This document shows positions 1-64,000 of a stretch of 64,000 nt of DNA, piece after piece. The stretch spans positions 992,001 to 1,056,000 of the forward strand of contig CAWGHO010000003.1 in NCBI GenBank assembly GCA_963822445.1, written 5' to 3'. The notes beneath the pieces were generated by a model. That model was not told the origin of the DNA and did no database searches. It was given only the letters and a program-made list of their open reading frames with translations. The DNA comes from an uncultured Acidobacteriota bacterium. Its GTDB lineage: Bacteria; Acidobacteriota; Thermoanaerobaculia; Gp7-AA8. Within the stretch, counting starts at the first letter, position 1, and every line of letters begins with the position of its first letter. A program made the position numbers and the translations under genes.

Positions 1-105
1 ATGGGGGCCCGGCGGGTTGAAGTTGTGAGTCAGCGCAGCCGGCCGTGCCGGCCCGTGAAAGATTTCACAAGCGCGGAGCATACTGATTCGATCTGAAGGG
101 GACAA

Positions 106-1062
106 GTGAAAAAAGACGCCGTCATTACTCTCGTTGCCGTGGTTGTCGTTCTCGTTGCCGCATACGTTCTCGCGAGCGTTCGACCCGACCGGCCGGGCAC
201 GCCCTCGCAGCCTTTCCGCCCCGATGGGAAGGAAGCAAAGAAGAAGGGCGAGGATCCGAACGACAAAGTGATCATGCACGTCAACGGCGAAGCGGTGACG
301 GAGAGTGAATTCACCTCCCTGATGGCGCAGGCACCCGCCGAGCAGCGCGCGTTCTACGGCAGCGATCAGGGCAAGCGCCTGCTCGCCGACGAGCTGGTGA
401 AGCTGAAATCTCTCGAGCAGGAAGGCCGCCGCCTCGGCGTCGCCGACGAACCGGAAGTGCGCTCCCAGCTCGAATCGCTCGAAGCGCAGATCGTCGCCGG
501 CAAGACCCTGGAGAGACTGGTGAAGGAGCAGGTCGACAAGAACATCCAGGCGGAGTTCGCGAAAGAGAAAGCGAGCTCGAAAACGCTGCGGCACATCCTC
601 CTCGCCTATCAGGGCAGCGCCGTTCCGCCGCGCGCGGGCAAGCCGGTCAGCGCCGAGCAGGCGAAGCAGAAGGCGGCCGCGCTCGTGGCCCGCATCCGCC
701 GCGGTGAGGAGTTCGGCTCGGTCGCGCGACTCGAGTCCGACGATCAGCAGACCGCTCCCCGCGGAGGAACCCTCGGCGCCGCGCGCCCCGATCAACTACC
801 GCCGGAGATCGGAAAGGTGGTGGCCGCGCTCAAGCCGGGACAGATCAGCGATCCGGTCCAGACCCAGTTCGGCATCCACATCTTCAACGTCGAAGAGCCG
901 AAGCTCGAGGACATGCGGGAGATGCTCACCGATCGCATGCAGCGTCAGGCCGTCGAGGAGACGGTGACCCGCCTGCAGAAGGGCGCGAAGGTGGAGCTGG
1001 ACGAGAAGTTCTTCCCGCCTGTTCCCACGCAGCCCGCCGCGCCACCCAAGACCAAGGGTTAG
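106..1062 (+). CDS. PpiC/parvulin-type peptidyl-prolyl isomerase (PrsA/SurA-like foldase)
   Basis: N-terminal TM anchor; motifs RHILL, SDD..TAPRGGTLG and GQISDPVQTQFGIHIF; GAAGGGG SD before the GTG start. Confidence 0.88.
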   Translation: MKKDAVITLVAVVVVLVAAYVLASVRPDRPGTPSQPFRPDGKEAKKKGEDPNDKVIMHVNGEAVTESEFTSLMAQAPAEQRAFYGSDQGKRLLADELVKLKSLEQEGRRLGVADEPEVRSQLESLEAQIVAGKTLERLVKEQVDKNIQAEFAKEKASSKTLRHILLAYQGSAVPPRAGKPVSAEQAKQKAAALVARIRRGEEFGSVARLESDDQQTAPRGGTLGAARPDQLPPEIGKVVAALKPGQISDPVQTQFGIHIFNVEEPKLEDMREMLTDRMQRQAVEETVTRLQKGAKVELDEKFFPPVPTQPAAPPKTKG

Positions 1063-1085
1063 GCGTACACTTATCGCCATCCCTC

Positions 1086-1457
1086 ATGAGCGCGCGGAAG
1101 ATTCTCGTCGTCGAAGACAACGACATGAATATGCAGCTGGTCGAATTCCTCCTGGAAGAGGGGGGATACGACATCGTGAAAGCCGCGAGCGGCGAGGAAG
1201 CGCTGGAGATCACCCGCAACACCTCCGGCGCGCCTGACCTGATCCTGATGGACATCCACCTGCCGGGCATGGACGGCCTTTCCGTGGTCCGGGCGATGAA
1301 GACCGACGACCGCACCCGCCGCATCCCCATCCTGGCCCTGACCGCCCACGCCATGCGCGGCGACAAGGACCGTTTCCTCGAAGCCGGCTGCGACGGCTAC
1401 ATCTCCAAGCCGATCGACGTGAAGACGTTCATCTCGTCGATTGAGCAATACTTGTGA
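1086..1457 (+). CDS. Single-domain response regulator (DivK/CheY-like)
   Basis: ILVVEDN, DLILMDIHLP, ALTAHAMRGD, YISKP receiver motifs. Confidence 0.92.
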   Translation: MSARKILVVEDNDMNMQLVEFLLEEGGYDIVKAASGEEALEITRNTSGAPDLILMDIHLPGMDGLSVVRAMKTDDRTRRIPILALTAHAMRGDKDRFLEAGCDGYISKPIDVKTFISSIEQYL

Positions 1458-1461
1458 GACG

Positions 1462-1516
1462 CAAAGGCTCAAAGCGTTTCTCCTTTGAGCCCTTGAGCCT
1501 CTGAGCCTTTGAGCCT
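1462..1516. repeat. Intergenic 8-mer tandem repeat (CTTTGAGC-like x4) preceded by an inverted copy
   Basis: ctttgagc/ccttgagc/ctctgagc/ctttgagc at 1483-1514; caaaggctcaaag at 1462-1474 is complementary. Confidence 0.75.
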
Positions 1517-1536
1517 CGACTACAATCCGCCCCCTT

Positions 1537-2661
1537 ATGCGAATGCTCGTCCTCGGCGCCGGCCGAATGGGTCTCGGCGCGGTCCACGATCTCGTTTCAC
1601 AAACCGACGTCACCGGTGTGACGGTTGCTGATGCCGACGGCGCGAAGGCGCGCGACATCGCCGCGCGGTGCGGCGATCGCGTCACGCCGCAACAGATCGA
1701 CTGCAACGACGACAACGCCGTCGTCGAATTGATGCGCGGTCATGCCTCGGCCATCAGCTGCGTCAACTACTGGCTGAACGAGCGCCTCGCCCGCGCCGCG
1801 ATTGCCGCGGGCACGAACTTCTGCGATCTCGGCGGCAACAATGACGTCGTCGACGCCGAACTGGCTCTCGACGCGCAGGCCCGCGCCGCGGGCGTGAACA
1901 TCATTCCCGACTGCGGACTCGCTCCGGGCATGGTGGCCGTCCTCGTCGCGCATGGCGCGCAGCAGTTCGAGACGCTCGACGAGATCCACATCCGCGTTGG
2001 CGGTCTGCCCCAGAACCCGAAGCCGCCGCTCGACTACCAGCTCGTCTTTTCCGTCGAAGGGCTGATCAACGAATACATCGAGCCGGCGCGCGTCATCCGC
2101 GACGGGAAGATCGTGACCGTCGAATCGATGACCGAGGTGGAGTCGCTGGAGTTCCCGCGGCCGTTCGGGACGATGGAAGCGTTCCAGACATCCGGCGGGA
2201 CCTCGACGCTCGTCGACACGTTCCGCGGCAAGGTTCGCGAGCTCGATTACAAGACCATCCGCTATCCGGGCCACTGCGAGAAGTTCAAGACCATGATCGA
2301 CCTCGGCCTCTGCAGCTCCGAGGCGATCACGGTCGATGGCGTGAGCGTGAAACCGCGGCGCGTTCTCGGCGATCTGCTCGTGAAGAACCTCCCTCACGAC
2401 GAGCCCGACGTGGTGCTCGTGCGTGTCGAGTTCGTAGGCGGCGACCGCCGTCTGACCTACGACATCATCGACCGCTACGATCCGGAGACCGGCCTCAGCG
2501 CGATGATGCGCACGACCGCATTCCCCGCGTCGATCGTGGCGTTGATGATGGCTCGCAACCACACGACGTCGAAGGGAGCGCTGCCGCAGGAACGGTGCAT
2601 TCCGCCGGATTTGTTCATGGAAGAGCTCGCGAAGCGGAAAATCGACGTGCAGGTCGAATAA
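1537..2661 (+). CDS. Saccharopine dehydrogenase / lysine 6-dehydrogenase family protein
   Basis: Rossmann motif LVLGAGRMG; DCGLAPG, FSVEGLINEY and KTIRYPGH. Confidence 0.88.
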   Translation: MRMLVLGAGRMGLGAVHDLVSQTDVTGVTVADADGAKARDIAARCGDRVTPQQIDCNDDNAVVELMRGHASAISCVNYWLNERLARAAIAAGTNFCDLGGNNDVVDAELALDAQARAAGVNIIPDCGLAPGMVAVLVAHGAQQFETLDEIHIRVGGLPQNPKPPLDYQLVFSVEGLINEYIEPARVIRDGKIVTVESMTEVESLEFPRPFGTMEAFQTSGGTSTLVDTFRGKVRELDYKTIRYPGHCEKFKTMIDLGLCSSEAITVDGVSVKPRRVLGDLLVKNLPHDEPDVVLVRVEFVGGDRRLTYDIIDRYDPETGLSAMMRTTAFPASIVALMMARNHTTSKGALPQERCIPPDLFMEELAKRKIDVQVE

Positions 2662-2697
2662 CTTTCGGTGCGGCCGGTTAACAATGCGAACCGGTCC

Positions 2698-5256
2698 ATG
2701 CTCCGCACAATCTCCTGGCTAACGCTCGCGCTCGCTCTCCTCGCTGCAGATCCGGCCGAGGCCTACTACCCGTTGTGGAATCGCACCAGTTTTTCGATCG
2801 TGGCGAACATCCGAAACATCTTCGCCGCTGACTTCAACGGTGACGGTCGGCCGGACGTGGTTACGCGCACCAGCACCACCGAAATTCACCTCTTCATCAC
2901 GTATGAAGACGGTACGCTCGGACCGCCGATGTCGGTTCACTCCACCACCGGGCTCAGCGGCCTCGCGGTCGCCGATGTGAATGGTGACGGGAAACTCGAC
3001 CTCATCATCGCCGGCAGTGCCCCCGAAGCGTTGACCGTCCTTCCTTCGAATGGCGACGGAAGTTTCGGTGCCGCGATCACCTCGCCGATTGCTGTCGATC
3101 CGGCGGGGCTTGCGATCGCGGACTTCAACGGCGACGACAAGATCGACGTGGTGGTCCGGAGCCTCAATGATCTGGCCGTCGCTTTGTACACCGGCGACGG
3201 TGCGGGAAACTTTGCACTCCTGCTGAACCGGCCTCTGGCAAGTGCGCCTCAGATCGTCGTCTCCGGCGACATCGATGCTGACGACAAGGCGGATTACGTA
3301 GTGGGGTATGGCGACACGACACCGTACGAGGTTCACTACGGCAACGGCGACGGCACCTTCCAGACCGTATTTCCCCTCTCCTCGCTCGCGGCGGCGGCCA
3401 CCAGGATGTTGATCGAGGACCTGGACGCGGACGGCGACCTGGAGATCATCGCCACGCACTTCGCCGCGAACACATTGACCGTCGTTGCCAACAACGGCAG
3501 CCGGACGTTCGCGTCACCTCTGGTTTATCCGGTTCTGCCTGTGGCGCCGCCCTCGGGAAATCCATTCGACATCGTGGTTGCCGACATGAACGGCGACGGC
3601 GATGCCGACGTCGTCACGACCCTCGCGAACGAAAAGTACATGGCCACCTTCACGGGCAACGGAGACGGCTCGCTGAATTCGCCCGCTTACGTTTACGCGG
3701 GCGGGACGCCATACGGCCAGTATGCGCCGCAATATCTGGCGACCGCCGACTTCACAGGCGATGGGCGCCCGGACATCGCTCTTGCCGGCAGCATCTTCAT
3801 TGCTCTCTACAAGAACCGATCGGGCGAAGTCGACCTGTTGGTGTCTCGCGAGTATCCGACCATCGCCGCCGGGCAGACCGCTACATTCTCAGTGCTGATC
3901 CGGGACGCCCAGTTCGCGCACTTCACTCAGTATCCCCCGCCGGGCGTAACCGGGACGGTGACGCTCAAAGAAGACGGCGTCGAGATCGGCAGCGCGACCG
4001 TCAGCAACAACGCCGCGACGATCGAGCTCCCGTCACTCGCGGTTGGCATGCACGCGATCACCGCGCATTACTCGGGTGACGACTCCTACCGGGCCACTGC
4101 CTCCGCACCGGTCCTGCAAAACGTCAGCGCCGACACCACCTCCGTGACGCTCACCAATTCAGCTTCCGGACCCCTGGAGTACGCGGAGGGCATCACGCTC
4201 ACCGCGACGGTTACCTCCACGAGCAACGAGCCCTTGGACGGACCGTTGTGGATTTACCGCAACGATGACCTGGTCTCGTCATGGCAAGGTCCGACCGCCC
4301 AATACCAAGCGATTCTCGGGCCCGGTACCTACACATATCGTGCAGTGTTCCGTGGAACGGAGACCCTGCCGCCCAGCACCTCCGAGATCGTCACGCAGGT
4401 CGTGATCAAGGGGACGTCGATCACCACGCTCGGCCAGGTCTTCGTTCAGCTCAGCGACCAGACCACGGTCGGGGTCAGCCTCACCGGTAAGTACCGCGGC
4501 AGCCCCGGGGGCAACGTTCGTCTGTACAACGGCTCGACTCTGCTCACCACGGTTTCTGCCGTGGCTCCGTACTGTTGTGACGGTACCTCGGTCCAGATCC
4601 CGCTCTCGCTTCCGGTTGGCGTGCACTACCTTCACGCCGTGTACGAAGGTGACGCGAACTTCGAGCCGTCGACTTCCGGTGTGACGAGGTACGTCGTGGT
4701 GCCCGACCAGGGTTTCGCAATCGAGGCGTGGGTCCAGGAAGGCTCGATCCGCGTTCGCGGACTGTACGACCTTCCGGCTGGCGGTTACTTCAAGATCTAT
4801 AGCCGCCGAGGAACTGTTCCTGGATGGATCATCTATCAGGGACCGGTCGCTTCATGGATCGAGCTCGAACCGGACCCTAATACCCCTTACCTGTTTCGGA
4901 TGGAGGCGTACAACTCGAGCAATCAACTGCTCGCCTCGAGCAACACCGAAATGGCGATGGTCTACGCGTTTGCCGATGACCCTCTCGTGCGCGGCACCGT
5001 CGTCAAGTCACTGCACTTCACCGAGCTCGGGGCTGCCACGAATACGCTGAGAACCGCGGCGAGTCTGGGCGCGATCAGTATCGATACGTCGCCCGGTCAT
5101 GTGATTGAGGCCGCGCACGTCCTGCAGCTTCGAGCGGCCATCAACGAGGCCCGCGTGGCCCTCGGAGCCTCGCCGGTGGCGTACACCGACGCGGTCGCGC
5201 CGGGACTGCCGGTGCGCGCCTCGCACGTCCAGGAATTGCGCGACGCCATCCGCTGA
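2698..5256 (+). CDS. Secreted FG-GAP/VCBS-repeat plus Ig-like (Big_3-like) domain protein
   Basis: Signal peptide MLRTISWL...AEA; about seven DxNGDGxxD repeats; Ig-like ITAHYSGD and LHAVYEGD; start moved to ATG 2698. Confidence 0.82.
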   Translation: MLRTISWLTLALALLAADPAEAYYPLWNRTSFSIVANIRNIFAADFNGDGRPDVVTRTSTTEIHLFITYEDGTLGPPMSVHSTTGLSGLAVADVNGDGKLDLIIAGSAPEALTVLPSNGDGSFGAAITSPIAVDPAGLAIADFNGDDKIDVVVRSLNDLAVALYTGDGAGNFALLLNRPLASAPQIVVSGDIDADDKADYVVGYGDTTPYEVHYGNGDGTFQTVFPLSSLAAAATRMLIEDLDADGDLEIIATHFAANTLTVVANNGSRTFASPLVYPVLPVAPPSGNPFDIVVADMNGDGDADVVTTLANEKYMATFTGNGDGSLNSPAYVYAGGTPYGQYAPQYLATADFTGDGRPDIALAGSIFIALYKNRSGEVDLLVSREYPTIAAGQTATFSVLIRDAQFAHFTQYPPPGVTGTVTLKEDGVEIGSATVSNNAATIELPSLAVGMHAITAHYSGDDSYRATASAPVLQNVSADTTSVTLTNSASGPLEYAEGITLTATVTSTSNEPLDGPLWIYRNDDLVSSWQGPTAQYQAILGPGTYTYRAVFRGTETLPPSTSEIVTQVVIKGTSITTLGQVFVQLSDQTTVGVSLTGKYRGSPGGNVRLYNGSTLLTTVSAVAPYCCDGTSVQIPLSLPVGVHYLHAVYEGDANFEPSTSGVTRYVVVPDQGFAIEAWVQEGSIRVRGLYDLPAGGYFKIYSRRGTVPGWIIYQGPVASWIELEPDPNTPYLFRMEAYNSSNQLLASSNTEMAMVYAFADDPLVRGTVVKSLHFTELGAATNTLRTAASLGAISIDTSPGHVIEAAHVLQLRAAINEARVALGASPVAYTDAVAPGLPVRASHVQELRDAIR

Positions 5257-5498
5257 CGCACGTTGTCGCGATAACCCCGACCCACCGGCACGATCGAATC
5301 GTCGTTCAGCACCAGCGCCGCCGCGCGGACGCCGCGCAAGTGATCGAGATTGGCGATGTACGAGCGGTGCACGCGCGCGAAGCTGGCAAGCAGCATCGAT
5401 TCGAGCGACGTGAGCGTCTTCTCGTGCAGGTGCACGTGACGTCGCGCAGGTGCAGCTCGGAGTAATCGTCGGCGCCGCGGATGAAGGTGATGTCGTCG
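5251..5498 (-). pseudogene. Orphan, frameshifted 3' fragment of a LytTR regulator gene; direct repeat of 22551-22799
   Basis: Hand alignment gives ~224/249 identical nt with 22551-22799; 1-nt deletion near 5438; no 5' half or start codon. Confidence 0.9.
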
Positions 5499-5538
5499 GA
5501 CCGCCGGACGACCTCGGTCGTCCGGCGGTTTGCATGGG

Positions 5539-8340
5539 CTAGTGGTGCTCGACCGGCAGTTGCTCCTCCGGTCCCACATAGACGCCCGTCATCATGCCCC
5601 GGTCCTCGTGCGCGAGGATGTGGCAGTGGATGACGAAGTGGCCGGAGTAGTCGACGAAGCGGCTGCGCATCTTGAAGTAACCGGGGATCTTCGTCCCGGT
5701 CGACGGTCCCCCCTTGGTATAGAACGTCTGGCCCGACGGGATCGAAAAGACGTCCCACCACTTGCGGCCATCGCCCTCGGGCGGCTCGGTCGGACCGCAT
5801 GGATGCCAACTGCTCTCCATCGCCGGATCGATGTAGCACTGATCCGGATGGCGGTCGCTGACGTCCTTGTTGGTCGTGTAGAGCGGAATGCCAACTGTGT
5901 ACGCGGCGTTGGTGACGCCCTTCGCCTTGGCGGTGCTGAAGGTGAGTGACGTGCCATCCTCGGCGATCGAGACCACGTTCGCCACCGATTCGCCGGCGAT
6001 GGTGATGAAGTCGCCGACCCGGAAGGTGGTGTTGAATCCGGTGCCTTTCACGACGTTCGTGTCCTTGACCGTGCTCACCGTGCCCGGGCCGGTTGCCTTC
6101 GACAGCAGCGCATTCGGCTCGAACTCCTCGGTGATCTGGAACGGGTTGATGTGAATGTGGAACGGATGGGCGATCTTCGGGTTGTAGCTGGCGTTGACGA
6201 TCGTCCACTCCTCGACCTTGTTCAGGTCGACCCTTTGGCTCACTTCACCGTGGAACTGCTTCCCGTTGATGGTGTGTCTGTTGAAGATGGGATTCGGTCT
6301 CGGCGGGTCCGGATTCTTGTCGGTGGCGAAGAGGACGGTGTTGTATCCCTCCACTTTGTCCTTGGTGATGTCTTTCAGGAAGGGAGGGAAGTAGGTATTC
6401 GACCGGTCCATGAACCCCATGTCCCGGGTCCCGTTGGCCGTATCGATGACCACGTTGAAGAGCAACTGCGTGCTCGAGGTGTTGGTGAGCGGATCGGTCG
6501 TGAGCACCGCCTTGACCGGGATCTTTCCCTTGCCGTCGAGCGGTGCCATCACCAGCAGGTCCACGCGATTGCCCGAGACGATCACGAACTCTTTGTTTTC
6601 GCTCTCCACATAGCGCGTGTTGGCGAGCTGCACGCCGTCGACCGCCAGTTGCCGCCATTGCAGACCGTTCGCCGGCGCCGAGAAAATCAGTCCGGAACGG
6701 CTCGACGTGTTGGCGATGCGCCACCACTGCACCTCGCCCGGCTTCATGGTGATGGTCGGCTGCAGCCGGCCGTTCACCGAGTAATACGGCCCCGGGCTCG
6801 GCATATTGCCTCCCTCCCGGTTCGGCGTGACGCCGAGCTGGTTGAGGACCATGAGCTTCTGCTCGATGCCGCCTTTCCTGTCGTACCAGGCATTGATCTC
6901 GTCGTCGTAGACGCCCTCGACGACCATCAGGCCGGTCATGCCGTTCGAGACGTTGATGGTCGTGGAGCCGTGCTTGTGGGCGTGATACCAGTGCGTCCCC
7001 GGCGACTGTCCCATGATCAACGGCGGCGGAGCCATCGCCATCGACGGGTCGTGGTGCCCCTCCGCCGGCATCGCGGGCTTCGGAGGGAAGGTCGCCTCGT
7101 TGTAGACCGGAAGGCGGAAGCAGTAGGGAAACGCGCCGATGTAGTTCTGCGGGAACTTCTTGGCGACGATCGCCGCCTCGTTCTGCTTCCACAGATCCGG
7201 CTGGGCCGTGCGCAGCAGGGCCTCCTGCATGTCGCGATACGTCTTCGGGAAATCCTCCCATCGCGTCGGCCACTGCTGCGGCCGATCGGCGAGATTGAGG
7301 TTCGCTTCGCAGTTGCCGAAGAACTCCCGGAAAGTGTCCTTGAGGACCTTGTCGTCGAAGCCTGGGGGCATGGTCCGGGCGCGCCTCTCGTTGTTGTCCC
7401 GCGTCCACGGCACGATCTCGAGGAAGACGTTGTCGGCGGTCGAGGTCGGGCTGGTGTGCGTGCCGTGATAGTGCACGTTCGTGAACACCGACCCGTGGAA
7501 GCAGTTCGGGTACAGATCGCCGCCTTGCGCGGTTTTCGGGTAGATCTGGCCGGTGTTGTCCTGCACCTCGTTGCATTTTTTGGTATCGGTGCCCGGGAAG
7601 TTGAGCCGGTCGATGAGGTTCAGGAACGTCAGCTCGACCAGGTCTCCGACGCGTGCGCGGATGGTCGGGCCCGGTATCGGCAGCGTCGTCGGGGCGTTGG
7701 GAGCCTGGCTCGCGTCCCCCGGGAGCTGCGGAGCCCCCGTCCGATACGTCCGCACCCACTGCTTGGCGCACGTGATGTTGGCCGTGGTGATCTCTCCCGA
7801 CTGAAACGTCCCTTTGTTGAATGCCATGTACTGATTCTCGCCAGTGGTGAGGAGCGTCCCGACGACCTGGTTCTTGTCCTTGTCCCGGGGAATCTCCGGA
7901 ATCGGAAGCAGCTCCCTCACCCGCGTCGACTTGTCCTTGCTGAGGACCCCGAAGAGATCCTCGCATCCCTGCGCGTGCAGCGAAGGCGCGAAGACGCCGC
8001 CGAGCAGCACCACCATCAGCATGGCCAGCGCCGTCTGGATGGTGATGGTTCCCTTCACGCCCGAAACACTCGAGGTATCCGTGGGCTTGACCGTGTACGT
8101 GTACGAGTACGGCGCCTTCGTGCCTGCCGGCAGCGAGACCTTGAAGGCCGGGCTCGACGAATCCCACGGTGGTGCAACCATGGGCACCACGGTATCGGGC
8201 AGTCCATCGATCGTGATCGTCTGCGAATCGTTCGTCCGATTCGACCAGCTGACCAGATCGCTCGACAGCACATTCTGTGGATCGGGATCGAGGGTGACGC
8301 TTCCCGATGAATCCGAGATGACAATCGACCAATCAGCCAT
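5539..8340 (-). CDS. Multicopper oxidase with N-terminal cupredoxin-like extension
   Basis: All four Cu motifs present: HYHG, WYHAH, HPFHIH, HCHILAHEDRGMM; AGGAG SD before ATG 8340. Confidence 0.9.
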   Translation of the reverse strand: MADWSIVISDSSGSVTLDPDPQNVLSSDLVSWSNRTNDSQTITIDGLPDTVVPMVAPPWDSSSPAFKVSLPAGTKAPYSYTYTVKPTDTSSVSGVKGTITIQTALAMLMVVLLGGVFAPSLHAQGCEDLFGVLSKDKSTRVRELLPIPEIPRDKDKNQVVGTLLTTGENQYMAFNKGTFQSGEITTANITCAKQWVRTYRTGAPQLPGDASQAPNAPTTLPIPGPTIRARVGDLVELTFLNLIDRLNFPGTDTKKCNEVQDNTGQIYPKTAQGGDLYPNCFHGSVFTNVHYHGTHTSPTSTADNVFLEIVPWTRDNNERRARTMPPGFDDKVLKDTFREFFGNCEANLNLADRPQQWPTRWEDFPKTYRDMQEALLRTAQPDLWKQNEAAIVAKKFPQNYIGAFPYCFRLPVYNEATFPPKPAMPAEGHHDPSMAMAPPPLIMGQSPGTHWYHAHKHGSTTINVSNGMTGLMVVEGVYDDEINAWYDRKGGIEQKLMVLNQLGVTPNREGGNMPSPGPYYSVNGRLQPTITMKPGEVQWWRIANTSSRSGLIFSAPANGLQWRQLAVDGVQLANTRYVESENKEFVIVSGNRVDLLVMAPLDGKGKIPVKAVLTTDPLTNTSSTQLLFNVVIDTANGTRDMGFMDRSNTYFPPFLKDITKDKVEGYNTVLFATDKNPDPPRPNPIFNRHTINGKQFHGEVSQRVDLNKVEEWTIVNASYNPKIAHPFHIHINPFQITEEFEPNALLSKATGPGTVSTVKDTNVVKGTGFNTTFRVGDFITIAGESVANVVSIAEDGTSLTFSTAKAKGVTNAAYTVGIPLYTTNKDVSDRHPDQCYIDPAMESSWHPCGPTEPPEGDGRKWWDVFSIPSGQTFYTKGGPSTGTKIPGYFKMRSRFVDYSGHFVIHCHILAHEDRGMMTGVYVGPEEQLPVEHH

Positions 8341-8543
8341 GGAATCTTCTCCTTCTGCTCTCTCTGGAGGAGGGACGGAGGACCCCCTCGTCCCTACCCC
8401 GATCATTGACCATGATGAGGCAGAACCGCCGGGTCACGCTCGCCGATGAACGCATGACGGGCAGACGTTCAGCCGTGAAGATGACTGCGAACGGTCCCGC
8501 GGGAGTTCGTCGTTTCGATGATCGCAGCAGCGGAACGCCGGCC

Positions 8544-8622
8544 ACGTCGTTCCATGGAAAGACGTCGGAACGTAAGCTCGCCTTCCTTGCCTGAGCTCGC
8601 CGCGAAGAGTACTCTCTTCGCG
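8544..8622. promoter_or_regulatory. Two dyad-symmetry sites in the divergent oxidase/TonB-receptor intergenic region
   Basis: acgtcgttccatggaaagacgt (8544-8565, 20/22 palindromic) and cgcgaagag-tact-ctcttcgcg (8601-8622). Confidence 0.4.
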
Positions 8623-8685
8623 ATCCGTAGCTCCGGCATTCCGTCCAATCCGGTCCACTGAGTAACCTCGACAAGGGAGGCTCGC

Positions 8686-10797
8686 ATGCGCCACGTCCTC
8701 GCGCTGGTTGCGCTCGTTTTCGTGCTTCTTCCGAACGCCTATGCGGAGGAGGAAGAAAAGAAGGCGGACGGCTCCGAATCGAAGGTGGTTGAAAAAATCA
8801 CCGTGACGGCAGCGCGGTTCGAACGGCCGATCGATCTGACACCGCAGTCGATGACCGTTCTCGAATCGGCGGAGCTCGATGCCCGGCCGATGCTGAACGT
8901 GCAGTCGCTGCTCGACGACGTTCCCGGCATCTCCTACTCCCGCAGCGGTGCCCTCGACGGCCAGCTCACCGTTCGCGGTCTCAGCTCGAACGACTCGCGG
9001 ACGGTGTTGTTCATCGACGGCGATCGTTTCCGCGGACGGCCGTCGCTGGAGTACAGCTTCCTCGATCCGAACGAGATCGAGCGCATCGAGATCATCCGCG
9101 GCCCGGCGGCGGCGCTCTACGGCTCCGACGCGATGAACGGCGTGGTCAACGTGATCACGCGGCGTGCGCAGCCCGATCCGGCGTCGCCCGGTTTCTCTCT
9201 CCGTCCGCGGCTCTACGCTCTCGGCTACTCGAGCGCGAACAACTTCGCGGCGACGCGGCTCGAGCTGCAGGGCGCGAGTCAGAAGTTCGACCTCCTGGTC
9301 GGAGCGAACTACCGCGTCGCGAACGACTACGACACGCCGGCGGGCGCCATCCCGAACAGCGACATGGAGACGCGCTCGCTCAACGTCCGCGCCGGCTATG
9401 CGCCGACCGACACCGCGCGTTTCGAGATCGTCACCAAGTTCATGATCATCGAGGCCGGCCGCGCCACCGCTCCCGGCGCTCCGCTGGTCACGACCCGGCA
9501 AACGCCGCTCCGCGAACGCTCCGCGCGGCTGGGGTACACGCAGAGCCAGGTCGCGCGCTGGATGCAGGACCTGGAGGTCTCGGCGTACGCGCGCTACATG
9601 CACACGGTCATCCGCAGCGACACGCGCACCGCCGCCAGCGGAAACGTGGAGCTCCGCGACACGTGGGTGATCGGCCCGACGGTCACGGGCGGCAAGGTGC
9701 TGGGCCGCTCGATCGTCGGCGACAGCGTGCTCGCGTACGGCGTCGACCTCTATCGCGAGGACGTGCCGCCCTTCGACGACGAAGTCCGCGTCTTGAACAG
9801 CGCGGGCGCGCAGGTCTCGCTCAATCCGCGCGCGCCGCGCATCCGCGCCGCCGTGCAGACCAACATCGGCGCGCTGGCGCATTACGACTGGGACCCCACG
9901 CAGCGATGGACGGTGTCCCTCGGAAGCCGCTACGACGTCATCTGGACGGACATCGATTCGAAGCCGGCGCTCGGCGAGAGTCCGGCGCTCTCCGAGGCAT
10001 TCGCGCGGAACCGGTCGTCGCGGGACGACAAGCTCACCGGCAGCGTGGGGCTGATCTTCCGGCCGATGCCGATGCTCCATCTCGTCGCGAACGTCAGCAC
10101 CGCCTTCCGTTCGCCGACCACCTTCGACAAATCGGGATCGGGAACGATCGGCGCGCTGAACACGCTGCCGAACGCGGAGCTGAAGCCTGAATCGAGCGAG
10201 AACTACGAGGCCGGCGCGCGGCTCCGGTTGAAGAGCTGGAACGTCAACCTGACCGCGTTCCGCAGCGACTACGAAGACCTTCTGCAGTTCGTGTTTCCGA
10301 CGCCGTTGACGCGGCAGCGCCAGAACATCGGCCGCGCGCGGGTGCAAGGCTTCGAGGTCGACGGCACGGTCGAGATGACTCCGCGCTGGGCCTGGCGCTT
10401 CAACGCGGCGAACGTGCGCGCGACGAACAAGCTGACGAACGCGCCGCTGCCGTACGTGCCGCCGCTGAACGGGCTGTTGGCGTTGCGGCACACCGCGCCC
10501 GGCGACCTGTGGGTCGAAGCGTCCGGCCGCTGGTCGCGGGACAAGACGCGCATCGATCGCACCCAGGAGCGGCCGAAGGACGGATACCAGGTGTTCGGCC
10601 TCTACGCCGGCGGGGACCTCGCCCGGTTCGGGAAGGCGTTCGCGCCGTACCGGCTCACGATCGGCGTCGACAACATCACCGACAAGCAGTACGTGAATCC
10701 GGTCACGCGCGAGCTGGTCGGCTTTCCGGTGTCGCCCACGAATCCGCTCATCGAGCCGGGGCGGTCGCTGACCATCAATCTCACGGCGGCCTTCTGA
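8686..10797 (+). CDS. TonB-dependent outer-membrane receptor
   Basis: Signal peptide; TonB box EKITVTA; plug motif IERIEIIRGPAAALYGSDAMNGVVNVIT; NAELKPE; C-terminal Phe; GGGAGG SD. Confidence 0.93.
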   Translation: MRHVLALVALVFVLLPNAYAEEEEKKADGSESKVVEKITVTAARFERPIDLTPQSMTVLESAELDARPMLNVQSLLDDVPGISYSRSGALDGQLTVRGLSSNDSRTVLFIDGDRFRGRPSLEYSFLDPNEIERIEIIRGPAAALYGSDAMNGVVNVITRRAQPDPASPGFSLRPRLYALGYSSANNFAATRLELQGASQKFDLLVGANYRVANDYDTPAGAIPNSDMETRSLNVRAGYAPTDTARFEIVTKFMIIEAGRATAPGAPLVTTRQTPLRERSARLGYTQSQVARWMQDLEVSAYARYMHTVIRSDTRTAASGNVELRDTWVIGPTVTGGKVLGRSIVGDSVLAYGVDLYREDVPPFDDEVRVLNSAGAQVSLNPRAPRIRAAVQTNIGALAHYDWDPTQRWTVSLGSRYDVIWTDIDSKPALGESPALSEAFARNRSSRDDKLTGSVGLIFRPMPMLHLVANVSTAFRSPTTFDKSGSGTIGALNTLPNAELKPESSENYEAGARLRLKSWNVNLTAFRSDYEDLLQFVFPTPLTRQRQNIGRARVQGFEVDGTVEMTPRWAWRFNAANVRATNKLTNAPLPYVPPLNGLLALRHTAPGDLWVEASGRWSRDKTRIDRTQERPKDGYQVFGLYAGGDLARFGKAFAPYRLTIGVDNITDKQYVNPVTRELVGFPVSPTNPLIEPGRSLTINLTAAF

Positions 10798-12476
10798 TGA
10801 TTTTCGCGGTCGCCTTGTTCGCAGCGACCGGGTTCGCAGCCGCGGGAATGGTTGCGCCGCTTCGCGTGGCCATCCCGGTGGAAGTCGCGAACGTCACGCC
10901 GTACACCGCCGGCGTGCCGGAGACCTTGCTGGATCTGGTCTACGACAAGCTCGCCGCGCCGTCCCCGTACCTCGGCGACGCCCGGCCCTGGCTGGCCAGC
11001 GCGATCGTTCCGGAGGGCAGCGACGGGCGGACGTGGCGCATCGAATTGAAGGACGGCATTCGCTGGCATGACGGGAAACCGTTCACCGCGGAGGACGTGG
11101 TGTTCACGCTGCGCTACTACCGCGACGGCACGCCGAACCGCTGGACGCATCACGTCAGCGACAATCCGAAGCTGACGGACATCGAGCCGCTCGGACCGCT
11201 GTCGTTGCGCATCCGATGCGAGCTGCCGTGTCCACTCTTCGACAAAGTCACCGCGGCCGATCTGGTGATGCTTCCGGCTCACGTCTGGAAAACGGTGACG
11301 CAGCCGCACCTGCATCACGGTGCGTTGATCGGCACCGGTCCGTATCGGGTGACGCAATTCGCCCCGGGCCGGTTTCTGCGCCTCGATGCCAACCGCGACT
11401 ATTTCGCGGGAGTCCCGCGCGTCGGCAGTCTCCTGGTCTCCTTCATCCGCAATCCCGCGACCGCGTTTGCGGCGTTGCGCGCGAACGAGCTGGACCTCGT
11501 CGCGTCGGCCGTGCCGCCGGAGCTCGTCGAGTCGCTGTCGCGCCGCCCGGGACTCGCGCTCGCGGACGGCGGCGCGCCGTTGTACGCCCTCGAGATGCGC
11601 ATCAATTTCGATCGGCCGCCGTTCACCGCGGCGGCGGTGCGTCGCGCCATCGCGCTCGCGATCGACCCTGCGGAAGTGGTGAAGCGTGTCGCGCTGGGAC
11701 AGGCAATCCCTGGCGACCGCTACCCGGCGCCCGCGAGTCCGTGGACGATGCCCGGGCTGCGGCAGTTGCACGGCGATCGCAAGGCGGCCATGCGCATCCT
11801 CGAACAGCACGGGTTGCGCGGAGCGCCGTTGCGATTGAGCCTCAAGGTCTCGAGCAGCGAGCCGCTGCACCAGCGCGCGGCCCAGGTCGTGGCCCGGCAG
11901 CTCGCGGCGGCCGGGCTGGCGACGCGGATCGAGGTCGTCGATCCCGCGCGCATGCGGGCCCTCTACTCGGCGCGCCAGTTCGACCTGATGATCGCCGAGG
12001 TCACGCCGCACAATCTCGCGGACCCCGATCAGCTCATGCAATCGATCCTCGGCGGGTACCTCTGGCGCGCCGGCCTCCCGAATCCGGAGATGGAGGCTCG
12101 CATCGCGCGGTGGCGGGCGGCGTCCACCGCGGACGCGAGAATGCGCGCGGGATTCGCGCTGCAGGAGCTGCACAGCAGGGAGCCGGCGACGCTGATGCTG
12201 TATTACCCCATTTCGCGCTACGCGTACCGCCCGCGCGCGTACGACGGCTGGCGCGGCGTTCCGGGCATGGGCGTTTTTCACAAGTGGTCGCTGCTTAGGG
12301 AACGACGGGAGGCCTCCGGCGGCCGGGCCGCGGGCCCGGACCCGCTAGTTGGCCTAGCCTCCGCGACACAGCCTCCAATCCTGCGACAGAGTGTCGCGGA
12401 GGCTAGGCCAACCAACGGGGTCCGGGGCCGTTGGCCCCGGCCGCCGGAGGCCCCCGTGGTTCCCCGACATCGATGA
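10797..12476 (+). CDS. ABC transporter substrate-binding protein, family 5 (peptide/nickel/metallophore)
   Basis: LKDGIRWHDGKPFTAEDVVFT and IGTGPY motifs; TGATG coupling to the receptor stop; tail encoded by a palindrome. Confidence 0.88.
   Translation: MIFAVALFAATGFAAAGMVAPLRVAIPVEVANVTPYTAGVPETLLDLVYDKLAAPSPYLGDARPWLASAIVPEGSDGRTWRIELKDGIRWHDGKPFTAEDVVFTLRYYRDGTPNRWTHHVSDNPKLTDIEPLGPLSLRIRCELPCPLFDKVTAADLVMLPAHVWKTVTQPHLHHGALIGTGPYRVTQFAPGRFLRLDANRDYFAGVPRVGSLLVSFIRNPATAFAALRANELDLVASAVPPELVESLSRRPGLALADGGAPLYALEMRINFDRPPFTAAAVRRAIALAIDPAEVVKRVALGQAIPGDRYPAPASPWTMPGLRQLHGDRKAAMRILEQHGLRGAPLRLSLKVSSSEPLHQRAAQVVARQLAAAGLATRIEVVDPARMRALYSARQFDLMIAEVTPHNLADPDQLMQSILGGYLWRAGLPNPEMEARIARWRAASTADARMRAGFALQELHSREPATLMLYYPISRYAYRPRAYDGWRGVPGMGVFHKWSLLRERREASGGRAAGPDPLVGLASATQPPILRQSVAEARPTNGVRGRWPRPPEAPVVPRHR
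12298..12464. repeat. ~167 bp REP/REPIN-like palindrome inside the 3' end of the SBP gene
   Basis: Arms of ~72 nt; perfect 22 bp inner stem, 12348-12369 with 12391-12412. Confidence 0.88.
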
Positions 12477-13441
12477 AGCGCGCGGCACGGTTGTCCGGCT
12501 ACGTGGTCGTGCTGTGGCTCGGTGCGACAGCGAACTTCCTCCTGCCGCGGATGCTCCCGGGCGATCCGGTCGAGTTCCTGATCGGCGAGGAATCGAGCCG
12601 CCTCACCAGCGCGCAGCGCTCGGCGGTCCTGTCCCAGTTCGGACTGGAACGGCCGTTATCGGAGCAATACCTCCGCTACCTCGCCGGCATCGCCCGCCTC
12701 GACCTCGGCACTTCCGTCGGTCACGGCGCGCCGGTGACGCGACTGGTCGCCCAGCGTTTGCCATGGACGCTGCTGCTCGTCGGCAGTGCGATCGTGCTGG
12801 CCTTCGTGACCGGATTCATCCTGGCGGGCCTTTTTCACTGGGTCGGCAGCTCGCGCACGTCGTCGGCGCTGATGACCATCGTCGTGTTCCTCGGCTCGCT
12901 GCCGTCGTTCTGGACCGGCATGGTGGCGATCGCCGTGTTCGCGGTCTCACTCGGATGGCTGCCCAGTCATGGCGCGGCGCCGGTCGGGACTGCAGTCACA
13001 TGGATGAGCGTGTTGCGCCACGCGGTCCTTCCGGTGGCCACGCTCACGCTCGGCTATCTCCCTTCTGTGTTTCTCGTGGCCCGGGCGGCGCTGGAGTCGG
13101 CGCTGGGGGAGGGGTACGTCGCACTGGCCCGCTCGCACGGAGCCACACCGCTGCGCGTGCTCGTCCGGCAGGCGGCGCCGATCGCCGTTCTGCCGCTCGT
13201 CAATCAGTTCGCGATGAGCTTCGGCGTGCTCCTGGGCGGCACGGTCATCGTCGAAAGCGTGTTCGCCTATCCGGGGCTCGGGATGCTGCTGTACGAAGGC
13301 ATCCTCTCGCTCGATTTCCCGCTCGTGCAGGGCGTGTTTCTGCTGATGGTGTTCTCGGTCGTGCTGGCGAATGCCGCCGCGGACCTCGTGCAGCGGCGGC
13401 TCGATCCGAGACTTCGCGGAGGGCTGGACCTCACGTCATGA
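12473..13441 (+). CDS. ABC transporter permease (DppB/OppB/NikB-like)
   Basis: RMLPGDPV, EGYVALARSHG (EAA loop), IVESVFAYPGLG; ATGA overlap with the SBP stop. Confidence 0.9.
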   Translation: MKRAARLSGYVVVLWLGATANFLLPRMLPGDPVEFLIGEESSRLTSAQRSAVLSQFGLERPLSEQYLRYLAGIARLDLGTSVGHGAPVTRLVAQRLPWTLLLVGSAIVLAFVTGFILAGLFHWVGSSRTSSALMTIVVFLGSLPSFWTGMVAIAVFAVSLGWLPSHGAAPVGTAVTWMSVLRHAVLPVATLTLGYLPSVFLVARAALESALGEGYVALARSHGATPLRVLVRQAAPIAVLPLVNQFAMSFGVLLGGTVIVESVFAYPGLGMLLYEGILSLDFPLVQGVFLLMVFSVVLANAAADLVQRRLDPRLRGGLDLTS

Positions 13442-15705
13442 GCGTGCGCCGGATCGGAGCGGTTCTCGTCGCGATCATGGCGTCGCTCGCCGTCGCCGGC
13501 CCATGGATCGCTCACTACGAGCCGGATGCATGGATCGCCGCGCCGTTTCAGCCGCCGTCCGCGAGCCACTGGCTCGGGACCGACGACATGGGCCAGGACC
13601 TCTGGAGCGCGTGGCTGCACGGCGCGAGACATTCCGTGGTGATCGCGATGATCGCGGCCGTGGCCGCGACACTCATCGGCACCTTGATCGGAGCGGGCGC
13701 GGGCTATCGGCGAGGGGGATGGGATTTCGCCGCGATGCGTCTGGTGGATTTCTTTCTCACGCTGCCGTCGCTTCCTCTGGTGCTGGTCGTCGCGTTCTAC
13801 GCCGGCCCGAGCACGCCGATGTTGATCGCCGTGCTCATCTTCGGGTCATGGGCGCGTTGTGCGCGCGAGCTTCATCCGGCGGCGGCGGCTCTGCGCGATG
13901 CCGATTTCATCGTCGCCGAGCGCGCGATGGGAGCGACGGCGACCGGCATTCTCCTGCGTCACGTTCTGCCGGTGCTGTCGCCGATGATCTTCGCGCAGTT
14001 CGCGCGGCTCACGTACCACGCAGTGCTGCTCGACAGCGCGCTCGGGTTTCTCGGCCTCGGCGACCGGCGAGTGGTGAGCTGGGGTACTACGTTGTATTAC
14101 GCGAATGCGCGCGCGGCCTTTCTCGGCGAGTCGTGGTTGTGGTGGGTCCTGCCGCCCGGACTGGGCATCGCGCTGCTGGTCACCGGCTTCGCGCTGCTCG
14201 GCGTGGGCCAGCCGCGCGGCGCCGCGCTGCGGGCCGCGATGATCCCGCACGGACCGGCCCCGGATCCCGACCCGTCACAACTGCTCCAGACCGGCGATCT
14301 CCACGTGAGCCAATCGGGAACGCCGATCCTTCGAGGCCTCGACCTGCAGCTGGCGCCCGGCGAAGTGGTCGGCCTGGCCGGACTCTCCGGCGCCGGCAAA
14401 ACCACCCTCGTGCAGACGATCCTCGGACTTCTTCCGCGGGCCGAGATCGCGCGCGGCGGCGTGTGGCTCGCCGGCCAGGAGCTGCTGCGCATGCCCGAGC
14501 GTTTGCGCCGCCGAAAACGCGGGAGCGAGGTCGCATGGATCTCGCAGGCGGCGATGCAATCGCTCAATCCGGTGCGGACCATCGGCTCGCAGCTTCGGGA
14601 GGTCGCGCGTTTCGATCGCCGTAATCTCGATGTCGGCGGCCTGCTCGAACAGGTCGGCTTGTCGCGCGAGCTGAAGGATGCCTATCCGCATCAGCTCTCC
14701 GGCGGGATGCGCCAGCGCGTGGTCATCGCGATGGTTCTTTGCCGCGAGCCGCGCGTGCTTCTCGCCGACGAGCCGACCTCGGGCCTGGACAGCGATCGCG
14801 CGCGGGAGATCGTGGACCTGTTGACGCGCCTCTGCCGGGAGCGGCGCATGGCGTTGCTGCTGGTCTCGCACGATCTCGCATTGATCGAGCGCCATTGCGA
14901 TCGTCTGGCGATTCTCGATGAGGGGCGGATCGTCGAGAGCGGCCCCGCGGCCGCACTGCTCGCCGCACCGCAGAGCGCGGTCGCCCGGACATTGACGGCG
15001 GCGGCGCGGCCGAAGATGCGGCCGGCCGGCAACACCAACGATGGCCAGCCGGTCATTCTCGACATCGCCGCCGTCGATTTCGCGTACGCGACGGAAACCG
15101 TTCTCGAAGATCTCTCGCTGCAGATCCACGGCGGAGAATCGGTCGGGTTGGTCGGTCCGAGCGGCGCCGGAAAAACGACGATCGCGCGGCTTGCGCTGCG
15201 CCTGTTGCGTCCGGCGAGCGGCACGGTGAAGCTCCTCGGGCGCGACCTGGCGACGCTGCACGGCAGCGCCTTGCGCGCGCACCTTCGCCACGCCCATCTC
15301 ATCTTCCAGGATCCGTTCGCCGCGCTGCCCTGGCATCAGCCGGTGAGGACGATCGTCGCCGAGCCGCTGCGGCTCGCGGGCGTGAGCCGCGTCCGTCGCG
15401 CGTCCGCCGTCGCGCGTGCGCTCGCCGAGGCAGGGCTCGCGGAGAGCTACGCGGAGCGCAACGTGGACAGTCTTTCCGGCGGCGAGCGGCAGCGCGTCGC
15501 GCTGGCGCGCGCTCTCGTTGCGGAGCCTCGCCTGATCATTGCGGACGAGCCGACGTCGATGCTCGATGCGCCGATGAAATGGGCCTGGCTGGAACGGCTC
15601 AACACTTTACGCCGCGAGCGCGGCCTGGCCGTGCTGCTGATCACCCACGATCAGGCCCAGGCGGCGGCGTTCTGCGATCGCGTGGTGGCCGTCGAACCTC
15701 GTTGA
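13438..15705 (+). CDS. Fused ABC permease (DppC-like) plus two ATPase domains (DppD/DppF-like)
   Basis: HWLGTDDMGQD permease motif; Walker A GLSGAGKT and GPSGAGKT; signatures LSGGMRQR and LSGGERQR; ATGA overlap. Confidence 0.88.
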   Translation: MSVRRIGAVLVAIMASLAVAGPWIAHYEPDAWIAAPFQPPSASHWLGTDDMGQDLWSAWLHGARHSVVIAMIAAVAATLIGTLIGAGAGYRRGGWDFAAMRLVDFFLTLPSLPLVLVVAFYAGPSTPMLIAVLIFGSWARCARELHPAAAALRDADFIVAERAMGATATGILLRHVLPVLSPMIFAQFARLTYHAVLLDSALGFLGLGDRRVVSWGTTLYYANARAAFLGESWLWWVLPPGLGIALLVTGFALLGVGQPRGAALRAAMIPHGPAPDPDPSQLLQTGDLHVSQSGTPILRGLDLQLAPGEVVGLAGLSGAGKTTLVQTILGLLPRAEIARGGVWLAGQELLRMPERLRRRKRGSEVAWISQAAMQSLNPVRTIGSQLREVARFDRRNLDVGGLLEQVGLSRELKDAYPHQLSGGMRQRVVIAMVLCREPRVLLADEPTSGLDSDRAREIVDLLTRLCRERRMALLLVSHDLALIERHCDRLAILDEGRIVESGPAAALLAAPQSAVARTLTAAARPKMRPAGNTNDGQPVILDIAAVDFAYATETVLEDLSLQIHGGESVGLVGPSGAGKTTIARLALRLLRPASGTVKLLGRDLATLHGSALRAHLRHAHLIFQDPFAALPWHQPVRTIVAEPLRLAGVSRVRRASAVARALAEAGLAESYAERNVDSLSGGERQRVALARALVAEPRLIIADEPTSMLDAPMKWAWLERLNTLRRERGLAVLLITHDQAQAAAFCDRVVAVEPR

Positions 15706-15769
15706 CGGCAAGACTGATTTCCATCATCATTCGTCCGGGTCCCCACACAACAACCGAACAGGAGGAATC

Positions 15770-17659
15770 ATGCGAGCTTTCCGGCTTTTGCTCCCGGTGT
15801 TTGCGCTCCTCGTCGCCGCGTCGACGTCGTTCGCCCAGACCCTTCCGACGAATCCGCAACCAACCTGCGTCGCTTCGCCACAACTGTTCAACTCGTGGTT
15901 TGCATCGGGATCGGCCAGCCGCGACGGGGTCGTGAACCCGGCCAACAGCATCACCTTCCAGCCGGCGAACAACTGCAACTTTTATCTCTGGTCGCACCAG
16001 ATGCTCCTCTGGCTGCTTTCTCCGGCGCCTTCCAACTACGGCGGTTCAGGCCGCGTCTTCGACTCCGGCGTCTTCTACGACGTCACGACGGTGTTCTCGG
16101 GAAAGCGCTACTTCGTTCAACACACGGTCTTCCCGCCCGACGCGACAGCGGCCGATAAGGCGCGCAGGCTGGTCAGCGTGCGCCCCGCGAAACCGGGTCC
16201 GAACGGCCTGCCGGCCGTGATCGACCGGCAGGGCAACATCATCGAGGTCCTGCCCGCGACGACCGGCCCCAACAACCGGCCGCTTCTGTTCAACCAGGCC
16301 GGCAAACTGGTCGAAGCGATGCGCGTCACGGTCGGCGCCGACAAGAAGGCCGTCTTTCACGACGCGGCGGGGAACGTGATCCCGAAGCCGAAGATCAACA
16401 TCCCGGCGAACCTGAAGGGCGCACGCGTCGGCGTGCGGTTCTTCACCACCGACAACTCGCCGATCATCGTTGATTCGGACGGCGTCGTCTTCGACGTCAG
16501 TCCGGCCCAGGCCGGCGGTTCCGCGGTGCTCCTCGCGCAGAACAGCTCCGTCGTCTACTACACGATCGTGGCGAACGACGTCTACGCCTACTACGCCAGC
16601 CAGATCAACTCGCAGAACCCTGTGCCGACGGCGCTGTTCCCGACGACGCAGGCCGACCTGAACGCGATCCAGCAGTACGCCGGCCAGACGTTCCCGGACG
16701 GCATCGCCCTCGCCGTGGAGGTGAAACTGGCGTGGGTCGACATCTCCGCCGTGCAGAACCCGGGCACCTACATCACCTCACCGGCGTTCGTGCCGACGTA
16801 CGACACGTCGAATCCGAAGAAGTGGGTGCCGACAGGCGAGAAGTTCACCACCCTGGCCCTGGTCGGCGTCCATTTCGTCGGCAGCGTGAACGGGCATCCG
16901 GAGATGGTCTGGTCGACCTTCGAGCACTTCGGCAACTCGCCGGTCGGCCAGTACCAGTACGTCAACACAGCGAACCAGACCGTCACCGTCCCAGCCAACT
17001 CGGCCGGAACGTGGCTGTTCTCGACGAGCAACTCCAGCGGTCCGTTCAACGTGGCGCACGCGAACTACCAGGCCCCGCCGTACATCCAGGGGAGTCCCAT
17101 CCCGAACCAGTCGGGTCAGTTCTTCAACGTGAGCCCGAGCGACACGCAGCTCGTCTATCAGTTCGGTGTGGCCCCGACCGGCGTCCCGAATCAGGAGGAT
17201 GCTACGCCGGCCGCCGCGAACACGGAGGTCCTCTCGAGCGACAACAGCGTGCTGGGCCAGCTCAACACACTGGCCAAAGGCGACGTCCGCGCGAACTACT
17301 ACTTCGTCGGCTCGACCTGGACGTTCGGCGGCTACGCGCCCACCGGGCAGTACAACCCGTCCACCAACAACGGCAACGGTGCCGAGATCGGGACGAACCG
17401 CCTCGCCAACAGCACGATGGAGACGTACCACCAGGCCACCGGCAACTCCGGCTCGAACTGCTTCACCTGCCACTCCGACACGTCGACCGGACACAAGGCA
17501 ACGACGGCCGTCAGCCACATCTTCAGCGAGATGATGCCGCTCGGCAGCGTCCTGGCGGTCTCGCCGACCGACGCGCCGCCTCCGAAAGTCATCCCGACGG
17601 GCACGAAGGCGAGCTCCGCAACGAAGGCGAACAGCCGCGAAACGAAGAAGAAAGACTGA
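15770..17659 (+). CDS. Secreted protein with one C-terminal c-type heme motif (CxxCH)
   Basis: Signal peptide ...SFA|Q; AGGAGG SD; LANSTMETY...NCFTCH. Confidence 0.7.
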   Translation: MRAFRLLLPVFALLVAASTSFAQTLPTNPQPTCVASPQLFNSWFASGSASRDGVVNPANSITFQPANNCNFYLWSHQMLLWLLSPAPSNYGGSGRVFDSGVFYDVTTVFSGKRYFVQHTVFPPDATAADKARRLVSVRPAKPGPNGLPAVIDRQGNIIEVLPATTGPNNRPLLFNQAGKLVEAMRVTVGADKKAVFHDAAGNVIPKPKINIPANLKGARVGVRFFTTDNSPIIVDSDGVVFDVSPAQAGGSAVLLAQNSSVVYYTIVANDVYAYYASQINSQNPVPTALFPTTQADLNAIQQYAGQTFPDGIALAVEVKLAWVDISAVQNPGTYITSPAFVPTYDTSNPKKWVPTGEKFTTLALVGVHFVGSVNGHPEMVWSTFEHFGNSPVGQYQYVNTANQTVTVPANSAGTWLFSTSNSSGPFNVAHANYQAPPYIQGSPIPNQSGQFFNVSPSDTQLVYQFGVAPTGVPNQEDATPAAANTEVLSSDNSVLGQLNTLAKGDVRANYYFVGSTWTFGGYAPTGQYNPSTNNGNGAEIGTNRLANSTMETYHQATGNSGSNCFTCHSDTSTGHKATTAVSHIFSEMMPLGSVLAVSPTDAPPPKVIPTGTKASSATKANSRETKKKD

Positions 17660-17672
17660 TCGAATTTCGGCT

Positions 17673-17704
17673 GTGGAGGACAGGCAATCCTGCCTGTCCT
17701 CCAC
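17673..17704. terminator. 14-bp perfect hairpin between convergent genes (REP-like or bidirectional terminator)
   Basis: gtggaggacaggca-atcc-tgcctgtcctccac. Confidence 0.65.
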
Positions 17705-19948
17705 CTAGTTACCGTTGTTGACGCCAGCGCCTACCTGGAGATGCCAGAAGGCCGCATACACGCCGTTTTTCGCGAGCAGGGTCTCGTGGTCTCCGCGCTC
17801 GCATACCGTGCCGTCCTTCAACACCACGATCTCGCCGGCATTGCGGACCGTGGAGAGGCGATGGGCGATGACGAGCTTCGTGCGGCCCGGCGTGGCGATC
17901 GCGAGCGCGTCGAGCAACGCCGCCTCGGTCCGGCTGTCGATCGCCGACGTCGCCTCGTCGAGGACGAGGATCGGGGCGTCTTTCAACACCGCCCGCGCGA
18001 TGGCGACGCGTTGGCGCTCGCCTCCCGATAACCGAATCCCGCGCTCTCCCACCAGCGTGTCGTACCCATCGGGCATGGCCATGATGAAGTCGTGAGCGAG
18101 GGCCACGCGAGCCGCGGCGACGATGTCGTCGATCGTCGCGTCGTGCCGTCCGACGGCGATGTTGTCGCGGATCGTGCCGTCGAAAAGATACGCGTCCTGC
18201 GTGACCAGGCTGATCGCGCCGCGCAGCGACTCGAGCGCGAGATCGCGAATGTCGATGCCGTCGATCGAGATGCGGCCCGCGTTCGGGTCGTAGAAGCGCA
18301 GCAACAATTTGGCGATGGTGGTCTTCCCCGCGCCGGTCGGGCCGACGATCGCCAGCGTTTCTCCCGCGCCGGCGCGGAACGCGACATCCGAGATCGCTCC
18401 CGCCGCGCCGGGGTATTCGAATGCGACGCAGTCGAACACGATCTCGGCGCCGCGGCCGGAAGAGGGGGGTACTTCGCTGCCGCCGATGATGGTGGCTCGC
18501 GTATCCAGGAGCGCCTGGATGCGCGTCAGCGCGGCCTGCGCGTGCGTGAGCTCGTCGAAGAGATCGCCGAGGCGCGTCAACGGGTACCAGGTCCGGAAAC
18601 TGGCGTAGACCAGCGCCGAGAACATGCCGATGGACAGCGGCGTCTTCGAGGCGAAGAGTCCGAACGTGAGCAGCACGAGGTCGAAGCCGAGTGCGACCCA
18701 CATGCGCATGACCGGGTTGAATGCGGCCGAGAGTCGGCTCGCCGAGTCGGTGCGGAGCCGGTAGACGTCGCTCGTTTCCGCGAGCTGCGCGGCCACGCGC
18801 TCTTCGGCGGTGAAGCTCCTGATGGTGACCAACCCGTTGAGGCTCGTCGACAGCTCGAGCGCCAGACGGTCCGAGGCCGTGCGCACGTCGTCGTACGCCG
18901 GCCCGAGGCGCTCCTGAAACCAGCGCGAACTGATGATGGTGAGCGGGATCGGCACGAAGAGCAGCAGCGCGATCCACGGCGGCAGGAAGATCAGCGCCAC
19001 CAGCGGAATGAGGAGCACGGTCAGCGCCGAGACCGCCTCCATCGCCCGGTAGTCGAAGAACCGGCTGACCCTGTCGACGTCGTCGAGCAGGAGGTTGAGC
19101 AGCTCGCCGGAGCTCTTGCCCTCGATGTACGCCAGATCGAGCGTCTGGACGTGGCCATAGACCTCCAGGCGCATGTCCATGCGGATCCGCTGTCCAAGAC
19201 GGCGCCAGAGCAGCCACTGGACATATTCGAACAGGGAGCTGAGCGCCGCGCCGATCATGAGGAGGATGGAGACGAAGACGATCTGCCCGCCGACGGTGGT
19301 GATCCCGATGGCGGCAATCCACGCCGAAGCGCCGTTGGCGAGGATGTCGACGGCGAGGCCGATGCAGAACGGCAGGGCGAGGTCGGCAAAGCGCATGAGC
19401 AGGACCGCCACGCTCGGCGCGATCATGCCTTTGCCGTAACGCCGCCACAGGGCGGAGACCGGGTCGCGAGAGACCGCGCCGGCCGGCTCCTCGCGCAACT
19501 CGCGTCTGGCCCGTTTGACGCCGCCGACGATCGCCGCGGCTGCACCCACGCCGAGGGCGATCGAGCCGAGCGTGCTGGAAGCCCACGAGAGGATGGCGAA
19601 ACCGGCGGTCGCGACCAGGGCGTTGCGCACCCAGCGTCCGTCAAAGTCGGGAAGGACCGGCTCGTGAATGCGGGGCTCGCGTGGGGTGACCTCGGGACGA
19701 GGGTCGCGCGCCGCCAGCAACCGCACGCGGACTGCGACCTCCGCGACGACGCTTTCGGTCGGGCGATGTTCGTGAAACTGCACGAGGACGCCGCCGGTCG
19801 TCGCGTTCGCCGTCACCGCGGTGACGTCATCGAGGCCACGCAGATCGTCAGCCAGCTCCTCGGCGAGAGCCGGAGTGTCGCGGATCAACGGCACGCGCAG
19901 GCGAATTCTCCCCGGCAGGATGGAAACCGCCTCGAGCTGACTGCTCAT
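17705..19948 (-). CDS. Exporter-fold ABC transporter (TMD+NBD) with N-terminal HMA2-like domain
   Basis: ILPGRIRLRV...ANATTGGVLVQF; GPTGAGKT, LSGGERQR, LDEATS. Confidence 0.88.
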   Translation of the reverse strand: MSSQLEAVSILPGRIRLRVPLIRDTPALAEELADDLRGLDDVTAVTANATTGGVLVQFHEHRPTESVVAEVAVRVRLLAARDPRPEVTPREPRIHEPVLPDFDGRWVRNALVATAGFAILSWASSTLGSIALGVGAAAAIVGGVKRARRELREEPAGAVSRDPVSALWRRYGKGMIAPSVAVLLMRFADLALPFCIGLAVDILANGASAWIAAIGITTVGGQIVFVSILLMIGAALSSLFEYVQWLLWRRLGQRIRMDMRLEVYGHVQTLDLAYIEGKSSGELLNLLLDDVDRVSRFFDYRAMEAVSALTVLLIPLVALIFLPPWIALLLFVPIPLTIISSRWFQERLGPAYDDVRTASDRLALELSTSLNGLVTIRSFTAEERVAAQLAETSDVYRLRTDSASRLSAAFNPVMRMWVALGFDLVLLTFGLFASKTPLSIGMFSALVYASFRTWYPLTRLGDLFDELTHAQAALTRIQALLDTRATIIGGSEVPPSSGRGAEIVFDCVAFEYPGAAGAISDVAFRAGAGETLAIVGPTGAGKTTIAKLLLRFYDPNAGRISIDGIDIRDLALESLRGAISLVTQDAYLFDGTIRDNIAVGRHDATIDDIVAAARVALAHDFIMAMPDGYDTLVGERGIRLSGGERQRVAIARAVLKDAPILVLDEATSAIDSRTEAALLDALAIATPGRTKLVIAHRLSTVRNAGEIVVLKDGTVCERGDHETLLAKNGVYAAFWHLQVGAGVNNGN

Positions 19949-19991
19949 GCTTTCTCATCTCCCCGGGGACAATGACGCGGCGATACGCCGT

Positions 19992-20216
19992 CTAGACAAC
20001 CGGGCGCGGCACGGACTCTTCGCGCTCGACTTCCTGCCGGGCGTCCTCGAGGTCCTCGCGAATCTCGGCGGTCATCCGCTCGAAGTTGCGATTCATGCGG
20101 GCGATGCCTTTGTAGACGCCCTTCACCACCGGCCTCGCTCCGTCTTTGCCGACCAGCCCTTTGACGACGAGGGCGGTGGCGCCGCCGATTGCCGCGTATA
20201 GCAGTTTGTGCAACAT
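19992..20216 (-). CDS. 74-aa single-TM helical protein, PacL (DUF1490)/DUF5132/FezA-like P1B-ATPase partner
   Basis: MLHKLLYAAIGGATALVVKGL plus charged helix EIREDLEDARQE; GAAAGGGAG SD; 3' part of track ORF 19992..20723. Confidence 0.65.
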   Translation of the reverse strand: MLHKLLYAAIGGATALVVKGLVGKDGARPVVKGVYKGIARMNRNFERMTAEIREDLEDARQEVEREESVPRPVV

Positions 20217-20248
20217 GGGTGCTCCCTTTCTTCCGGGGACGGCTCTCT

Positions 20249-22453
20249 CTATCGCGATGGGGATCCGGAAAGAATATATGAGTTGGCGGTCTCGATGTCG
20301 ATTCCCTCGTCGGACGGGGGCCGATATCGGATGAGCCGGCTCGAGTTCGCGACCACCGCGATCGCGCCGGCGTTGTGAAGGATCGCGGCGATGAGCGGGT
20401 TGACGAGACCGAGGAGCGCGGCGATCACGCCGACGCCATTGAGGGCGAAGGAGAGTCCGTAGTTCTGTCGGATCACGCGCACGGTCTCGCGGCTGAGCCG
20501 GATCGCCGAGGCGACATCCCGGAGATCGTTGGACGCGAGGGTGAGACCGGCCGCGTCGATGGCGATGTCCGACCCTCCGGTGGCCATGGCGATCCCGAGG
20601 TCGGCGGCTGCCAGCGACGGAGCGTCGTTGATGCCGTCGCCGATCATTGCCACCCGGCGGCCGGACGCGCGGAGCTCCCGGATGAGCGCATATTTCTCCT
20701 CGGGCGACTGCGCGGCACGCCACTCGCTGATCCCCAGGTGGTCCGCGACATGCCCGGCGGCCTCGGCGCGATCGCCTGTCAGCATGATGAAGTCCGGAAC
20801 GAGACGACGCAGAGCGCCGATGGCCGCCGCGGCTTCGGCACGAAGCGGATTCGCGACCGTGATCGCGCCAGCCACTGAACCGGCGACAGCGACATAGACC
20901 ACCGATTCCGCGCGATGCAATTCAACGTGCGGTACCGTCACACCGGACCGCTCGAGGAGCCGCGCACTGCCGACGAGGACGGTTCCGGCGCCCAGGTTCG
21001 CCATCACACCCTCGCCCGGGTACTCCGTGAAGTCTCCCAGCCCGCCGCTGGTGATGCCGTAGTTGCGCGCGTGATCGACGATGGCGCGGCTGAGCGGATG
21101 GTGGGAGCGGTTGATCGCGCGGGCCGCGACCGTGATCAGCTCGACCTCGGTCATGCCGGCGGCGAACACGATCGTGCGGGCCACAACCGGCTTGCCGAGC
21201 GTCAGCGTGCCGGTCTTGTCGAAGACGACAACATCGATGGACGCTGCCGCCTCGACGTTCGGGCCGCCTTTGATCAGGATGCCCCGCCGGGCCGCGTTGC
21301 CGATGGCGGCGCTCACCGGCGACGGCGTCGCCAGACCGATCGCGCAGGGGCAGGCCATCAGCAGGATGGAGACGGCGCTGGCGACATTGCCGGTGAGGAG
21401 CAGCACGCCGAGTGCGAGCAGCACGGCGGACGGCACGAACACGCCGGCGAACCGTTCGCCGACCAGCTCGATCGGCGCATGCAGCGATTCGGCTTCCTCG
21501 ACGCGAAGAATCAGGCGGCCCATCACGGTGTCGGCGCCGAGGTGCTCGACGCGCAGAAGAAAGCCGCTCGCGGAGACGACGGTCGTGCCGGCCTTCACGT
21601 GATCTCCCGGCTGTCGCAGGACGGGGAGGCTCTCGCCGGTGATCGACGACTCGTCGATCGAGGCTTCGCCGCCGGTCACGTCGCCGTCGGCGGGCACGCG
21701 CTCGCCGGCGTAAACCGCGATCACATCGCCCGGTTTCAGCGCGGAGATCGGGCGGCGCACGTCGCCGGCGTCGGTCCGCAGCCAGGCGTAGCCGTCGTCG
21801 GCGGAGAGGAGGTTGCGGATGGCGGTGCGGGTGCGGCGCAGGGTCGAGGCATGGGCGTACTCGCCGATGTTGAGCAGCCAGACGATCGAGAGGGAAGTCA
21901 GGGTCTCGCCGGTCACGAGCGCGCTCACGACGCCCGCGCTGACCAGCGTGTCGGTGCTGACCTTCCGCTCGCGCAGCTCTTCCAGCGCGCCGCGGAAATA
22001 CCGCTTCGCCGTGAACAGCGCGACGAGCGTGGCCACGACTCCGCCGGTCGTTGAGACAGCGAGGGGGACGAGCGCCCACCGCGCCGCGAGCGACCAGGCC
22101 AGCGCCGCGCCGCCGAGGACCAGGTCACGGCGCAGCGCTCGCGGCGAGGCCGTGTGCTCGTGATGACCGTGATGATGGTGATGACCCGGACGCTTCGGGA
22201 GCGCGCGGACGATGACCTCTTCCACCTGCCGCAGATCGGTGGTCCCGACGAACGTGACCAGCACGCTGCCGGTGAGCGTGTTCACCTCGACGCCGGTCAC
22301 GCCCTCCCTGGAGCGAAGCGACAGGGACACGGCCTCGGCCTGAGCGCCGGAGCGCAGTGCCCGCGACCGCCACCGCGCCCGGCCGGGAGCACGCGAGGAG
22401 AGGACCAGAGACTCCCGGAGTCTCGAGGCAGCGTCATGGTCTGGTAGCGACAT
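20249..22453 (-). CDS. Heavy-metal P1B-type ATPase, CtpC-like
   Basis: N-terminal PGRARW...NTLTGSVLV; His-rich linker; TGES, CPC, DKTGTLT, GDGINDAP, AILHN...VVANSSRLIRY. Confidence 0.93.
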   Translation of the reverse strand: MSLPDHDAASRLRESLVLSSRAPGRARWRSRALRSGAQAEAVSLSLRSREGVTGVEVNTLTGSVLVTFVGTTDLRQVEEVIVRALPKRPGHHHHHGHHEHTASPRALRRDLVLGGAALAWSLAARWALVPLAVSTTGGVVATLVALFTAKRYFRGALEELRERKVSTDTLVSAGVVSALVTGETLTSLSIVWLLNIGEYAHASTLRRTRTAIRNLLSADDGYAWLRTDAGDVRRPISALKPGDVIAVYAGERVPADGDVTGGEASIDESSITGESLPVLRQPGDHVKAGTTVVSASGFLLRVEHLGADTVMGRLILRVEEAESLHAPIELVGERFAGVFVPSAVLLALGVLLLTGNVASAVSILLMACPCAIGLATPSPVSAAIGNAARRGILIKGGPNVEAAASIDVVVFDKTGTLTLGKPVVARTIVFAAGMTEVELITVAARAINRSHHPLSRAIVDHARNYGITSGGLGDFTEYPGEGVMANLGAGTVLVGSARLLERSGVTVPHVELHRAESVVYVAVAGSVAGAITVANPLRAEAAAAIGALRRLVPDFIMLTGDRAEAAGHVADHLGISEWRAAQSPEEKYALIRELRASGRRVAMIGDGINDAPSLAAADLGIAMATGGSDIAIDAAGLTLASNDLRDVASAIRLSRETVRVIRQNYGLSFALNGVGVIAALLGLVNPLIAAILHNAGAIAVVANSSRLIRYRPPSDEGIDIETANSYILSGSPSR

Positions 22454-22537
22454 GGCAGCCGTTGTTGCAACTCGCGTGAACGGTTCGCCAGCGATTCTAG
22501 TCCGATCGCGTTCAGACCGCCTCGAAGGGCGCGCTGC

Positions 22538-23212
22538 TCAAACGCCTAGCCGCTCGCGGACGTTGTCGCGATAAACCCGTCCGACCCGCACGATCGAATC
22601 ATCGTTCAGCACCAGCGCGGCCGAGCGGACTCCGCGCACGTGGTCGAAATTCGCGATGTACGAGCGGTGAACGCGCGCGAAGCACGCCGGCAGCATCGAC
22701 TCGAGCGACGTGAGCGTCTTCTCGTGCAGGTGCACGTTGCCGTCGCGCAGATGGAGCTCGGAGTAATCGTCGGCGCCGCGGATGAAGGTGATGTCGTCGA
22801 CGCGGATCGTGCGCAGCTCGCGGCCCTTGCGGACGACCAGGCATCGCGCGCGGCCGGGTGACGTGCGGTCGGTTGCACGCTCGACGGCGACGCGCAGCCG
22901 TTCCGCCGTCCAGGGTTTTGCGACGAAATCGGCGACGCCGTAGTCGAACGCGCGAACGGCCTGCTCGTGATGCGCGGAGACGACCACCGTCTGAAAGGGC
23001 GAAGCGGATGCTTCTTCCAGCAGTTTGAAGCCATCGCTACCGTTCAGATTCAGATCGAGAAAGAGAAGGTCGAACCGGCGCGTCATCAGCGTCCGCGCGG
23101 CGGAAAGGGAAGGCGCGAGGTCGATCGTGGCGTCGACACCAACGATGTCCCGCACCATCCTCTCGAGCCTGCGCGCGACGATGGCTTCATCTTCGACGAT
23201 GGCGATCTTCAC
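22538..23212 (-). CDS. LytTR-family response regulator
   Basis: KIAIVEDE, DLLFLD and FVAKP receiver motifs; FARVHRSYIAN; GTGA overlap with the kinase stop. Confidence 0.92.
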   Translation of the reverse strand: MKIAIVEDEAIVARRLERMVRDIVGVDATIDLAPSLSAARTLMTRRFDLLFLDLNLNGSDGFKLLEEASASPFQTVVVSAHHEQAVRAFDYGVADFVAKPWTAERLRVAVERATDRTSPGRARCLVVRKGRELRTIRVDDITFIRGADDYSELHLRDGNVHLHEKTLTSLESMLPACFARVHRSYIANFDHVRGVRSAALVLNDDSIVRVGRVYRDNVRERLGV

Positions 23213-24879
23213 GCCGGCACCTCCAGCTCGGCGCGCCAAAGCGAGCCGGCGCGTCCCTGGCGGAAGGTCCAGGCCTCGCCCCACGCCTCGCGCAGACGCG
23301 CTTCGATGTACTTCGTGCCGGTTCCGTTCGCGCCGTTGCTCTCGTCGCCAGCGGGCGCTTCGAACACGTACCGCACGCGCGATCCCGATTGCGACGCCGA
23401 CAAGCGCAACGTGACTTTCGGTGACGCCGCGCCATGCGTTACGGCGTTCTCCACGAGCGTGTGAAAAACGGCCGGTGGCACGCGATGCGATCCGTCGATG
23501 CCTTCGACTTCGAGGTCGTACGCCACATCCTTGCGAAGGCTCATGTTCGCGAGATGGCTCCGGCAGAGCCGCAGTTCATCGTCCGCGCTGACCAGCGTCG
23601 CCGTCGACATCTCGCCGAGGATGCGCAGCTCGTCGGCCAGGGCGTCGATCATCCGCACGGCGGTTCGCGGTTCCTGCTCGATCCATTCGGAAAGCGCGGT
23701 GAGCGTGTTCATCAGAAAGTGCGGCTGCAGATGCCGCTTGAGCATCTCCACTTCCAGCCGCGCCGATCGCACGACCGCCTCGGTCTTCTGCTGCTGCTCG
23801 CGCCGCACTTCGAGCGCGTGCGAGCAGAGAAGGCAGACGAACAGGAAGATCGAGCGCGAAGTACAGCCGGCTGTCGACCCAGGCCCAGGGGTTCTGCCAG
23901 AACGCTGCGGTCGCACCACCGACGCCGATGAACGCGAGCACGCTGCCGTTCATCCGCCTGATGGCCGCCCACGTCGTCCACGCCGCGGCGACGCTGAGGC
24001 AGAGCGCGAAGATATAGCCGGACTTCGGATCCCAGCCCGCGCGGAAAGATCGGGATGATCGCGGCGATCAACGCCGTGAGTCCGAGCAGCGCACGCCCGA
24101 ACCTGCCCGGGAATCGCGTCACCACCAAGCGCCACGAGCAGCACGCCGGTCAGCCACGACAGCCCGACCACGCATCGCAGCCGCACGATGTGCCAGTCAT
24201 ACGTGTACCCGAACAGCGGCCGCCACGCCTCGGCGGCGAGCAACCCGCCCGCAGCGAGACAGAGGACGCCGAGGAGGAGGAAGGAAGCGGTCTCGGCGGG
24301 TGAGCCAGAACATCGCGAATGCGAAGACCGTGGTGAGGACGATGCCGCTCAGCGCCGCGAGGGCGATTGCGCGGTGCGCGTCCGCATCGCGATGATCCGG
24401 TCGTAATTGCCGAGCTGGATGCCCCAGTAGCCGTGCACCGGCGAAAAGCCGCGATGAAACACCGACATGCGGATTGCCACGGTGTGCATGCCCGGCGCGA
24501 TCAGACGATCGGGGACGTGGTAGTGCGCCTCGATCGGGCCCGGAACCTCGCTCGCTTTCGTGCGGCCGACGACACCTCCGCCGCCGATCTTCTCGCCGTC
24601 CCACCAGATCTCGTGCGAGGCCATGCCGCCGAAGTAGATGCCGAACGGGTGACCCGGCTTCACTTTGAATTCGGTCAGATCGAGTTTCAGGCGAACCCAC
24701 AGCGAATCGTCGGGTTGCGGCAACTTGTCGAACGACGCCTCGATCCACTGCGATTCATCGAGCGACCGCGCGGACCACGACGGATCGTGACCGACGCGAT
24801 AGCGCAGCGTTCCGTCCCACGCACGAGGCGGCTCGGCGGCGGCCGTCGTCGCCGCAAGAACGAGCGCGAGAAGGAGCAT
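23209..24879 (-). pseudogene. LytS-family membrane histidine kinase with multiple frameshifts (decay or sequencing error)
   Basis: LQPHFLMNTL and LVENAVTHG; TM segments spread over at least six ORF pieces in different frames. Confidence 0.8.
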
Positions 24880-24907
24880 GACCGGCACGGTAGCAGCGCG
24901 CGAGTGA

Positions 24908-24937
24908 CGCTCACCGACGCGCGGCGTCGTTCGCCGA
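24908..24937 (+). promoter_or_regulatory. Candidate LytTR tandem binding site upstream of the hydrolase
   Basis: cgctcaccga / cgttcgccga with 20 nt period; resembles the AlgR-type CCGTTCGTC site. Confidence 0.35.
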
Positions 24938-24990
24938 TGCGCGCGCATCCGCGGTCGTGGGTCTGCGTACGTTCGTGTCGGAGGCAATGA

Positions 24991-26710
24991 ATGCTCATAC
25001 GAATGGCAGTACTGACAGTTGCGATCGCAGCAAGCGCCGCGGCCGCGCCGGCCCCTGCTAAAGCCACGTTCACACCGATGACGTTTGAAGCGCAGGACGG
25101 ACAGAAAGTCGCCGCGGAGAAAGGGGAGTTCACCGTCCCCGAGAACCGAAACAAACCCGGATCGCGGAACATCGCCATCCGCTTCGTCCGCTTCAAATCG
25201 ACCGCGGCGAATCCCGGGCCATCCCATCGTTTATCTGGCCGGCGGACCGGGAGGTTCAGGGATCGGCGCCGCGATGTCGACGCGCTTTCCGCTCTTCATG
25301 TCATTCCGCGAGCACGCCGACGTGATCGCCTACGACCAGCGCGGGACCAACGAGTCGGGCGGCGCGGATTTGCGGTGCTCCGAGGAGTACGTGATTGCAC
25401 CGAATCAACCGCTGGATCGGGTGCAAAGGCGGCGCGGCCATGGCCGCGCCATGCGCAAATGCGCCGAGCGGCTGACCGCGGCGGGAGTGGACCTCGCCGG
25501 CTACAACACGCGCGAGAGCGCCGCCGATCTCGAGGATCTCCGCAAAGCCCTCGGCGCGGAGAAGCTCGTGCTCTGGGGCATCAGCTACGGGACGCACCTG
25601 GCCGCGGCCGATGCTGCGCTATCACCCGCGATCCGTCGAGCGCGTGATCCTCGCGGGGATCGAAGGGCCCGACGACACGTACAAGCTTCCCAGCGATCAG
25701 CAGACGTTGATGGAGGAGATCGCGCGTCTCGCGGCGCGCGACGGAAAGCATCCCGATCTCCTCGGCGCAATCGGAAAGCTCATGCGCCGAGCTCGAGGCG
25801 CGCCCGAAGTCGCGTGTCGCTCACGCATCCGCTGAACGATCAGACGGCGACGTTCGTCTTCGGCAAGCTCGACCTGCAGAGGGCGCTCGCCGACATGCTC
25901 TTCGCGCCGGATTCATTCGCGGCGATGCCCGATCTCGTCGCGCGACTCGAGCGAGGGCGACTGGACCGCCCTCGGACTGGCCGCCGGCCGCCGGCGCGAT
26001 TCGGACCCGGCGCCTCGGGCGATGTCTGTGGCCATGGACTGCGCGTCAGGCATCAGCGACGCGCGCAGACAACGCATCGCCGAGGAGGCGAAGCGGACGC
26101 TGCTCGGCGACGCGATCAACATGCCCTTTCCCGAGATCTGCGCGGCGGTGAATGTCCCCGACGCGGGCGACGCGTTTCGCGGCGCCGGTCGTGAGCGACG
26201 TTCCGGCGCTCCTGATCAGCGGAACGCTGGATGGCCGCACGCGGCCGCGGCAGGCCGAGGAGCTGCGGTTGACGATGCCGAACGCGCGAGCAACTGGTCA
26301 TCGAGGGCGCGGGACACAGCGACCCGCTCTTTCTCTCCTCGCCGAAGATCCTCGAGGCCATGAAAGCGTTCCTGCGCGGCGAGCCGTTGCGCGAGCGCTA
26401 TCTGACCGCGCCGCCGGCGACGTTCCTCGCCGCGCGCAAGGTCGCCGCAGTCGGCGACGACGTGCTCGGACGCTACGTGGGCACTTACCGGATCGACGAG
26501 AAGAACGCCCGCCGGGTGATCAAGGCCGGCTCGGTGCTGTACACCCTTCGCGAAGGCAGCCAGCCCTTCGCGATCCGGCCGGCATCGGAGACCGAGTTCT
26601 TCTACGAGGCCACGCCGAGCACGATCCGTTTCGAGGTGAAGGAAGGAAAGGTCGTGGCGATGGTTTTTCGCGGACCGGACGGGGTGGAGCAGCGGGCGGT
26701 GAGGGAGTAG
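24991..26710 (+). pseudogene. Secreted alpha/beta hydrolase (tripeptidyl-aminopeptidase-like) with multiple frameshifts
   Basis: Signal peptide; VPENR, YLAGGPGGSG, YDQRG, nucleophile WGISYG, ISGTLDGRT; pieces in all three frames. Confidence 0.8.
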
Positions 26711-26728
26711 GGAAGTAGAATCCAGCGC

Positions 26729-27082
26729 ATGGCCCTCGTCATCCGCTGGATTCTCAACACCCTGGCCCTGTTCCTCGTCGTCACGGTCGTCCCCGGCTTC
26801 CACTACCGCTCGTGGATTTCGCTGGTAATTGCCGCCGCTGTGCTAGGGCTGCTGAACACGATCGTCCGGCCGATTCTCTTCTTCCTCACGCTGCCGCTCA
26901 CGGTCATCACCCTGGGCCTGTTTCTGCTGATTCTGAACGGGATCATGCTCGAGCTGACGGCCTGGCTCGTCCCGGGATTCGACATCGACTCCTTCTGGTG
27001 GGCCATCGTCGGCGCGCTCGTTCTGGCCATCGTTTCGCTGGTCACGAATCGCATCGGTCCGCAGCGGGATGAGCGGCGCTGA
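26729..27082 (+). CDS. 4-TM YvlD/holin-like family membrane protein
   Basis: LNTIVRPILFFLTLPLTVITLGLFLLILNG motif. Confidence 0.88.
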   Translation: MALVIRWILNTLALFLVVTVVPGFHYRSWISLVIAAAVLGLLNTIVRPILFFLTLPLTVITLGLFLLILNGIMLELTAWLVPGFDIDSFWWAIVGALVLAIVSLVTNRIGPQRDERR

Positions 27083-27188
27083 TGACTAAATGCCCCGCGA
27101 GGACGAAGCGACTGGCGATCCGCACGTGCGTCAGCGCAGCAACCAGCGCAACCGGCCGTGCCGGTCTGGTACTATTCGGCCCGTCCGT

Positions 27189-27539
27189 ATGAACATCATC
27201 AAAAACAGGGTGAATGACGTCACCGTTCTCGACATTCAGGGCGTGATCAAGCTCGGCGAGAGCGCCCGCGAGTTCTCCAGCTACCTGGAGAAGGTCCTCA
27301 ACGACGAGACCGGGCCGGTGATGATCAATTTCGAGGCGATCAACTACATGGACTCGACCGGTCTCGGCGAGTTGATCGGCTACCTGCAGAAGTTCGAGGA
27401 CAGGCAGCGCAAGATGGCCCTGGTCAAGCCCTCCCACCGCATCCTGGCCCTGCTGAAGATCACCAAGCTGGACACGGTGTTCAAGATCTTCGACTCGCGC
27501 GAAACGGCCATGCAGTACCTGACCGAGAGCGCGGCGTAA
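27189..27539 (+). CDS. STAS-domain anti-sigma factor antagonist
   Basis: INYMDSTGLGELI with phosphorylatable Ser; ITKLDTVF. Confidence 0.9.
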   Translation: MNIIKNRVNDVTVLDIQGVIKLGESAREFSSYLEKVLNDETGPVMINFEAINYMDSTGLGELIGYLQKFEDRQRKMALVKPSHRILALLKITKLDTVFKIFDSRETAMQYLTESAA

Positions 27540-27600
27540 CCCTTCCGGCCGCGAAGTTGCTTCCCCCCGTATCGCGCGACTAGTATTCGCCCGCCTTTTT

Positions 27601-27978
27601 ATGACGAACAGTTACATCCCCATCCTGATCATGCTCATCATCGCCGCGGGCATGGGCGCGCTCTTCCTGAGCCTGAACTGGTTCCTCGGAAAGCATCAGC
27701 GGAATCCGTCGAAGCTGGCCCCGTACGAGAGCGGCGTGCCCCTCCTCGACGAGAGCCGGAAGCGGGTCAACGTCCGCTTCTACCAGATCGCGATGCTGTT
27801 CATCCTGTTCGACATCGAGGCCGCGTTCCTCTATCCCTGGGCGGTCATCTATCGCGACGCAACGCGCGGCCCGAGCGGCCTGTCCTGGTTCATCTTCGGC
27901 GAGATGCTGCTCTTCATCCTTCTCCTCGGCGTGGGCTACGTCTACGTCTGGAAGAAGAAGACTTTTGACTGGAAGTAA
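27601..27978 (+). CDS. nuoA: NADH-quinone oxidoreductase subunit A
   Basis: KLAPYESG, FYQIAMLFILFDIEAAFLYPWA. Confidence 0.95.
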   Translation: MTNSYIPILIMLIIAAGMGALFLSLNWFLGKHQRNPSKLAPYESGVPLLDESRKRVNVRFYQIAMLFILFDIEAAFLYPWAVIYRDATRGPSGLSWFIFGEMLLFILLLGVGYVYVWKKKTFDWK

Positions 27979-27986
27979 CGTCCGAC

Positions 27987-28517
27987 ATGGCCGATCTCCA
28001 ACCCGACAATCCCTACGCCAGAGAGCGTTTCCCCGAGCTCGAAAAAACCGTCGAGTTTCCCGAAGAGGCGAAGAAGCGCTTCGAGTACATCCTCACGCGC
28101 TACCCGACGAAGGAAGCCGCGCTGCTGCCGACGTTGCATCTCGTGCAGGAGCTGTGGGGCTATATCTCGCCCGAGGCGGTGCACTACGTCGGCGAGCTGC
28201 TCGATCTGTCGCCGGCGACCGTCTTCGGCGTCGTCTCGTTCTACGACATGTACGACCAGAAACCGGTCGGCAAGTACCGCCTGCGTGTCTGCACGAACCT
28301 GAGCTGCATGGTCTCGAACGCGTACGACATCTACGAGCATCTCTGCGACCGGCTGAAGGTCAACCCGCACGAGACCACGAAGGACGGCCTGTACACCGTC
28401 CTCGAAGTGGAGTGCCTCGGATCCTGCGGCACCGCGCCGGTCGTGCAGGTCAACAACGACTACCACGAGAACATGAACGTCGAGAAGATGGACGCTCTGC
28501 TGGAGCGCCTGAAATGA
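27987..28517 (+). CDS. nuoE: NADH-quinone oxidoreductase subunit E
   Basis: CTNLSC and ECLGSC 2Fe-2S ligands. Confidence 0.95.
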   Translation: MADLQPDNPYARERFPELEKTVEFPEEAKKRFEYILTRYPTKEAALLPTLHLVQELWGYISPEAVHYVGELLDLSPATVFGVVSFYDMYDQKPVGKYRLRVCTNLSCMVSNAYDIYEHLCDRLKVNPHETTKDGLYTVLEVECLGSCGTAPVVQVNNDYHENMNVEKMDALLERLK

Positions 28518-29827
28518 CGGAACCGATCCGGGTCCTGACTGCAAACATCGACAAGCCGAACTCCACGTCGATCGACACCTACGTCCAGGGCGGTGGCTAC
28601 GAGGCCGCGCGCAAAGCGCTGGGGATGAAGTGGGAAGAAGTCATCCAGCTGGTGAAGGATTCCGAGCTCCGCGGACGCGGCGGCGCGGGATTCCCCACGG
28701 GGATGAAGTGGTCTTTCGTGCCGCGCAATGCGCCGCTGCCGACGTACCTCCTGGCGAACGCCGACGAAGCCGAGCCGGGCACGTTCAAGGACCGGGTCAT
28801 CATCGAGAAGGATCCCCATCTCCTCATCGAGGGGATGATCATCTCCGCGTATGCCATCGGCTCGAATCCGATGGCCTACATCTACATCCGCGGCGAGTTC
28901 CATTACGGCGCGACCGTGCTGGTGAAAGCGCTCGAGGAAGCGCGCGCCAAAGGCTTCCTCGGCAAGAACATCTTCGGCAGCGGCTTCGACTTCGACATCA
29001 CCGTCCACCGCGGCGCCGGTGCATACATCTGCGGCGAGGAAACGGGCCTGATCGAATCGGTGGAAGGGCATCGCGGCCAGCCGCGCGTCAAGCCGCCGTT
29101 CCCCGCGGTCGTCGGCGTGTTCGGCGGTCCGACCGTCGTGCAGAACGTGGAGACCCTGGCCTGCGTGCCGTTGATCGTGAAGAACGGCGCGGACTGGTTC
29201 AAATCATTCGGAAGCCCGAAGAACACCGGGCCGAAGCTCTACTGCGTTTCCGGAAAAGTGAAGAAGCCGGGCGTGTACGAGTTCCCGATGGGCATGAACC
29301 TCAAGGAACTGATTTACGACCACTGCGGCGGCATCGTTGGCGACAAGAAACTCAAAGCCGTCATCCCCGGCGGTGCGTCCGCGCCGATGCTCCTTCCCGA
29401 CGAGATCGACCTGCCGCTGAACTTCGACGCGGTGATGAAAGCCGGGTCGATGCTCGGATCGGCGGGGATCATCGTTCTCGACGAAACGGTGTGCATCGTC
29501 GACGCGGTCTGGCGTCTGGCGAAGTTCTTCGCCCACGAGTCCTGCGGCCAGTGCACGCCCTGCCGCGAGGGAACGAACTGGATGGAGTCGATCCTCGATC
29601 GTCTGGAGCGCGGTGAAGGGCGGAAACAGGACGCCGATCTGCTCCTGGACATGTCCGACAACATCGGCGGCAAGTCCCTCTGCGCCCTCGGCGACGCGGC
29701 CATCGGCCCGGTCATCTCGTCGGTGAAGAAGTTCCGCGACGAGTACCTGCACCACGTCGAGCACAAGAGCTGTCTCCCCGGCACGAAGCGGTATCGCCGG
29801 CTGGACATGCCCGTCGGCGCGCACTGA
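28514..29827 (+). CDS. nuoF: NADH-quinone oxidoreductase subunit F
   Basis: GRGGAGFPTGMKW, GAGAYICGEET, ESCGQCTPCREG; ATGA overlap. Confidence 0.96.
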   Translation: MTEPIRVLTANIDKPNSTSIDTYVQGGGYEAARKALGMKWEEVIQLVKDSELRGRGGAGFPTGMKWSFVPRNAPLPTYLLANADEAEPGTFKDRVIIEKDPHLLIEGMIISAYAIGSNPMAYIYIRGEFHYGATVLVKALEEARAKGFLGKNIFGSGFDFDITVHRGAGAYICGEETGLIESVEGHRGQPRVKPPFPAVVGVFGGPTVVQNVETLACVPLIVKNGADWFKSFGSPKNTGPKLYCVSGKVKKPGVYEFPMGMNLKELIYDHCGGIVGDKKLKAVIPGGASAPMLLPDEIDLPLNFDAVMKAGSMLGSAGIIVLDETVCIVDAVWRLAKFFAHESCGQCTPCREGTNWMESILDRLERGEGRKQDADLLLDMSDNIGGKSLCALGDAAIGPVISSVKKFRDEYLHHVEHKSCLPGTKRYRRLDMPVGAH

Positions 29828-29912
29828 CGAAAGTCACCTTTTTCCGCTGACACCCGTGACTGCTTCCGTAGCCTCCCGGGCGCTACATTGCGTCCTGTAA
29901 GGAGGCAGTTCA

Positions 29913-30431
29913 ATGAAGTTCATGCGTGTGTTGCTGATGTTCGCCCTGGCGTTCCCGGTCTTCGCGGCCGATGAGATGAAGAAGCTCGATTTCCTGATCG
30001 GCGAATGGAAAGGGGAGGCCTGGTGGCAGATGGGAGGGCCGAACGCGAAGCGCGAGTACGCCCTTCAGCACGAGAAGGTCACCCCCCGCGCCGGCGGTAA
30101 CGCCCTGCTGGTCGAAGGAATCGGCCGTACGAAAAAAGAGGACGGCTCCGCCGGTGAGATCGTCCACGACGCCCTGGCCCTGCTCCGCTGGGACGACGCC
30201 GCGAAGCAGTACCGCTTCTCCACCGCCGTCGCCGGCCGTGGCACCGCCGAGCCGACCTTCGAGGTAACCGGCCCGAACAAAGCGGTCTGGAGCATGGATC
30301 TCCCCCAGGGAAAGATGCGCTACACCATCACCCTCAACGAGAAAGGGGAGTGGTTCGAAGTGGGCGAGTACTCCCGCGACGGCGAGAAGTGGTCGAAGTT
30401 CCTGGAGATGACGCTGGTGAAGGTGAAGTAG
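29913..30431 (+). CDS. Exported beta-rich protein (DUF1579-like)
   Basis: Signal peptide; MKKLDFLIGEWKGE; AGGAGG SD. Confidence 0.7.
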   Translation: MKFMRVLLMFALAFPVFAADEMKKLDFLIGEWKGEAWWQMGGPNAKREYALQHEKVTPRAGGNALLVEGIGRTKKEDGSAGEIVHDALALLRWDDAAKQYRFSTAVAGRGTAEPTFEVTGPNKAVWSMDLPQGKMRYTITLNEKGEWFEVGEYSRDGEKWSKFLEMTLVKVK

Positions 30432-30438
30432 GTAAATA

Positions 30439-30490
30439 GGTTGCGGGGTTTCGGGGTTGCGAGGTTCTGACCCCGTAACCCCGCAACCCC
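30439..30490. repeat. Intergenic 8-mer tandem plus inverted repeat hairpin (GGTTGCGG-like)
   Basis: ggttgcgg ggtttcgg ggttgcga ggtt ... ccccgtaa ccccgcaa cccc. Confidence 0.72.
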
Positions 30491-30493
30491 ATT

Positions 30494-30522
30494 TGCAATC
30501 GATCCCCGAAATCCTGCGTATA
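30494..30522 (+). promoter_or_regulatory. Candidate ECF autoregulatory promoter
   Basis: TGCAAT-N17-CGTATA about 10 nt before the ECF ATG. Confidence 0.4.
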
Positions 30523-30532
30523 TAGCCCCAGG

Positions 30533-31075
30533 ATGACGGCGATCTTGACCGAACCGATCGACTTTCCGACCGCGCTGAAACGAGCGCAGGGCGGCGATCA
30601 CGACGCCTTCGCGGAACTGGTCGAGCAGCACGAGGCCATGGTCTACAGCCTCGGCTACCACTTCTTCTCCGACCGCGGCCGCGCCGAGGAGATCGCGCAG
30701 GACGTCTTCCTGCAGCTCTATCGGAACCTCGGCACCATCGAATCCGAATCCCACCTTCTCTTCTGGCTGCGCCAGGTCACGACCCGCCGCTGCATCGACC
30801 AGACCCGCCGATTCCGCATGAAAGCGGTCCGCCTCGAAGACGCCGGCGAGCTTCGCGCCGCCGATCGCCACACCGACTTCCTGCGCGACAAGAAGCTCCG
30901 CGAGCTCATCGCCGAGCTGCCCGATCTTCAACGCGCCGTCGTCACCCTCCGCTACCAGGAAGACCTCGATCCGTCGGAGATCTGCCAGATCGTCGACATG
31001 CCCGTCAACACCGTCAAAAGCCATCTGCACCGCGCACTGCAGTCGCTGCGTAGAAAGCTGGAGAAACACCTATGA
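30533..31075 (+). CDS. ECF RNA polymerase sigma factor
   Basis: AEEIAQDVFL; NTVKSHLHRA. Confidence 0.92.
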   Translation: MTAILTEPIDFPTALKRAQGGDHDAFAELVEQHEAMVYSLGYHFFSDRGRAEEIAQDVFLQLYRNLGTIESESHLLFWLRQVTTRRCIDQTRRFRMKAVRLEDAGELRAADRHTDFLRDKKLRELIAELPDLQRAVVTLRYQEDLDPSEICQIVDMPVNTVKSHLHRALQSLRRKLEKHL

Positions 31076-31371
31076 ACCTCGAACATGATCTGAAACGCGC
31101 ACTTCGACGCGAGTCGCCGGCTCCCGGCTTCGCGGGACGGGTGCTGTCGCGAATCGAACAACCGGAAGTCCGCAAGCGTCCCGTCTGGTGGCGCGCCGCC
31201 GCGGCCTCGGTCACCCTGGCGACCCTTCTCGGCGGATACGGCGCGCACAAAGTCGCCGAGCGCCGCGAACAGGAAAAGGCCGCCGAGCAGGTCATCCTGG
31301 CGATGCAGATCGCCGGCGAGAAAGTTCGCTACGCGCAGCAGGAAGTCCGCGCTATCGGATCCCACAACTGA
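31072..31371 (+). CDS. Putative single-TM anti-sigma factor
   Basis: ATGA overlap; PAPGFAGRV; WWRAAAA TM segment. Confidence 0.7.
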   Translation: MNLEHDLKRALRRESPAPGFAGRVLSRIEQPEVRKRPVWWRAAAASVTLATLLGGYGAHKVAERREQEKAAEQVILAMQIAGEKVRYAQQEVRAIGSHN

Positions 31372-31386
31372 ATCAAGGAGATCACC

Positions 31387-31926
31387 ATGCGTAAATTCAT
31401 CGTCTCGCTCGCACTCTTGCTCGTCGTCGCCATTCCCGCGTCGGCGCAACGGATCAACCTCGACTTCCTGGCCGACCTCGAAGAGCGCGCCGACGAAGTG
31501 GTCGACGTGACTCTCGACGCGAACATGCTCCGGATGGCCGCGAAGATCTTCAACGGACGCGACCACGATCAACGCGCCATCGGCGACATGGTCCGCGGCC
31601 TCGAAGGCATCTACGTCCGAAGCTACGAGTTCGCCGATGACGGGCAGTACGACCGCAAGCTCCTCGACCGCGTGAAGAGCCAGCTCGGCAACACCTGGAA
31701 GCCGCTGGTCACCGTCCGCAGCAAGAAGAAAGAGAACGTGAACATCTGGGCGGACATGCGGGGCGAGCGCGTGGTCGGACTGGTCATCGTCGCTGCCGAG
31801 CCGCGCGAGCTGACGGTCGTCAACATCGTCGGACCGATCGACATCGAGCGGCTCGCCGACCTCGAAGGTGAGTTCGGCATCCCCAACTTCAGCAACGGCA
31901 AGAGCAAGGACCACGACAATGACTAA
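31387..31926 (+). CDS. DUF4252-like exported protein
   Basis: Signal peptide; VDVTLD, IYVRSYEF, LTVVNIVGPID; AAGGAG SD. Confidence 0.78.
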   Translation: MRKFIVSLALLLVVAIPASAQRINLDFLADLEERADEVVDVTLDANMLRMAAKIFNGRDHDQRAIGDMVRGLEGIYVRSYEFADDGQYDRKLLDRVKSQLGNTWKPLVTVRSKKKENVNIWADMRGERVVGLVIVAAEPRELTVVNIVGPIDIERLADLEGEFGIPNFSNGKSKDHDND

Positions 31927-32398
31927 GCGTCTGTTCTCGGCGCTGCTTCTCGTCGCGGTCACACTTCCTCTGCATGCCGACTTCGCCGAGGTTGCGCGGG
32001 CGCTCGACCGGAAGGCCGGCGTCAAGCGGATCTGGATTCCGCTCCTCGGCCTCGCGCGGTTTGCCGTGCGCGTCATTCAGCCCGAGGGGGTGAATGATTT
32101 TCAGCTCGCGACGTTCACGGGAACCGAGAGCGTCGATCCGCGCGACCTGCAGCAGATGATGCGCGAGAAGCTCGGCCAGGGCTTCCAGCCGCTGGTCCAG
32201 GTCTGGTCGCGGAAGTCGGGCAAGAAAGAGTTCAGCTTCATCTACGCCAGGCCGCGTCCGAACCGCGAGGACATCGAGATCGTGATCCTCGCGCACGACG
32301 ACGAGGACACCGTGCTCGTGCGCGTCAACGTCGATGCGAACGTGCTCGCGCGGCAACTCAACGAGCCGCGAAGTGTGAGGCGCATGGCGCACCGCTGA
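31919..32398 (+). CDS. Exported hypothetical protein (distant DUF4252-like)
   Basis: Signal peptide MTKRLFSALL...LHA; overlaps the previous stop. Confidence 0.65.
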   Translation: MTKRLFSALLLVAVTLPLHADFAEVARALDRKAGVKRIWIPLLGLARFAVRVIQPEGVNDFQLATFTGTESVDPRDLQQMMREKLGQGFQPLVQVWSRKSGKKEFSFIYARPRPNREDIEIVILAHDDEDTVLVRVNVDANVLARQLNEPRSVRRMAHR

Positions 32399-32443
32399 GA
32401 CAGCGCCGCGAGGGAGCGGCGGTGTAGAATGCTCGCTCCCCAA

Positions 32444-33616
32444 ATGGCCCGCTACGAAGCACGAGAAGACTCGCACGATCTCCTCAATCAGTACCTGCAG
32501 GAAATCGCCAGAATCCCTCGTCTCACGCCCGAGCGTGAAAAGGAGCTGGGCCGCCGTGTGCAGGAAAACGACAAGGCCGCGCTCGAGGAACTGGTCAAGT
32601 CGAATCTACGATTCGTAGTGTCGTACGCGAAGCGGTACCGCAACGCGAACGTTCTCTTCCTCGACCTGATCAACGAAGGCAACATCGGCCTCATCCACGC
32701 CGCGAAGAAGTACGACCCCGACAAGAACGTGAAGTTCATCACGTACGCGGTCTGGTGGATCCGGCAGGCCATTCTCCACGCGCTTTCCGAGCAGGCCGGT
32801 GCGTTCCGGCTGCCGCCCAAGCGCGCCAACCTGATGTACCGCTTGGAGAAGGCGATCGCCACCGCGATGAGCGAGGGCAATCACATCCCCACCCCTGACG
32901 AGCTCGCGCTCAACCTCGGCGTCACGGTCAAGGAAGTGAACACGCTTCTGCAGGCCAACGCCGACAACTTCTCACTCAACGCGGAGCTCGACGACGAGTC
33001 GCACACGGAGCTCGGCGACGTAATCGAGCAGACGACCATCCCTTCGGCCGAGGACGAGATGCAGTCGCAGTCGCGGCGCGAGGAGCTGCTCGCGCACATG
33101 TCCGAGCTCTCGCCGAAAGAGCGGCTCGTCCTCACCCTCCGGCACGGTGTGAGCGACAACGTACCGAAGAGCGTCAGTGAGCTGGCCTCGTTCCTCAACC
33201 GCGATGTCGAGAACGTGAAGTCCATCCTCGAAAGCGCGAAGACGAAGGTCTGCGATCAGTTGCAGATCACCGAAGGGGAGCTCGCGGTGCTGCTGCTGTA
33301 CACGAACCCGAACCCGAAGGCCTGGTTCCGCTTCTGGTACGAGCTCAACGACCGCCGCGACGGCGTGAGCCCGGACGTGCCGAAAGAGCGCCTGCCGTTC
33401 CTCCAGAACCTCAAGCAGCACGGCGCTGTGCAGCAGTCGATCGACGCGCTGTCGCTGGAAGAGAAGACGATCGTCAAGCTGCGCTACGGCGTGCTTCAGG
33501 ACGACGAACTGACCCTGCGCGACATCGGCGAGATCCTCGGCTTGTCCCGCGAGCGCGTGCGGCAGATCGAGTCTCGGGCCGAGGCGAAGTGCCGGCGAAG
33601 CGTTCGGCGGAGTTGA
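32444..33616 (+). CDS. Sigma-70 (RpoD/RpoS-like, lacking region 1.1) with two region-4-like domains
   Basis: LNQYLQEI; DLINEGNIGL...KFITYAVWWIRQAI; SRERVRQIE; start could instead be 32429. Confidence 0.9.
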   Translation: MARYEAREDSHDLLNQYLQEIARIPRLTPEREKELGRRVQENDKAALEELVKSNLRFVVSYAKRYRNANVLFLDLINEGNIGLIHAAKKYDPDKNVKFITYAVWWIRQAILHALSEQAGAFRLPPKRANLMYRLEKAIATAMSEGNHIPTPDELALNLGVTVKEVNTLLQANADNFSLNAELDDESHTELGDVIEQTTIPSAEDEMQSQSRREELLAHMSELSPKERLVLTLRHGVSDNVPKSVSELASFLNRDVENVKSILESAKTKVCDQLQITEGELAVLLLYTNPNPKAWFRFWYELNDRRDGVSPDVPKERLPFLQNLKQHGAVQQSIDALSLEEKTIVKLRYGVLQDDELTLRDIGEILGLSRERVRQIESRAEAKCRRSVRRS

Positions 33617-33632
33617 TCTAAACTTCCCCTCG

Positions 33633-33892
33633 ATGTCCGACCCCGCCAACCCACCCATGGGCCGCCTCGACGCCTTCGACGTCGGGCCTCGAAAGCTCAC
33701 CGTGCAGACCGAGTTCTTTCCCCGCCCGTCCTGGCGCATCGAGACCAAGGTCTACCTCGGCGGGGAGCTGAAGAAGGTCTACACCCAGGACGTTTCCGAA
33801 TCGGCCGAGCCGGAGCTGCAGAAGATCACCAACGAGTTTCATCAGGCGAAGATCGACGAGATCATGGAAGGCCTGCGCGCGCGGAAGCAGCA

Positions 33893-33896
<4 letters not shown>
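33633..33896 (+). CDS. Hypothetical protein
   Basis: 87 aa, typical codon usage, ATGA-coupled to the next gene. Confidence 0.65.
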
Positions 33897-34776
<880 letters not shown>

Positions 34777-34780
<4 letters not shown>

Positions 34781-35466
34781 GCTGGGTCGTTTACTCCGAG
34801 ACCGTGCGGCGGCATCTGACCAGCACCGCGTACTGGTCGCTGATCGCGCTGACGGCAATCGTAGCCTTCGGGACGGCGCGCTTCGACAGTCCCGGTGCGG
34901 CCTGGCCGCCGCTCATCACGCTGCTGGCGATCATCGCCGGTTGCGCGCCGATCGGACCGGAGTTCTCGTCGGGCACGCTTCAGTTGATTCTCGTCAAGCC
35001 GGTGAATCGCTCCGCGTATCTGCTGTCGCGAGTCGCGGGCGTGGTCACGGCCGTCTGGCTTGCGGGGATCGTCGCCGCCGTCGCGGAGCTCCTCGGCCGC
35101 GCAGTCATGGACAAGCCCATTCACGCGAACATCCTCGGCACGACCCTGCTGAACGTCGCGATCTCCTCGGTGCTGGTCGTCTCGCTGCTGGTCTTCTTCG
35201 GCAGTTTCACCCGCGCTTACTTCAACGTCGCGATCTATGTCGGGATGCAGATCGTTCTCGGGATCGTCATGGCCCTGGTCGCCATGGGGAGGCGCTTTCC
35301 CACCGTGTCACGCGCTCTCCAGCAGGTGATGAACAACTTCTTTCCCGAAGAGCCTCGCGCGCTCGATACGCCGTGGCTGCTGATGGTCCTCTCCAACGCT
35401 GCCGTCGCGCTGGCGTTGGCCTGCTTGATCTTCCGCCGGCGGGAGGTGCCGTATGGCGGCGATTGA
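34777..35466 (+). CDS. ABC-2 type permease
   Basis: GTGA overlap; EFSSGTLQLILVKPVNR; multiple TM segments. Confidence 0.85.
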
Positions 35467-35935
35467 GCTCTTCGATCGCCGCAGCCAGCGCTCGGTGCCG
35501 ATCGCGATCTTGCTGATCGCCATCGCGTTGCTCATCGCGCGGTTCGCGTACGCGCCGAAACAAAACGGCACGCGCGACCTCGTCCGCTGGGTCAATCCCG
35601 GCGAAGCGGTTGCGCTGGCACGATCGACCGGGAAACCGATCCTCTACGACTTCACCGCCGAGTGGTGCGACCCCTGTCATGTGCTCGATGCCGAAGTTTT
35701 CGGCGATGACGTTGCGGCGCGGGAGATCAACGAGCGATTCATCCCCGTGCGCATCACCGACCGGCAACAGGAAGACGGCCGGAACGCGCCGGAGGTCGAC
35801 GCGCTCGAGAAGCGGTATTTCGTCCGAGGCTTTCCGACGGTTGTCTTCGTCAACGCGAACGGCAGCGAAGTCGGTCGCATGGAAGGCTATAAGGGACGCG
35901 AGGAACTGCTGCGGATCATGGAGCGCGTTCGCTGA
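35453..35935 (+). CDS. Membrane-anchored thioredoxin-family protein
   Basis: FTAEWCDPC; VRGFPT. Confidence 0.88.
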   Translation: MAAIELFDRRSQRSVPIAILLIAIALLIARFAYAPKQNGTRDLVRWVNPGEAVALARSTGKPILYDFTAEWCDPCHVLDAEVFGDDVAAREINERFIPVRITDRQQEDGRNAPEVDALEKRYFVRGFPTVVFVNANGSEVGRMEGYKGREELLRIMERVR

Positions 35936-36321
35936 TGCGACTCGAGCATCTTTCGATCGATGAAGAGGACCACTGGCGCGGTGAGTTCGCCCAGGAGAAC
36001 TGGATCTTCGGCAGCCTCAGTCTGAGCGTGACCCTGCCCGAATTCGCGGGCGGCACTCCTGCTCTGAGGGAGATGCACTTCGGGTACTACCTCCAGCCGC
36101 TGCACCTGAACGTCGACGATCGCGAAGACCTCCCGCGCAAGCTTCTGTACGTGCTGGCGCGCCGGCGCCCGCCGCTCGATTTTCTCGAGCTCGTCGGCGC
36201 CGGCGTACGCATCCCGCACTGTTTTCCTACAGGCTTCACCCTCGGATCGGTGTTGCGGATTACGTTGCAGGAACTGCGGAAATTGCCGTTGCGTGAAGCA
36301 CTACAATCGCCGTCCGAATGA
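35935..36321 (+). CDS. Hypothetical protein
   Basis: TGATG and ATGA coupling on both sides. Confidence 0.55.
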   Translation: MRLEHLSIDEEDHWRGEFAQENWIFGSLSLSVTLPEFAGGTPALREMHFGYYLQPLHLNVDDREDLPRKLLYVLARRRPPLDFLELVGAGVRIPHCFPTGFTLGSVLRITLQELRKLPLREALQSPSE

Positions 36322-38051
36322 CGCCGTTCCGCCGCCTCCTTCATTACTTTGCCCTCTATAAAAAGCGTCTGACCCTGGGCGCGCTTTGCGTCGTCGGCTC
36401 GGCGGGCTTCTCGCTCCTCAAGCCGATGATCATCGGCCGCGCGGTGAACCGGCTGACCACTGAGTTCACGCGCGAGGACCTCGTCCGCTACAGCCTGATG
36501 CTCATCGGCGCGTCGATGGTCGAGGGCCTTTTTCTGTACCTGCAGCGGTCGATCATCATCGGCGCATCGCGCCGCATGGAGTACGACATGCGGAACGACT
36601 TCTACCTGCATCTGCAGCGTCTTCCGCTCAGTTTCTATCAGGAGCAACGCACGGGCGACCTGATGTCGCGTGCAACCAACGACCTCGCTTCCGTGCGCAT
36701 GCTCATCGGTCCGGCGACGATGCATTCGCTATCGTCACTGCTGGTCGTCGTTGGCTCGTTCGTGATGATGCTGCAGATCGACGTGGGCATGGCGCTGATG
36801 GCCCTGGTCGCCGTTCCGATCGTGGCCGGCCTGGTGCAGTTCTTCGGGCAGCGCATTCACAACCGGTTCAAAGCGGTGCAGGACTACTTCGGCGACATCT
36901 CCGCCCGCGTTCAGGAGAACCTTGCCGGCGTTCGCGTCGTGCGCGCGTTCACGCGCGAGCACAACGAGATCGAGACGTTCAAACGCCTCAATCACGAGTA
37001 CGTCGAGAAGAACCGCCGTCTGATTCGTCTCACCGCGACGTTCTATCCGATGCTGCACGCGCTGATCGGCGTGATGTTCGTGATCGTCTTCTATTTCGGC
37101 AGCCACAAGATCGTCGCCGGCACGATGACCCTCGGCGCATTCGTGGCCTTCCAGTTCTACCTCGGCCGCATGATCTGGCCGCTGATCGCGCTCGGCTGGG
37201 TGATCAATCTCATCCAGCGCGGAATGGCCTCGATGAAACGGCTGCACGAGATCTGGGTCGTCGAGCCGAACGTCGACGCGCGTGATTCCGTGGAGATGCA
37301 GCCGAAGGGGAACCTCGAGATTCGCGATCTCACGTTTTCGTACGGCGCGCGCGACGTGCTCCGCAACATCAACCTCGACGTTCGCCACGGCGAGACGATC
37401 GGCATCGTGGGCCGCACTGGAAGCGGGAAATCGACGCTGCTCGCGTTGATCACCCGTTCCTTCGAGCCGCCGCCGGACACGATTTTTCTCGATGGCCGGC
37501 CGATCGAGACCATCCCGCTGAAACAACTGCGCGAATGGATCGGCATGGTGCCGCAGGAAACGTTTCTCTTCTCGGAGTCGATCGCGGAGAACATCCGCTT
37601 CGGCCGTGCCGAGGCCGCGGATGCGGAGGTTGCCGCGTCGGCGGATCAGGCCGGTCTCACCGGCGACGTCACCGTCTTCCCGCAAGGTCTCGAGACAGTC
37701 ATCGGCGAGCGCGGCATCACCCTTTCCGGCGGCCAGAAACAGCGGACGGCGATCGCCCGCGCGCTCGTCCGCGATCCGCTGATCCTCATCCTCGACGACT
37801 CGCTGAGCGCGGTCGACACGCAGACCGAGGATCGGATCCTCGAGGCGCTGCGGAGCATTCGGAAGGGGAGGACAGTGCTGATCGTGTCCCATCGCGCGTC
37901 GTCGGTGAAAGACGCCGACCACATCGTCGTCCTCGAGGAAGGGGCGATCGTCGAGCGCGGATCGCACGAGCAGCTCATCGACCGCGGCGGCTACTACGCC
38001 GATCTGTACCGGCGGCAGACGATCGAAGCGGAGCTGGAGGAGATCGCGTGA
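36318..38051 (+). CDS. Heterodimeric ABC exporter subunit (MdlA/YheI-like)
   Basis: TGDLMSRATND, GRTGSGKS, LSGGQKQR, LDDSLSAVD. Confidence 0.92.
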   Translation: MTPFRRLLHYFALYKKRLTLGALCVVGSAGFSLLKPMIIGRAVNRLTTEFTREDLVRYSLMLIGASMVEGLFLYLQRSIIIGASRRMEYDMRNDFYLHLQRLPLSFYQEQRTGDLMSRATNDLASVRMLIGPATMHSLSSLLVVVGSFVMMLQIDVGMALMALVAVPIVAGLVQFFGQRIHNRFKAVQDYFGDISARVQENLAGVRVVRAFTREHNEIETFKRLNHEYVEKNRRLIRLTATFYPMLHALIGVMFVIVFYFGSHKIVAGTMTLGAFVAFQFYLGRMIWPLIALGWVINLIQRGMASMKRLHEIWVVEPNVDARDSVEMQPKGNLEIRDLTFSYGARDVLRNINLDVRHGETIGIVGRTGSGKSTLLALITRSFEPPPDTIFLDGRPIETIPLKQLREWIGMVPQETFLFSESIAENIRFGRAEAADAEVAASADQAGLTGDVTVFPQGLETVIGERGITLSGGQKQRTAIARALVRDPLILILDDSLSAVDTQTEDRILEALRSIRKGRTVLIVSHRASSVKDADHIVVLEEGAIVERGSHEQLIDRGGYYADLYRRQTIEAELEEIA

Positions 38052-38061
38052 GTGTCTTCAG

Positions 38062-38169
38062 TTTATCCCGCGCGAAGACGCGGGATCTCCCGGTGCACGA
38101 ACGACGATCTTCCATCGGAACGGCTCGTCGCGGTGCACGGAGAGATCCCGCGTCTGCGCGCGGGATAAA
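38062..38169. repeat. REP-doublet-like hairpin between the two exporter genes
   Basis: tttatcccgcgcgaagacgcgggatctc ... gagatcccgcgtctgcgcgcgggataaa. Confidence 0.85.
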
Positions 38170-38193
38170 GTCGAAAGGCGCAGGAGAAATCGC

Positions 38194-40050
38194 GTGAGCG
38201 AAGGCGCAATCATCGAAAGACATGAGGACGAAGGCGCGAAAGCCTTCGATCCGCATCTCACCCGGCGCCTGCTCCGTTATCTGAAACCGTATCGCTTCCG
38301 CGCCGGGCTCTCCGTCTTTCTGGTCATTCTCTCGTCGCTGTTCGAGATCGCCGGACCGGCGATCACGGCCATCGCGATCGATCTCTACGTGAAACCGATC
38401 GAAGGATCGACGCCGATCGGCGTGAGCGCGCGAATCGGGGAGTGGCTCGCGGCGAACGGCTTCGTGTTCGACTCGCACACGGGTATCACCATCGCCGCGG
38501 GTCTGTACCTGTTCGCACTCGCCGGTGGATTCGCCGTGCTCTACACGCAGATGGTGCTGATGAATCTGACGGGGCAGTACATCATGTACGACCTCCGCAA
38601 GCAGATCTTCGGTCACCTGCAGAAGCTCGACATTCAGTTCTTCGATCGCAACCCGGTGGGCCGGCTGATGACGCGCGTGACGACGGACGTCGACGCGCTG
38701 AACGATCTCTTCACCGCCGGATTCGTGGCCATCTTCGGCGACATCTTCGTGCTGGTCGGCATCGTCGGCGTGCTGTTCTGGATGAACTGGCGGATGGCGC
38801 TGGTGCTCTTCTCCATCACCCCGTTCATCATCCTGGTGTCGATCTGGTTCCGCCGCGGCGCGCGCAAGACGTATCGGCAGGTCCGCGCGCGCATCGCCGC
38901 GATCAACGCTTTCCTGCAGGAGCACATCTCCGGCATGTCGACGGTCCAGCTCTTCAACCGCGAGGAGAAGGAAGCGGAGAAATTCGAAGGGCTGAACGCC
39001 CGCCACCGCGACGCGAACATCGACTCGATCTTCTACTACGCCGTGTTCTATCCGGCGATCGAGCTGATCGAGACGATCGGCCTAGCGCTCATCGTCTGGT
39101 ACGGCGGCGGGAAGGTCATTCAGGGAACGCTGTCGGTCGGAGCGCTGATCGCCTTCTTCCAGTACTCGCAGCGTTTCTATCAGCCGATCTCCGACCTCTC
39201 CGAAAAGTACAACATCCTCCAGGCGGCCATGGCGGCCAGCGAGCGGATCTTCAAGCTGATCGACACGCCGGTGAAGATTCAGGACGAGGGGACGCTGGAG
39301 GTCGCGCATCTGGAGTCGATCGAGTTCCGCAACGTCTGGTTCGCGTATCACGAGCCCGAATGGGTGCTGAAGGATGTGTCGTTTCGCGTCGAGAACGGCG
39401 AGCGCGTGGCGCTGGTCGGCCATACCGGCGCCGGGAAAACGACGGTGACCTCGCTGCTCCTCCGGTTCTACGAGCCGCAGCGCGGGTCGATCCTCGTGAA
39501 CGGCGTGGAGATCGGCAAGTACCGGATCGAGTCGCTGCGGCGCCTGTTCGCGATCGTGCAGCAGGACTTTTTCCTCTTCACCGGCAACATCGCCGAGAAC
39601 ATCTCCCTCGGCGACCCGGACATCTCCGACGACCGCATCCGCACCGCCGCCGCGCGGGTGCAGGCGGACCGGTTCATCACCCGGCTGCCCGAGGGTTACG
39701 CGGCGCAGGTGCGCGAGCGGGGCGCCGGACTCTCCGTGGGGGAGAAACAGTTGCTTTCCTTCGCGAGAGCGCTCGCCTTCAACCCGCCGGTCCTGATCCT
39801 GGACGAGGCCACCTCGTCGATCGACACGGAGACCGAATTGCTGATCCAGGAGGCCATCCGCACGCTTCTGGAGGGGCGGACGTCGATCGTCATCGCTCAC
39901 CGCCTCTCGACCATCCGCTCGGCGGACACGATTCTCGTCTTCCACCATGGGGAGATCCGGGAGCGGGGGACGCATGACGAACTGATGCAGATCAGCGGGT
40001 TGTACCGGCGGCTGTATGAGATTCAGTACCGGGAGGCGGCGGTGGCGTGA
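38194..40050 (+). CDS. Heterodimeric ABC exporter subunit (MdlB/YheH-like)
   Basis: PVGRLMTRVTTD, GHTGAGKT, LSVGEKQL, LDEATSSID. Confidence 0.92.
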   Translation: MSEGAIIERHEDEGAKAFDPHLTRRLLRYLKPYRFRAGLSVFLVILSSLFEIAGPAITAIAIDLYVKPIEGSTPIGVSARIGEWLAANGFVFDSHTGITIAAGLYLFALAGGFAVLYTQMVLMNLTGQYIMYDLRKQIFGHLQKLDIQFFDRNPVGRLMTRVTTDVDALNDLFTAGFVAIFGDIFVLVGIVGVLFWMNWRMALVLFSITPFIILVSIWFRRGARKTYRQVRARIAAINAFLQEHISGMSTVQLFNREEKEAEKFEGLNARHRDANIDSIFYYAVFYPAIELIETIGLALIVWYGGGKVIQGTLSVGALIAFFQYSQRFYQPISDLSEKYNILQAAMAASERIFKLIDTPVKIQDEGTLEVAHLESIEFRNVWFAYHEPEWVLKDVSFRVENGERVALVGHTGAGKTTVTSLLLRFYEPQRGSILVNGVEIGKYRIESLRRLFAIVQQDFFLFTGNIAENISLGDPDISDDRIRTAAARVQADRFITRLPEGYAAQVRERGAGLSVGEKQLLSFARALAFNPPVLILDEATSSIDTETELLIQEAIRTLLEGRTSIVIAHRLSTIRSADTILVFHHGEIRERGTHDELMQISGLYRRLYEIQYREAAVA

Positions 40051-40072
40051 ATTGTGACGAAACCCGCGTTAT

Positions 40073-40101
40073 TTGACTTCCGTACGGACTGGGCCTAAGG
40101 T
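40073..40101 (+). promoter_or_regulatory. Sigma-70-type promoter
   Basis: TTGACT-N17-TAAGGT. Confidence 0.55.
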
Positions 40102-40153
40102 TGGCAAATCCAAGATAAGTGATGGATAGAATCCGTGAAGGGAGGGGAGGCGA

Positions 40154-40369
40154 GTGACCGTCAGGTTCTTCCCCGGAAGTCAAAGACACAAAACGAGTTT
40201 GATCGCAGGGTTTCTCAGGCAGTTCCGCGTTGACCACGAGATGGTCCGCCCCGAGGACTACACGAAGCACGTGCACAACCTCGGATCAGATCCAGCAGTA
40301 GAAGTGGATGGCCGCCTGTTCGTCGATCCCAACGTCGACGCGCTGAAAAAAATCCTGAAAGTGAACTAA
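40154..40369 (+). CDS. 71-aa protein, glutaredoxin-like pattern without cysteines
   Basis: GGGGAGG SD; FLRQFRVDH...PAVEVDG...ALKKIL. Confidence 0.65.
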   Translation: MTVRFFPGSQRHKTSLIAGFLRQFRVDHEMVRPEDYTKHVHNLGSDPAVEVDGRLFVDPNVDALKKILKVN

Positions 40370-40382
40370 GCCCCGGGCGGCG

Positions 40383-40682
40383 CTACGCCGTCCGGAACAT
40401 CTTCTGCGCTTCCTGCTCCACGGTCTGCTTGATCCGCCCCTCGAAGGGCTTGGCGAGCAACGGAAGCTTCCCGTGAATGATCAGCTCGGTATCGGTGACC
40501 TCCACCGTTCCCTCGACCGACAGTCCGCGGGCCTTTCCCCTGAAGCGCAGCGTGTCGCCGTCCCATTCGTGATGGAGATCGTCCGCGTGCTGGCTGAACT
40601 GGCCGAGTAGCTGGCCGAGGCGAAGCTCGATCTGCGAACGGGCCGCTGCTTTCGTGGTGCGGTGGGGAACGGTGATGTGCAT
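40383..40682 (-). CDS. Putative polyhydroxyalkanoic-acid-system (PHA_gran_rgn-like) protein
   Basis: ITVPH, WDGDTLRF, LPLLAKPFEGRI pattern. Confidence 0.75.
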   Translation of the reverse strand: MHITVPHRTTKAAARSQIELRLGQLLGQFSQHADDLHHEWDGDTLRFRGKARGLSVEGTVEVTDTELIIHGKLPLLAKPFEGRIKQTVEQEAQKMFRTA

Positions 40683-40723
40683 TGCTGCCCTCCGCGAATC
40701 GGATTGCGCGTCGCGTGCCGTCC

Positions 40724-41236
40724 CTAGCCGTCATGAACGTCGAGTCTCACCGGGTCGCCGGCACGGCACCCTTTGGTCGTGCAGTCGAGAAGCGGCACCC
40801 AGTAAAACGAAGCGCCCGGTCTGCCGCCGGAGGAGATGCGCACCGCTATGCCGTCGGTCGGGTTCCCGGCAACGCCGCGTTCGAGAATCGGGGAGACTTC
40901 AACAAGGACGCCTTCGACGTACGCTCCATTGCGAGGGGCGGCCACGGCGACGATGGAACATGCGACGTTTTTCGGAACATCGATCTCAGCAGGCTCGAAC
41001 CGCGCTCGCAATCCATCCTCGATCCGGCCGACTTCTTCGACTTCGGCTGCGGTGGCCGGGATGGACTTGTAATGAATCCATAGTGCCGGAATCGGCCAGA
41101 TGGGCTGGGTTTTCGAGACGAGAGAAACAGTCCGTGAATTCCGCAGTTCATCGATCGTGCAGATTTGCCTGAGAACGGCCTCCGCAGGCGATTGGGGAGT
41201 GCTCGCACATCCGAAAAGGAGTGCAGACAACCACAC
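40724..41236 (-). CDS. Hypothetical lipoprotein; start uncertain
   Basis: Lipobox-like LFGC; lies downstream of the Sel1 gene in the RHS operon. Confidence 0.5.
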   Translation of the reverse strand: MWLSALLFGCASTPQSPAEAVLRQICTIDELRNSRTVSLVSKTQPIWPIPALWIHYKSIPATAAEVEEVGRIEDGLRARFEPAEIDVPKNVACSIVAVAAPRNGAYVEGVLVEVSPILERGVAGNPTDGIAVRISSGGRPGASFYWVPLLDCTTKGCRAGDPVRLDVHDG

Positions 41237-41283
41237 GGCGGAAACCGATATGCCTCGCAGGACGGACGCTCTGACAGCTGACG

Positions 41284-41934
41284 CTACCGCACCCTCTGTT
41301 CATTCAGAATGCCCTGGATGAGCTTACGTTGCTTCTGAAGTTGAGAAGCGAAGTAGGACTTCGGATGGACCGACGCCAGGGCCCGGTCCTGAAGCACGGT
41401 GCATTCTCGGCACTGCTGGATGTCGCGCTCGGCCGCGGCCCTGTCGCACAACCAGAGGATTGCGTCGACATCGCCTCCATGCGCCCCCTTGCGGAACCAG
41501 GATTCGGCGGTTTCCAGGTTTCTGGTGACGCCGGCGCCGTCGCGGTACAGCTTGCCCAGGGTCGACTGGGCGGTCGACGAGCCATGCTCCGCCGAGCGGT
41601 GCAGGTAGCCCATGGCCATTCGTTTTTGTTCGGGGTCGTCACTCCCATTCAACCTGTCGAACATGTGGAACTCGGCTCTCGCATCGCCCGCGTCCGCCGC
41701 CCGCCGCAGCCATGCCACGGCTTTCTCGGGTTGTTCTCCCTCGTCGAAGTAGATGTAGAGGCGCATCATCGCGGGCACGTTGCCATTGGCCGCGGCTCGC
41801 TCCAGCTCCCGGATCTGCTCATCGCCGAGATGCTCACCACAGCAGGTCTTCCTGATCATGAAGTAGGAAGCCGCTGCGATCAGCAAAGCCGCCGCGAAGA
41901 GCAGGCTAATCCCACGGAAGTGGACGTATCTCAT
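41284..41934 (-). CDS. Sel1-like repeat protein; candidate immunity protein
   Basis: AVAWLRRAADAGD, AQSTLGKLYRDGAGV, WFRKGA; N-terminal TM/signal; overlaps the RHS 3' end. Confidence 0.82.
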   Translation of the reverse strand: MRYVHFRGISLLFAAALLIAAASYFMIRKTCCGEHLGDEQIRELERAAANGNVPAMMRLYIYFDEGEQPEKAVAWLRRAADAGDARAEFHMFDRLNGSDDPEQKRMAMGYLHRSAEHGSSTAQSTLGKLYRDGAGVTRNLETAESWFRKGAHGGDVDAILWLCDRAAAERDIQQCRECTVLQDRALASVHPKSYFASQLQKQRKLIQGILNEQRVR

Positions 41935-43483
41935 CTTTTTCCTGTTGTCGAACGCCGTTGACGAACGTTACCTGATTCCCACGCGTCGTGAAATCCGGCC
42001 AACCCTCGCGCTTCTGTCCACCGTTTGCCCCCCACGTCCCCCACGTACCCAGATCGACCCCGAAGGTCCAGGTTGGCTGGTCGTTACCAGTCACGGACGT
42101 CTGCATGATCTTCGACAGCTCTTCCGCAATGGAATCGTCACCTCGCGCCGAGTTACAGGAGTTGAGGATGATTGCCGTGCCGGGACGCCATATCTGGGAG
42201 TCTGCCCGGATTTTGTCGGCCAGCTCCTGCGCAGTCATTCCATTCACTTTCGAGCTGGTTCCGTGAGAATTGATGAGGATCGTGTTGTCCGGCACGGAGT
42301 TCAGCCATGCTGCCATTCGATTGCTGTATTCGCGCTTGCCGAAGAACGTCATCTTTTCGCCTTCAGCGCTCTGCTCGGTTTCAGCCGTGGCCGTGGAGCT
42401 CTTCTTTGGCTCAGGCTCCTCTCCGCACGGTTTGTCGCCACGTTTCTCGAAACACGGCGGCCCCTTGTCCGCCAATCCGAACGGGTCAGTCCGGCTCATC
42501 GGATTGTTACGCGTATACGCATAGCGGTTCCAGGATTGCGGATCGCGCTGATCACCAAGCACCGGATCAATGGACAGGAAGCGGCCCAGAGCCGGCGAGT
42601 AATACCGCGCGTGCATGTAGTCGAGGGTGTCGGGTCCGTCGGTCAGCCACTTATCGCGCTCGTGGCCGGTGTACTGCAGGGGAGTGGCCGCCGGTTCCGT
42701 CAACCCGCCGCTGACCTCCGGGCCGAATGCGTAGTAGTCGTGAAACCCGATGATGCGATTGTTCTGATTGGTCACGCGCCGCGGCGTGCCGAGGTGGTCG
42801 AGGTGATAGTGCTCCCTAGCGGCGCCGATCCCGGTGCGACGCACGGACGCGAGCAGGAGCCCGTCGCGATAGACATAATCGCGAGTCCAGGTGAAGGCGC
42901 CCTGTGCATTGCTGGCGAATTCGCGCAGGACTTTCCCGTTCACATCGCGAATGGTCCAGGTCCACGACGAGCCGACCAGGTGGGTCGCAATACGCTCGTC
43001 GTCCGCCGTATAGACGAATTCCTTGGCCATCCCCCCGCCGCTGTCATCGCGGACGGGCATGTTCAGGATGTCGTACGTGTACGTGTGTCCCTGGTACGTA
43101 CGGATGTTGCCGGCGTCGTCATAGTTCAGGTTCTCGACGCGATTCGTCGTGGAATCGATGGACTGGCCGAACTGGCAATCGCTCACTTCCGTGGTTTCGG
43201 GCGCGTGCGTGCAGCCGGTGCGGTTACCGAAGGCGTCGTACGTGTACACGCGCGTGACGCCGTTGACATCGGCCTGCACCAACCGGCCAGCCTTGTCGTA
43301 AACGAACCTGTCCTTGTCGATCTGGCGCACGTTGCCCGAGCCGTCGTAGGTGTACTGAAGGCCGTTGTTCCAGTTCACCTTCTCGGCCGGGGCAGGGCCG
43401 GCAGCAGGAGCGATCCGCGCATCCGCCAGAAGCGGAGCCGCGGCCAGAATGGAAGCGAGAGAGACGATCGTGAGTCGAATCAT
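41906..43483 (-). CDS. Stand-alone RHS-core protein with own signal peptide and C-terminal HG...C protease-like tip
   Basis: MIRLTIVSLASILAAAPLLA; YD repeats; HLDHLGTPR, YTGHERD, DYMHARYY, NNPMSRTDPFG. Confidence 0.92.
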   Translation of the reverse strand: MIRLTIVSLASILAAAPLLADARIAPAAGPAPAEKVNWNNGLQYTYDGSGNVRQIDKDRFVYDKAGRLVQADVNGVTRVYTYDAFGNRTGCTHAPETTEVSDCQFGQSIDSTTNRVENLNYDDAGNIRTYQGHTYTYDILNMPVRDDSGGGMAKEFVYTADDERIATHLVGSSWTWTIRDVNGKVLREFASNAQGAFTWTRDYVYRDGLLLASVRRTGIGAAREHYHLDHLGTPRRVTNQNNRIIGFHDYYAFGPEVSGGLTEPAATPLQYTGHERDKWLTDGPDTLDYMHARYYSPALGRFLSIDPVLGDQRDPQSWNRYAYTRNNPMSRTDPFGLADKGPPCFEKRGDKPCGEEPEPKKSSTATAETEQSAEGEKMTFFGKREYSNRMAAWLNSVPDNTILINSHGTSSKVNGMTAQELADKIRADSQIWRPGTAIILNSCNSARGDDSIAEELSKIMQTSVTGNDQPTWTFGVDLGTWGTWGANGGQKREGWPDFTTRGNQVTFVNGVRQQEKDEIRPLPWD

Positions 43484-43485
43484 GG

Positions 43486-46400
43486 CTATTTCTTCCCAAC
43501 CACCTGGACGTTGCCCTGGCCCACCCGTTGTTCGACGGCTCGCAGGCCGTCCCAACCGGTGGCGAGCCAGATGCCGCCGTCACGTTTGAGCAGGACCACG
43601 CTGACGGCGTCGTTGACGGAGGGCTCACCGGCGTCGGTCGCGGTCACGACGAGCGGCGCGCCGTCGACGATGACGGCCGGTGCCGTCGAATCCGTGACGT
43701 CGCGCAGCGTGGCCGTGCCGACTATCGTGGCCAGACCACCCGCGGCGGTCCGGCGGATGGACATCGAGACGGGAGCCGCGGTCAGCTCGTACGAACGAGC
43801 GACTTCGCCTTCCGTGCGCGTGAACGCGAACGTGAGCTTGCCTTTCAGGACGGCGTCTTTGTCGTATTGCAGGTTGACGTTGAAGCGCAGCGACGTTGCT
43901 GTCTGTGGTGCGTACGGACCGGCCGCCGAGGCCACGCCGGCGCTGCCACCGCCGTTGAGCGAATCCTCGGTCGGCGTGGCGATGGTCATCGCCAGATCCT
44001 CCGCCGCAGCGTCACGGGTGTAATGGCCGCCGACGCGCGCGCCGACGGTCAGCAATGCCGGGAGCGTCGTGCCGAAGTCGCGCGTGAACGTGCACGTGGC
44101 TACGCCGGTCCGCTCGTCCGTGGCGACGAGCAGCCCGATCGGAGCGGTGCAGAGAACGGTGTCCGTGGAACGATCGACGAAGGTGAGCGTGGCCGTGCGG
44201 ATGTCACCCGCATCGACGTCACCGTTTGCCTCGGCGGTGACGCTGATGTCGCGAACCGTGGCCGCGAGGGTCACGCTCGTCAGTCCGCTGCGCGCGCCGC
44301 CGATGAAGGCCGGCGAGGTGATCAGCACCCGCGCATCCTCGGCAGTCACAGTGAACGTCGAGCCGACGTACGTGATCGCGTAATTGCTCGAGGTCAGGCC
44401 GCCGATGGTGATCGGGTACGTACCCGGCGGGGAGAGGCGCTCGGCCGTGGTCTGGATCGACAGAACGCCGGTGAGCACCGCCGGAGTCTCGCCGAGGACG
44501 AAGCCGGTGAACGTGGCCGTCAGTTGCGGCAGGGGATCGCTGTACTGCTTCGAAGCCGGATTCGCGGCGATGGTCAGCGGCGCGGGAAGAACCGTCAGTG
44601 TCGACGGCGTGATGGTCACGTCGTAGTTGACCAGACGGTTGTTGGGATCGACGAGCGTCGCCGTGATCGGATACGTGCCGGTCACGCTCTCGTGCGTGGC
44701 CGTGGTGGCGTACGACGGCGCGATCGGATCGTTGTTGACGACGCCGGTGAGGACGCCTGTCAGCGCCGGAACCGGCGCGCCGTAGAGCTTCGACTTGGCG
44801 TCGACGACGAGCGACAGCGGCGCGCGGAGCACGTCGAGCGTGACCGACGCCGACGCGGGGAGGTAGTTCGGCGTTTCGGCAACGGCGACGGAGAGAACTT
44901 GTCCCCCGGCGTCGAGCACGGTCCCGGCCGGTGGCGTATACGTCAAAGCGCCGTGCGCCGCGGGTCCGACCACCTGTACGGCGGCGTTGAGCTGCGTCGC
45001 CGACAGCGCCGTTCCGTAGACGATCGGCACGGGTGCTGTCCAGACGATGGTCTGCGGGGCTTTGGCCACGTCGATCGTGGTGGCGATGTCGCCCTCGTTG
45101 TAGTTGCGCGTGTCGGACGGCGTGAAGTGTGCGGACAGCGTGTGACCCGTACCCGCGTCGAGAATCGTTCCCGCGGCGGGCGTGTAGTCGAACGTGCCCG
45201 GCACGTCAGCCGTGGCGTTGAGTTGCGTGGACGAAAGGGCCGTGCCGTAGACGATCTCCGCCGGCTTCGACCAGGCGAGAACGGGATCGGCCTTCTGCAC
45301 TTCGAGCGTCGTGGTGGTGCTGGCGTCGTTGTAGTTGCCCGTGTCGGTGGGCGTGAAACTCGCGGTGAGCGTATGCAGACCGGCTTCGAGCAACGTGCCG
45401 GCCGGCGGCGTGTAGATGAGCGTGCCCGGCACGTTGGCGGTGGCGTTGAGCTGTGTCGCGCCGAGGAGAGCCTTGTAGACGATCGGCGCGGGCTGCGGCC
45501 AGGTCAGGACCGGCGTCGCCTTGAGGACGTCGAGCGTCACCGTCTTGCCGGCGGCGTTGTAGTTCGGTGTTGCCGCGACAGAGACGGAGAGGGCCTGTCC
45601 CGCGCCGGCCTGGAGAACCGTGCCGGCGGCAGGGGAGTACGTCACCGCACCGGCGGGCGAGGGACCGACCACGGTGACCGTGGCAGCGAGCTGCGTCGAT
45701 GACAGCGGCGTGCCGTAGACGATCGGCGCCGGCTGCGGCCAGGTGATGATCTGCTCCGCTTTGGCCACGTCGAGGAAGACCTTCAGCGTGACGGATTCGT
45801 AGTTGCGCACGTCGCCGGGGATGAGCTTCGCTGTCAGCTCGTGACGTCCCGCGTCGAGAACGCTGCCGAGCTTCGGCGTGTAGGCGAACTGGCCGGGGAT
45901 GCTGGTCGTGGCATTGAGCTGCGTCGCGGAGAGCGGCGAGCCGTAGACGATCGGCGCCGGAGCGCTCCACGTCGCCACCGGCGTGGCTTTGGTGATCTCG
46001 ATCGTGACGAACGCCGTCGCCGGCTGGTACCGGCTGTCGGCAGGCGTGAAGACGACAGCGAGTCGCTCCGTGCCGGCGCTCAGGATCGTGCCCGCCGGTG
46101 GCGTGTATGCGAACGTCCCCGGCACATTCGTCGTGGCGTTGAGCTGCGTCGACGACAGCGGCGTGCCGTAGACGATCGGAGCGGGGTTGTTCCAGGTAAC
46201 GAGCGCCGAGGAACGCGCGACCACGACGTCCACGGTGGCCGTGGCGGAGTTGTAGTGATCCGTCCCGGCCGCGCTGACTTTCAACTCGTGGGTGCCTTCA
46301 GGCAGCAGGGTGCCGGCGGGCGGCGTGTAGGTCAGCGCGCCGGCCGGCGCGGGACCGGAGGTGATGACCGCGGCATTGAGCTGGGCCGCGGTGAGAGCAT

Positions 46401-49400
46401 CACCGAATGGCATCGTCGCCGGATCGGACCAGCGGATGATCTGCTCGCCCTTCCCGACATCGATGGTGGTCGTGGCCGTGGAGAGGCTGTGGTTCGGGCT
46501 CTCGGGCTCGAACGTCACCCGCAACGTCTGCGCGTTGCCCACGGCCAGGAGCGTGCCCGGCTCCGGATCGTAGGTGAATTCACCGGCCAGGTTGGAGGTG
46601 GCGTTGAGCTGTGCGCTGCCGAGCGGCGCGCCGTACTTGATCGCTTCCGGGCTGGCCCAGGTCACTGACGAAAGAGCCTTCTGGACGATGAGCAGCGCGT
46701 TCTTCGTGATCGGCGCGAGCGTCGCGTCGGCCGGCGTGAAGGTCACGCCGAGGGTCTGATAGCCGGCATTGAGAATCGTGCCCGCGGGCGGTGTGTAGAC
46801 GAACGTGCCGGGTACATCGGCGGTGGCATTGAGCTGCGCCGCGGAGAGCGGCGTGCCGTAGCCGATGGGTGCCGGGTCGGTCCACGTTACGGTTGCCGGC
46901 GCGGCCGTGACGACCAGGTTTGTAGTCGAGGACGACGCGTTGTGCGTCGTGTCGCCGTCGAAGCGGACCGTGATCGCGTTCGGATACGTTCCTGCCGCGA
47001 TTCCGGCCACGCTCTTCGCGGCCTGGACCAGGCCGGTTGCGTCGGTTCGCAGACGAGCGAACTCGCTGCCATTGAGAGCGAAGACGAGCTCCCTCTGCGC
47101 GAGCGGGGTGCTGCCGGCAGCGAGCGTCGCGGTCACGGCCACGGCCGTACCGACGGTGGGCGGATCGGCGACCACGGCGATGGAGGTCGCCGTACGCGGA
47201 TCGGTGCCGGTGCCGGAGGGGCCGGCGACAGTGCTGCCGCCGCCGCCGATCTGCCAGTTCAGATCCTCGCGTTTGTCGATTGTGACGGCCTTCTCGGGGT
47301 CGGGATCGATATAGAGACCGCTCATGACCCAGACCTTGTGCTCGCCGGTTACGACGTTGCGCCAGACGATGTCCGGTCTGCCCAGCGAGTCGCCGTCGAA
47401 GTTGCCGATCACGGCCGGCATCCAGTTGGGATCGAGCGTCGTGGCCAGCGGCTTGATGGCGGCTTCGAGCCTGCGCAGCGGAGAGCGGCCCATCTTGTCG
47501 CCCTGAGGCGTGATCTGCGGGCCCTGCTTCGCGTCATTCATGACCCAGATCGAGTTCTCACCGGTATTGCGGTTGTGGAAGAAGAGGTCCGGCCTACCGT
47601 CGCCGCTGAAGTCATCGGCGCCGTGGAGACCCCAGCCCTGACCCGAGTTCGCCGGCAGGGCCCAGGTGCCTTCGCGGTCGGCTCCGTCCATGAACCAGAT
47701 CTCGTTTTCACCCGTGGCTTCGTTGTGCCAGACGATGTCGTCGTTGTAGTCGTCGTCGAGATCGGCCACGCCGCCGATCGTCCAGGGGCCGTCTTTGCGC
47801 AGCTCGATCGGTTGCGGAGGCTGGATCGGAGTCGTTCCGCTCATCCTCCAGACCTCGTTCGCGCCGGTCTCGGGATCGCGCCAGACCAGGTCCGGACGCT
47901 CGCTGTCGTCGATGTCGCCCACGCTCTGCAACCGCATGCCGGGCTTGGTGTTCACCGGCAGGCCGAACGTCTGGAGCCGGTTGCCCTTGGCATCGAGCGT
48001 CCAGATTTCATTCGCACCGGTGACCGTGTTGTGCCAGACCAGGTCCGCGACCACGTCGCCGTTGAACGATTTGGAGACCGAGCGCCGCCGCTGGCGCGGC
48101 TGCTGGTAGAAGAAGGCGGCCGCCGTGCGGCTGATCTGTGAGCCGCAGGAGTTGGTGACCTTGGCCCAGTAGAAGGTCATCCCGTGCGGCCGGACGGTGG
48201 CGGTGTCGGTGTTTCCGCCGTCCGCGGCAGAAATGGGGTCGCTCTCGTCGCCGGCTTTGCCGCGGTACCACTGCCAGGTTCCCGACGCGTTCGCCCACAG
48301 CTTGATCTCGCTGGAATGGCCGAAGATGAGATGGTCGCCGGGCGCCTGATTCAGGCCCCAGGGGAAGGAGTTGGTGATCAGCGGCACGCTGCAGCTGCTG
48401 CCGGCGTTGCGGAAGGTGACCGACTTGCTGACCACCCCTTCGCACCACTCGTTGTCGACGGTCGCGACGTAGGTCACGGTTTCGCCGTCGTCGGGATAGC
48501 CTGCGTCGCCGGGCGCGAGCGTCAGCGCGGAACAGTCGTCATTCGGACAATCACGGATCTTCCGGCCGTTCGCGTACCACCTGTAATTGAGATACGTGCC
48601 TTCCACGTGGATGCGCAGGGAGACGTTCTGTCCGTTCCGGACGGTGCCGCCGTCCTCGAGGTCGCTGACCATGGTCGGGCAGACGACCGGCGGCGGCGCT
48701 TCCTGGTTCACCCGGGCCGTCTCGACGCCGCCGTTGATGGAGAGCGTCGCCATGCGCTGCTTGCCGTTGTTGACGTCGGCGCGGAAGGAAACGATGCCGT
48801 TGCCCTTGCCGCTCCAGGAAATGAGATCGAGCCAGTCCTGGTCATCCGTGACGGTCCACTCGCATTCGGCCGGGGCGATGACGTTGACGCTGCCGTCGAA
48901 CGCGAACTTGTACGGGATGAAAACGGGCGAGGTCGAGAAGCGGAACGTGCAGTCGCTGCCTTGCTCGACAGGGATGTTCTTGGTGTTGTAGTCGAAATCG
49001 ACCCAGACGTTGTCGGAGCGCTGGCCGGAGCCGCCGAGCGCCGGCACATCGACGTTGAACTCGCCGTATCCCTGCTTCTTCACGATCGGTCCGACGCGAT
49101 TCGACAGGAACCCCGATGGGTTCATCGGCTCCCACGAGCACCTGTTCGATGTGTTGACGGCGACCGCGAAGATCCCGCCCGCCGCGCCGACATTCATGAA
49201 ACTCGGAACGACGGTGTACGACATGAAGTCGCAGATGATGGTGATGTCCGCGGTATCGGTTTCCGCCGGGAACAGCCCGCCGGCGTAGCTGACGGTCACG
49301 CCGTCCTTGTGGGTAGCCTGAGCGAGGTCGAGCGTGTACTCGAGCACGGCTTCGCCGGTCGGACCGGTCTTCGCCGTACCGATCGGTGTGCCGAGGACGC

Positions 49401-52400
49401 TGAAGGTCAGGTCTTCGTCGACGAGGGGACCGTTGGCCGAGGAGAGCTTCGCGGAGAAGCGCGCCTTCCGGCCGATCGATGCCCACACGTTCGCGGCGAC
49501 GAGCTGCGTATCGCCGTCGCACGACTCGAATTTGAACGGCTTGCCGACCAGCTCCTCGGTCAGACCGCGCTGGCATACACCCATTCCGCCTTCGACCTCA
49601 GGCCCTTCGGCAACGACCGTGTAGGTGTACGTGTTGCCTTTGACGGCGGTGGTGTCGAGGAACTTCGTGCCGGTGATGCAGCTCGATCCGGAGATGTTCA
49701 CGCCGTCGCGGAGGACGCGGTACTTGATCGTGCTCGCGGCGCCGCAAAGCATGGCCGCGGGCCAGGAGACCTCGATGCCGCACGCCGTCGGATTGACCTT
49801 CGCGCGCACGAAGCCGGCGTCGAAGTACGGATCCGTGTTCGTGCAGCCGGTGAACGTGATCTTGCTCGGGCGGGGGATTCCGTTCCGGGCGCTGTAGGTG
49901 TCGGTGGGGTCGTCGAGGGCCTGATGCTGGACCTTTTCGACCATGCCGGAGGGGTGGTAGGTGAGCGTCGCGAATCCTTCGACTTCGGTCAGACGGCCCG
50001 CGGTGCGGTTGTTCGTGACAGAAAACAGGCCGTCGTCGACTGCACAGACCGAATAGGTGCAGCGCGGCATGCGGATCGTGTCCGGCAACAGGTTCTCGTC
50101 GTAAGTGACGCCGTAGTCGAACTCCTGGATGGTGGTCGCGGTGCGGTTGTTCTGCCCGTCGTAGGCCGCGCGCTCGACCAGCGTCTTCCGCGTGTCGACC
50201 TTGCCGGTGGCGCCGTAAATGTAGCTCTCGGTGACCTCGATGTTGCCGTTCCCGGGCGAGGAAAGCCTGTTGTACCGGATCGCTTTCCTGAGCTTTCCAT
50301 CGTCCGCGCCGTCGACTTCGAACACGAATTTCTTGAGCGGACCGCTCGGGCCGGCCACTTCGACGAGACGCTCGGCGGAGTCGAAGGTGTAATCGGTCGT
50401 CACTCCGCCGATGGTGCGTTTCCAGGCGTGACCGCGCGCGTCGTAGTCCTCGTACGTGGTGTATTCGATGCCCGCCTGGTCGGGATCCTGGGTCTCGGGA
50501 TGCGATTCCTTTTCGAGGAAGCCGCGCTCGTCGTACGTGAAGGTACGCGTTTGGGTCACGTCTTCAGAGGCGCTCGCCACCTCAGCGGTGGTCGACACCT
50601 CGATCAGTCTGTCGTCGATGTTGTACGTGTAATCCGTGGTGACGGGACTCCCGCCGGGACCGGACCGTTGGATGACCGATTCGAGGCGGCCTTGTGCGTC
50701 GTAAAACTCGGTGACGACGACGTTCTCGCTTCCGCCGAGCGAGGTAGCCACGCCCTGCGCGCGGGTTTTCCTGCGGATGCCGGAGTATTCGAAAGTCGTC
50801 GTGGTGAGGTCGGGAGCGCGGACGGTTTTCTGGCGGTTGAAGGCGTCGTAGGTGACGTCCGTCGCGTCGCCGGAGACGTCGGAGAATGGATGCTGGGCGA
50901 GCTCGATCGGCTGGGTGACCGAAGCGGCTCGTCCGAGCGCGTCGTAATCGTTCTGCACCACCGCGACCTTGCCGTTCGGCAGGGTCTTGCTGGAGCGTTT
51001 CACGCGCCCGAGGCCGTCGTACTCATAGGTGTTCGTGGCGATGACGCCCGACGGGCCGGTGACCGTTTCGATCACGTGCGCATTCCGGCTGGCGGTGGAG
51101 TTCTCATACTCGTAGCTGGCCGTCGCACCGCCGGCGGGCTTCACCGATTTGAGGCGGACGGGCTTCGCTTCGTAGTCGTATGTGGTGGTGACCCCGGCGG
51201 TGTCTTTTTTCTTGACCACGACGCCGGTGAAGACGTCGACCCAGAGGTCGAGGCTTTTGAACGCGAGCTCCGTACCGTCCTCACGCTTGTAATACTTCGA
51301 CCAGACGGGGAAGCCGCCCGTGTAAAACTCCGTGCTGCTTCCCTCCACCGGCGTCAGGTAATGCGTCTCGACCTGGTACCAGGGCTGGCCGAGGGATGTG
51401 ATGCCGGTGCTGCAGTCGTGCGTCTCCGGCAGCGTGTTCTGCTTGTCACCGCCGAAGTTCTTCACGAACTCGATGTCGCCGAGGGTGGAGGGCTCGTAGA
51501 CAGTGAGCAGGTCGTTCTTGCTCGGTTTGGTCGAATCGACGAGCAGGCGGGTGCGCTCGAGGAAGCCGGTGGTCGCGTTGAAGCAGGCCAACTGGCGGCG
51601 TGTCTCGGTACCCTTCGAGACGTTGCGCTCGGTGAATAGTCCGGTGATCCAGACCTTGCTCTTGATGAACAGGTCGTCGTGCTCCCACTTGTCGTACTTG
51701 GTGATGGTGGTCTTCGATTCGGCGTCCGGGAAGTTGCTGCTCTGGACGACTTTCCCGTAAACGCCCGCGCCGTTGTCATCGAAGTGGTCGGTGGCGATGT
51801 AGCAGTCGCCATCGCAACCCGCGTCGTCCTGTTCGTGAAAGACGGTCTTGGATGACTGGAGCTGCTGCGCTCGATCCGTCCCATAGACGAGCGGATAGGC
51901 CGACCTGTCGACGCTCAGCGGATGGTTCTCGTATTTGGTGTGGGTCGAGCGTTCGAGCTTGCCGTTCGTGCAATCGCCGGCTGTCGTGCAACCCGAGTAG
52001 ACCTCGGTGGTCAGACGCCGTCCGTCGGCATCAGCGGCGTATTCGGCGTCGCCGAGGACCCTCGGTCCGAGAGGTCCCTTTCGAACGGCTGGTGATGACG
52101 TGACGATCGTTCCCGGATACCCGAACGCCATCCGTCCCTCGACCGCCCACGGATCGACGGGCCGCGGCTCATCGCCCGGGAACGGGACTCTGGGAGGACA
52201 CTCGCCGAAGCTCGTGTCGAAGTAGAAATCGAACGAATACGTGTCGAAGTAGTGATCGCTGCGTGTCCGGAACTTTGCACTGCCAACCCCTTCCTCCGGC
52301 GAGAGAACGGAGGTCCGAAACCAGTAATGGGGCAGGGCACTGCTCGCGCCGATCGGCGACACCAGACTGCAACAGTAGTTGGCCAGGGGGTCGGGAAAGG

Positions 52401-53577
52401 TGACGGGTGCGGCGTGACCGCCGTCGTGTACGTAGTCCCATCGGCGCTTGGTCAGCGGGTTTCCATCCGAGATGGTGCGGCTCTTGATCCCGGGGTCGGA
52501 CGTCCAGTCGGCGCAGGTCAGTTTTCCGGGGTGCACATATTCCTGATACTCGTAAACGGTGCTGCCACCGGTCGGCAGCACCATGCTGGCCATCGCGCCG
52601 AGCCGCGCCGGATTGGCGCCGGTCGGATCCGGATCGCTGTAGTAATTGAATTGAAAGCTGGAGCCATCCGGTTGCGCGACACTCGTCAGCATCGGCAGCG
52701 AAACGCGATCCTCTCCCAGCATGAGCCGCACCGACATGGTCGTATACGAGAAGTCGTACAGAGTCTTGGCGCCGCCGAAACCCATGTAGTCGATGTAGTC
52801 GACGATCGACCCGCGATCGACGCCCTCGTTGAGGTCCTCGTCGACTGCGTAGTGAATGACGTGCTCGGTAGCGGTCGAGTCGAGAATCGTCTGTTTCAGG
52901 ACACGGCGGTCGTCGTTCGCTTCGTCGTACTCGTAAGTGAATGTCACCCAGCTCCCGAAGCGATCGGAGATCTTCTTCAGACGATAGGCGTTGCGCTCCC
53001 ACTCGAAGCGGTGCCTTTCTCCTGAGGGAAACTCGACGTCATAGCTGGCTTTGGGACTGGCCGGAACCTTGACCAGCCGCAGTGCGGACGCATCCATCGA
53101 GACCATCACGTCTTCGGTGCCGTAAAAGCCATGCTCGTCGCCTGCGGCGCTCTCGTATACGAAGGCCTCGCGAGTCGATGTCGTCCTGGGAATGATGGTC
53201 GGGTCCGACGGCGGAAGGAGGCGACCGAACGTGAGGCGCCAACCCAGACCGGCGTTCGATCGGCGATTCGGCAACGACTCCGTGCAATACGGAACTCCCC
53301 ACGGCGCTGGAACGCAGCCTTCGACCGCTTCGTGATCCCACACCTTGCCGTTGTAGATGACCTGCATCTGGTACGACAGCGTCTTGCTGACCTGCTTCCG
53401 TGGCCCGATCGGCACGGTGAGCATCAGGTTTCCGTTGAACAGATTGACGGAGTCGATCTCCGAGTAGTCGTAGAGCTTTCCGGGCTGGAATCCGAGCTCC
53501 AGGTCCGGCCCTTTCTGTGCGACGGCCGGAACGGCCAGAGCGAGGATCAGTGCGGCGAGGGCGATCCGCTTTTTCAC
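43486..53577 (-). CDS. 3363-aa secreted RHS/YD-repeat protein fused to Ig/BACON-like, FG-GAP-like, nine tandem Ig-like and MBG-like domains; lacks the RHS core
   Basis: Signal peptide ...AVA|Q; VNLFNGNL; YDGLGRV, YDALGR, YDAQGRL; DLVWHNTVTGANEIW repeats; PAPIVYGTPLS repeats. Confidence 0.9.
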   Translation of the reverse strand: MKKRIALAALILALAVPAVAQKGPDLELGFQPGKLYDYSEIDSVNLFNGNLMLTVPIGPRKQVSKTLSYQMQVIYNGKVWDHEAVEGCVPAPWGVPYCTESLPNRRSNAGLGWRLTFGRLLPPSDPTIIPRTTSTREAFVYESAAGDEHGFYGTEDVMVSMDASALRLVKVPASPKASYDVEFPSGERHRFEWERNAYRLKKISDRFGSWVTFTYEYDEANDDRRVLKQTILDSTATEHVIHYAVDEDLNEGVDRGSIVDYIDYMGFGGAKTLYDFSYTTMSVRLMLGEDRVSLPMLTSVAQPDGSSFQFNYYSDPDPTGANPARLGAMASMVLPTGGSTVYEYQEYVHPGKLTCADWTSDPGIKSRTISDGNPLTKRRWDYVHDGGHAAPVTFPDPLANYCCSLVSPIGASSALPHYWFRTSVLSPEEGVGSAKFRTRSDHYFDTYSFDFYFDTSFGECPPRVPFPGDEPRPVDPWAVEGRMAFGYPGTIVTSSPAVRKGPLGPRVLGDAEYAADADGRRLTTEVYSGCTTAGDCTNGKLERSTHTKYENHPLSVDRSAYPLVYGTDRAQQLQSSKTVFHEQDDAGCDGDCYIATDHFDDNGAGVYGKVVQSSNFPDAESKTTITKYDKWEHDDLFIKSKVWITGLFTERNVSKGTETRRQLACFNATTGFLERTRLLVDSTKPSKNDLLTVYEPSTLGDIEFVKNFGGDKQNTLPETHDCSTGITSLGQPWYQVETHYLTPVEGSSTEFYTGGFPVWSKYYKREDGTELAFKSLDLWVDVFTGVVVKKKDTAGVTTTYDYEAKPVRLKSVKPAGGATASYEYENSTASRNAHVIETVTGPSGVIATNTYEYDGLGRVKRSSKTLPNGKVAVVQNDYDALGRAASVTQPIELAQHPFSDVSGDATDVTYDAFNRQKTVRAPDLTTTTFEYSGIRRKTRAQGVATSLGGSENVVVTEFYDAQGRLESVIQRSGPGGSPVTTDYTYNIDDRLIEVSTTAEVASASEDVTQTRTFTYDERGFLEKESHPETQDPDQAGIEYTTYEDYDARGHAWKRTIGGVTTDYTFDSAERLVEVAGPSGPLKKFVFEVDGADDGKLRKAIRYNRLSSPGNGNIEVTESYIYGATGKVDTRKTLVERAAYDGQNNRTATTIQEFDYGVTYDENLLPDTIRMPRCTYSVCAVDDGLFSVTNNRTAGRLTEVEGFATLTYHPSGMVEKVQHQALDDPTDTYSARNGIPRPSKITFTGCTNTDPYFDAGFVRAKVNPTACGIEVSWPAAMLCGAASTIKYRVLRDGVNISGSSCITGTKFLDTTAVKGNTYTYTVVAEGPEVEGGMGVCQRGLTEELVGKPFKFESCDGDTQLVAANVWASIGRKARFSAKLSSANGPLVDEDLTFSVLGTPIGTAKTGPTGEAVLEYTLDLAQATHKDGVTVSYAGGLFPAETDTADITIICDFMSYTVVPSFMNVGAAGGIFAVAVNTSNRCSWEPMNPSGFLSNRVGPIVKKQGYGEFNVDVPALGGSGQRSDNVWVDFDYNTKNIPVEQGSDCTFRFSTSPVFIPYKFAFDGSVNVIAPAECEWTVTDDQDWLDLISWSGKGNGIVSFRADVNNGKQRMATLSINGGVETARVNQEAPPPVVCPTMVSDLEDGGTVRNGQNVSLRIHVEGTYLNYRWYANGRKIRDCPNDDCSALTLAPGDAGYPDDGETVTYVATVDNEWCEGVVSKSVTFRNAGSSCSVPLITNSFPWGLNQAPGDHLIFGHSSEIKLWANASGTWQWYRGKAGDESDPISAADGGNTDTATVRPHGMTFYWAKVTNSCGSQISRTAAAFFYQQPRQRRRSVSKSFNGDVVADLVWHNTVTGANEIWTLDAKGNRLQTFGLPVNTKPGMRLQSVGDIDDSERPDLVWRDPETGANEVWRMSGTTPIQPPQPIELRKDGPWTIGGVADLDDDYNDDIVWHNEATGENEIWFMDGADREGTWALPANSGQGWGLHGADDFSGDGRPDLFFHNRNTGENSIWVMNDAKQGPQITPQGDKMGRSPLRRLEAAIKPLATTLDPNWMPAVIGNFDGDSLGRPDIVWRNVVTGEHKVWVMSGLYIDPDPEKAVTIDKREDLNWQIGGGGSTVAGPSGTGTDPRTATSIAVVADPPTVGTAVAVTATLAAGSTPLAQRELVFALNGSEFARLRTDATGLVQAAKSVAGIAAGTYPNAITVRFDGDTTHNASSSTTNLVVTAAPATVTWTDPAPIGYGTPLSAAQLNATADVPGTFVYTPPAGTILNAGYQTLGVTFTPADATLAPITKNALLIVQKALSSVTWASPEAIKYGAPLGSAQLNATSNLAGEFTYDPEPGTLLAVGNAQTLRVTFEPESPNHSLSTATTTIDVGKGEQIIRWSDPATMPFGDALTAAQLNAAVITSGPAPAGALTYTPPAGTLLPEGTHELKVSAAGTDHYNSATATVDVVVARSSALVTWNNPAPIVYGTPLSSTQLNATTNVPGTFAYTPPAGTILSAGTERLAVVFTPADSRYQPATAFVTIEITKATPVATWSAPAPIVYGSPLSATQLNATTSIPGQFAYTPKLGSVLDAGRHELTAKLIPGDVRNYESVTLKVFLDVAKAEQIITWPQPAPIVYGTPLSSTQLAATVTVVGPSPAGAVTYSPAAGTVLQAGAGQALSVSVAATPNYNAAGKTVTLDVLKATPVLTWPQPAPIVYKALLGATQLNATANVPGTLIYTPPAGTLLEAGLHTLTASFTPTDTGNYNDASTTTTLEVQKADPVLAWSKPAEIVYGTALSSTQLNATADVPGTFDYTPAAGTILDAGTGHTLSAHFTPSDTRNYNEGDIATTIDVAKAPQTIVWTAPVPIVYGTALSATQLNAAVQVVGPAAHGALTYTPPAGTVLDAGGQVLSVAVAETPNYLPASASVTLDVLRAPLSLVVDAKSKLYGAPVPALTGVLTGVVNNDPIAPSYATTATHESVTGTYPITATLVDPNNRLVNYDVTITPSTLTVLPAPLTIAANPASKQYSDPLPQLTATFTGFVLGETPAVLTGVLSIQTTAERLSPPGTYPITIGGLTSSNYAITYVGSTFTVTAEDARVLITSPAFIGGARSGLTSVTLAATVRDISVTAEANGDVDAGDIRTATLTFVDRSTDTVLCTAPIGLLVATDERTGVATCTFTRDFGTTLPALLTVGARVGGHYTRDAAAEDLAMTIATPTEDSLNGGGSAGVASAAGPYAPQTATSLRFNVNLQYDKDAVLKGKLTFAFTRTEGEVARSYELTAAPVSMSIRRTAAGGLATIVGTATLRDVTDSTAPAVIVDGAPLVVTATDAGEPSVNDAVSVVLLKRDGGIWLATGWDGLRAVEQRVGQGNVQVVGKK
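44821..46893 (-). repeat. Nine ~76-aa intragenic repeats arranged as (A-A-B)x3
   Basis: TWxxPAPIVYGxxLxxxQLNA...YTPPAGTxLxAG; repeats 3, 6 and 9 carry a GPxxxGA insert. Confidence 0.85.
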
Positions 53578-54215
53578 TTGCCCACCTCGCCCAGGAAGAC
53601 GTCGAGATGTCCGAGATCGACGGCTACGACCACGTCGCCGGCCTTGAGATGCTTCGGCGCCTTTTCCTTCCCTTCCTCGAGCGGCTTGGCGTCCTCGAAG
53701 GCCATCGAAAGGCGGCCGTTGGCCTCCTTGTCGCGATCGGCGCTTCCTCCTTCACGTCCCCGAAGAGTCCACGCTCCTTTTTCCGGACGAACGACGAGGA
53801 GCATCAGGCGGAGGATCCGCTTCTCCAGCGTCGCGATCTGGTCGTCGGCGTCCTTGCGGAGCATTGGTGCGAGCGGCGCGACGTAAAGCGGAAAGCCCTC
53901 CCGCGCGCCCGTGGCCACGGCTCCGGTCTTGTAGTCGACCGCGATCCATACCGAGACGTACGGCACCGGGCCGGGCAAAGAGACCACGCCGTCGCCGTCG
54001 TCGTCGCGGAGAAGCCGCGGCCGCGAGTCGTTCACGCCCTGCCCGTTGCGCACGTATTTGGCGTACGAGAAGAGCACAACGTCACCACCGGGTGTGAGGT
54101 TGGAGACCCGCACGCTGTCTTCGCCGACTTGCAGCGCCAGAGGTGCGCTCTGGGCGAGTGCCGCAGGAGCGAGTGCAATGAGGACGAGGAGGGAGAAGAA
54201 GGACAGAGTCCGCAT
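53574..54215 (-). CDS. Secreted hypothetical protein heading the RHS operon
   Basis: Signal peptide ...ALA|Q; GTGA overlap with the giant gene. Confidence 0.75.
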   Translation of the reverse strand: MRTLSFFSLLVLIALAPAALAQSAPLALQVGEDSVRVSNLTPGGDVVLFSYAKYVRNGQGVNDSRPRLLRDDDGDGVVSLPGPVPYVSVWIAVDYKTGAVATGAREGFPLYVAPLAPMLRKDADDQIATLEKRILRLMLLVVRPEKGAWTLRGREGGSADRDKEANGRLSMAFEDAKPLEEGKEKAPKHLKAGDVVVAVDLGHLDVFLGEVGK

Positions 54216-54495
54216 AGATCGATTCTCGAATCGTGAAGAGATGGCAATTGCGGAGCTGAGCGCGCGCCGGAACGGCGGGCGAGGATCAGCGACACGAACG
54301 GCCGCGCTCTGATTTAGTTGTTGCCTGCTGACGGAAGGACCGGCGCGGAGGAAATCATGCGTGACTGTTAGCGGTCAAGAATTATTACCGGACCGGCCGG
54401 TCAGTATTGGCAGGGCTGTCGAGCGTCTTCTTCCTTGTGTGCATCGTGTGTCCGAGGTAGCCTCGGCGCGGGACTTCCGCTGGGTCGTCAACACC

Positions 54496-56013
54496 ATGCT
54501 TTCCAAAGTATGGAGCGCGGCCACCCTCGGAATTGAAGCAGTACGGATCGTCATCGAAGTCGACGCGCGGGTTGCCCAGCAGCCCGGATTCACGCTGGTC
54601 GGCTTACCGGACCCGGTCGTGCGCGAGTCGTACTCGCGCGTGCGTTCGGCGCTCGCCAATTGCGGGCTGTATGTCCCGTGTCGGTTCATCACCGTCAACC
54701 TCTCGCCGGCCGACGTGCGCAAGGAGGGTTCTGGTTTCGACCTGCCCATCGCCATCGGCATCCTGCACGCGCTGGAAGTGCTGCGGGACGAGCACGTCGC
54801 TGACCGCGTGTTCGTCGGCGAGCTGTCGCTCGATGGAACGCTGACTCCCGTTCGCGGAACGCTGTCGATTTCCGCGGCGCTCGCAGGCGATCGGGGAACG
54901 CGCGAGTTGATCGTGCCCGCGCCGAATGCGAATGAAGCGGCGGCCGTGCAGAAGATGTGCGTCATCGGTGCGCCGCATCTGCTAGCGCTTCTGCAACATT
55001 TGCGCGGTGAGGTCGCGATCGAGCCGGCGATCTCGACATCGAATGGCGGACCGGCGGTGGAAGGGGCGGACTTCTCTGAAGTTCGCGGCCAGGCTCAGGC
55101 CAAGCGCGCGCTGGAAGTCGCGGCGGCCGGCGGGCACAACGTGATGATGATCGGCCCGCCGGGCTCGGGAAAGACGATGCTGGCCAAGCGGCTCTCGACG
55201 ATTCTGCCGCGGCTCACGCTGGAGGAAGCGATCGTCACGACGAAGATCCACTCCGTTGCCGGCGTGCTTCCGCGCGAGAGCGGGCTGCTCGTCCGGCGAC
55301 CGTTTCGCGCGCCGCATCACACGATCTCCACGGCAGGACTGGCGGGAGGAGGCACGCCGGTGCGACCGGGCGAGGTGAGTCTCGCGCATCACGGCGTGTT
55401 GTTCCTCGACGAGTTGCCGGAGTTTCGCCGCGAGACGCTCGAAGTGATGCGCCAGCCAATGGAGGACGGCGCGGTAACGATTGCCCGCGCCGCGCGAACG
55501 GTGACGTTCCCGGCGCGCTTCACGCTCGCCGGCGCGTTGAATCCATGCCCGTGTGGATTTTTCAACGACGGCCGCCGCGAATGCATCTGTTCGCAACAGC
55601 AGATCTCGCGTTACCTGGCGAAGATCTCCGGCCCGCTCCTCGATCGGATCGATCTGCAGGTGGAAGTCGCGGCGTTGACGAGCGAAGAGATCGCGTCCGT
55701 CGAGCCGGGCGAGCCATCCGCGGCGATCCGCGAGCGCGTCGAAGCCGCGCGACAGATTCAGCGCGCGCGCTTCCGCCGCTGCAACGCGGACATGACTTCG
55801 CGCGATCTGCGCAAGTACTGCGAGCTCGATCCACGATCGAGAAAGTTGCTGATTTCCGCTATCGATCGGCTGGGCCTTTCGGCCCGCGCGTACGACCGGA
55901 TCCTGAAAGTGTCGCGAACAATTGCTGATCTTTCCGGGGTGGAGCGGATCGAGTCCGGCCATGTGGCTGAGGCCGTTCAGTACCGGGCGCTGGATCGCGC
56001 GTACTTTCGTTAG
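54496..56013 (+). CDS. comM: YifB/ComM family Mg-chelatase-like AAA+ ATPase
   Basis: VGLPD, NLSPADVRKEGSGFDLPIA, GPPGSGKT, PFRAPHH, NPCPCG, ISGPLLDRID. Confidence 0.93.
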   Translation: MLSKVWSAATLGIEAVRIVIEVDARVAQQPGFTLVGLPDPVVRESYSRVRSALANCGLYVPCRFITVNLSPADVRKEGSGFDLPIAIGILHALEVLRDEHVADRVFVGELSLDGTLTPVRGTLSISAALAGDRGTRELIVPAPNANEAAAVQKMCVIGAPHLLALLQHLRGEVAIEPAISTSNGGPAVEGADFSEVRGQAQAKRALEVAAAGGHNVMMIGPPGSGKTMLAKRLSTILPRLTLEEAIVTTKIHSVAGVLPRESGLLVRRPFRAPHHTISTAGLAGGGTPVRPGEVSLAHHGVLFLDELPEFRRETLEVMRQPMEDGAVTIARAARTVTFPARFTLAGALNPCPCGFFNDGRRECICSQQQISRYLAKISGPLLDRIDLQVEVAALTSEEIASVEPGEPSAAIRERVEAARQIQRARFRRCNADMTSRDLRKYCELDPRSRKLLISAIDRLGLSARAYDRILKVSRTIADLSGVERIESGHVAEAVQYRALDRAYFR

Positions 56014-56149
56014 TAGCAATGATTTCAACAACTTAGGAGGAATCAGCACGCGTCTTGCGACGGGCCATTCGGGCGGCGATTTCAAGTTACTTGGAGAATA
56101 CAGACGCCGTTCGTGACGTTTTCCGAACGCGAAACAGTGCAATTAATGG

Positions 56150-56177
56150 TTGACAAAAAGGTTCCGGATTTTATGAT
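56150..56177 (+). promoter_or_regulatory. Near-consensus sigma-70 promoter with AT-rich upstream region
   Basis: TTGACA-N16-TATGAT. Confidence 0.7.
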
Positions 56178-56224
56178 CGTGTCCTGTACACCTGGTGGGT
56201 CCGTGAAGGGTGAGGAGTCGGTCT

Positions 56225-56605
56225 ATGGCTTTTGAGAAGTGGGAGCCGCAACCCGAGTTCGAGCGATTTCCTGCTTCAGCGACGATCGTTCAGTCGCGCT
56301 TGATTCGACTTCCATCGCCCGTGGCCAACATGCTCAGGCTTCGGGGCAAGGTCAGCGCGAACCTCTACTACGACAAGAAACGCAAGGTCATCGGCATCAA
56401 GCCCCTCGACCGCAAGGAAGAAGGGGCGGCCAAGATCAGGCAGTCCGACAAGTCGACGTCCATCCACGTGCCTGCGTTCTTCCGCACGTACGACATCGAG
56501 GTTCCGGGCATCAAGCGCTTCCACTGCTGGTACGACGAGAAGGAGCGCATGGCCATGATCGACATTTCCCGGCCGTCGCCCCGCGGACGTCCGGCCGGGA
56601 CCTGA
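56225..56605 (+). CDS. Basic hypothetical protein with C-terminal AT-hook-like PRGRP
   Basis: GAGGAG SD; own promoter; 126 aa, K/R-rich. Confidence 0.72.
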   Translation: MAFEKWEPQPEFERFPASATIVQSRLIRLPSPVANMLRLRGKVSANLYYDKKRKVIGIKPLDRKEEGAAKIRQSDKSTSIHVPAFFRTYDIEVPGIKRFHCWYDEKERMAMIDISRPSPRGRPAGT

Positions 56606-56614
56606 GCCCGCGCG

Positions 56615-57163
56615 CTACGCGGGCGCCGCGGCCGGTGTTCCGTCCTCCGGCTTCTTCCGCAGAATCCCCGCCGAGATCAGGGTCACGAGCAACCCGAGCG
56701 GGAACACCTCCAGGAACGTGATCCCCACGTTCAGGAACGGGTTTTTGTACCACTGCTTGAAGGACTCCATCTGCTTCTCGGTCGCGGCGATCTTCTCCGG
56801 AGGCGCGCCTTCCTTGCGCATCCGATCGAGCGTGAGCGCGGCGTACTTGTCCCCGAAGTCGGGGATGAAGCCCCAGTACACGATCTCCCAGCCGATCACG
56901 TAGACCGCGCAGGTGACGAGGGTGATCAGGATGCCCACCTTGAACGCGCGTCCGAAGGTGATGGCGCCGCCGGTCTTCTCGCGGTAGTGGCGGATGCCCA
57001 GGAACACGGCCAGGAACGACAGGAACATCGCCGAGTAGCCGATCCACTCGCTGTTCGAGAAATCGATCGTGCCGTTGAAGCACAGCGGCAGCAGGATCGC
57101 CGTCAGCGCGGCGAGGATCCCCCCCGAAATCAGTCCAAAGGTCAGTACGGTTCGTTTCAACAT
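56615..57163 (-). CDS. DUF4199-like membrane protein
   Basis: Four TM segments; GIRHYRE...ITFGRAFKVG; GGAGG SD. Confidence 0.8.
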   Translation of the reverse strand: MLKRTVLTFGLISGGILAALTAILLPLCFNGTIDFSNSEWIGYSAMFLSFLAVFLGIRHYREKTGGAITFGRAFKVGILITLVTCAVYVIGWEIVYWGFIPDFGDKYAALTLDRMRKEGAPPEKIAATEKQMESFKQWYKNPFLNVGITFLEVFPLGLLVTLISAGILRKKPEDGTPAAAPA

Positions 57164-57254
57164 TTCTTTCCTCCGTTTCTGGCCGCAAGGTAGAGCCGCG
57201 GGTGGCCCGTCGTCGGCCTACTTTCGGGTGATTTCGGGTCAACGAAAGTATGAA

Positions 57255-57698
57255 TCAGGGGATGAGGCCCAGTTCCTTGCCCTTTTGAATGGCCTGGAAC
57301 CGGCGATTCACGCTCATCTTCTCGAACAGCCTCGAGGAATGGGTCTTGACGGTGTTCTCCGACACGAACAGCCGCTCGCCGATCTCCCGGTTGCTCAGCC
57401 CTTCGGCGATCAGGCCGAGGATCTCGTGCTCGCGCGGGGTGATGCCGAGCTCCTTCAGCTTTTCGGCGTTCAGCGAAAACGGACCGCTGTCCGAAACCCG
57501 CACTTCCTTCACCACCGTGATTTCCTTCGGCCGGGTGAGCTTCAGGCCGACGTAGATGCCGACCGCGGTGAAGATCAGCGCGACCAGGCCGCCGTAGATC
57601 TCGGTGGTGTAGGCCCGCACGAAATACTGGTACTCGATGAACTTGAGCACCGCGATGCCAATGCCGCCGATCGCGCCGTAGAGGAGTGCCCGTTTCAA
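57255..57698 (-). CDS. Membrane-anchored LuxR-type HTH regulator
   Basis: Two TM segments then ITPREHEILGLIAEGLSNREIGERLFVSENTVKTH; TTG start inferred. Confidence 0.85.
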   Translation of the reverse strand: MKRALLYGAIGGIGIAVLKFIEYQYFVRAYTTEIYGGLVALIFTAVGIYVGLKLTRPKEITVVKEVRVSDSGPFSLNAEKLKELGITPREHEILGLIAEGLSNREIGERLFVSENTVKTHSSRLFEKMSVNRRFQAIQKGKELGLIP

Positions 57699-57719
57699 GT
57701 GGGGGTCAGTGTAGTGGGG

Positions 57720-57749
57720 ATGCGGGGCGGGCGGAGGCCCGCCCCACAT
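57720..57749. repeat. REP-like GC hairpin / possible terminator
   Basis: atgcggggcgggc-ggag-gcccgccccacat. Confidence 0.55.
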
Positions 57750-57752
57750 TCA

Positions 57753-59177
57753 TCAATGCCGGCGAATCTTGCTGACGTTCGGCTTCGTGGCCCACATCGA
57801 CAGAATCTGCTTCGCCGCGGCATCGGTCAGGACGAAGTTGTCGGTGTTGATGACCAGCTGTCCGTCCATGGTCTCCGGGAAGAACGCGCCGTTGTTCGCG
57901 AAGAGCTGCGTGATCGACGCGAGCGGGATCTCCGTGTCGTATCCGGCGTTGATCGCCTTGATGTACTCGTTCGCGAAGAGCAGGTAGCCGAGATCGGTGA
58001 GATGGAAGCCGTCGAGGCTGAAGAAGCCGCCGCTGATGTACGAGCTGGTCACGCGGATCGGTCCGAGCTGCATGCCGCCGGCGCCGGTCAGCGGATTGAC
58101 GAAGACGCGATCGAACAAACCCTTGATATCCGCGACCGGGATGTTCCGAGCCGTCGCCGCTTCGGTGATGTGCCTGTTGTAATCGGTGACGCGCGTGACG
58201 ACGGCCGCCAGCTCGCTCGGCGTCAGCACGACTGACGCGGGAAGCGGCTTGCCGGAGTTCGGAAGAGCGCTGAACGGCGGCACCGGCGGGAATCCATATC
58301 CTGACTGAAGAAGACCTTGCGCGGTCAGCAGGACAGCGCTTCCAGGCGGAAGCTGCCCGACGCCCGTCCCGGTGTCGTACAGGTAGTAGATCGGCTGGCC
58401 GCTGACGAGAATGGGCTGACGCGTTGCCGGATCGACGATGAACGGCGGAATGGTCCCGACCAGCGGTGCGACGAACGGATTTGTCGGAAGCGTTCCGACG
58501 ACCATGCCCGCGGCGGGCGCCCCCGCGATCAGCTTGTCGAGGATCATCTCGTAGCGCGCTCGGAAATCCGTAGCGGAGGTCATCCCCTGATCGGTGCCGG
58601 AGAGCACGGAGCCGAGGAAGTCGTTGCCGCCGATCCACATGGCGATGAACGTCGGCCGCTGCGCCACTGCCTGATCGAGAGCGGTGCCGCCGAGGTTGCG
58701 CAGGATGAAGCGGCCGAAGCTGACCGGCGTCGGCTCGTTCGCGGCCTGCGGCTCACCGCCGGTGATCGTGAGCAACGCGCCGAGGGTCGCGCCGGGGATG
58801 CCGAGATTGTTGTAGGGGCGGCCGAAGGTCAGCATCAGCGGCTGGCCGCTTCCGGATGCGTTGCTGATCGTCGGGGCGAGGCTGGTCAACACCATCTCCG
58901 GTCCGATGCCGGGATACGAAACGAGCGGCTGTGCGAAGCAGGGATCGGTGATGACCGCGTTCGCGGGGCAGAGGTTGAGGCCGACCTGTTTGGCCAGAAT
59001 CGCCGACCAGCTCCAGACCTGATGGCGCTCGTTGAGCGAGTTGCTGTGGACGCCCGCGGCGTAGCTGTCGCCGAGGGTGACCAGCTTCGAAAAGTCCGCG
59101 TTACCGCGCGCGGCGAACACCGGAACTGCGACGAGGACTGCGATCAGTACTGCCGCTGCGAATTTGAGGTTCTTCAT
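57753..59177 (-). CDS. Secreted SGNH/GDSL hydrolase
   Basis: LGDSY, NLGIPGA, IGGND, DGFH; signal peptide; AGGAG SD. Confidence 0.88.
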   Translation of the reverse strand: MKNLKFAAAVLIAVLVAVPVFAARGNADFSKLVTLGDSYAAGVHSNSLNERHQVWSWSAILAKQVGLNLCPANAVITDPCFAQPLVSYPGIGPEMVLTSLAPTISNASGSGQPLMLTFGRPYNNLGIPGATLGALLTITGGEPQAANEPTPVSFGRFILRNLGGTALDQAVAQRPTFIAMWIGGNDFLGSVLSGTDQGMTSATDFRARYEMILDKLIAGAPAAGMVVGTLPTNPFVAPLVGTIPPFIVDPATRQPILVSGQPIYYLYDTGTGVGQLPPGSAVLLTAQGLLQSGYGFPPVPPFSALPNSGKPLPASVVLTPSELAAVVTRVTDYNRHITEAATARNIPVADIKGLFDRVFVNPLTGAGGMQLGPIRVTSSYISGGFFSLDGFHLTDLGYLLFANEYIKAINAGYDTEIPLASITQLFANNGAFFPETMDGQLVINTDNFVLTDAAAKQILSMWATKPNVSKIRRH

Positions 59178-59188
59178 GGCGGGTCTCC

Positions 59189-60469
59189 TTAGAACCGGTA
59201 GCCGAGGTTGACGGACCAGAGCACGGCGTCCGTTTCGTAAACGCCGTCGAATCCTTCGTCGTTCGTTCCTTCCGTGTCGCGATCCTTGAAGTGAAGGATG
59301 AACGCGGCGCCGTCGATGGTCCACGGGCCGTGATGGAAGCCGGCGCCGAACGTCGCGCCGACGCGATCCGAATCGGGCAGCAGCGGGCTGACCGCTTCGA
59401 CCGGCTGCGGGTTCTGGTCATACAGCACGCCGAGACGAACGTCGAAGTGCTCCGTTGCGTTGTGGTTCACGCCGAAGCGGAACGCCGACGAGTCTTCCCA
59501 GTTCTGCACGCGGGTGAAGCTCGCCGCGGGCGTGGTCTCGAAGTCCACCGACAGCGCTTCGAACTTGCTCCAGGTCATGTGGGTGACGTCGAACTCGAGG
59601 TCCCAGTTTTCATTCGGGCTTAAGGCGATGCCGATCGAGGCGACGGCGGGGAAGGGGAAGATCGTGTTGATGGCCTGATTCGGCGGGAGCTGGCTGCGGA
59701 CGACGGCGTCGAACTGCGCGTTGCCGCTCGGAATCGGGCTGATCTCGGCTTGTCCTTCCAGCTCGATGTCCATGTCCGTGCGGTACGTCGCGCCGAAGCG
59801 GAGACGGGGCGTGGCCTTGAAGAGGATGCCGACGTTCCAGCCGATGTCGCTGCCGTAATCGGAAGCGAGGCGCGTATTCGCGACGTCGGCGATCCGTCCG
59901 CTGAACGGATTCAGGGCCATGCGGTTCGCATTGAGGAACACGCGCGCCCGGCGATATTCGAGGCCGCCGCCGAGGGCGAAGCGGCCGTCTGAAGTCTGCC
60001 AGGCGATGGTGGGATTGAACGAGACCGTTTTCAGGTCCGCGTCTTCGGAGATGTAGCGCCCGGCCCAGGGCTCGGCCCAGTCGGTGCGCAGGCCCCACGC
60101 GGCGTAGGTGCCGAAGCCGACGGTGATGTTCTCGCCGATGGGCATGATCGCGTACATGTTGGGCGGGACGAAGGTGTGGCGGTTGTACTTGCCGTCGACG
60201 CCGGACGTGATCGGGCTGTTCGGGTCGCCGGTGAATTCGTTGCTGAAGTTGATGAACGTCGCGCCGGCGTAAGCGGCGAGGCGGCGCTGCTGGGCGATGC
60301 CGGCGGGGTTGTAGAAGATCGCGCTCGGGTCATCGGCCGTTGCGGCGAACGCGCCGGCCATGCCGCTCGCTTTCGCGCCCTGCTCGAAGATCGAGAAGCC
60401 GGCGCCGAATGCCGGCGCGGAAATCGACAACGCGAGCAAGGTCACAAGGGTTGTTCGAAAGGATCGCAA
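59189..60469 (-). CDS. FadL/OmpP1 family outer-membrane transporter
   Basis: GMAGA...DDPSAIFYNPAG; LPDSDR; C-terminal YRF; AGGAGG SD. Confidence 0.92.
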   Translation of the reverse strand: MRSFRTTLVTLLALSISAPAFGAGFSIFEQGAKASGMAGAFAATADDPSAIFYNPAGIAQQRRLAAYAGATFINFSNEFTGDPNSPITSGVDGKYNRHTFVPPNMYAIMPIGENITVGFGTYAAWGLRTDWAEPWAGRYISEDADLKTVSFNPTIAWQTSDGRFALGGGLEYRRARVFLNANRMALNPFSGRIADVANTRLASDYGSDIGWNVGILFKATPRLRFGATYRTDMDIELEGQAEISPIPSGNAQFDAVVRSQLPPNQAINTIFPFPAVASIGIALSPNENWDLEFDVTHMTWSKFEALSVDFETTPAASFTRVQNWEDSSAFRFGVNHNATEHFDVRLGVLYDQNPQPVEAVSPLLPDSDRVGATFGAGFHHGPWTIDGAAFILHFKDRDTEGTNDEGFDGVYETDAVLWSVNLGYRF

Positions 60470-60549
60470 GGTGCCTCCTAAGGCTGTGTTTCAGAAGGAA
60501 TTACGGCGGACCAAAACGGCGCGGATCATAGCACCGGCAATTGCGGCGA

Positions 60550-61923
<1,374 letters not shown>

Positions 61924-61945
61924 GAGGCGCGCGATTGTACGCGGG

Positions 61946-64000
61946 TCAGTCGATGGTGAGGCTGAGCGAGCCGCCACGGGCGAGAACGCCCTCGCGGCAG
62001 ACACGGCCTTCCGTCTTGTCCGCGCAGAAGCGGTAGGGACCGGGGGCCATGGCGGGGATCTCGAGATCCGTCGAGCCGATCATGGTTTTGCCGTGCGCTC
62101 GGAGCCAGTTCGAGAGATCAGGCGGCGGAATGTCGGTTCCGTTGTAGATGAGTAGTGGCCGCTTTGCGTCCTTCGGCCAAGTCACGCGAACCGTGCCGCC
62201 GACGGCCGCGAGCTCGAGCTTGATCGGGCTGTCCTTGGGCGAAAGGGTGTAGGCCTGAAGTGTTCGTCCGGGCGATGCAGCGATCAGGAGGATGCTGTTC
62301 GCATCGCCGGGAACGGAGAGTTCGAACTCCCCTTGAAGACCAGTGACGGCCTGGAGCTTCTTGGCGAGTCCGCCGGTGAAACCGTAGGCCGTGATGAGCG
62401 CGCCAGCGATCGGGTGGCCCACGGATACGAGGGAGCCGCGGAATGTGCCGATGGCCTGCAATTCGATCTGCACGTTCTGCGTGCGCGTTCCTTCCTCGAC
62501 GGCGATTTCGGTGACCCGGCTGAATTCGCCGGTCTTCATGTTGCGGGCATCGATCTTCACCCTGCCCGGTGCGACGCCGCGAATTCGAAAGCTGCCGCTC
62601 GCATCCGTATCACGGTCCAGCCATCCAGCCGGGGTAATGACGTTCACATGCGCTGCGGCGACTCGGCCGCCGTCCGGTCCAATCACCCACCCAGCGATCT
62701 CGGTATCGGGTAGCTCGATCTCGACCGGAGCCTCGGGTTTGACCAGTACATTGACTGCTGCTCTGATTCCGTCCAGATCTTCGCGAACGTCCACGTTCCA
62801 TTGGCCAGCGCGCGGAAGAAAGACTTCGAACTCGCCGTCGGCATTTGCTTTGGTGCTGATCCGCTCCTCCCCGCTGCCGCCGAAGCGCAGGTTCGCAGCG
62901 ACTGGCTTGTCGGCCATCGTCACTCTTCCGGCCGCGCGAAGGTTCGCAAGGCCAATGTTGAAGAATGCCTCCGTTTCGGATCGAACGGGGAACTCGCGGA
63001 GGACGACTCGATTGTCACGAGAGTCTCTTACGTTGACGGAGTACTTCCCGGGCGCTTGTCCTTCTGCCGTGAACGCGCCTCCGTCGTCGACGGTGCCTTC
63101 GCCCGCCAAGGACGCCTGAATTCCGAGCTCCGCCGACCGCGACAGCGTCACCTTCCAGGGCTTGTCCCACGGATCTCTCGGCGGATTGACGCTGATGCGG
63201 ATCGACAGCGGCGGATCGAGCCGGATCACATGCCGCAACGTGCTTTCCTTGCCTTCGTAAACCTCGATGTAAGGGACCGTCGCCGGTGCGAATCCCGGTG
63301 CGTTGACCACGAGTGAGAAGCTGCCCGCGGGTAGGGGAGCCAATTGCACGATTCCGCGGTCGTTGAACTCCCCTTCGGCGACCGGCTCGTTGAGCTTCAC
63401 CGACACCACCGACGGTGCGGCCATGGCCATCCGCACGAGTTTCACCCGCGCCGGGCCCTTCAATTGTTTGAGCGTGTCTCGATCGAGAAAGGCCACTACG
63501 GAAGCGCCGCGACGCAGCGCAACGGTCCCGAAGTTTTTCGGCGCGCCGGGCTTAAGCTCGATGTCCCATCGGTACTCGGGCGTGAACCCTTTGACGCGAA
63601 AGGTGAGATCGAGCGGGACAGCCGGAACGGCACACATCCACGAGCCGTCGGCCGCGATCGGGCAGTCCACCGCTGTCGAAATCGCTTGCGTCCCGAAGGT
63701 CGATTGCGCGGAGATCTCGAACGATTTCGGCATCTCCGCCTTCGCGGGCGGTTTGAACTTTCCCGCGAGCCGCGTCGTGCGCCAGACCTCGAGGCTAGCC
63801 GTCTTTGGCAACGGCTGGCGCGGCATCCAGAAGCCGTCGGCGGCGAGCTCGATCTCCCATTCTTTGACGGCATCCGCGAGCGTCACGGTCGCCACCCCGG
63901 TTGCGATCGGTCGGACGATTTCCGGTTGGCCGGCCGCACGTAACGTCAACGTGCCGTTGACGTTGCAGTCGGCGGAATTGACGCAGACAGCGCGGAAGAT
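61946..64000 (-). CDS. Carboxypeptidase-regulatory-like (transthyretin-fold) repeat protein, 5' end outside the window
   Basis: Repeated GxVxxxxGxPxAxAxV / TDxxGxF modules; frame open to the window edge. Confidence 0.7.

Follow-up and report, generated by a model that had tools for sequence, protein, structure and literature searches.

RHS cocoons are thought to trap an unfolded toxin as a single chain, or TcB together with TcC, folds in the cytoplasm. Tc proteins are not known to carry signal peptides. The two-chain form comes from the Tc toxins, where, in the parts of the literature cited here, TcB and TcC together form one RHS cocoon whose C subunits are interchangeable (PDB 4igl; PMC11067744). 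The same portion of that source describes one TcB subunit loading several C subunits, one of them from an "orphan" locus (PMC11067744). Bacterial teneurin-like proteins, as presented in the sections cited, also have a YD shell harboring a toxin (PDB 9ifo, 9pt5; PMC13018210). Zhang et al. 2012 lists Sec/T2SS-type RHS toxins and acidobacteria, with no split form in the portion cited (PMC3482391). Among the papers searched, we found no split, bipartite, or two-component Rhs and no Sec-exported two-chain RHS.

Here, we describe an operon of a soil acidobacterium that probably encodes a Sec-dependent RHS polymorphic toxin with a cocoon made of two polypeptides. Unlike the usual RHS polymorphic toxins, it does not carry shell, core, and tip on one polypeptide. 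An earlier, sequence-only reading of this DNA had proposed a split cocoon on the premise that RHS proteins are single chains. That premise is contradicted by the TcB/TcC cocoon, going by the parts of the sources cited (4igl; PMC11067744), and the idea is less new than stated, since a split cocoon with interchangeable C subunits was already known.

Gene content and the stop/start junction

The window (the whole stretch of 64,000 nucleotides that was analyzed, to which all coordinates refer) contains an operon in the order accessory gene, giant carrier, small cartridge, and Sel1 immunity candidate (Table 1). The host genome, which is 94.7% complete, has a single shell gene and a single small gene from this family.

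Table 1. Features of the operon and of its two RHS proteins.
Feature	Position	Strand	Basis
Accessory gene P0003, 213 aa	53574..54215	(-)	Translation
Giant carrier gene, 3363 aa, TAG stop 43486-43488 included	43486..53577	(-)	ORF, Pfam, NCBIfam
Signal-peptide-like leader of giant, residues 1-21	53515..53577	(-)	Read from sequence; relatives' N-termini alike
N-shell, residues 22 to ~1245	49843..53514	(-)	AlphaFold, structural alignment, homology to fused relatives
Tail, residues ~1246-3363	43489..49842	(-)	Pfam; shared with P0124 and P0125
Junction: giant TAG, 2 bases, small-gene ATG	43481..43488	(-)	Sequence and three bridging contigs
Small cartridge gene, 525 aa	41906..43483	(-)	ORF, Pfam, NCBIfam, PDB matches
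Signal-peptide-like leader of small protein, residues 1 to ~22	43418..43483	(-)	Read from sequence
C-shell, YD hairpins, residues 36-249	42737..43378	(-)	Alignment to fused relatives ~1195-1400; model
RHS repeat-associated core, residues 250-337	42473..42736	(-)	TIGR03696, 3e-18
Toxin tip, residues 338-525 (188 aa)	41909..42472	(-)	HG...C motifs; weak Pfam/Atlas leads
Candidate immunity gene, 216 aa	41284..41934	(-)	Pfam Sel1 5.9e-12; role inferred from position
170-aa frame, lipoprotein-like start (LLFGC)	40724..41236	(-)	Operon membership uncertain

The giant gene starts with GTG, and its N terminus is of the signal-peptide type (VKKRIALAALILALAVPAVAQ); leaders in this protein, in the small protein, and in their relatives were judged by eye and by our own hydrophobicity rule. 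The motif IPRPSKITF occupies residues 1234-1242 (about 49852-49878), and NCBIfam finds no RHS core in the protein. The sequence-only reading had all coordinates right. It had also assigned about 1240 aa to the shell. Pfam itself sees a single RHS_repeat stretch (residues 959-997), and a sequence comparison of residues 1-1300 with the PDB returned nothing relevant beyond one chance match (E 0.14). AlphaFold models residues 22-1221 as all-beta (pLDDT 85.8, pTM 0.84), and model residues 21-1200 can be aligned to solved RHS shells, with Z 21.2 to 8qjb_A (VIA). The claim of a ~1240-aa shell therefore holds at the level of the fold. At its start, the giant is structurally similar to the SpvB N-domain (6p0x_A; Z 12.7, rmsd 3.5, 208 residues, model 28..284); the Pfam SpvB family has no match in the giant or the genome. 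As modeled, the N-shell is an RHS/YD cocoon that stays incomplete: it starts SpvB-N-like and lacks both core and plug. Past residue ~1260, Pfam finds Ig-like, BACON, FG-GAP, and MBG_2 domains, and this tail of ~2100 aa is a putative adhesin or anchoring arm. In split carriers a Cys follows RPSKITF, and we considered an intermolecular disulfide at this position but set it aside, since pairing with one of the additional Cys of the adjoining Ig-like domain is equally likely.

The small protein has its own leader (MIRLTIVSLASILAAAPLLADA), a YD-repeat sequence (YTYDGSGNVRQI), a TIGR03696 core (66.1 bits against a cutoff of 32.5; NCBIfam), DPFGL at residues 333-337 closing that core, and a 188-aa tip after it. 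All of these elements had been noted from the sequence, and Pfam RHS_repeat is found in both proteins. Self-cleavage after L337 is predicted by analogy: this residue aligns with the chain ends of 9ifo_A (2144), 8qja_A (1879), 4igl_B (690), and 8h8a_A (1151 of 1152). By sequence, the best PDB matches are 9ifo and 9pt5 (4.2e-11). When the protein is folded alone, the C-shell hairpins reach pLDDT 80-92 and the plug stays below 50; the model aligns to 8qjb_A 1040..1420 with Z 16.7 (VIA). For the tip there are leads only, a weak one to DUF4347 in Pfam (E 0.11) and others in Atlas, where unnamed clusters score 0.86 and a cluster in which 13% of members have Peptidase_C80 scores 0.78. P0008 has the same tip, which is absent from the closest relative, P0005; family members diverge directly after DPxG.

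The two genes are real and separate, and their junction is not an assembly slip. The giant ends with TAG at 43486-43488, and the small gene starts, in a different reading frame, with ATG at 43481-43483, leaving two bases between them. Three Logan contigs from three studies (X2 record 3, 43312-43546; X3 record 8, 43449-43593; X4 record 12, 43393-43638), all metagenomic and of low depth (2-3), span 43480-43490 with no indels and no listed difference at 43481-43488. This confirms the TAG. The matches listed for the junction stretch are small-share DNA contigs, and no RNA dataset is among them.

The accessory protein P0003 has a signal-peptide-like N terminus, and its gene overlaps the giant's start by four bases. 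It matched no Pfam or PDB profile and gave no Atlas lead above 0.80; its homologs (26 ORFs) sit immediately 5' of the shell gene, both in fused loci and in split ones. Downstream, the Sel1 gene encodes an N-terminal membrane anchor and Sel1 repeats and shares its first 29 bases with the toxin gene, a position that makes it a candidate immunity gene for the tip. The 170-aa frame has no Pfam match, and L052 holds its one weak relative. The surroundings of the operon yielded no outer-membrane export route. Beyond the window, in which the sequence-only reading saw no type VI secretion genes, TssC (PF05943) and PAAR (PF05488) have no match in the whole genome (94.7% complete).

Fused and split relatives

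Some relatives are single chains of ~1600-1750 aa that correspond to giant residues 1 to ~1245 followed, abutting, by residues ~38-336 of the small protein. In BLASTP comparisons with eight fused relatives, giant residues 1 to ~1218-1255 matched their residues 1 to ~1144-1198 in every case, and small-protein residues 7-44 to 336-338 matched their residues ~1156-1211 to ~1457-1531. The N-shell is thus homologous to residues 1 to ~1195 of the fused relatives. These alignments support reading the giant's shell and the small protein as colinear halves of one RHS protein. The break point is one conserved linker of ~10 residues after an RP motif: fused rows read GMxRPxSI, about ten residues, and W..G.Y.YDGAGN, whereas split shell genes change to Ig-like sequence after RPSKITF. 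Some fused relatives have inserts at the same site (TIG and SLH domains in L054 and L107, a dockerin in L114). The earlier interpretation is partly supported by the colinear halves and by these surface-domain inserts, and an adhesin insertion may have made two genes out of one RHS gene.

A search for fused versus split orthologs and variable tips found both forms. The shell is present in 90 of 201 sampled genomes. Among the 150 best shell representatives, the small-protein profile occurs in 57 (3 of them partial) and is absent from 93. When 40 loci were picked by shell alone, 20 were fused, 17 were coreless, and 3 were unreadable at a contig end; all 17 readable coreless shell genes had a complete, leader-bearing small gene directly 3'. 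In a set selected by small gene, a coreless shell gene lay directly upstream in 24 loci. The two sets are drawn from the same genomes and overlap, so they are not independent. Spacings and overlaps between carrier and small gene vary among the split loci. On an unrooted FastTree tree of 135 rows, one of which (P0183) was labeled fused from a partial match, the fused or coreless label requires 14 changes, with starred branches forcing at least 12. The two forms have thus replaced each other repeatedly, which argues that they are functionally equivalent. Codivergence of carrier and cartridge was not usable as a test, as linkage alone would produce it.

Behind coreless carriers, small genes sometimes stand two to four in tandem; L017, for instance, has three complete ones. 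Across 14 tandem pairs, the shells are 62-95% identical and the tips unrelated (13-23% identical), a pattern that fits the idea of an exchangeable cartridge. By our hydrophobicity rule, relatives have a leader on 60 of their 64 complete small genes; by contrast, 21 of 24 truncated cassettes that no locus edge cuts off, largely behind fused genes, have none. Twelve small genes that have a leader, and at least 3 kb of DNA 5' of them, adjoin no shell gene (L004, L007, L010, L015, L024, L027, L033, L042, L043, L046, L053, and L055). Going by record titles, at least 5 of the 12 belong to genomes that have a split locus at another site. These small genes count against an obligate carrier/cartridge pair.

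Proposed assembly in trans and alternative explanations

The models of the N-shell and the small protein, folded separately, tile one solved cocoon. Against TcdB2-TccC3 (6h6g), the N-shell model covers 13..1769 and the small model 1763..2155 (separate folds, VIA). The corresponding ranges are 152..913 and 832..1169 for RhsP (8h8b) and 360..1148 and 1040..1420 for 8qjb_A. We infer that the two halves physically assemble in trans. The giant, with residues 22 to ~1245, would make up the N-terminal four-fifths of the shell and then pass by way of a surface linker into the ~2100-aa arm with its Ig, FG-GAP, and MBG domains. From the small protein would come the remaining shell hairpins, the core plug that includes the aspartyl self-cleavage site, and the 188-aa toxin. 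Both chains would cross the inner membrane unfolded via Sec; with Sec leaders on both parts, folding, joining, and enclosure would have to follow export. In the periplasm, the first hairpins of the small protein may join the open edge of the carrier sheet, closure of the plug would enclose the tip, and the tip would then be cut free inside. The arm may attach the cocoon, once loaded, either to the surface of the producer or to a target cell, and the membrane-anchored Sel1 protein may shield the producer. We know of no precedent for closing a cocoon in trans around a 188-aa tip outside the cytoplasm.

It is possible that the two proteins share ancestry and work separately, the small one as a self-sufficient, Sec-secreted mini-RHS toxin and the giant as an adhesin with a functionless or repurposed open shell remnant. 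The 12 leader-bearing small genes with no adjoining shell gene are in line with this, as are the very large size of the small-protein family (1,851 of 6,923 candidates at E<=0.001) and its YD hairpins, which fold confidently alone and so leave room for an independent role. However, all 17 readable coreless shell genes keep a complete small gene next to them, the N-shell is conserved and confidently modeled, and the repeated switching between forms suggests functional equivalence. Moreover, the ~215 hairpin residues and the plug, which is poorly predicted alone, amount to about the last fifth of a solved cocoon, so that the small protein would be unable to enclose its tip. We regard separate work as unlikely. 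Another account takes the small genes not as expressed partners but mainly as a reservoir of recombination cassettes comparable to orphan rhs-CT modules. Their tandem arrays, in which conserved parts are nearly identical and tips unrelated, are indeed what classical rhs loci show. Yet split loci have no full-length core-bearing gene to serve as a recombination target, and each cassette has its own start, a leader in 60 of 64 cases, and a complete C-shell, in contrast to the truncated, mostly leaderless cassettes found largely behind fused genes. A mere reservoir is very unlikely.

Two further explanations concern the junction itself. A ribosomal frameshift could join both frames into one chain, given genes two bases apart and a small-gene frame that is open for 24 codons 5' of its own ATG. 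Such a fusion would bury the hydrophobic leader inside the shell, and no slippery heptamer was seen by eye in GGGAAGAAATAGCCATG. In addition, the leader is conserved among split loci while the spacing is not, and recoding seems extremely improbable to us. Even less credible is a sequencing error or recent mutation that broke a single rhs gene, for which nothing speaks beyond the closeness of the two frames. The junction is identical in three contigs from three studies, the end of the shell is separated from the stop by ~2100 aa of Ig, FG-GAP, and MBG domains, and the same layout recurs in 24 loci of the set selected by small gene and in 17 of those picked by shell. An artifact or pseudogene is refuted as far as contig data allow.

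Comparison with known systems and significance

A cocoon divided between two polypeptides, the reading we prefer, would resemble TcB-TcC (YenB/YenC2, 4igl; TcdB2-TccC3, 4o9x and 6h6g) in making one RHS cocoon from two proteins, and the N-shell and small models align to Tc chains at Z 13-16. Like TcC, the small protein is the second protein, with core, self-cleavage site, and variable toxin; the giant's start resembles, in structure though not by Pfam match, the SpvB N-domain with which TcB begins. Unlike in TcB-TcC, the split lies ~290 residues further along the shell: YenB 13..1484 corresponds to N-shell model 5..931, and the small protein to YenC2 291..690. Both chains have Sec-type leaders here, which Tc proteins are not known to carry, and whereas TcB docks to TcA, this carrier continues into an adhesin arm. 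The TcB-binding domain of TcA (TcA_TcB_BD, PF18276) had no match in the genome, in a search whose control matched in 0 of 14 genomes. What is new relative to Tc is the other split point, the Sec leaders on both chains, and the adhesin tail, with no TcA or T6SS found.

The single-chain, Sec-dependent RHS toxins of Thermoanaerobaculia (P0144, with a ribonuclease tip; P0257, with HNH; locus L059) have full-length homology, the same accessory gene 5', and the same N-terminal leader, but they are one chain, and the cassettes 3' of them are largely truncated and leaderless. T6SS Rhs effectors (RhsA, 7q97; RhsP, 8h8a/8h8b; Tse15, 8uxt; Salmonella bongori Rhs, 8qjb) share the shell fold (Z 17-21), the DPxGL core, and polymorphic tips with immunity genes, for which the Sel1 gene is the candidate here. 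In contrast to this system with its Sec leaders, they are single chains loaded by PAAR/VgrG in the cytoplasm, and TssC and PAAR are without a match in the 94.7% complete host genome. An immunity-like gene next to the toxin suggests that the target is probably bacterial. The tandem copies, with a common conserved part and differing tips, recall orphan rhs-CT arrays; unlike headless orphan cassettes, the small gene has a start, a leader, a complete C-shell, and a profile match from position 1. Bacterial teneurin-like proteins differ in being single chains of ~2200 aa.

More tentatively, and at somewhat less than an even chance, the operon may represent a reloadable RHS container, in which a Sec-exported carrier takes any of several separately exported cartridges, from tandem or distant loci, and encloses their tips in the periplasm. 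It would have arisen independently of the Tc B/C split and been gained or lost a dozen times within one acidobacterial family through insertions of surface domains at one exposed linker.

As a naturally matched pair that can be taken apart, the two proteins would permit a direct test of the order in which the steps of cocoon closure occur. The split site is a natural permissive point, where relatives have TIG and SLH domains, a dockerin, or a 2100-aa adhesin arm, and is useful for engineering RHS containers. Finally, the shell is common in an understudied class of soil bacteria, which points to a T6SS-free system of contact-dependent or surface-bound antagonism in the Acidobacteriota.

A probable RHS cocoon encoded by two genes

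The giant (a 3363-aa carrier with an N-shell at residues 22 to ~1245 and an adhesin-type arm) and the small protein (a 525-aa cartridge) are products of two real genes and correspond to complementary, colinear parts of one cocoon, with a conserved split site. A sequence-only reading had proposed that they derive from one ancestral RHS gene and had placed the core in the second gene only, where the domain searches also put it. Pfam placed one RHS_repeat stretch in the giant, followed by Ig-like, BACON, FG-GAP, and MBG_2 domains. NCBIfam models found no RHS core in the giant and placed the TIGR03696 core at residues 250 to 337 of the small protein (66.1 bits versus a cutoff of 32.5). In a PDB sequence search, residue 337 of the small protein aligned with the C-terminal residue of the solved chains 9ifo_A (2144), 8qja_A (1879), and 4igl_B (690), and residue 336 with position 1151 of RhsP 8h8a_A, a post-cleavage chain of 1152 residues. 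Because residues 336 and 337 align at or beside these chain ends, self-cleavage after DPFGL337 is predicted. Read by eye, the toxin tip that follows contains INSHG and LNSCNS motifs reminiscent of a His/Cys peptidase dyad; searches gave weak leads to Peptidase_C80 and DUF4347 only.

The giant's TAG stop (43486-43488) is followed by 2 bases and then the ATG of the small gene, in a different frame. As far as contig data show, this arrangement is not an error: three Logan contigs from three studies (with small shares only; depth, 2 to 3) cross 43480-43490 with no indel and no listed difference at 43481-43488. The contigs differ from the window nearby and therefore come from related strains.

Single-chain structure models were made of both parts. 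The model of giant residues 22 to 1221 (44-row alignment) was all-beta, with a pLDDT of 85.8 and a pTM of 0.84, and the 48 top-ranked Foldseek matches to it were all shells of RHS, Tc, or teneurin proteins (best E, 8.4e-31). The N-terminal domain of SpvB (6p0x_A) matched residues 28..284 of this model with a Z of 12.7. The model of small-protein residues 36 to 340 (63 rows) had a pLDDT of 71.6 overall, with values of 80 to 92 in the hairpins and below 50 in the plug (model 233-305). The two models occupy consecutive stretches of the same solved chains, and the overlaps of 80 to 110 residues between their alignments probably reflect repeat register.

Stretches of solved chains matched by the two models in the VIA comparison
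Solved chain	N-shell model	Small model
TcdB2-TccC3 6h6g	13..1769	1763..2155
8qjb_A	360..1148	1040..1420
RhsP 8h8b	152..913	832..1169
RhsA 7q97_A	305..1112	1014..1459
TLP 9ifo_A	722..1940	1825..2144

Fused and split relatives of the shell

Residues 1 to 1200 of the giant had 2693 matches at E<=0.001 (943 at <=1e-30) among 1.84 billion representatives. Of the best 150, 57 matched a profile built from the conserved part of the small protein (P0183, P0185, and P0201 only partially), the match falling near residues 1150-1500 in proteins ~1500-1900 aa long; the other 93 did not match. Pfam domains of 14 of the 150 revealed three builds: fused proteins that have a shell, a core, and a tip such as ribonuclease or HNH; proteins of ~1600 aa that lack the core and carry PKD, Ig, or fn3 domains behind the shell; and coreless giants that share the tail of the window's giant. 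In all eight fused proteins tested by BLASTP, giant residues 1 to ~1218-1255 corresponded to residues 1 to ~1144-1198, and small-protein residues 7-44 to 336-338 corresponded to ~1156-1211 to ~1457-1531.

At the junction, fused rows read GMxRPxSI, about ten further residues, and then W..G.Y.YDGAGN. In split carriers, RPSKITF leads into Ig-like sequence, and the small protein begins with its leader and a short linker, followed by VNWNNGLQYTYDGSGN. Three fused relatives carry inserts precisely at the split site (TIG plus SLH in two, a dockerin in one). The inserts suggest an outward-facing linker, and these relatives look like intermediates. All split carriers aligned have a Cys 6 to 13 residues past the conserved RP motif, which is absent from plain fused relatives; it may simply be part of the first Ig-like domain.

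A FastTree phylogeny of the shell part comprised 135 rows (the giant and 134 representatives of >=1400 aa; 16 shorter ones were left out). On this unrooted tree, in which the fused label of P0183 may be wrong, the fused or coreless label required 14 changes, with at least 12 forced by starred branches. Shuffled labels gave a mean of 43.2 changes, and none of 500 shuffles reached a count as low as 14. The giant fell within a 23-row group that was entirely coreless (support, 99).

Cartridges and their loci

Of 6923 candidates between 288 and 919 aa in length, 1851 matched residues 1 to 345 of the small protein at E<=0.001. The 120 matches listed were 330 to 638 aa long, and the few named among them came from Thermoanaerobaculia or Acidobacteria. 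A hydrophobic leader was seen by eye at the start of all 24 relatives retrieved. Across 15 aligned small proteins, identity was high as far as DPxG and absent thereafter. P0005, the closest relative among the matches listed (82% identity over the searched part), has a different tip, and P0008 (65% identity) has the same tip as the window's protein; other tips include phage lysozyme (P0009) and HNH (P0019). Many small proteins (P0016, P0037, P0064, P0087; L030, L036, L071) have an extra domain of ~80 to 100 aa (RYIVILKQRSG type) between leader and C-shell, with no Pfam match.

Two sets of loci were surveyed, whose counts are not independent because many loci share contigs. The first, selected by the small protein (best 80 of 537 confirmed matches, giving 74 loci), held 64 complete short core genes across 52 loci. 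By a hydrophobicity rule devised for this analysis, a leader is present in 60 of these genes, as had been read for the window's small gene. A coreless shell gene lies directly upstream at 24 of the 52 loci; 14 show none despite >=3 kb of visible upstream DNA, and 14 have too little upstream DNA to judge. The 14 without a shell gene comprise two orphans that lack a leader and follow fused genes, plus 12 leader-bearing genes that stand alone; judging by record titles, the genomes of at least 5 of the 12 have a split locus elsewhere. Ten loci carry tandem arrays of two to four complete small genes. The variable tips that had been anticipated were found here: in 14 tandem pairs, the shell parts are 62 to 95% identical and the tips 13 to 23%.

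For the second set, loci were chosen on the shell only, using a profile of its last 700 residues. This profile hit 49 of 80 genera and 90 of the 201 Thermoanaerobaculia genomes sampled, the 90 including the window's own and the unpublished G179 and G135 (88 of 199 without these two, neither of which contributed a locus). From the first 45 listed matches besides the window's own, 40 loci were used; four were dropped with the downstream side at a contig end and one as partial. Both forms occur: 20 loci are fused (two with inserts), 17 are coreless with a complete small gene directly after, and 3 are cut by a contig end. Pairing is thus conserved on the carrier side, and cartridges are complete, leader bearing, and tip variable.

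Operon, proposed assembly, and known systems

The operon comprises four or five head-to-tail genes on the minus strand, a 170-aa lipoprotein-like frame being perhaps the fifth, in a window of 63-68% G+C. The accessory gene is taken as the first because the Mg-chelatase/ComM-like gene upstream points the other way. Its product matched no known family, and 26 homologous ORFs lie directly upstream of shell genes at both fused and split loci; from sequence, it looks like a third, conserved component of the system. Of this RHS family, the window's own genome carries a single shell gene and a single small gene.

Features of the window, its genome (contigs C1 and C2), and related loci
Feature	Location	Strand	Remarks
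Accessory protein gene, 213 aa	53574-54215	-	leader; 4-base overlap with giant's start
Giant gene, 3363 aa	43486-53577	-	
Small protein gene, 525 aa	41906-43483	-	
Toxin tip	41909-42472	-	
Sel1-repeat protein gene, 216 aa	41284-41934	-	membrane-anchored; Pfam Sel1 5.9e-12; overlaps toxin gene's end
Cys past RP motif	49780-49842	-	
FadL/TodX-type outer-membrane channel and GDSL lipase	59189-60469; 57753-59324	-; -	few kb upstream of operon; no evident link to it
1422-aa open frame	C2:2407175-2411443	+	includes accessory-like stretch (E 2.8e-14)
Classical long RHS genes	C1:532274-538402; C2:1021077-1026614; C2:368607-372371		other, more distant subfamily
Orphan-like frame	C2:1027357-1029426		after classical gene C2:1021077-1026614
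TIG + SLH inserts	L054:9170-9997; L107:1975-2811		fused relatives
Dockerin insert	L114:2068-3135		fused relative
Accessory homologues (examples)	L001:3526-4344; L025:4123-5241		

From their leaders, both chains would be exported through Sec and meet in the periplasm. There the first hairpins of the small protein could prolong the carrier's open sheet, and seating of the plug would enclose the tip. By analogy with established RHS and Tc proteins, the plug would close the shell and free the tip by cleavage. The arm may attach to a surface, and the Sel1 protein is a candidate for conferring immunity.

No T6SS genes had been noted in the window, and in its genome the TssC, PAAR, and SpvB families were unmatched; TcA_TcB_BD also had no match, the TcA control being uninformative. 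Among known systems, the TcB/TcC cocoon comes closest; there, one B can be loaded by several C subunits whose genes lie at separate loci (PMC11067744). In the VIA comparison, whole YenB (4igl_C 13..1484) corresponds to N-shell model 5..931 only and the small model to YenC2 291..690, so the split lies ~290 residues past the Tc B/C boundary. Unlike TcB/TcC, both chains here bear Sec-type leaders, an adhesin arm stands where Tc has its TcA dock, and the target is likely bacterial. Literature text searches returned no description of a two-chain RHS form of this type, with Sec leaders on both chains. The two-gene form is clearly of interest to researchers of polymorphic toxins.
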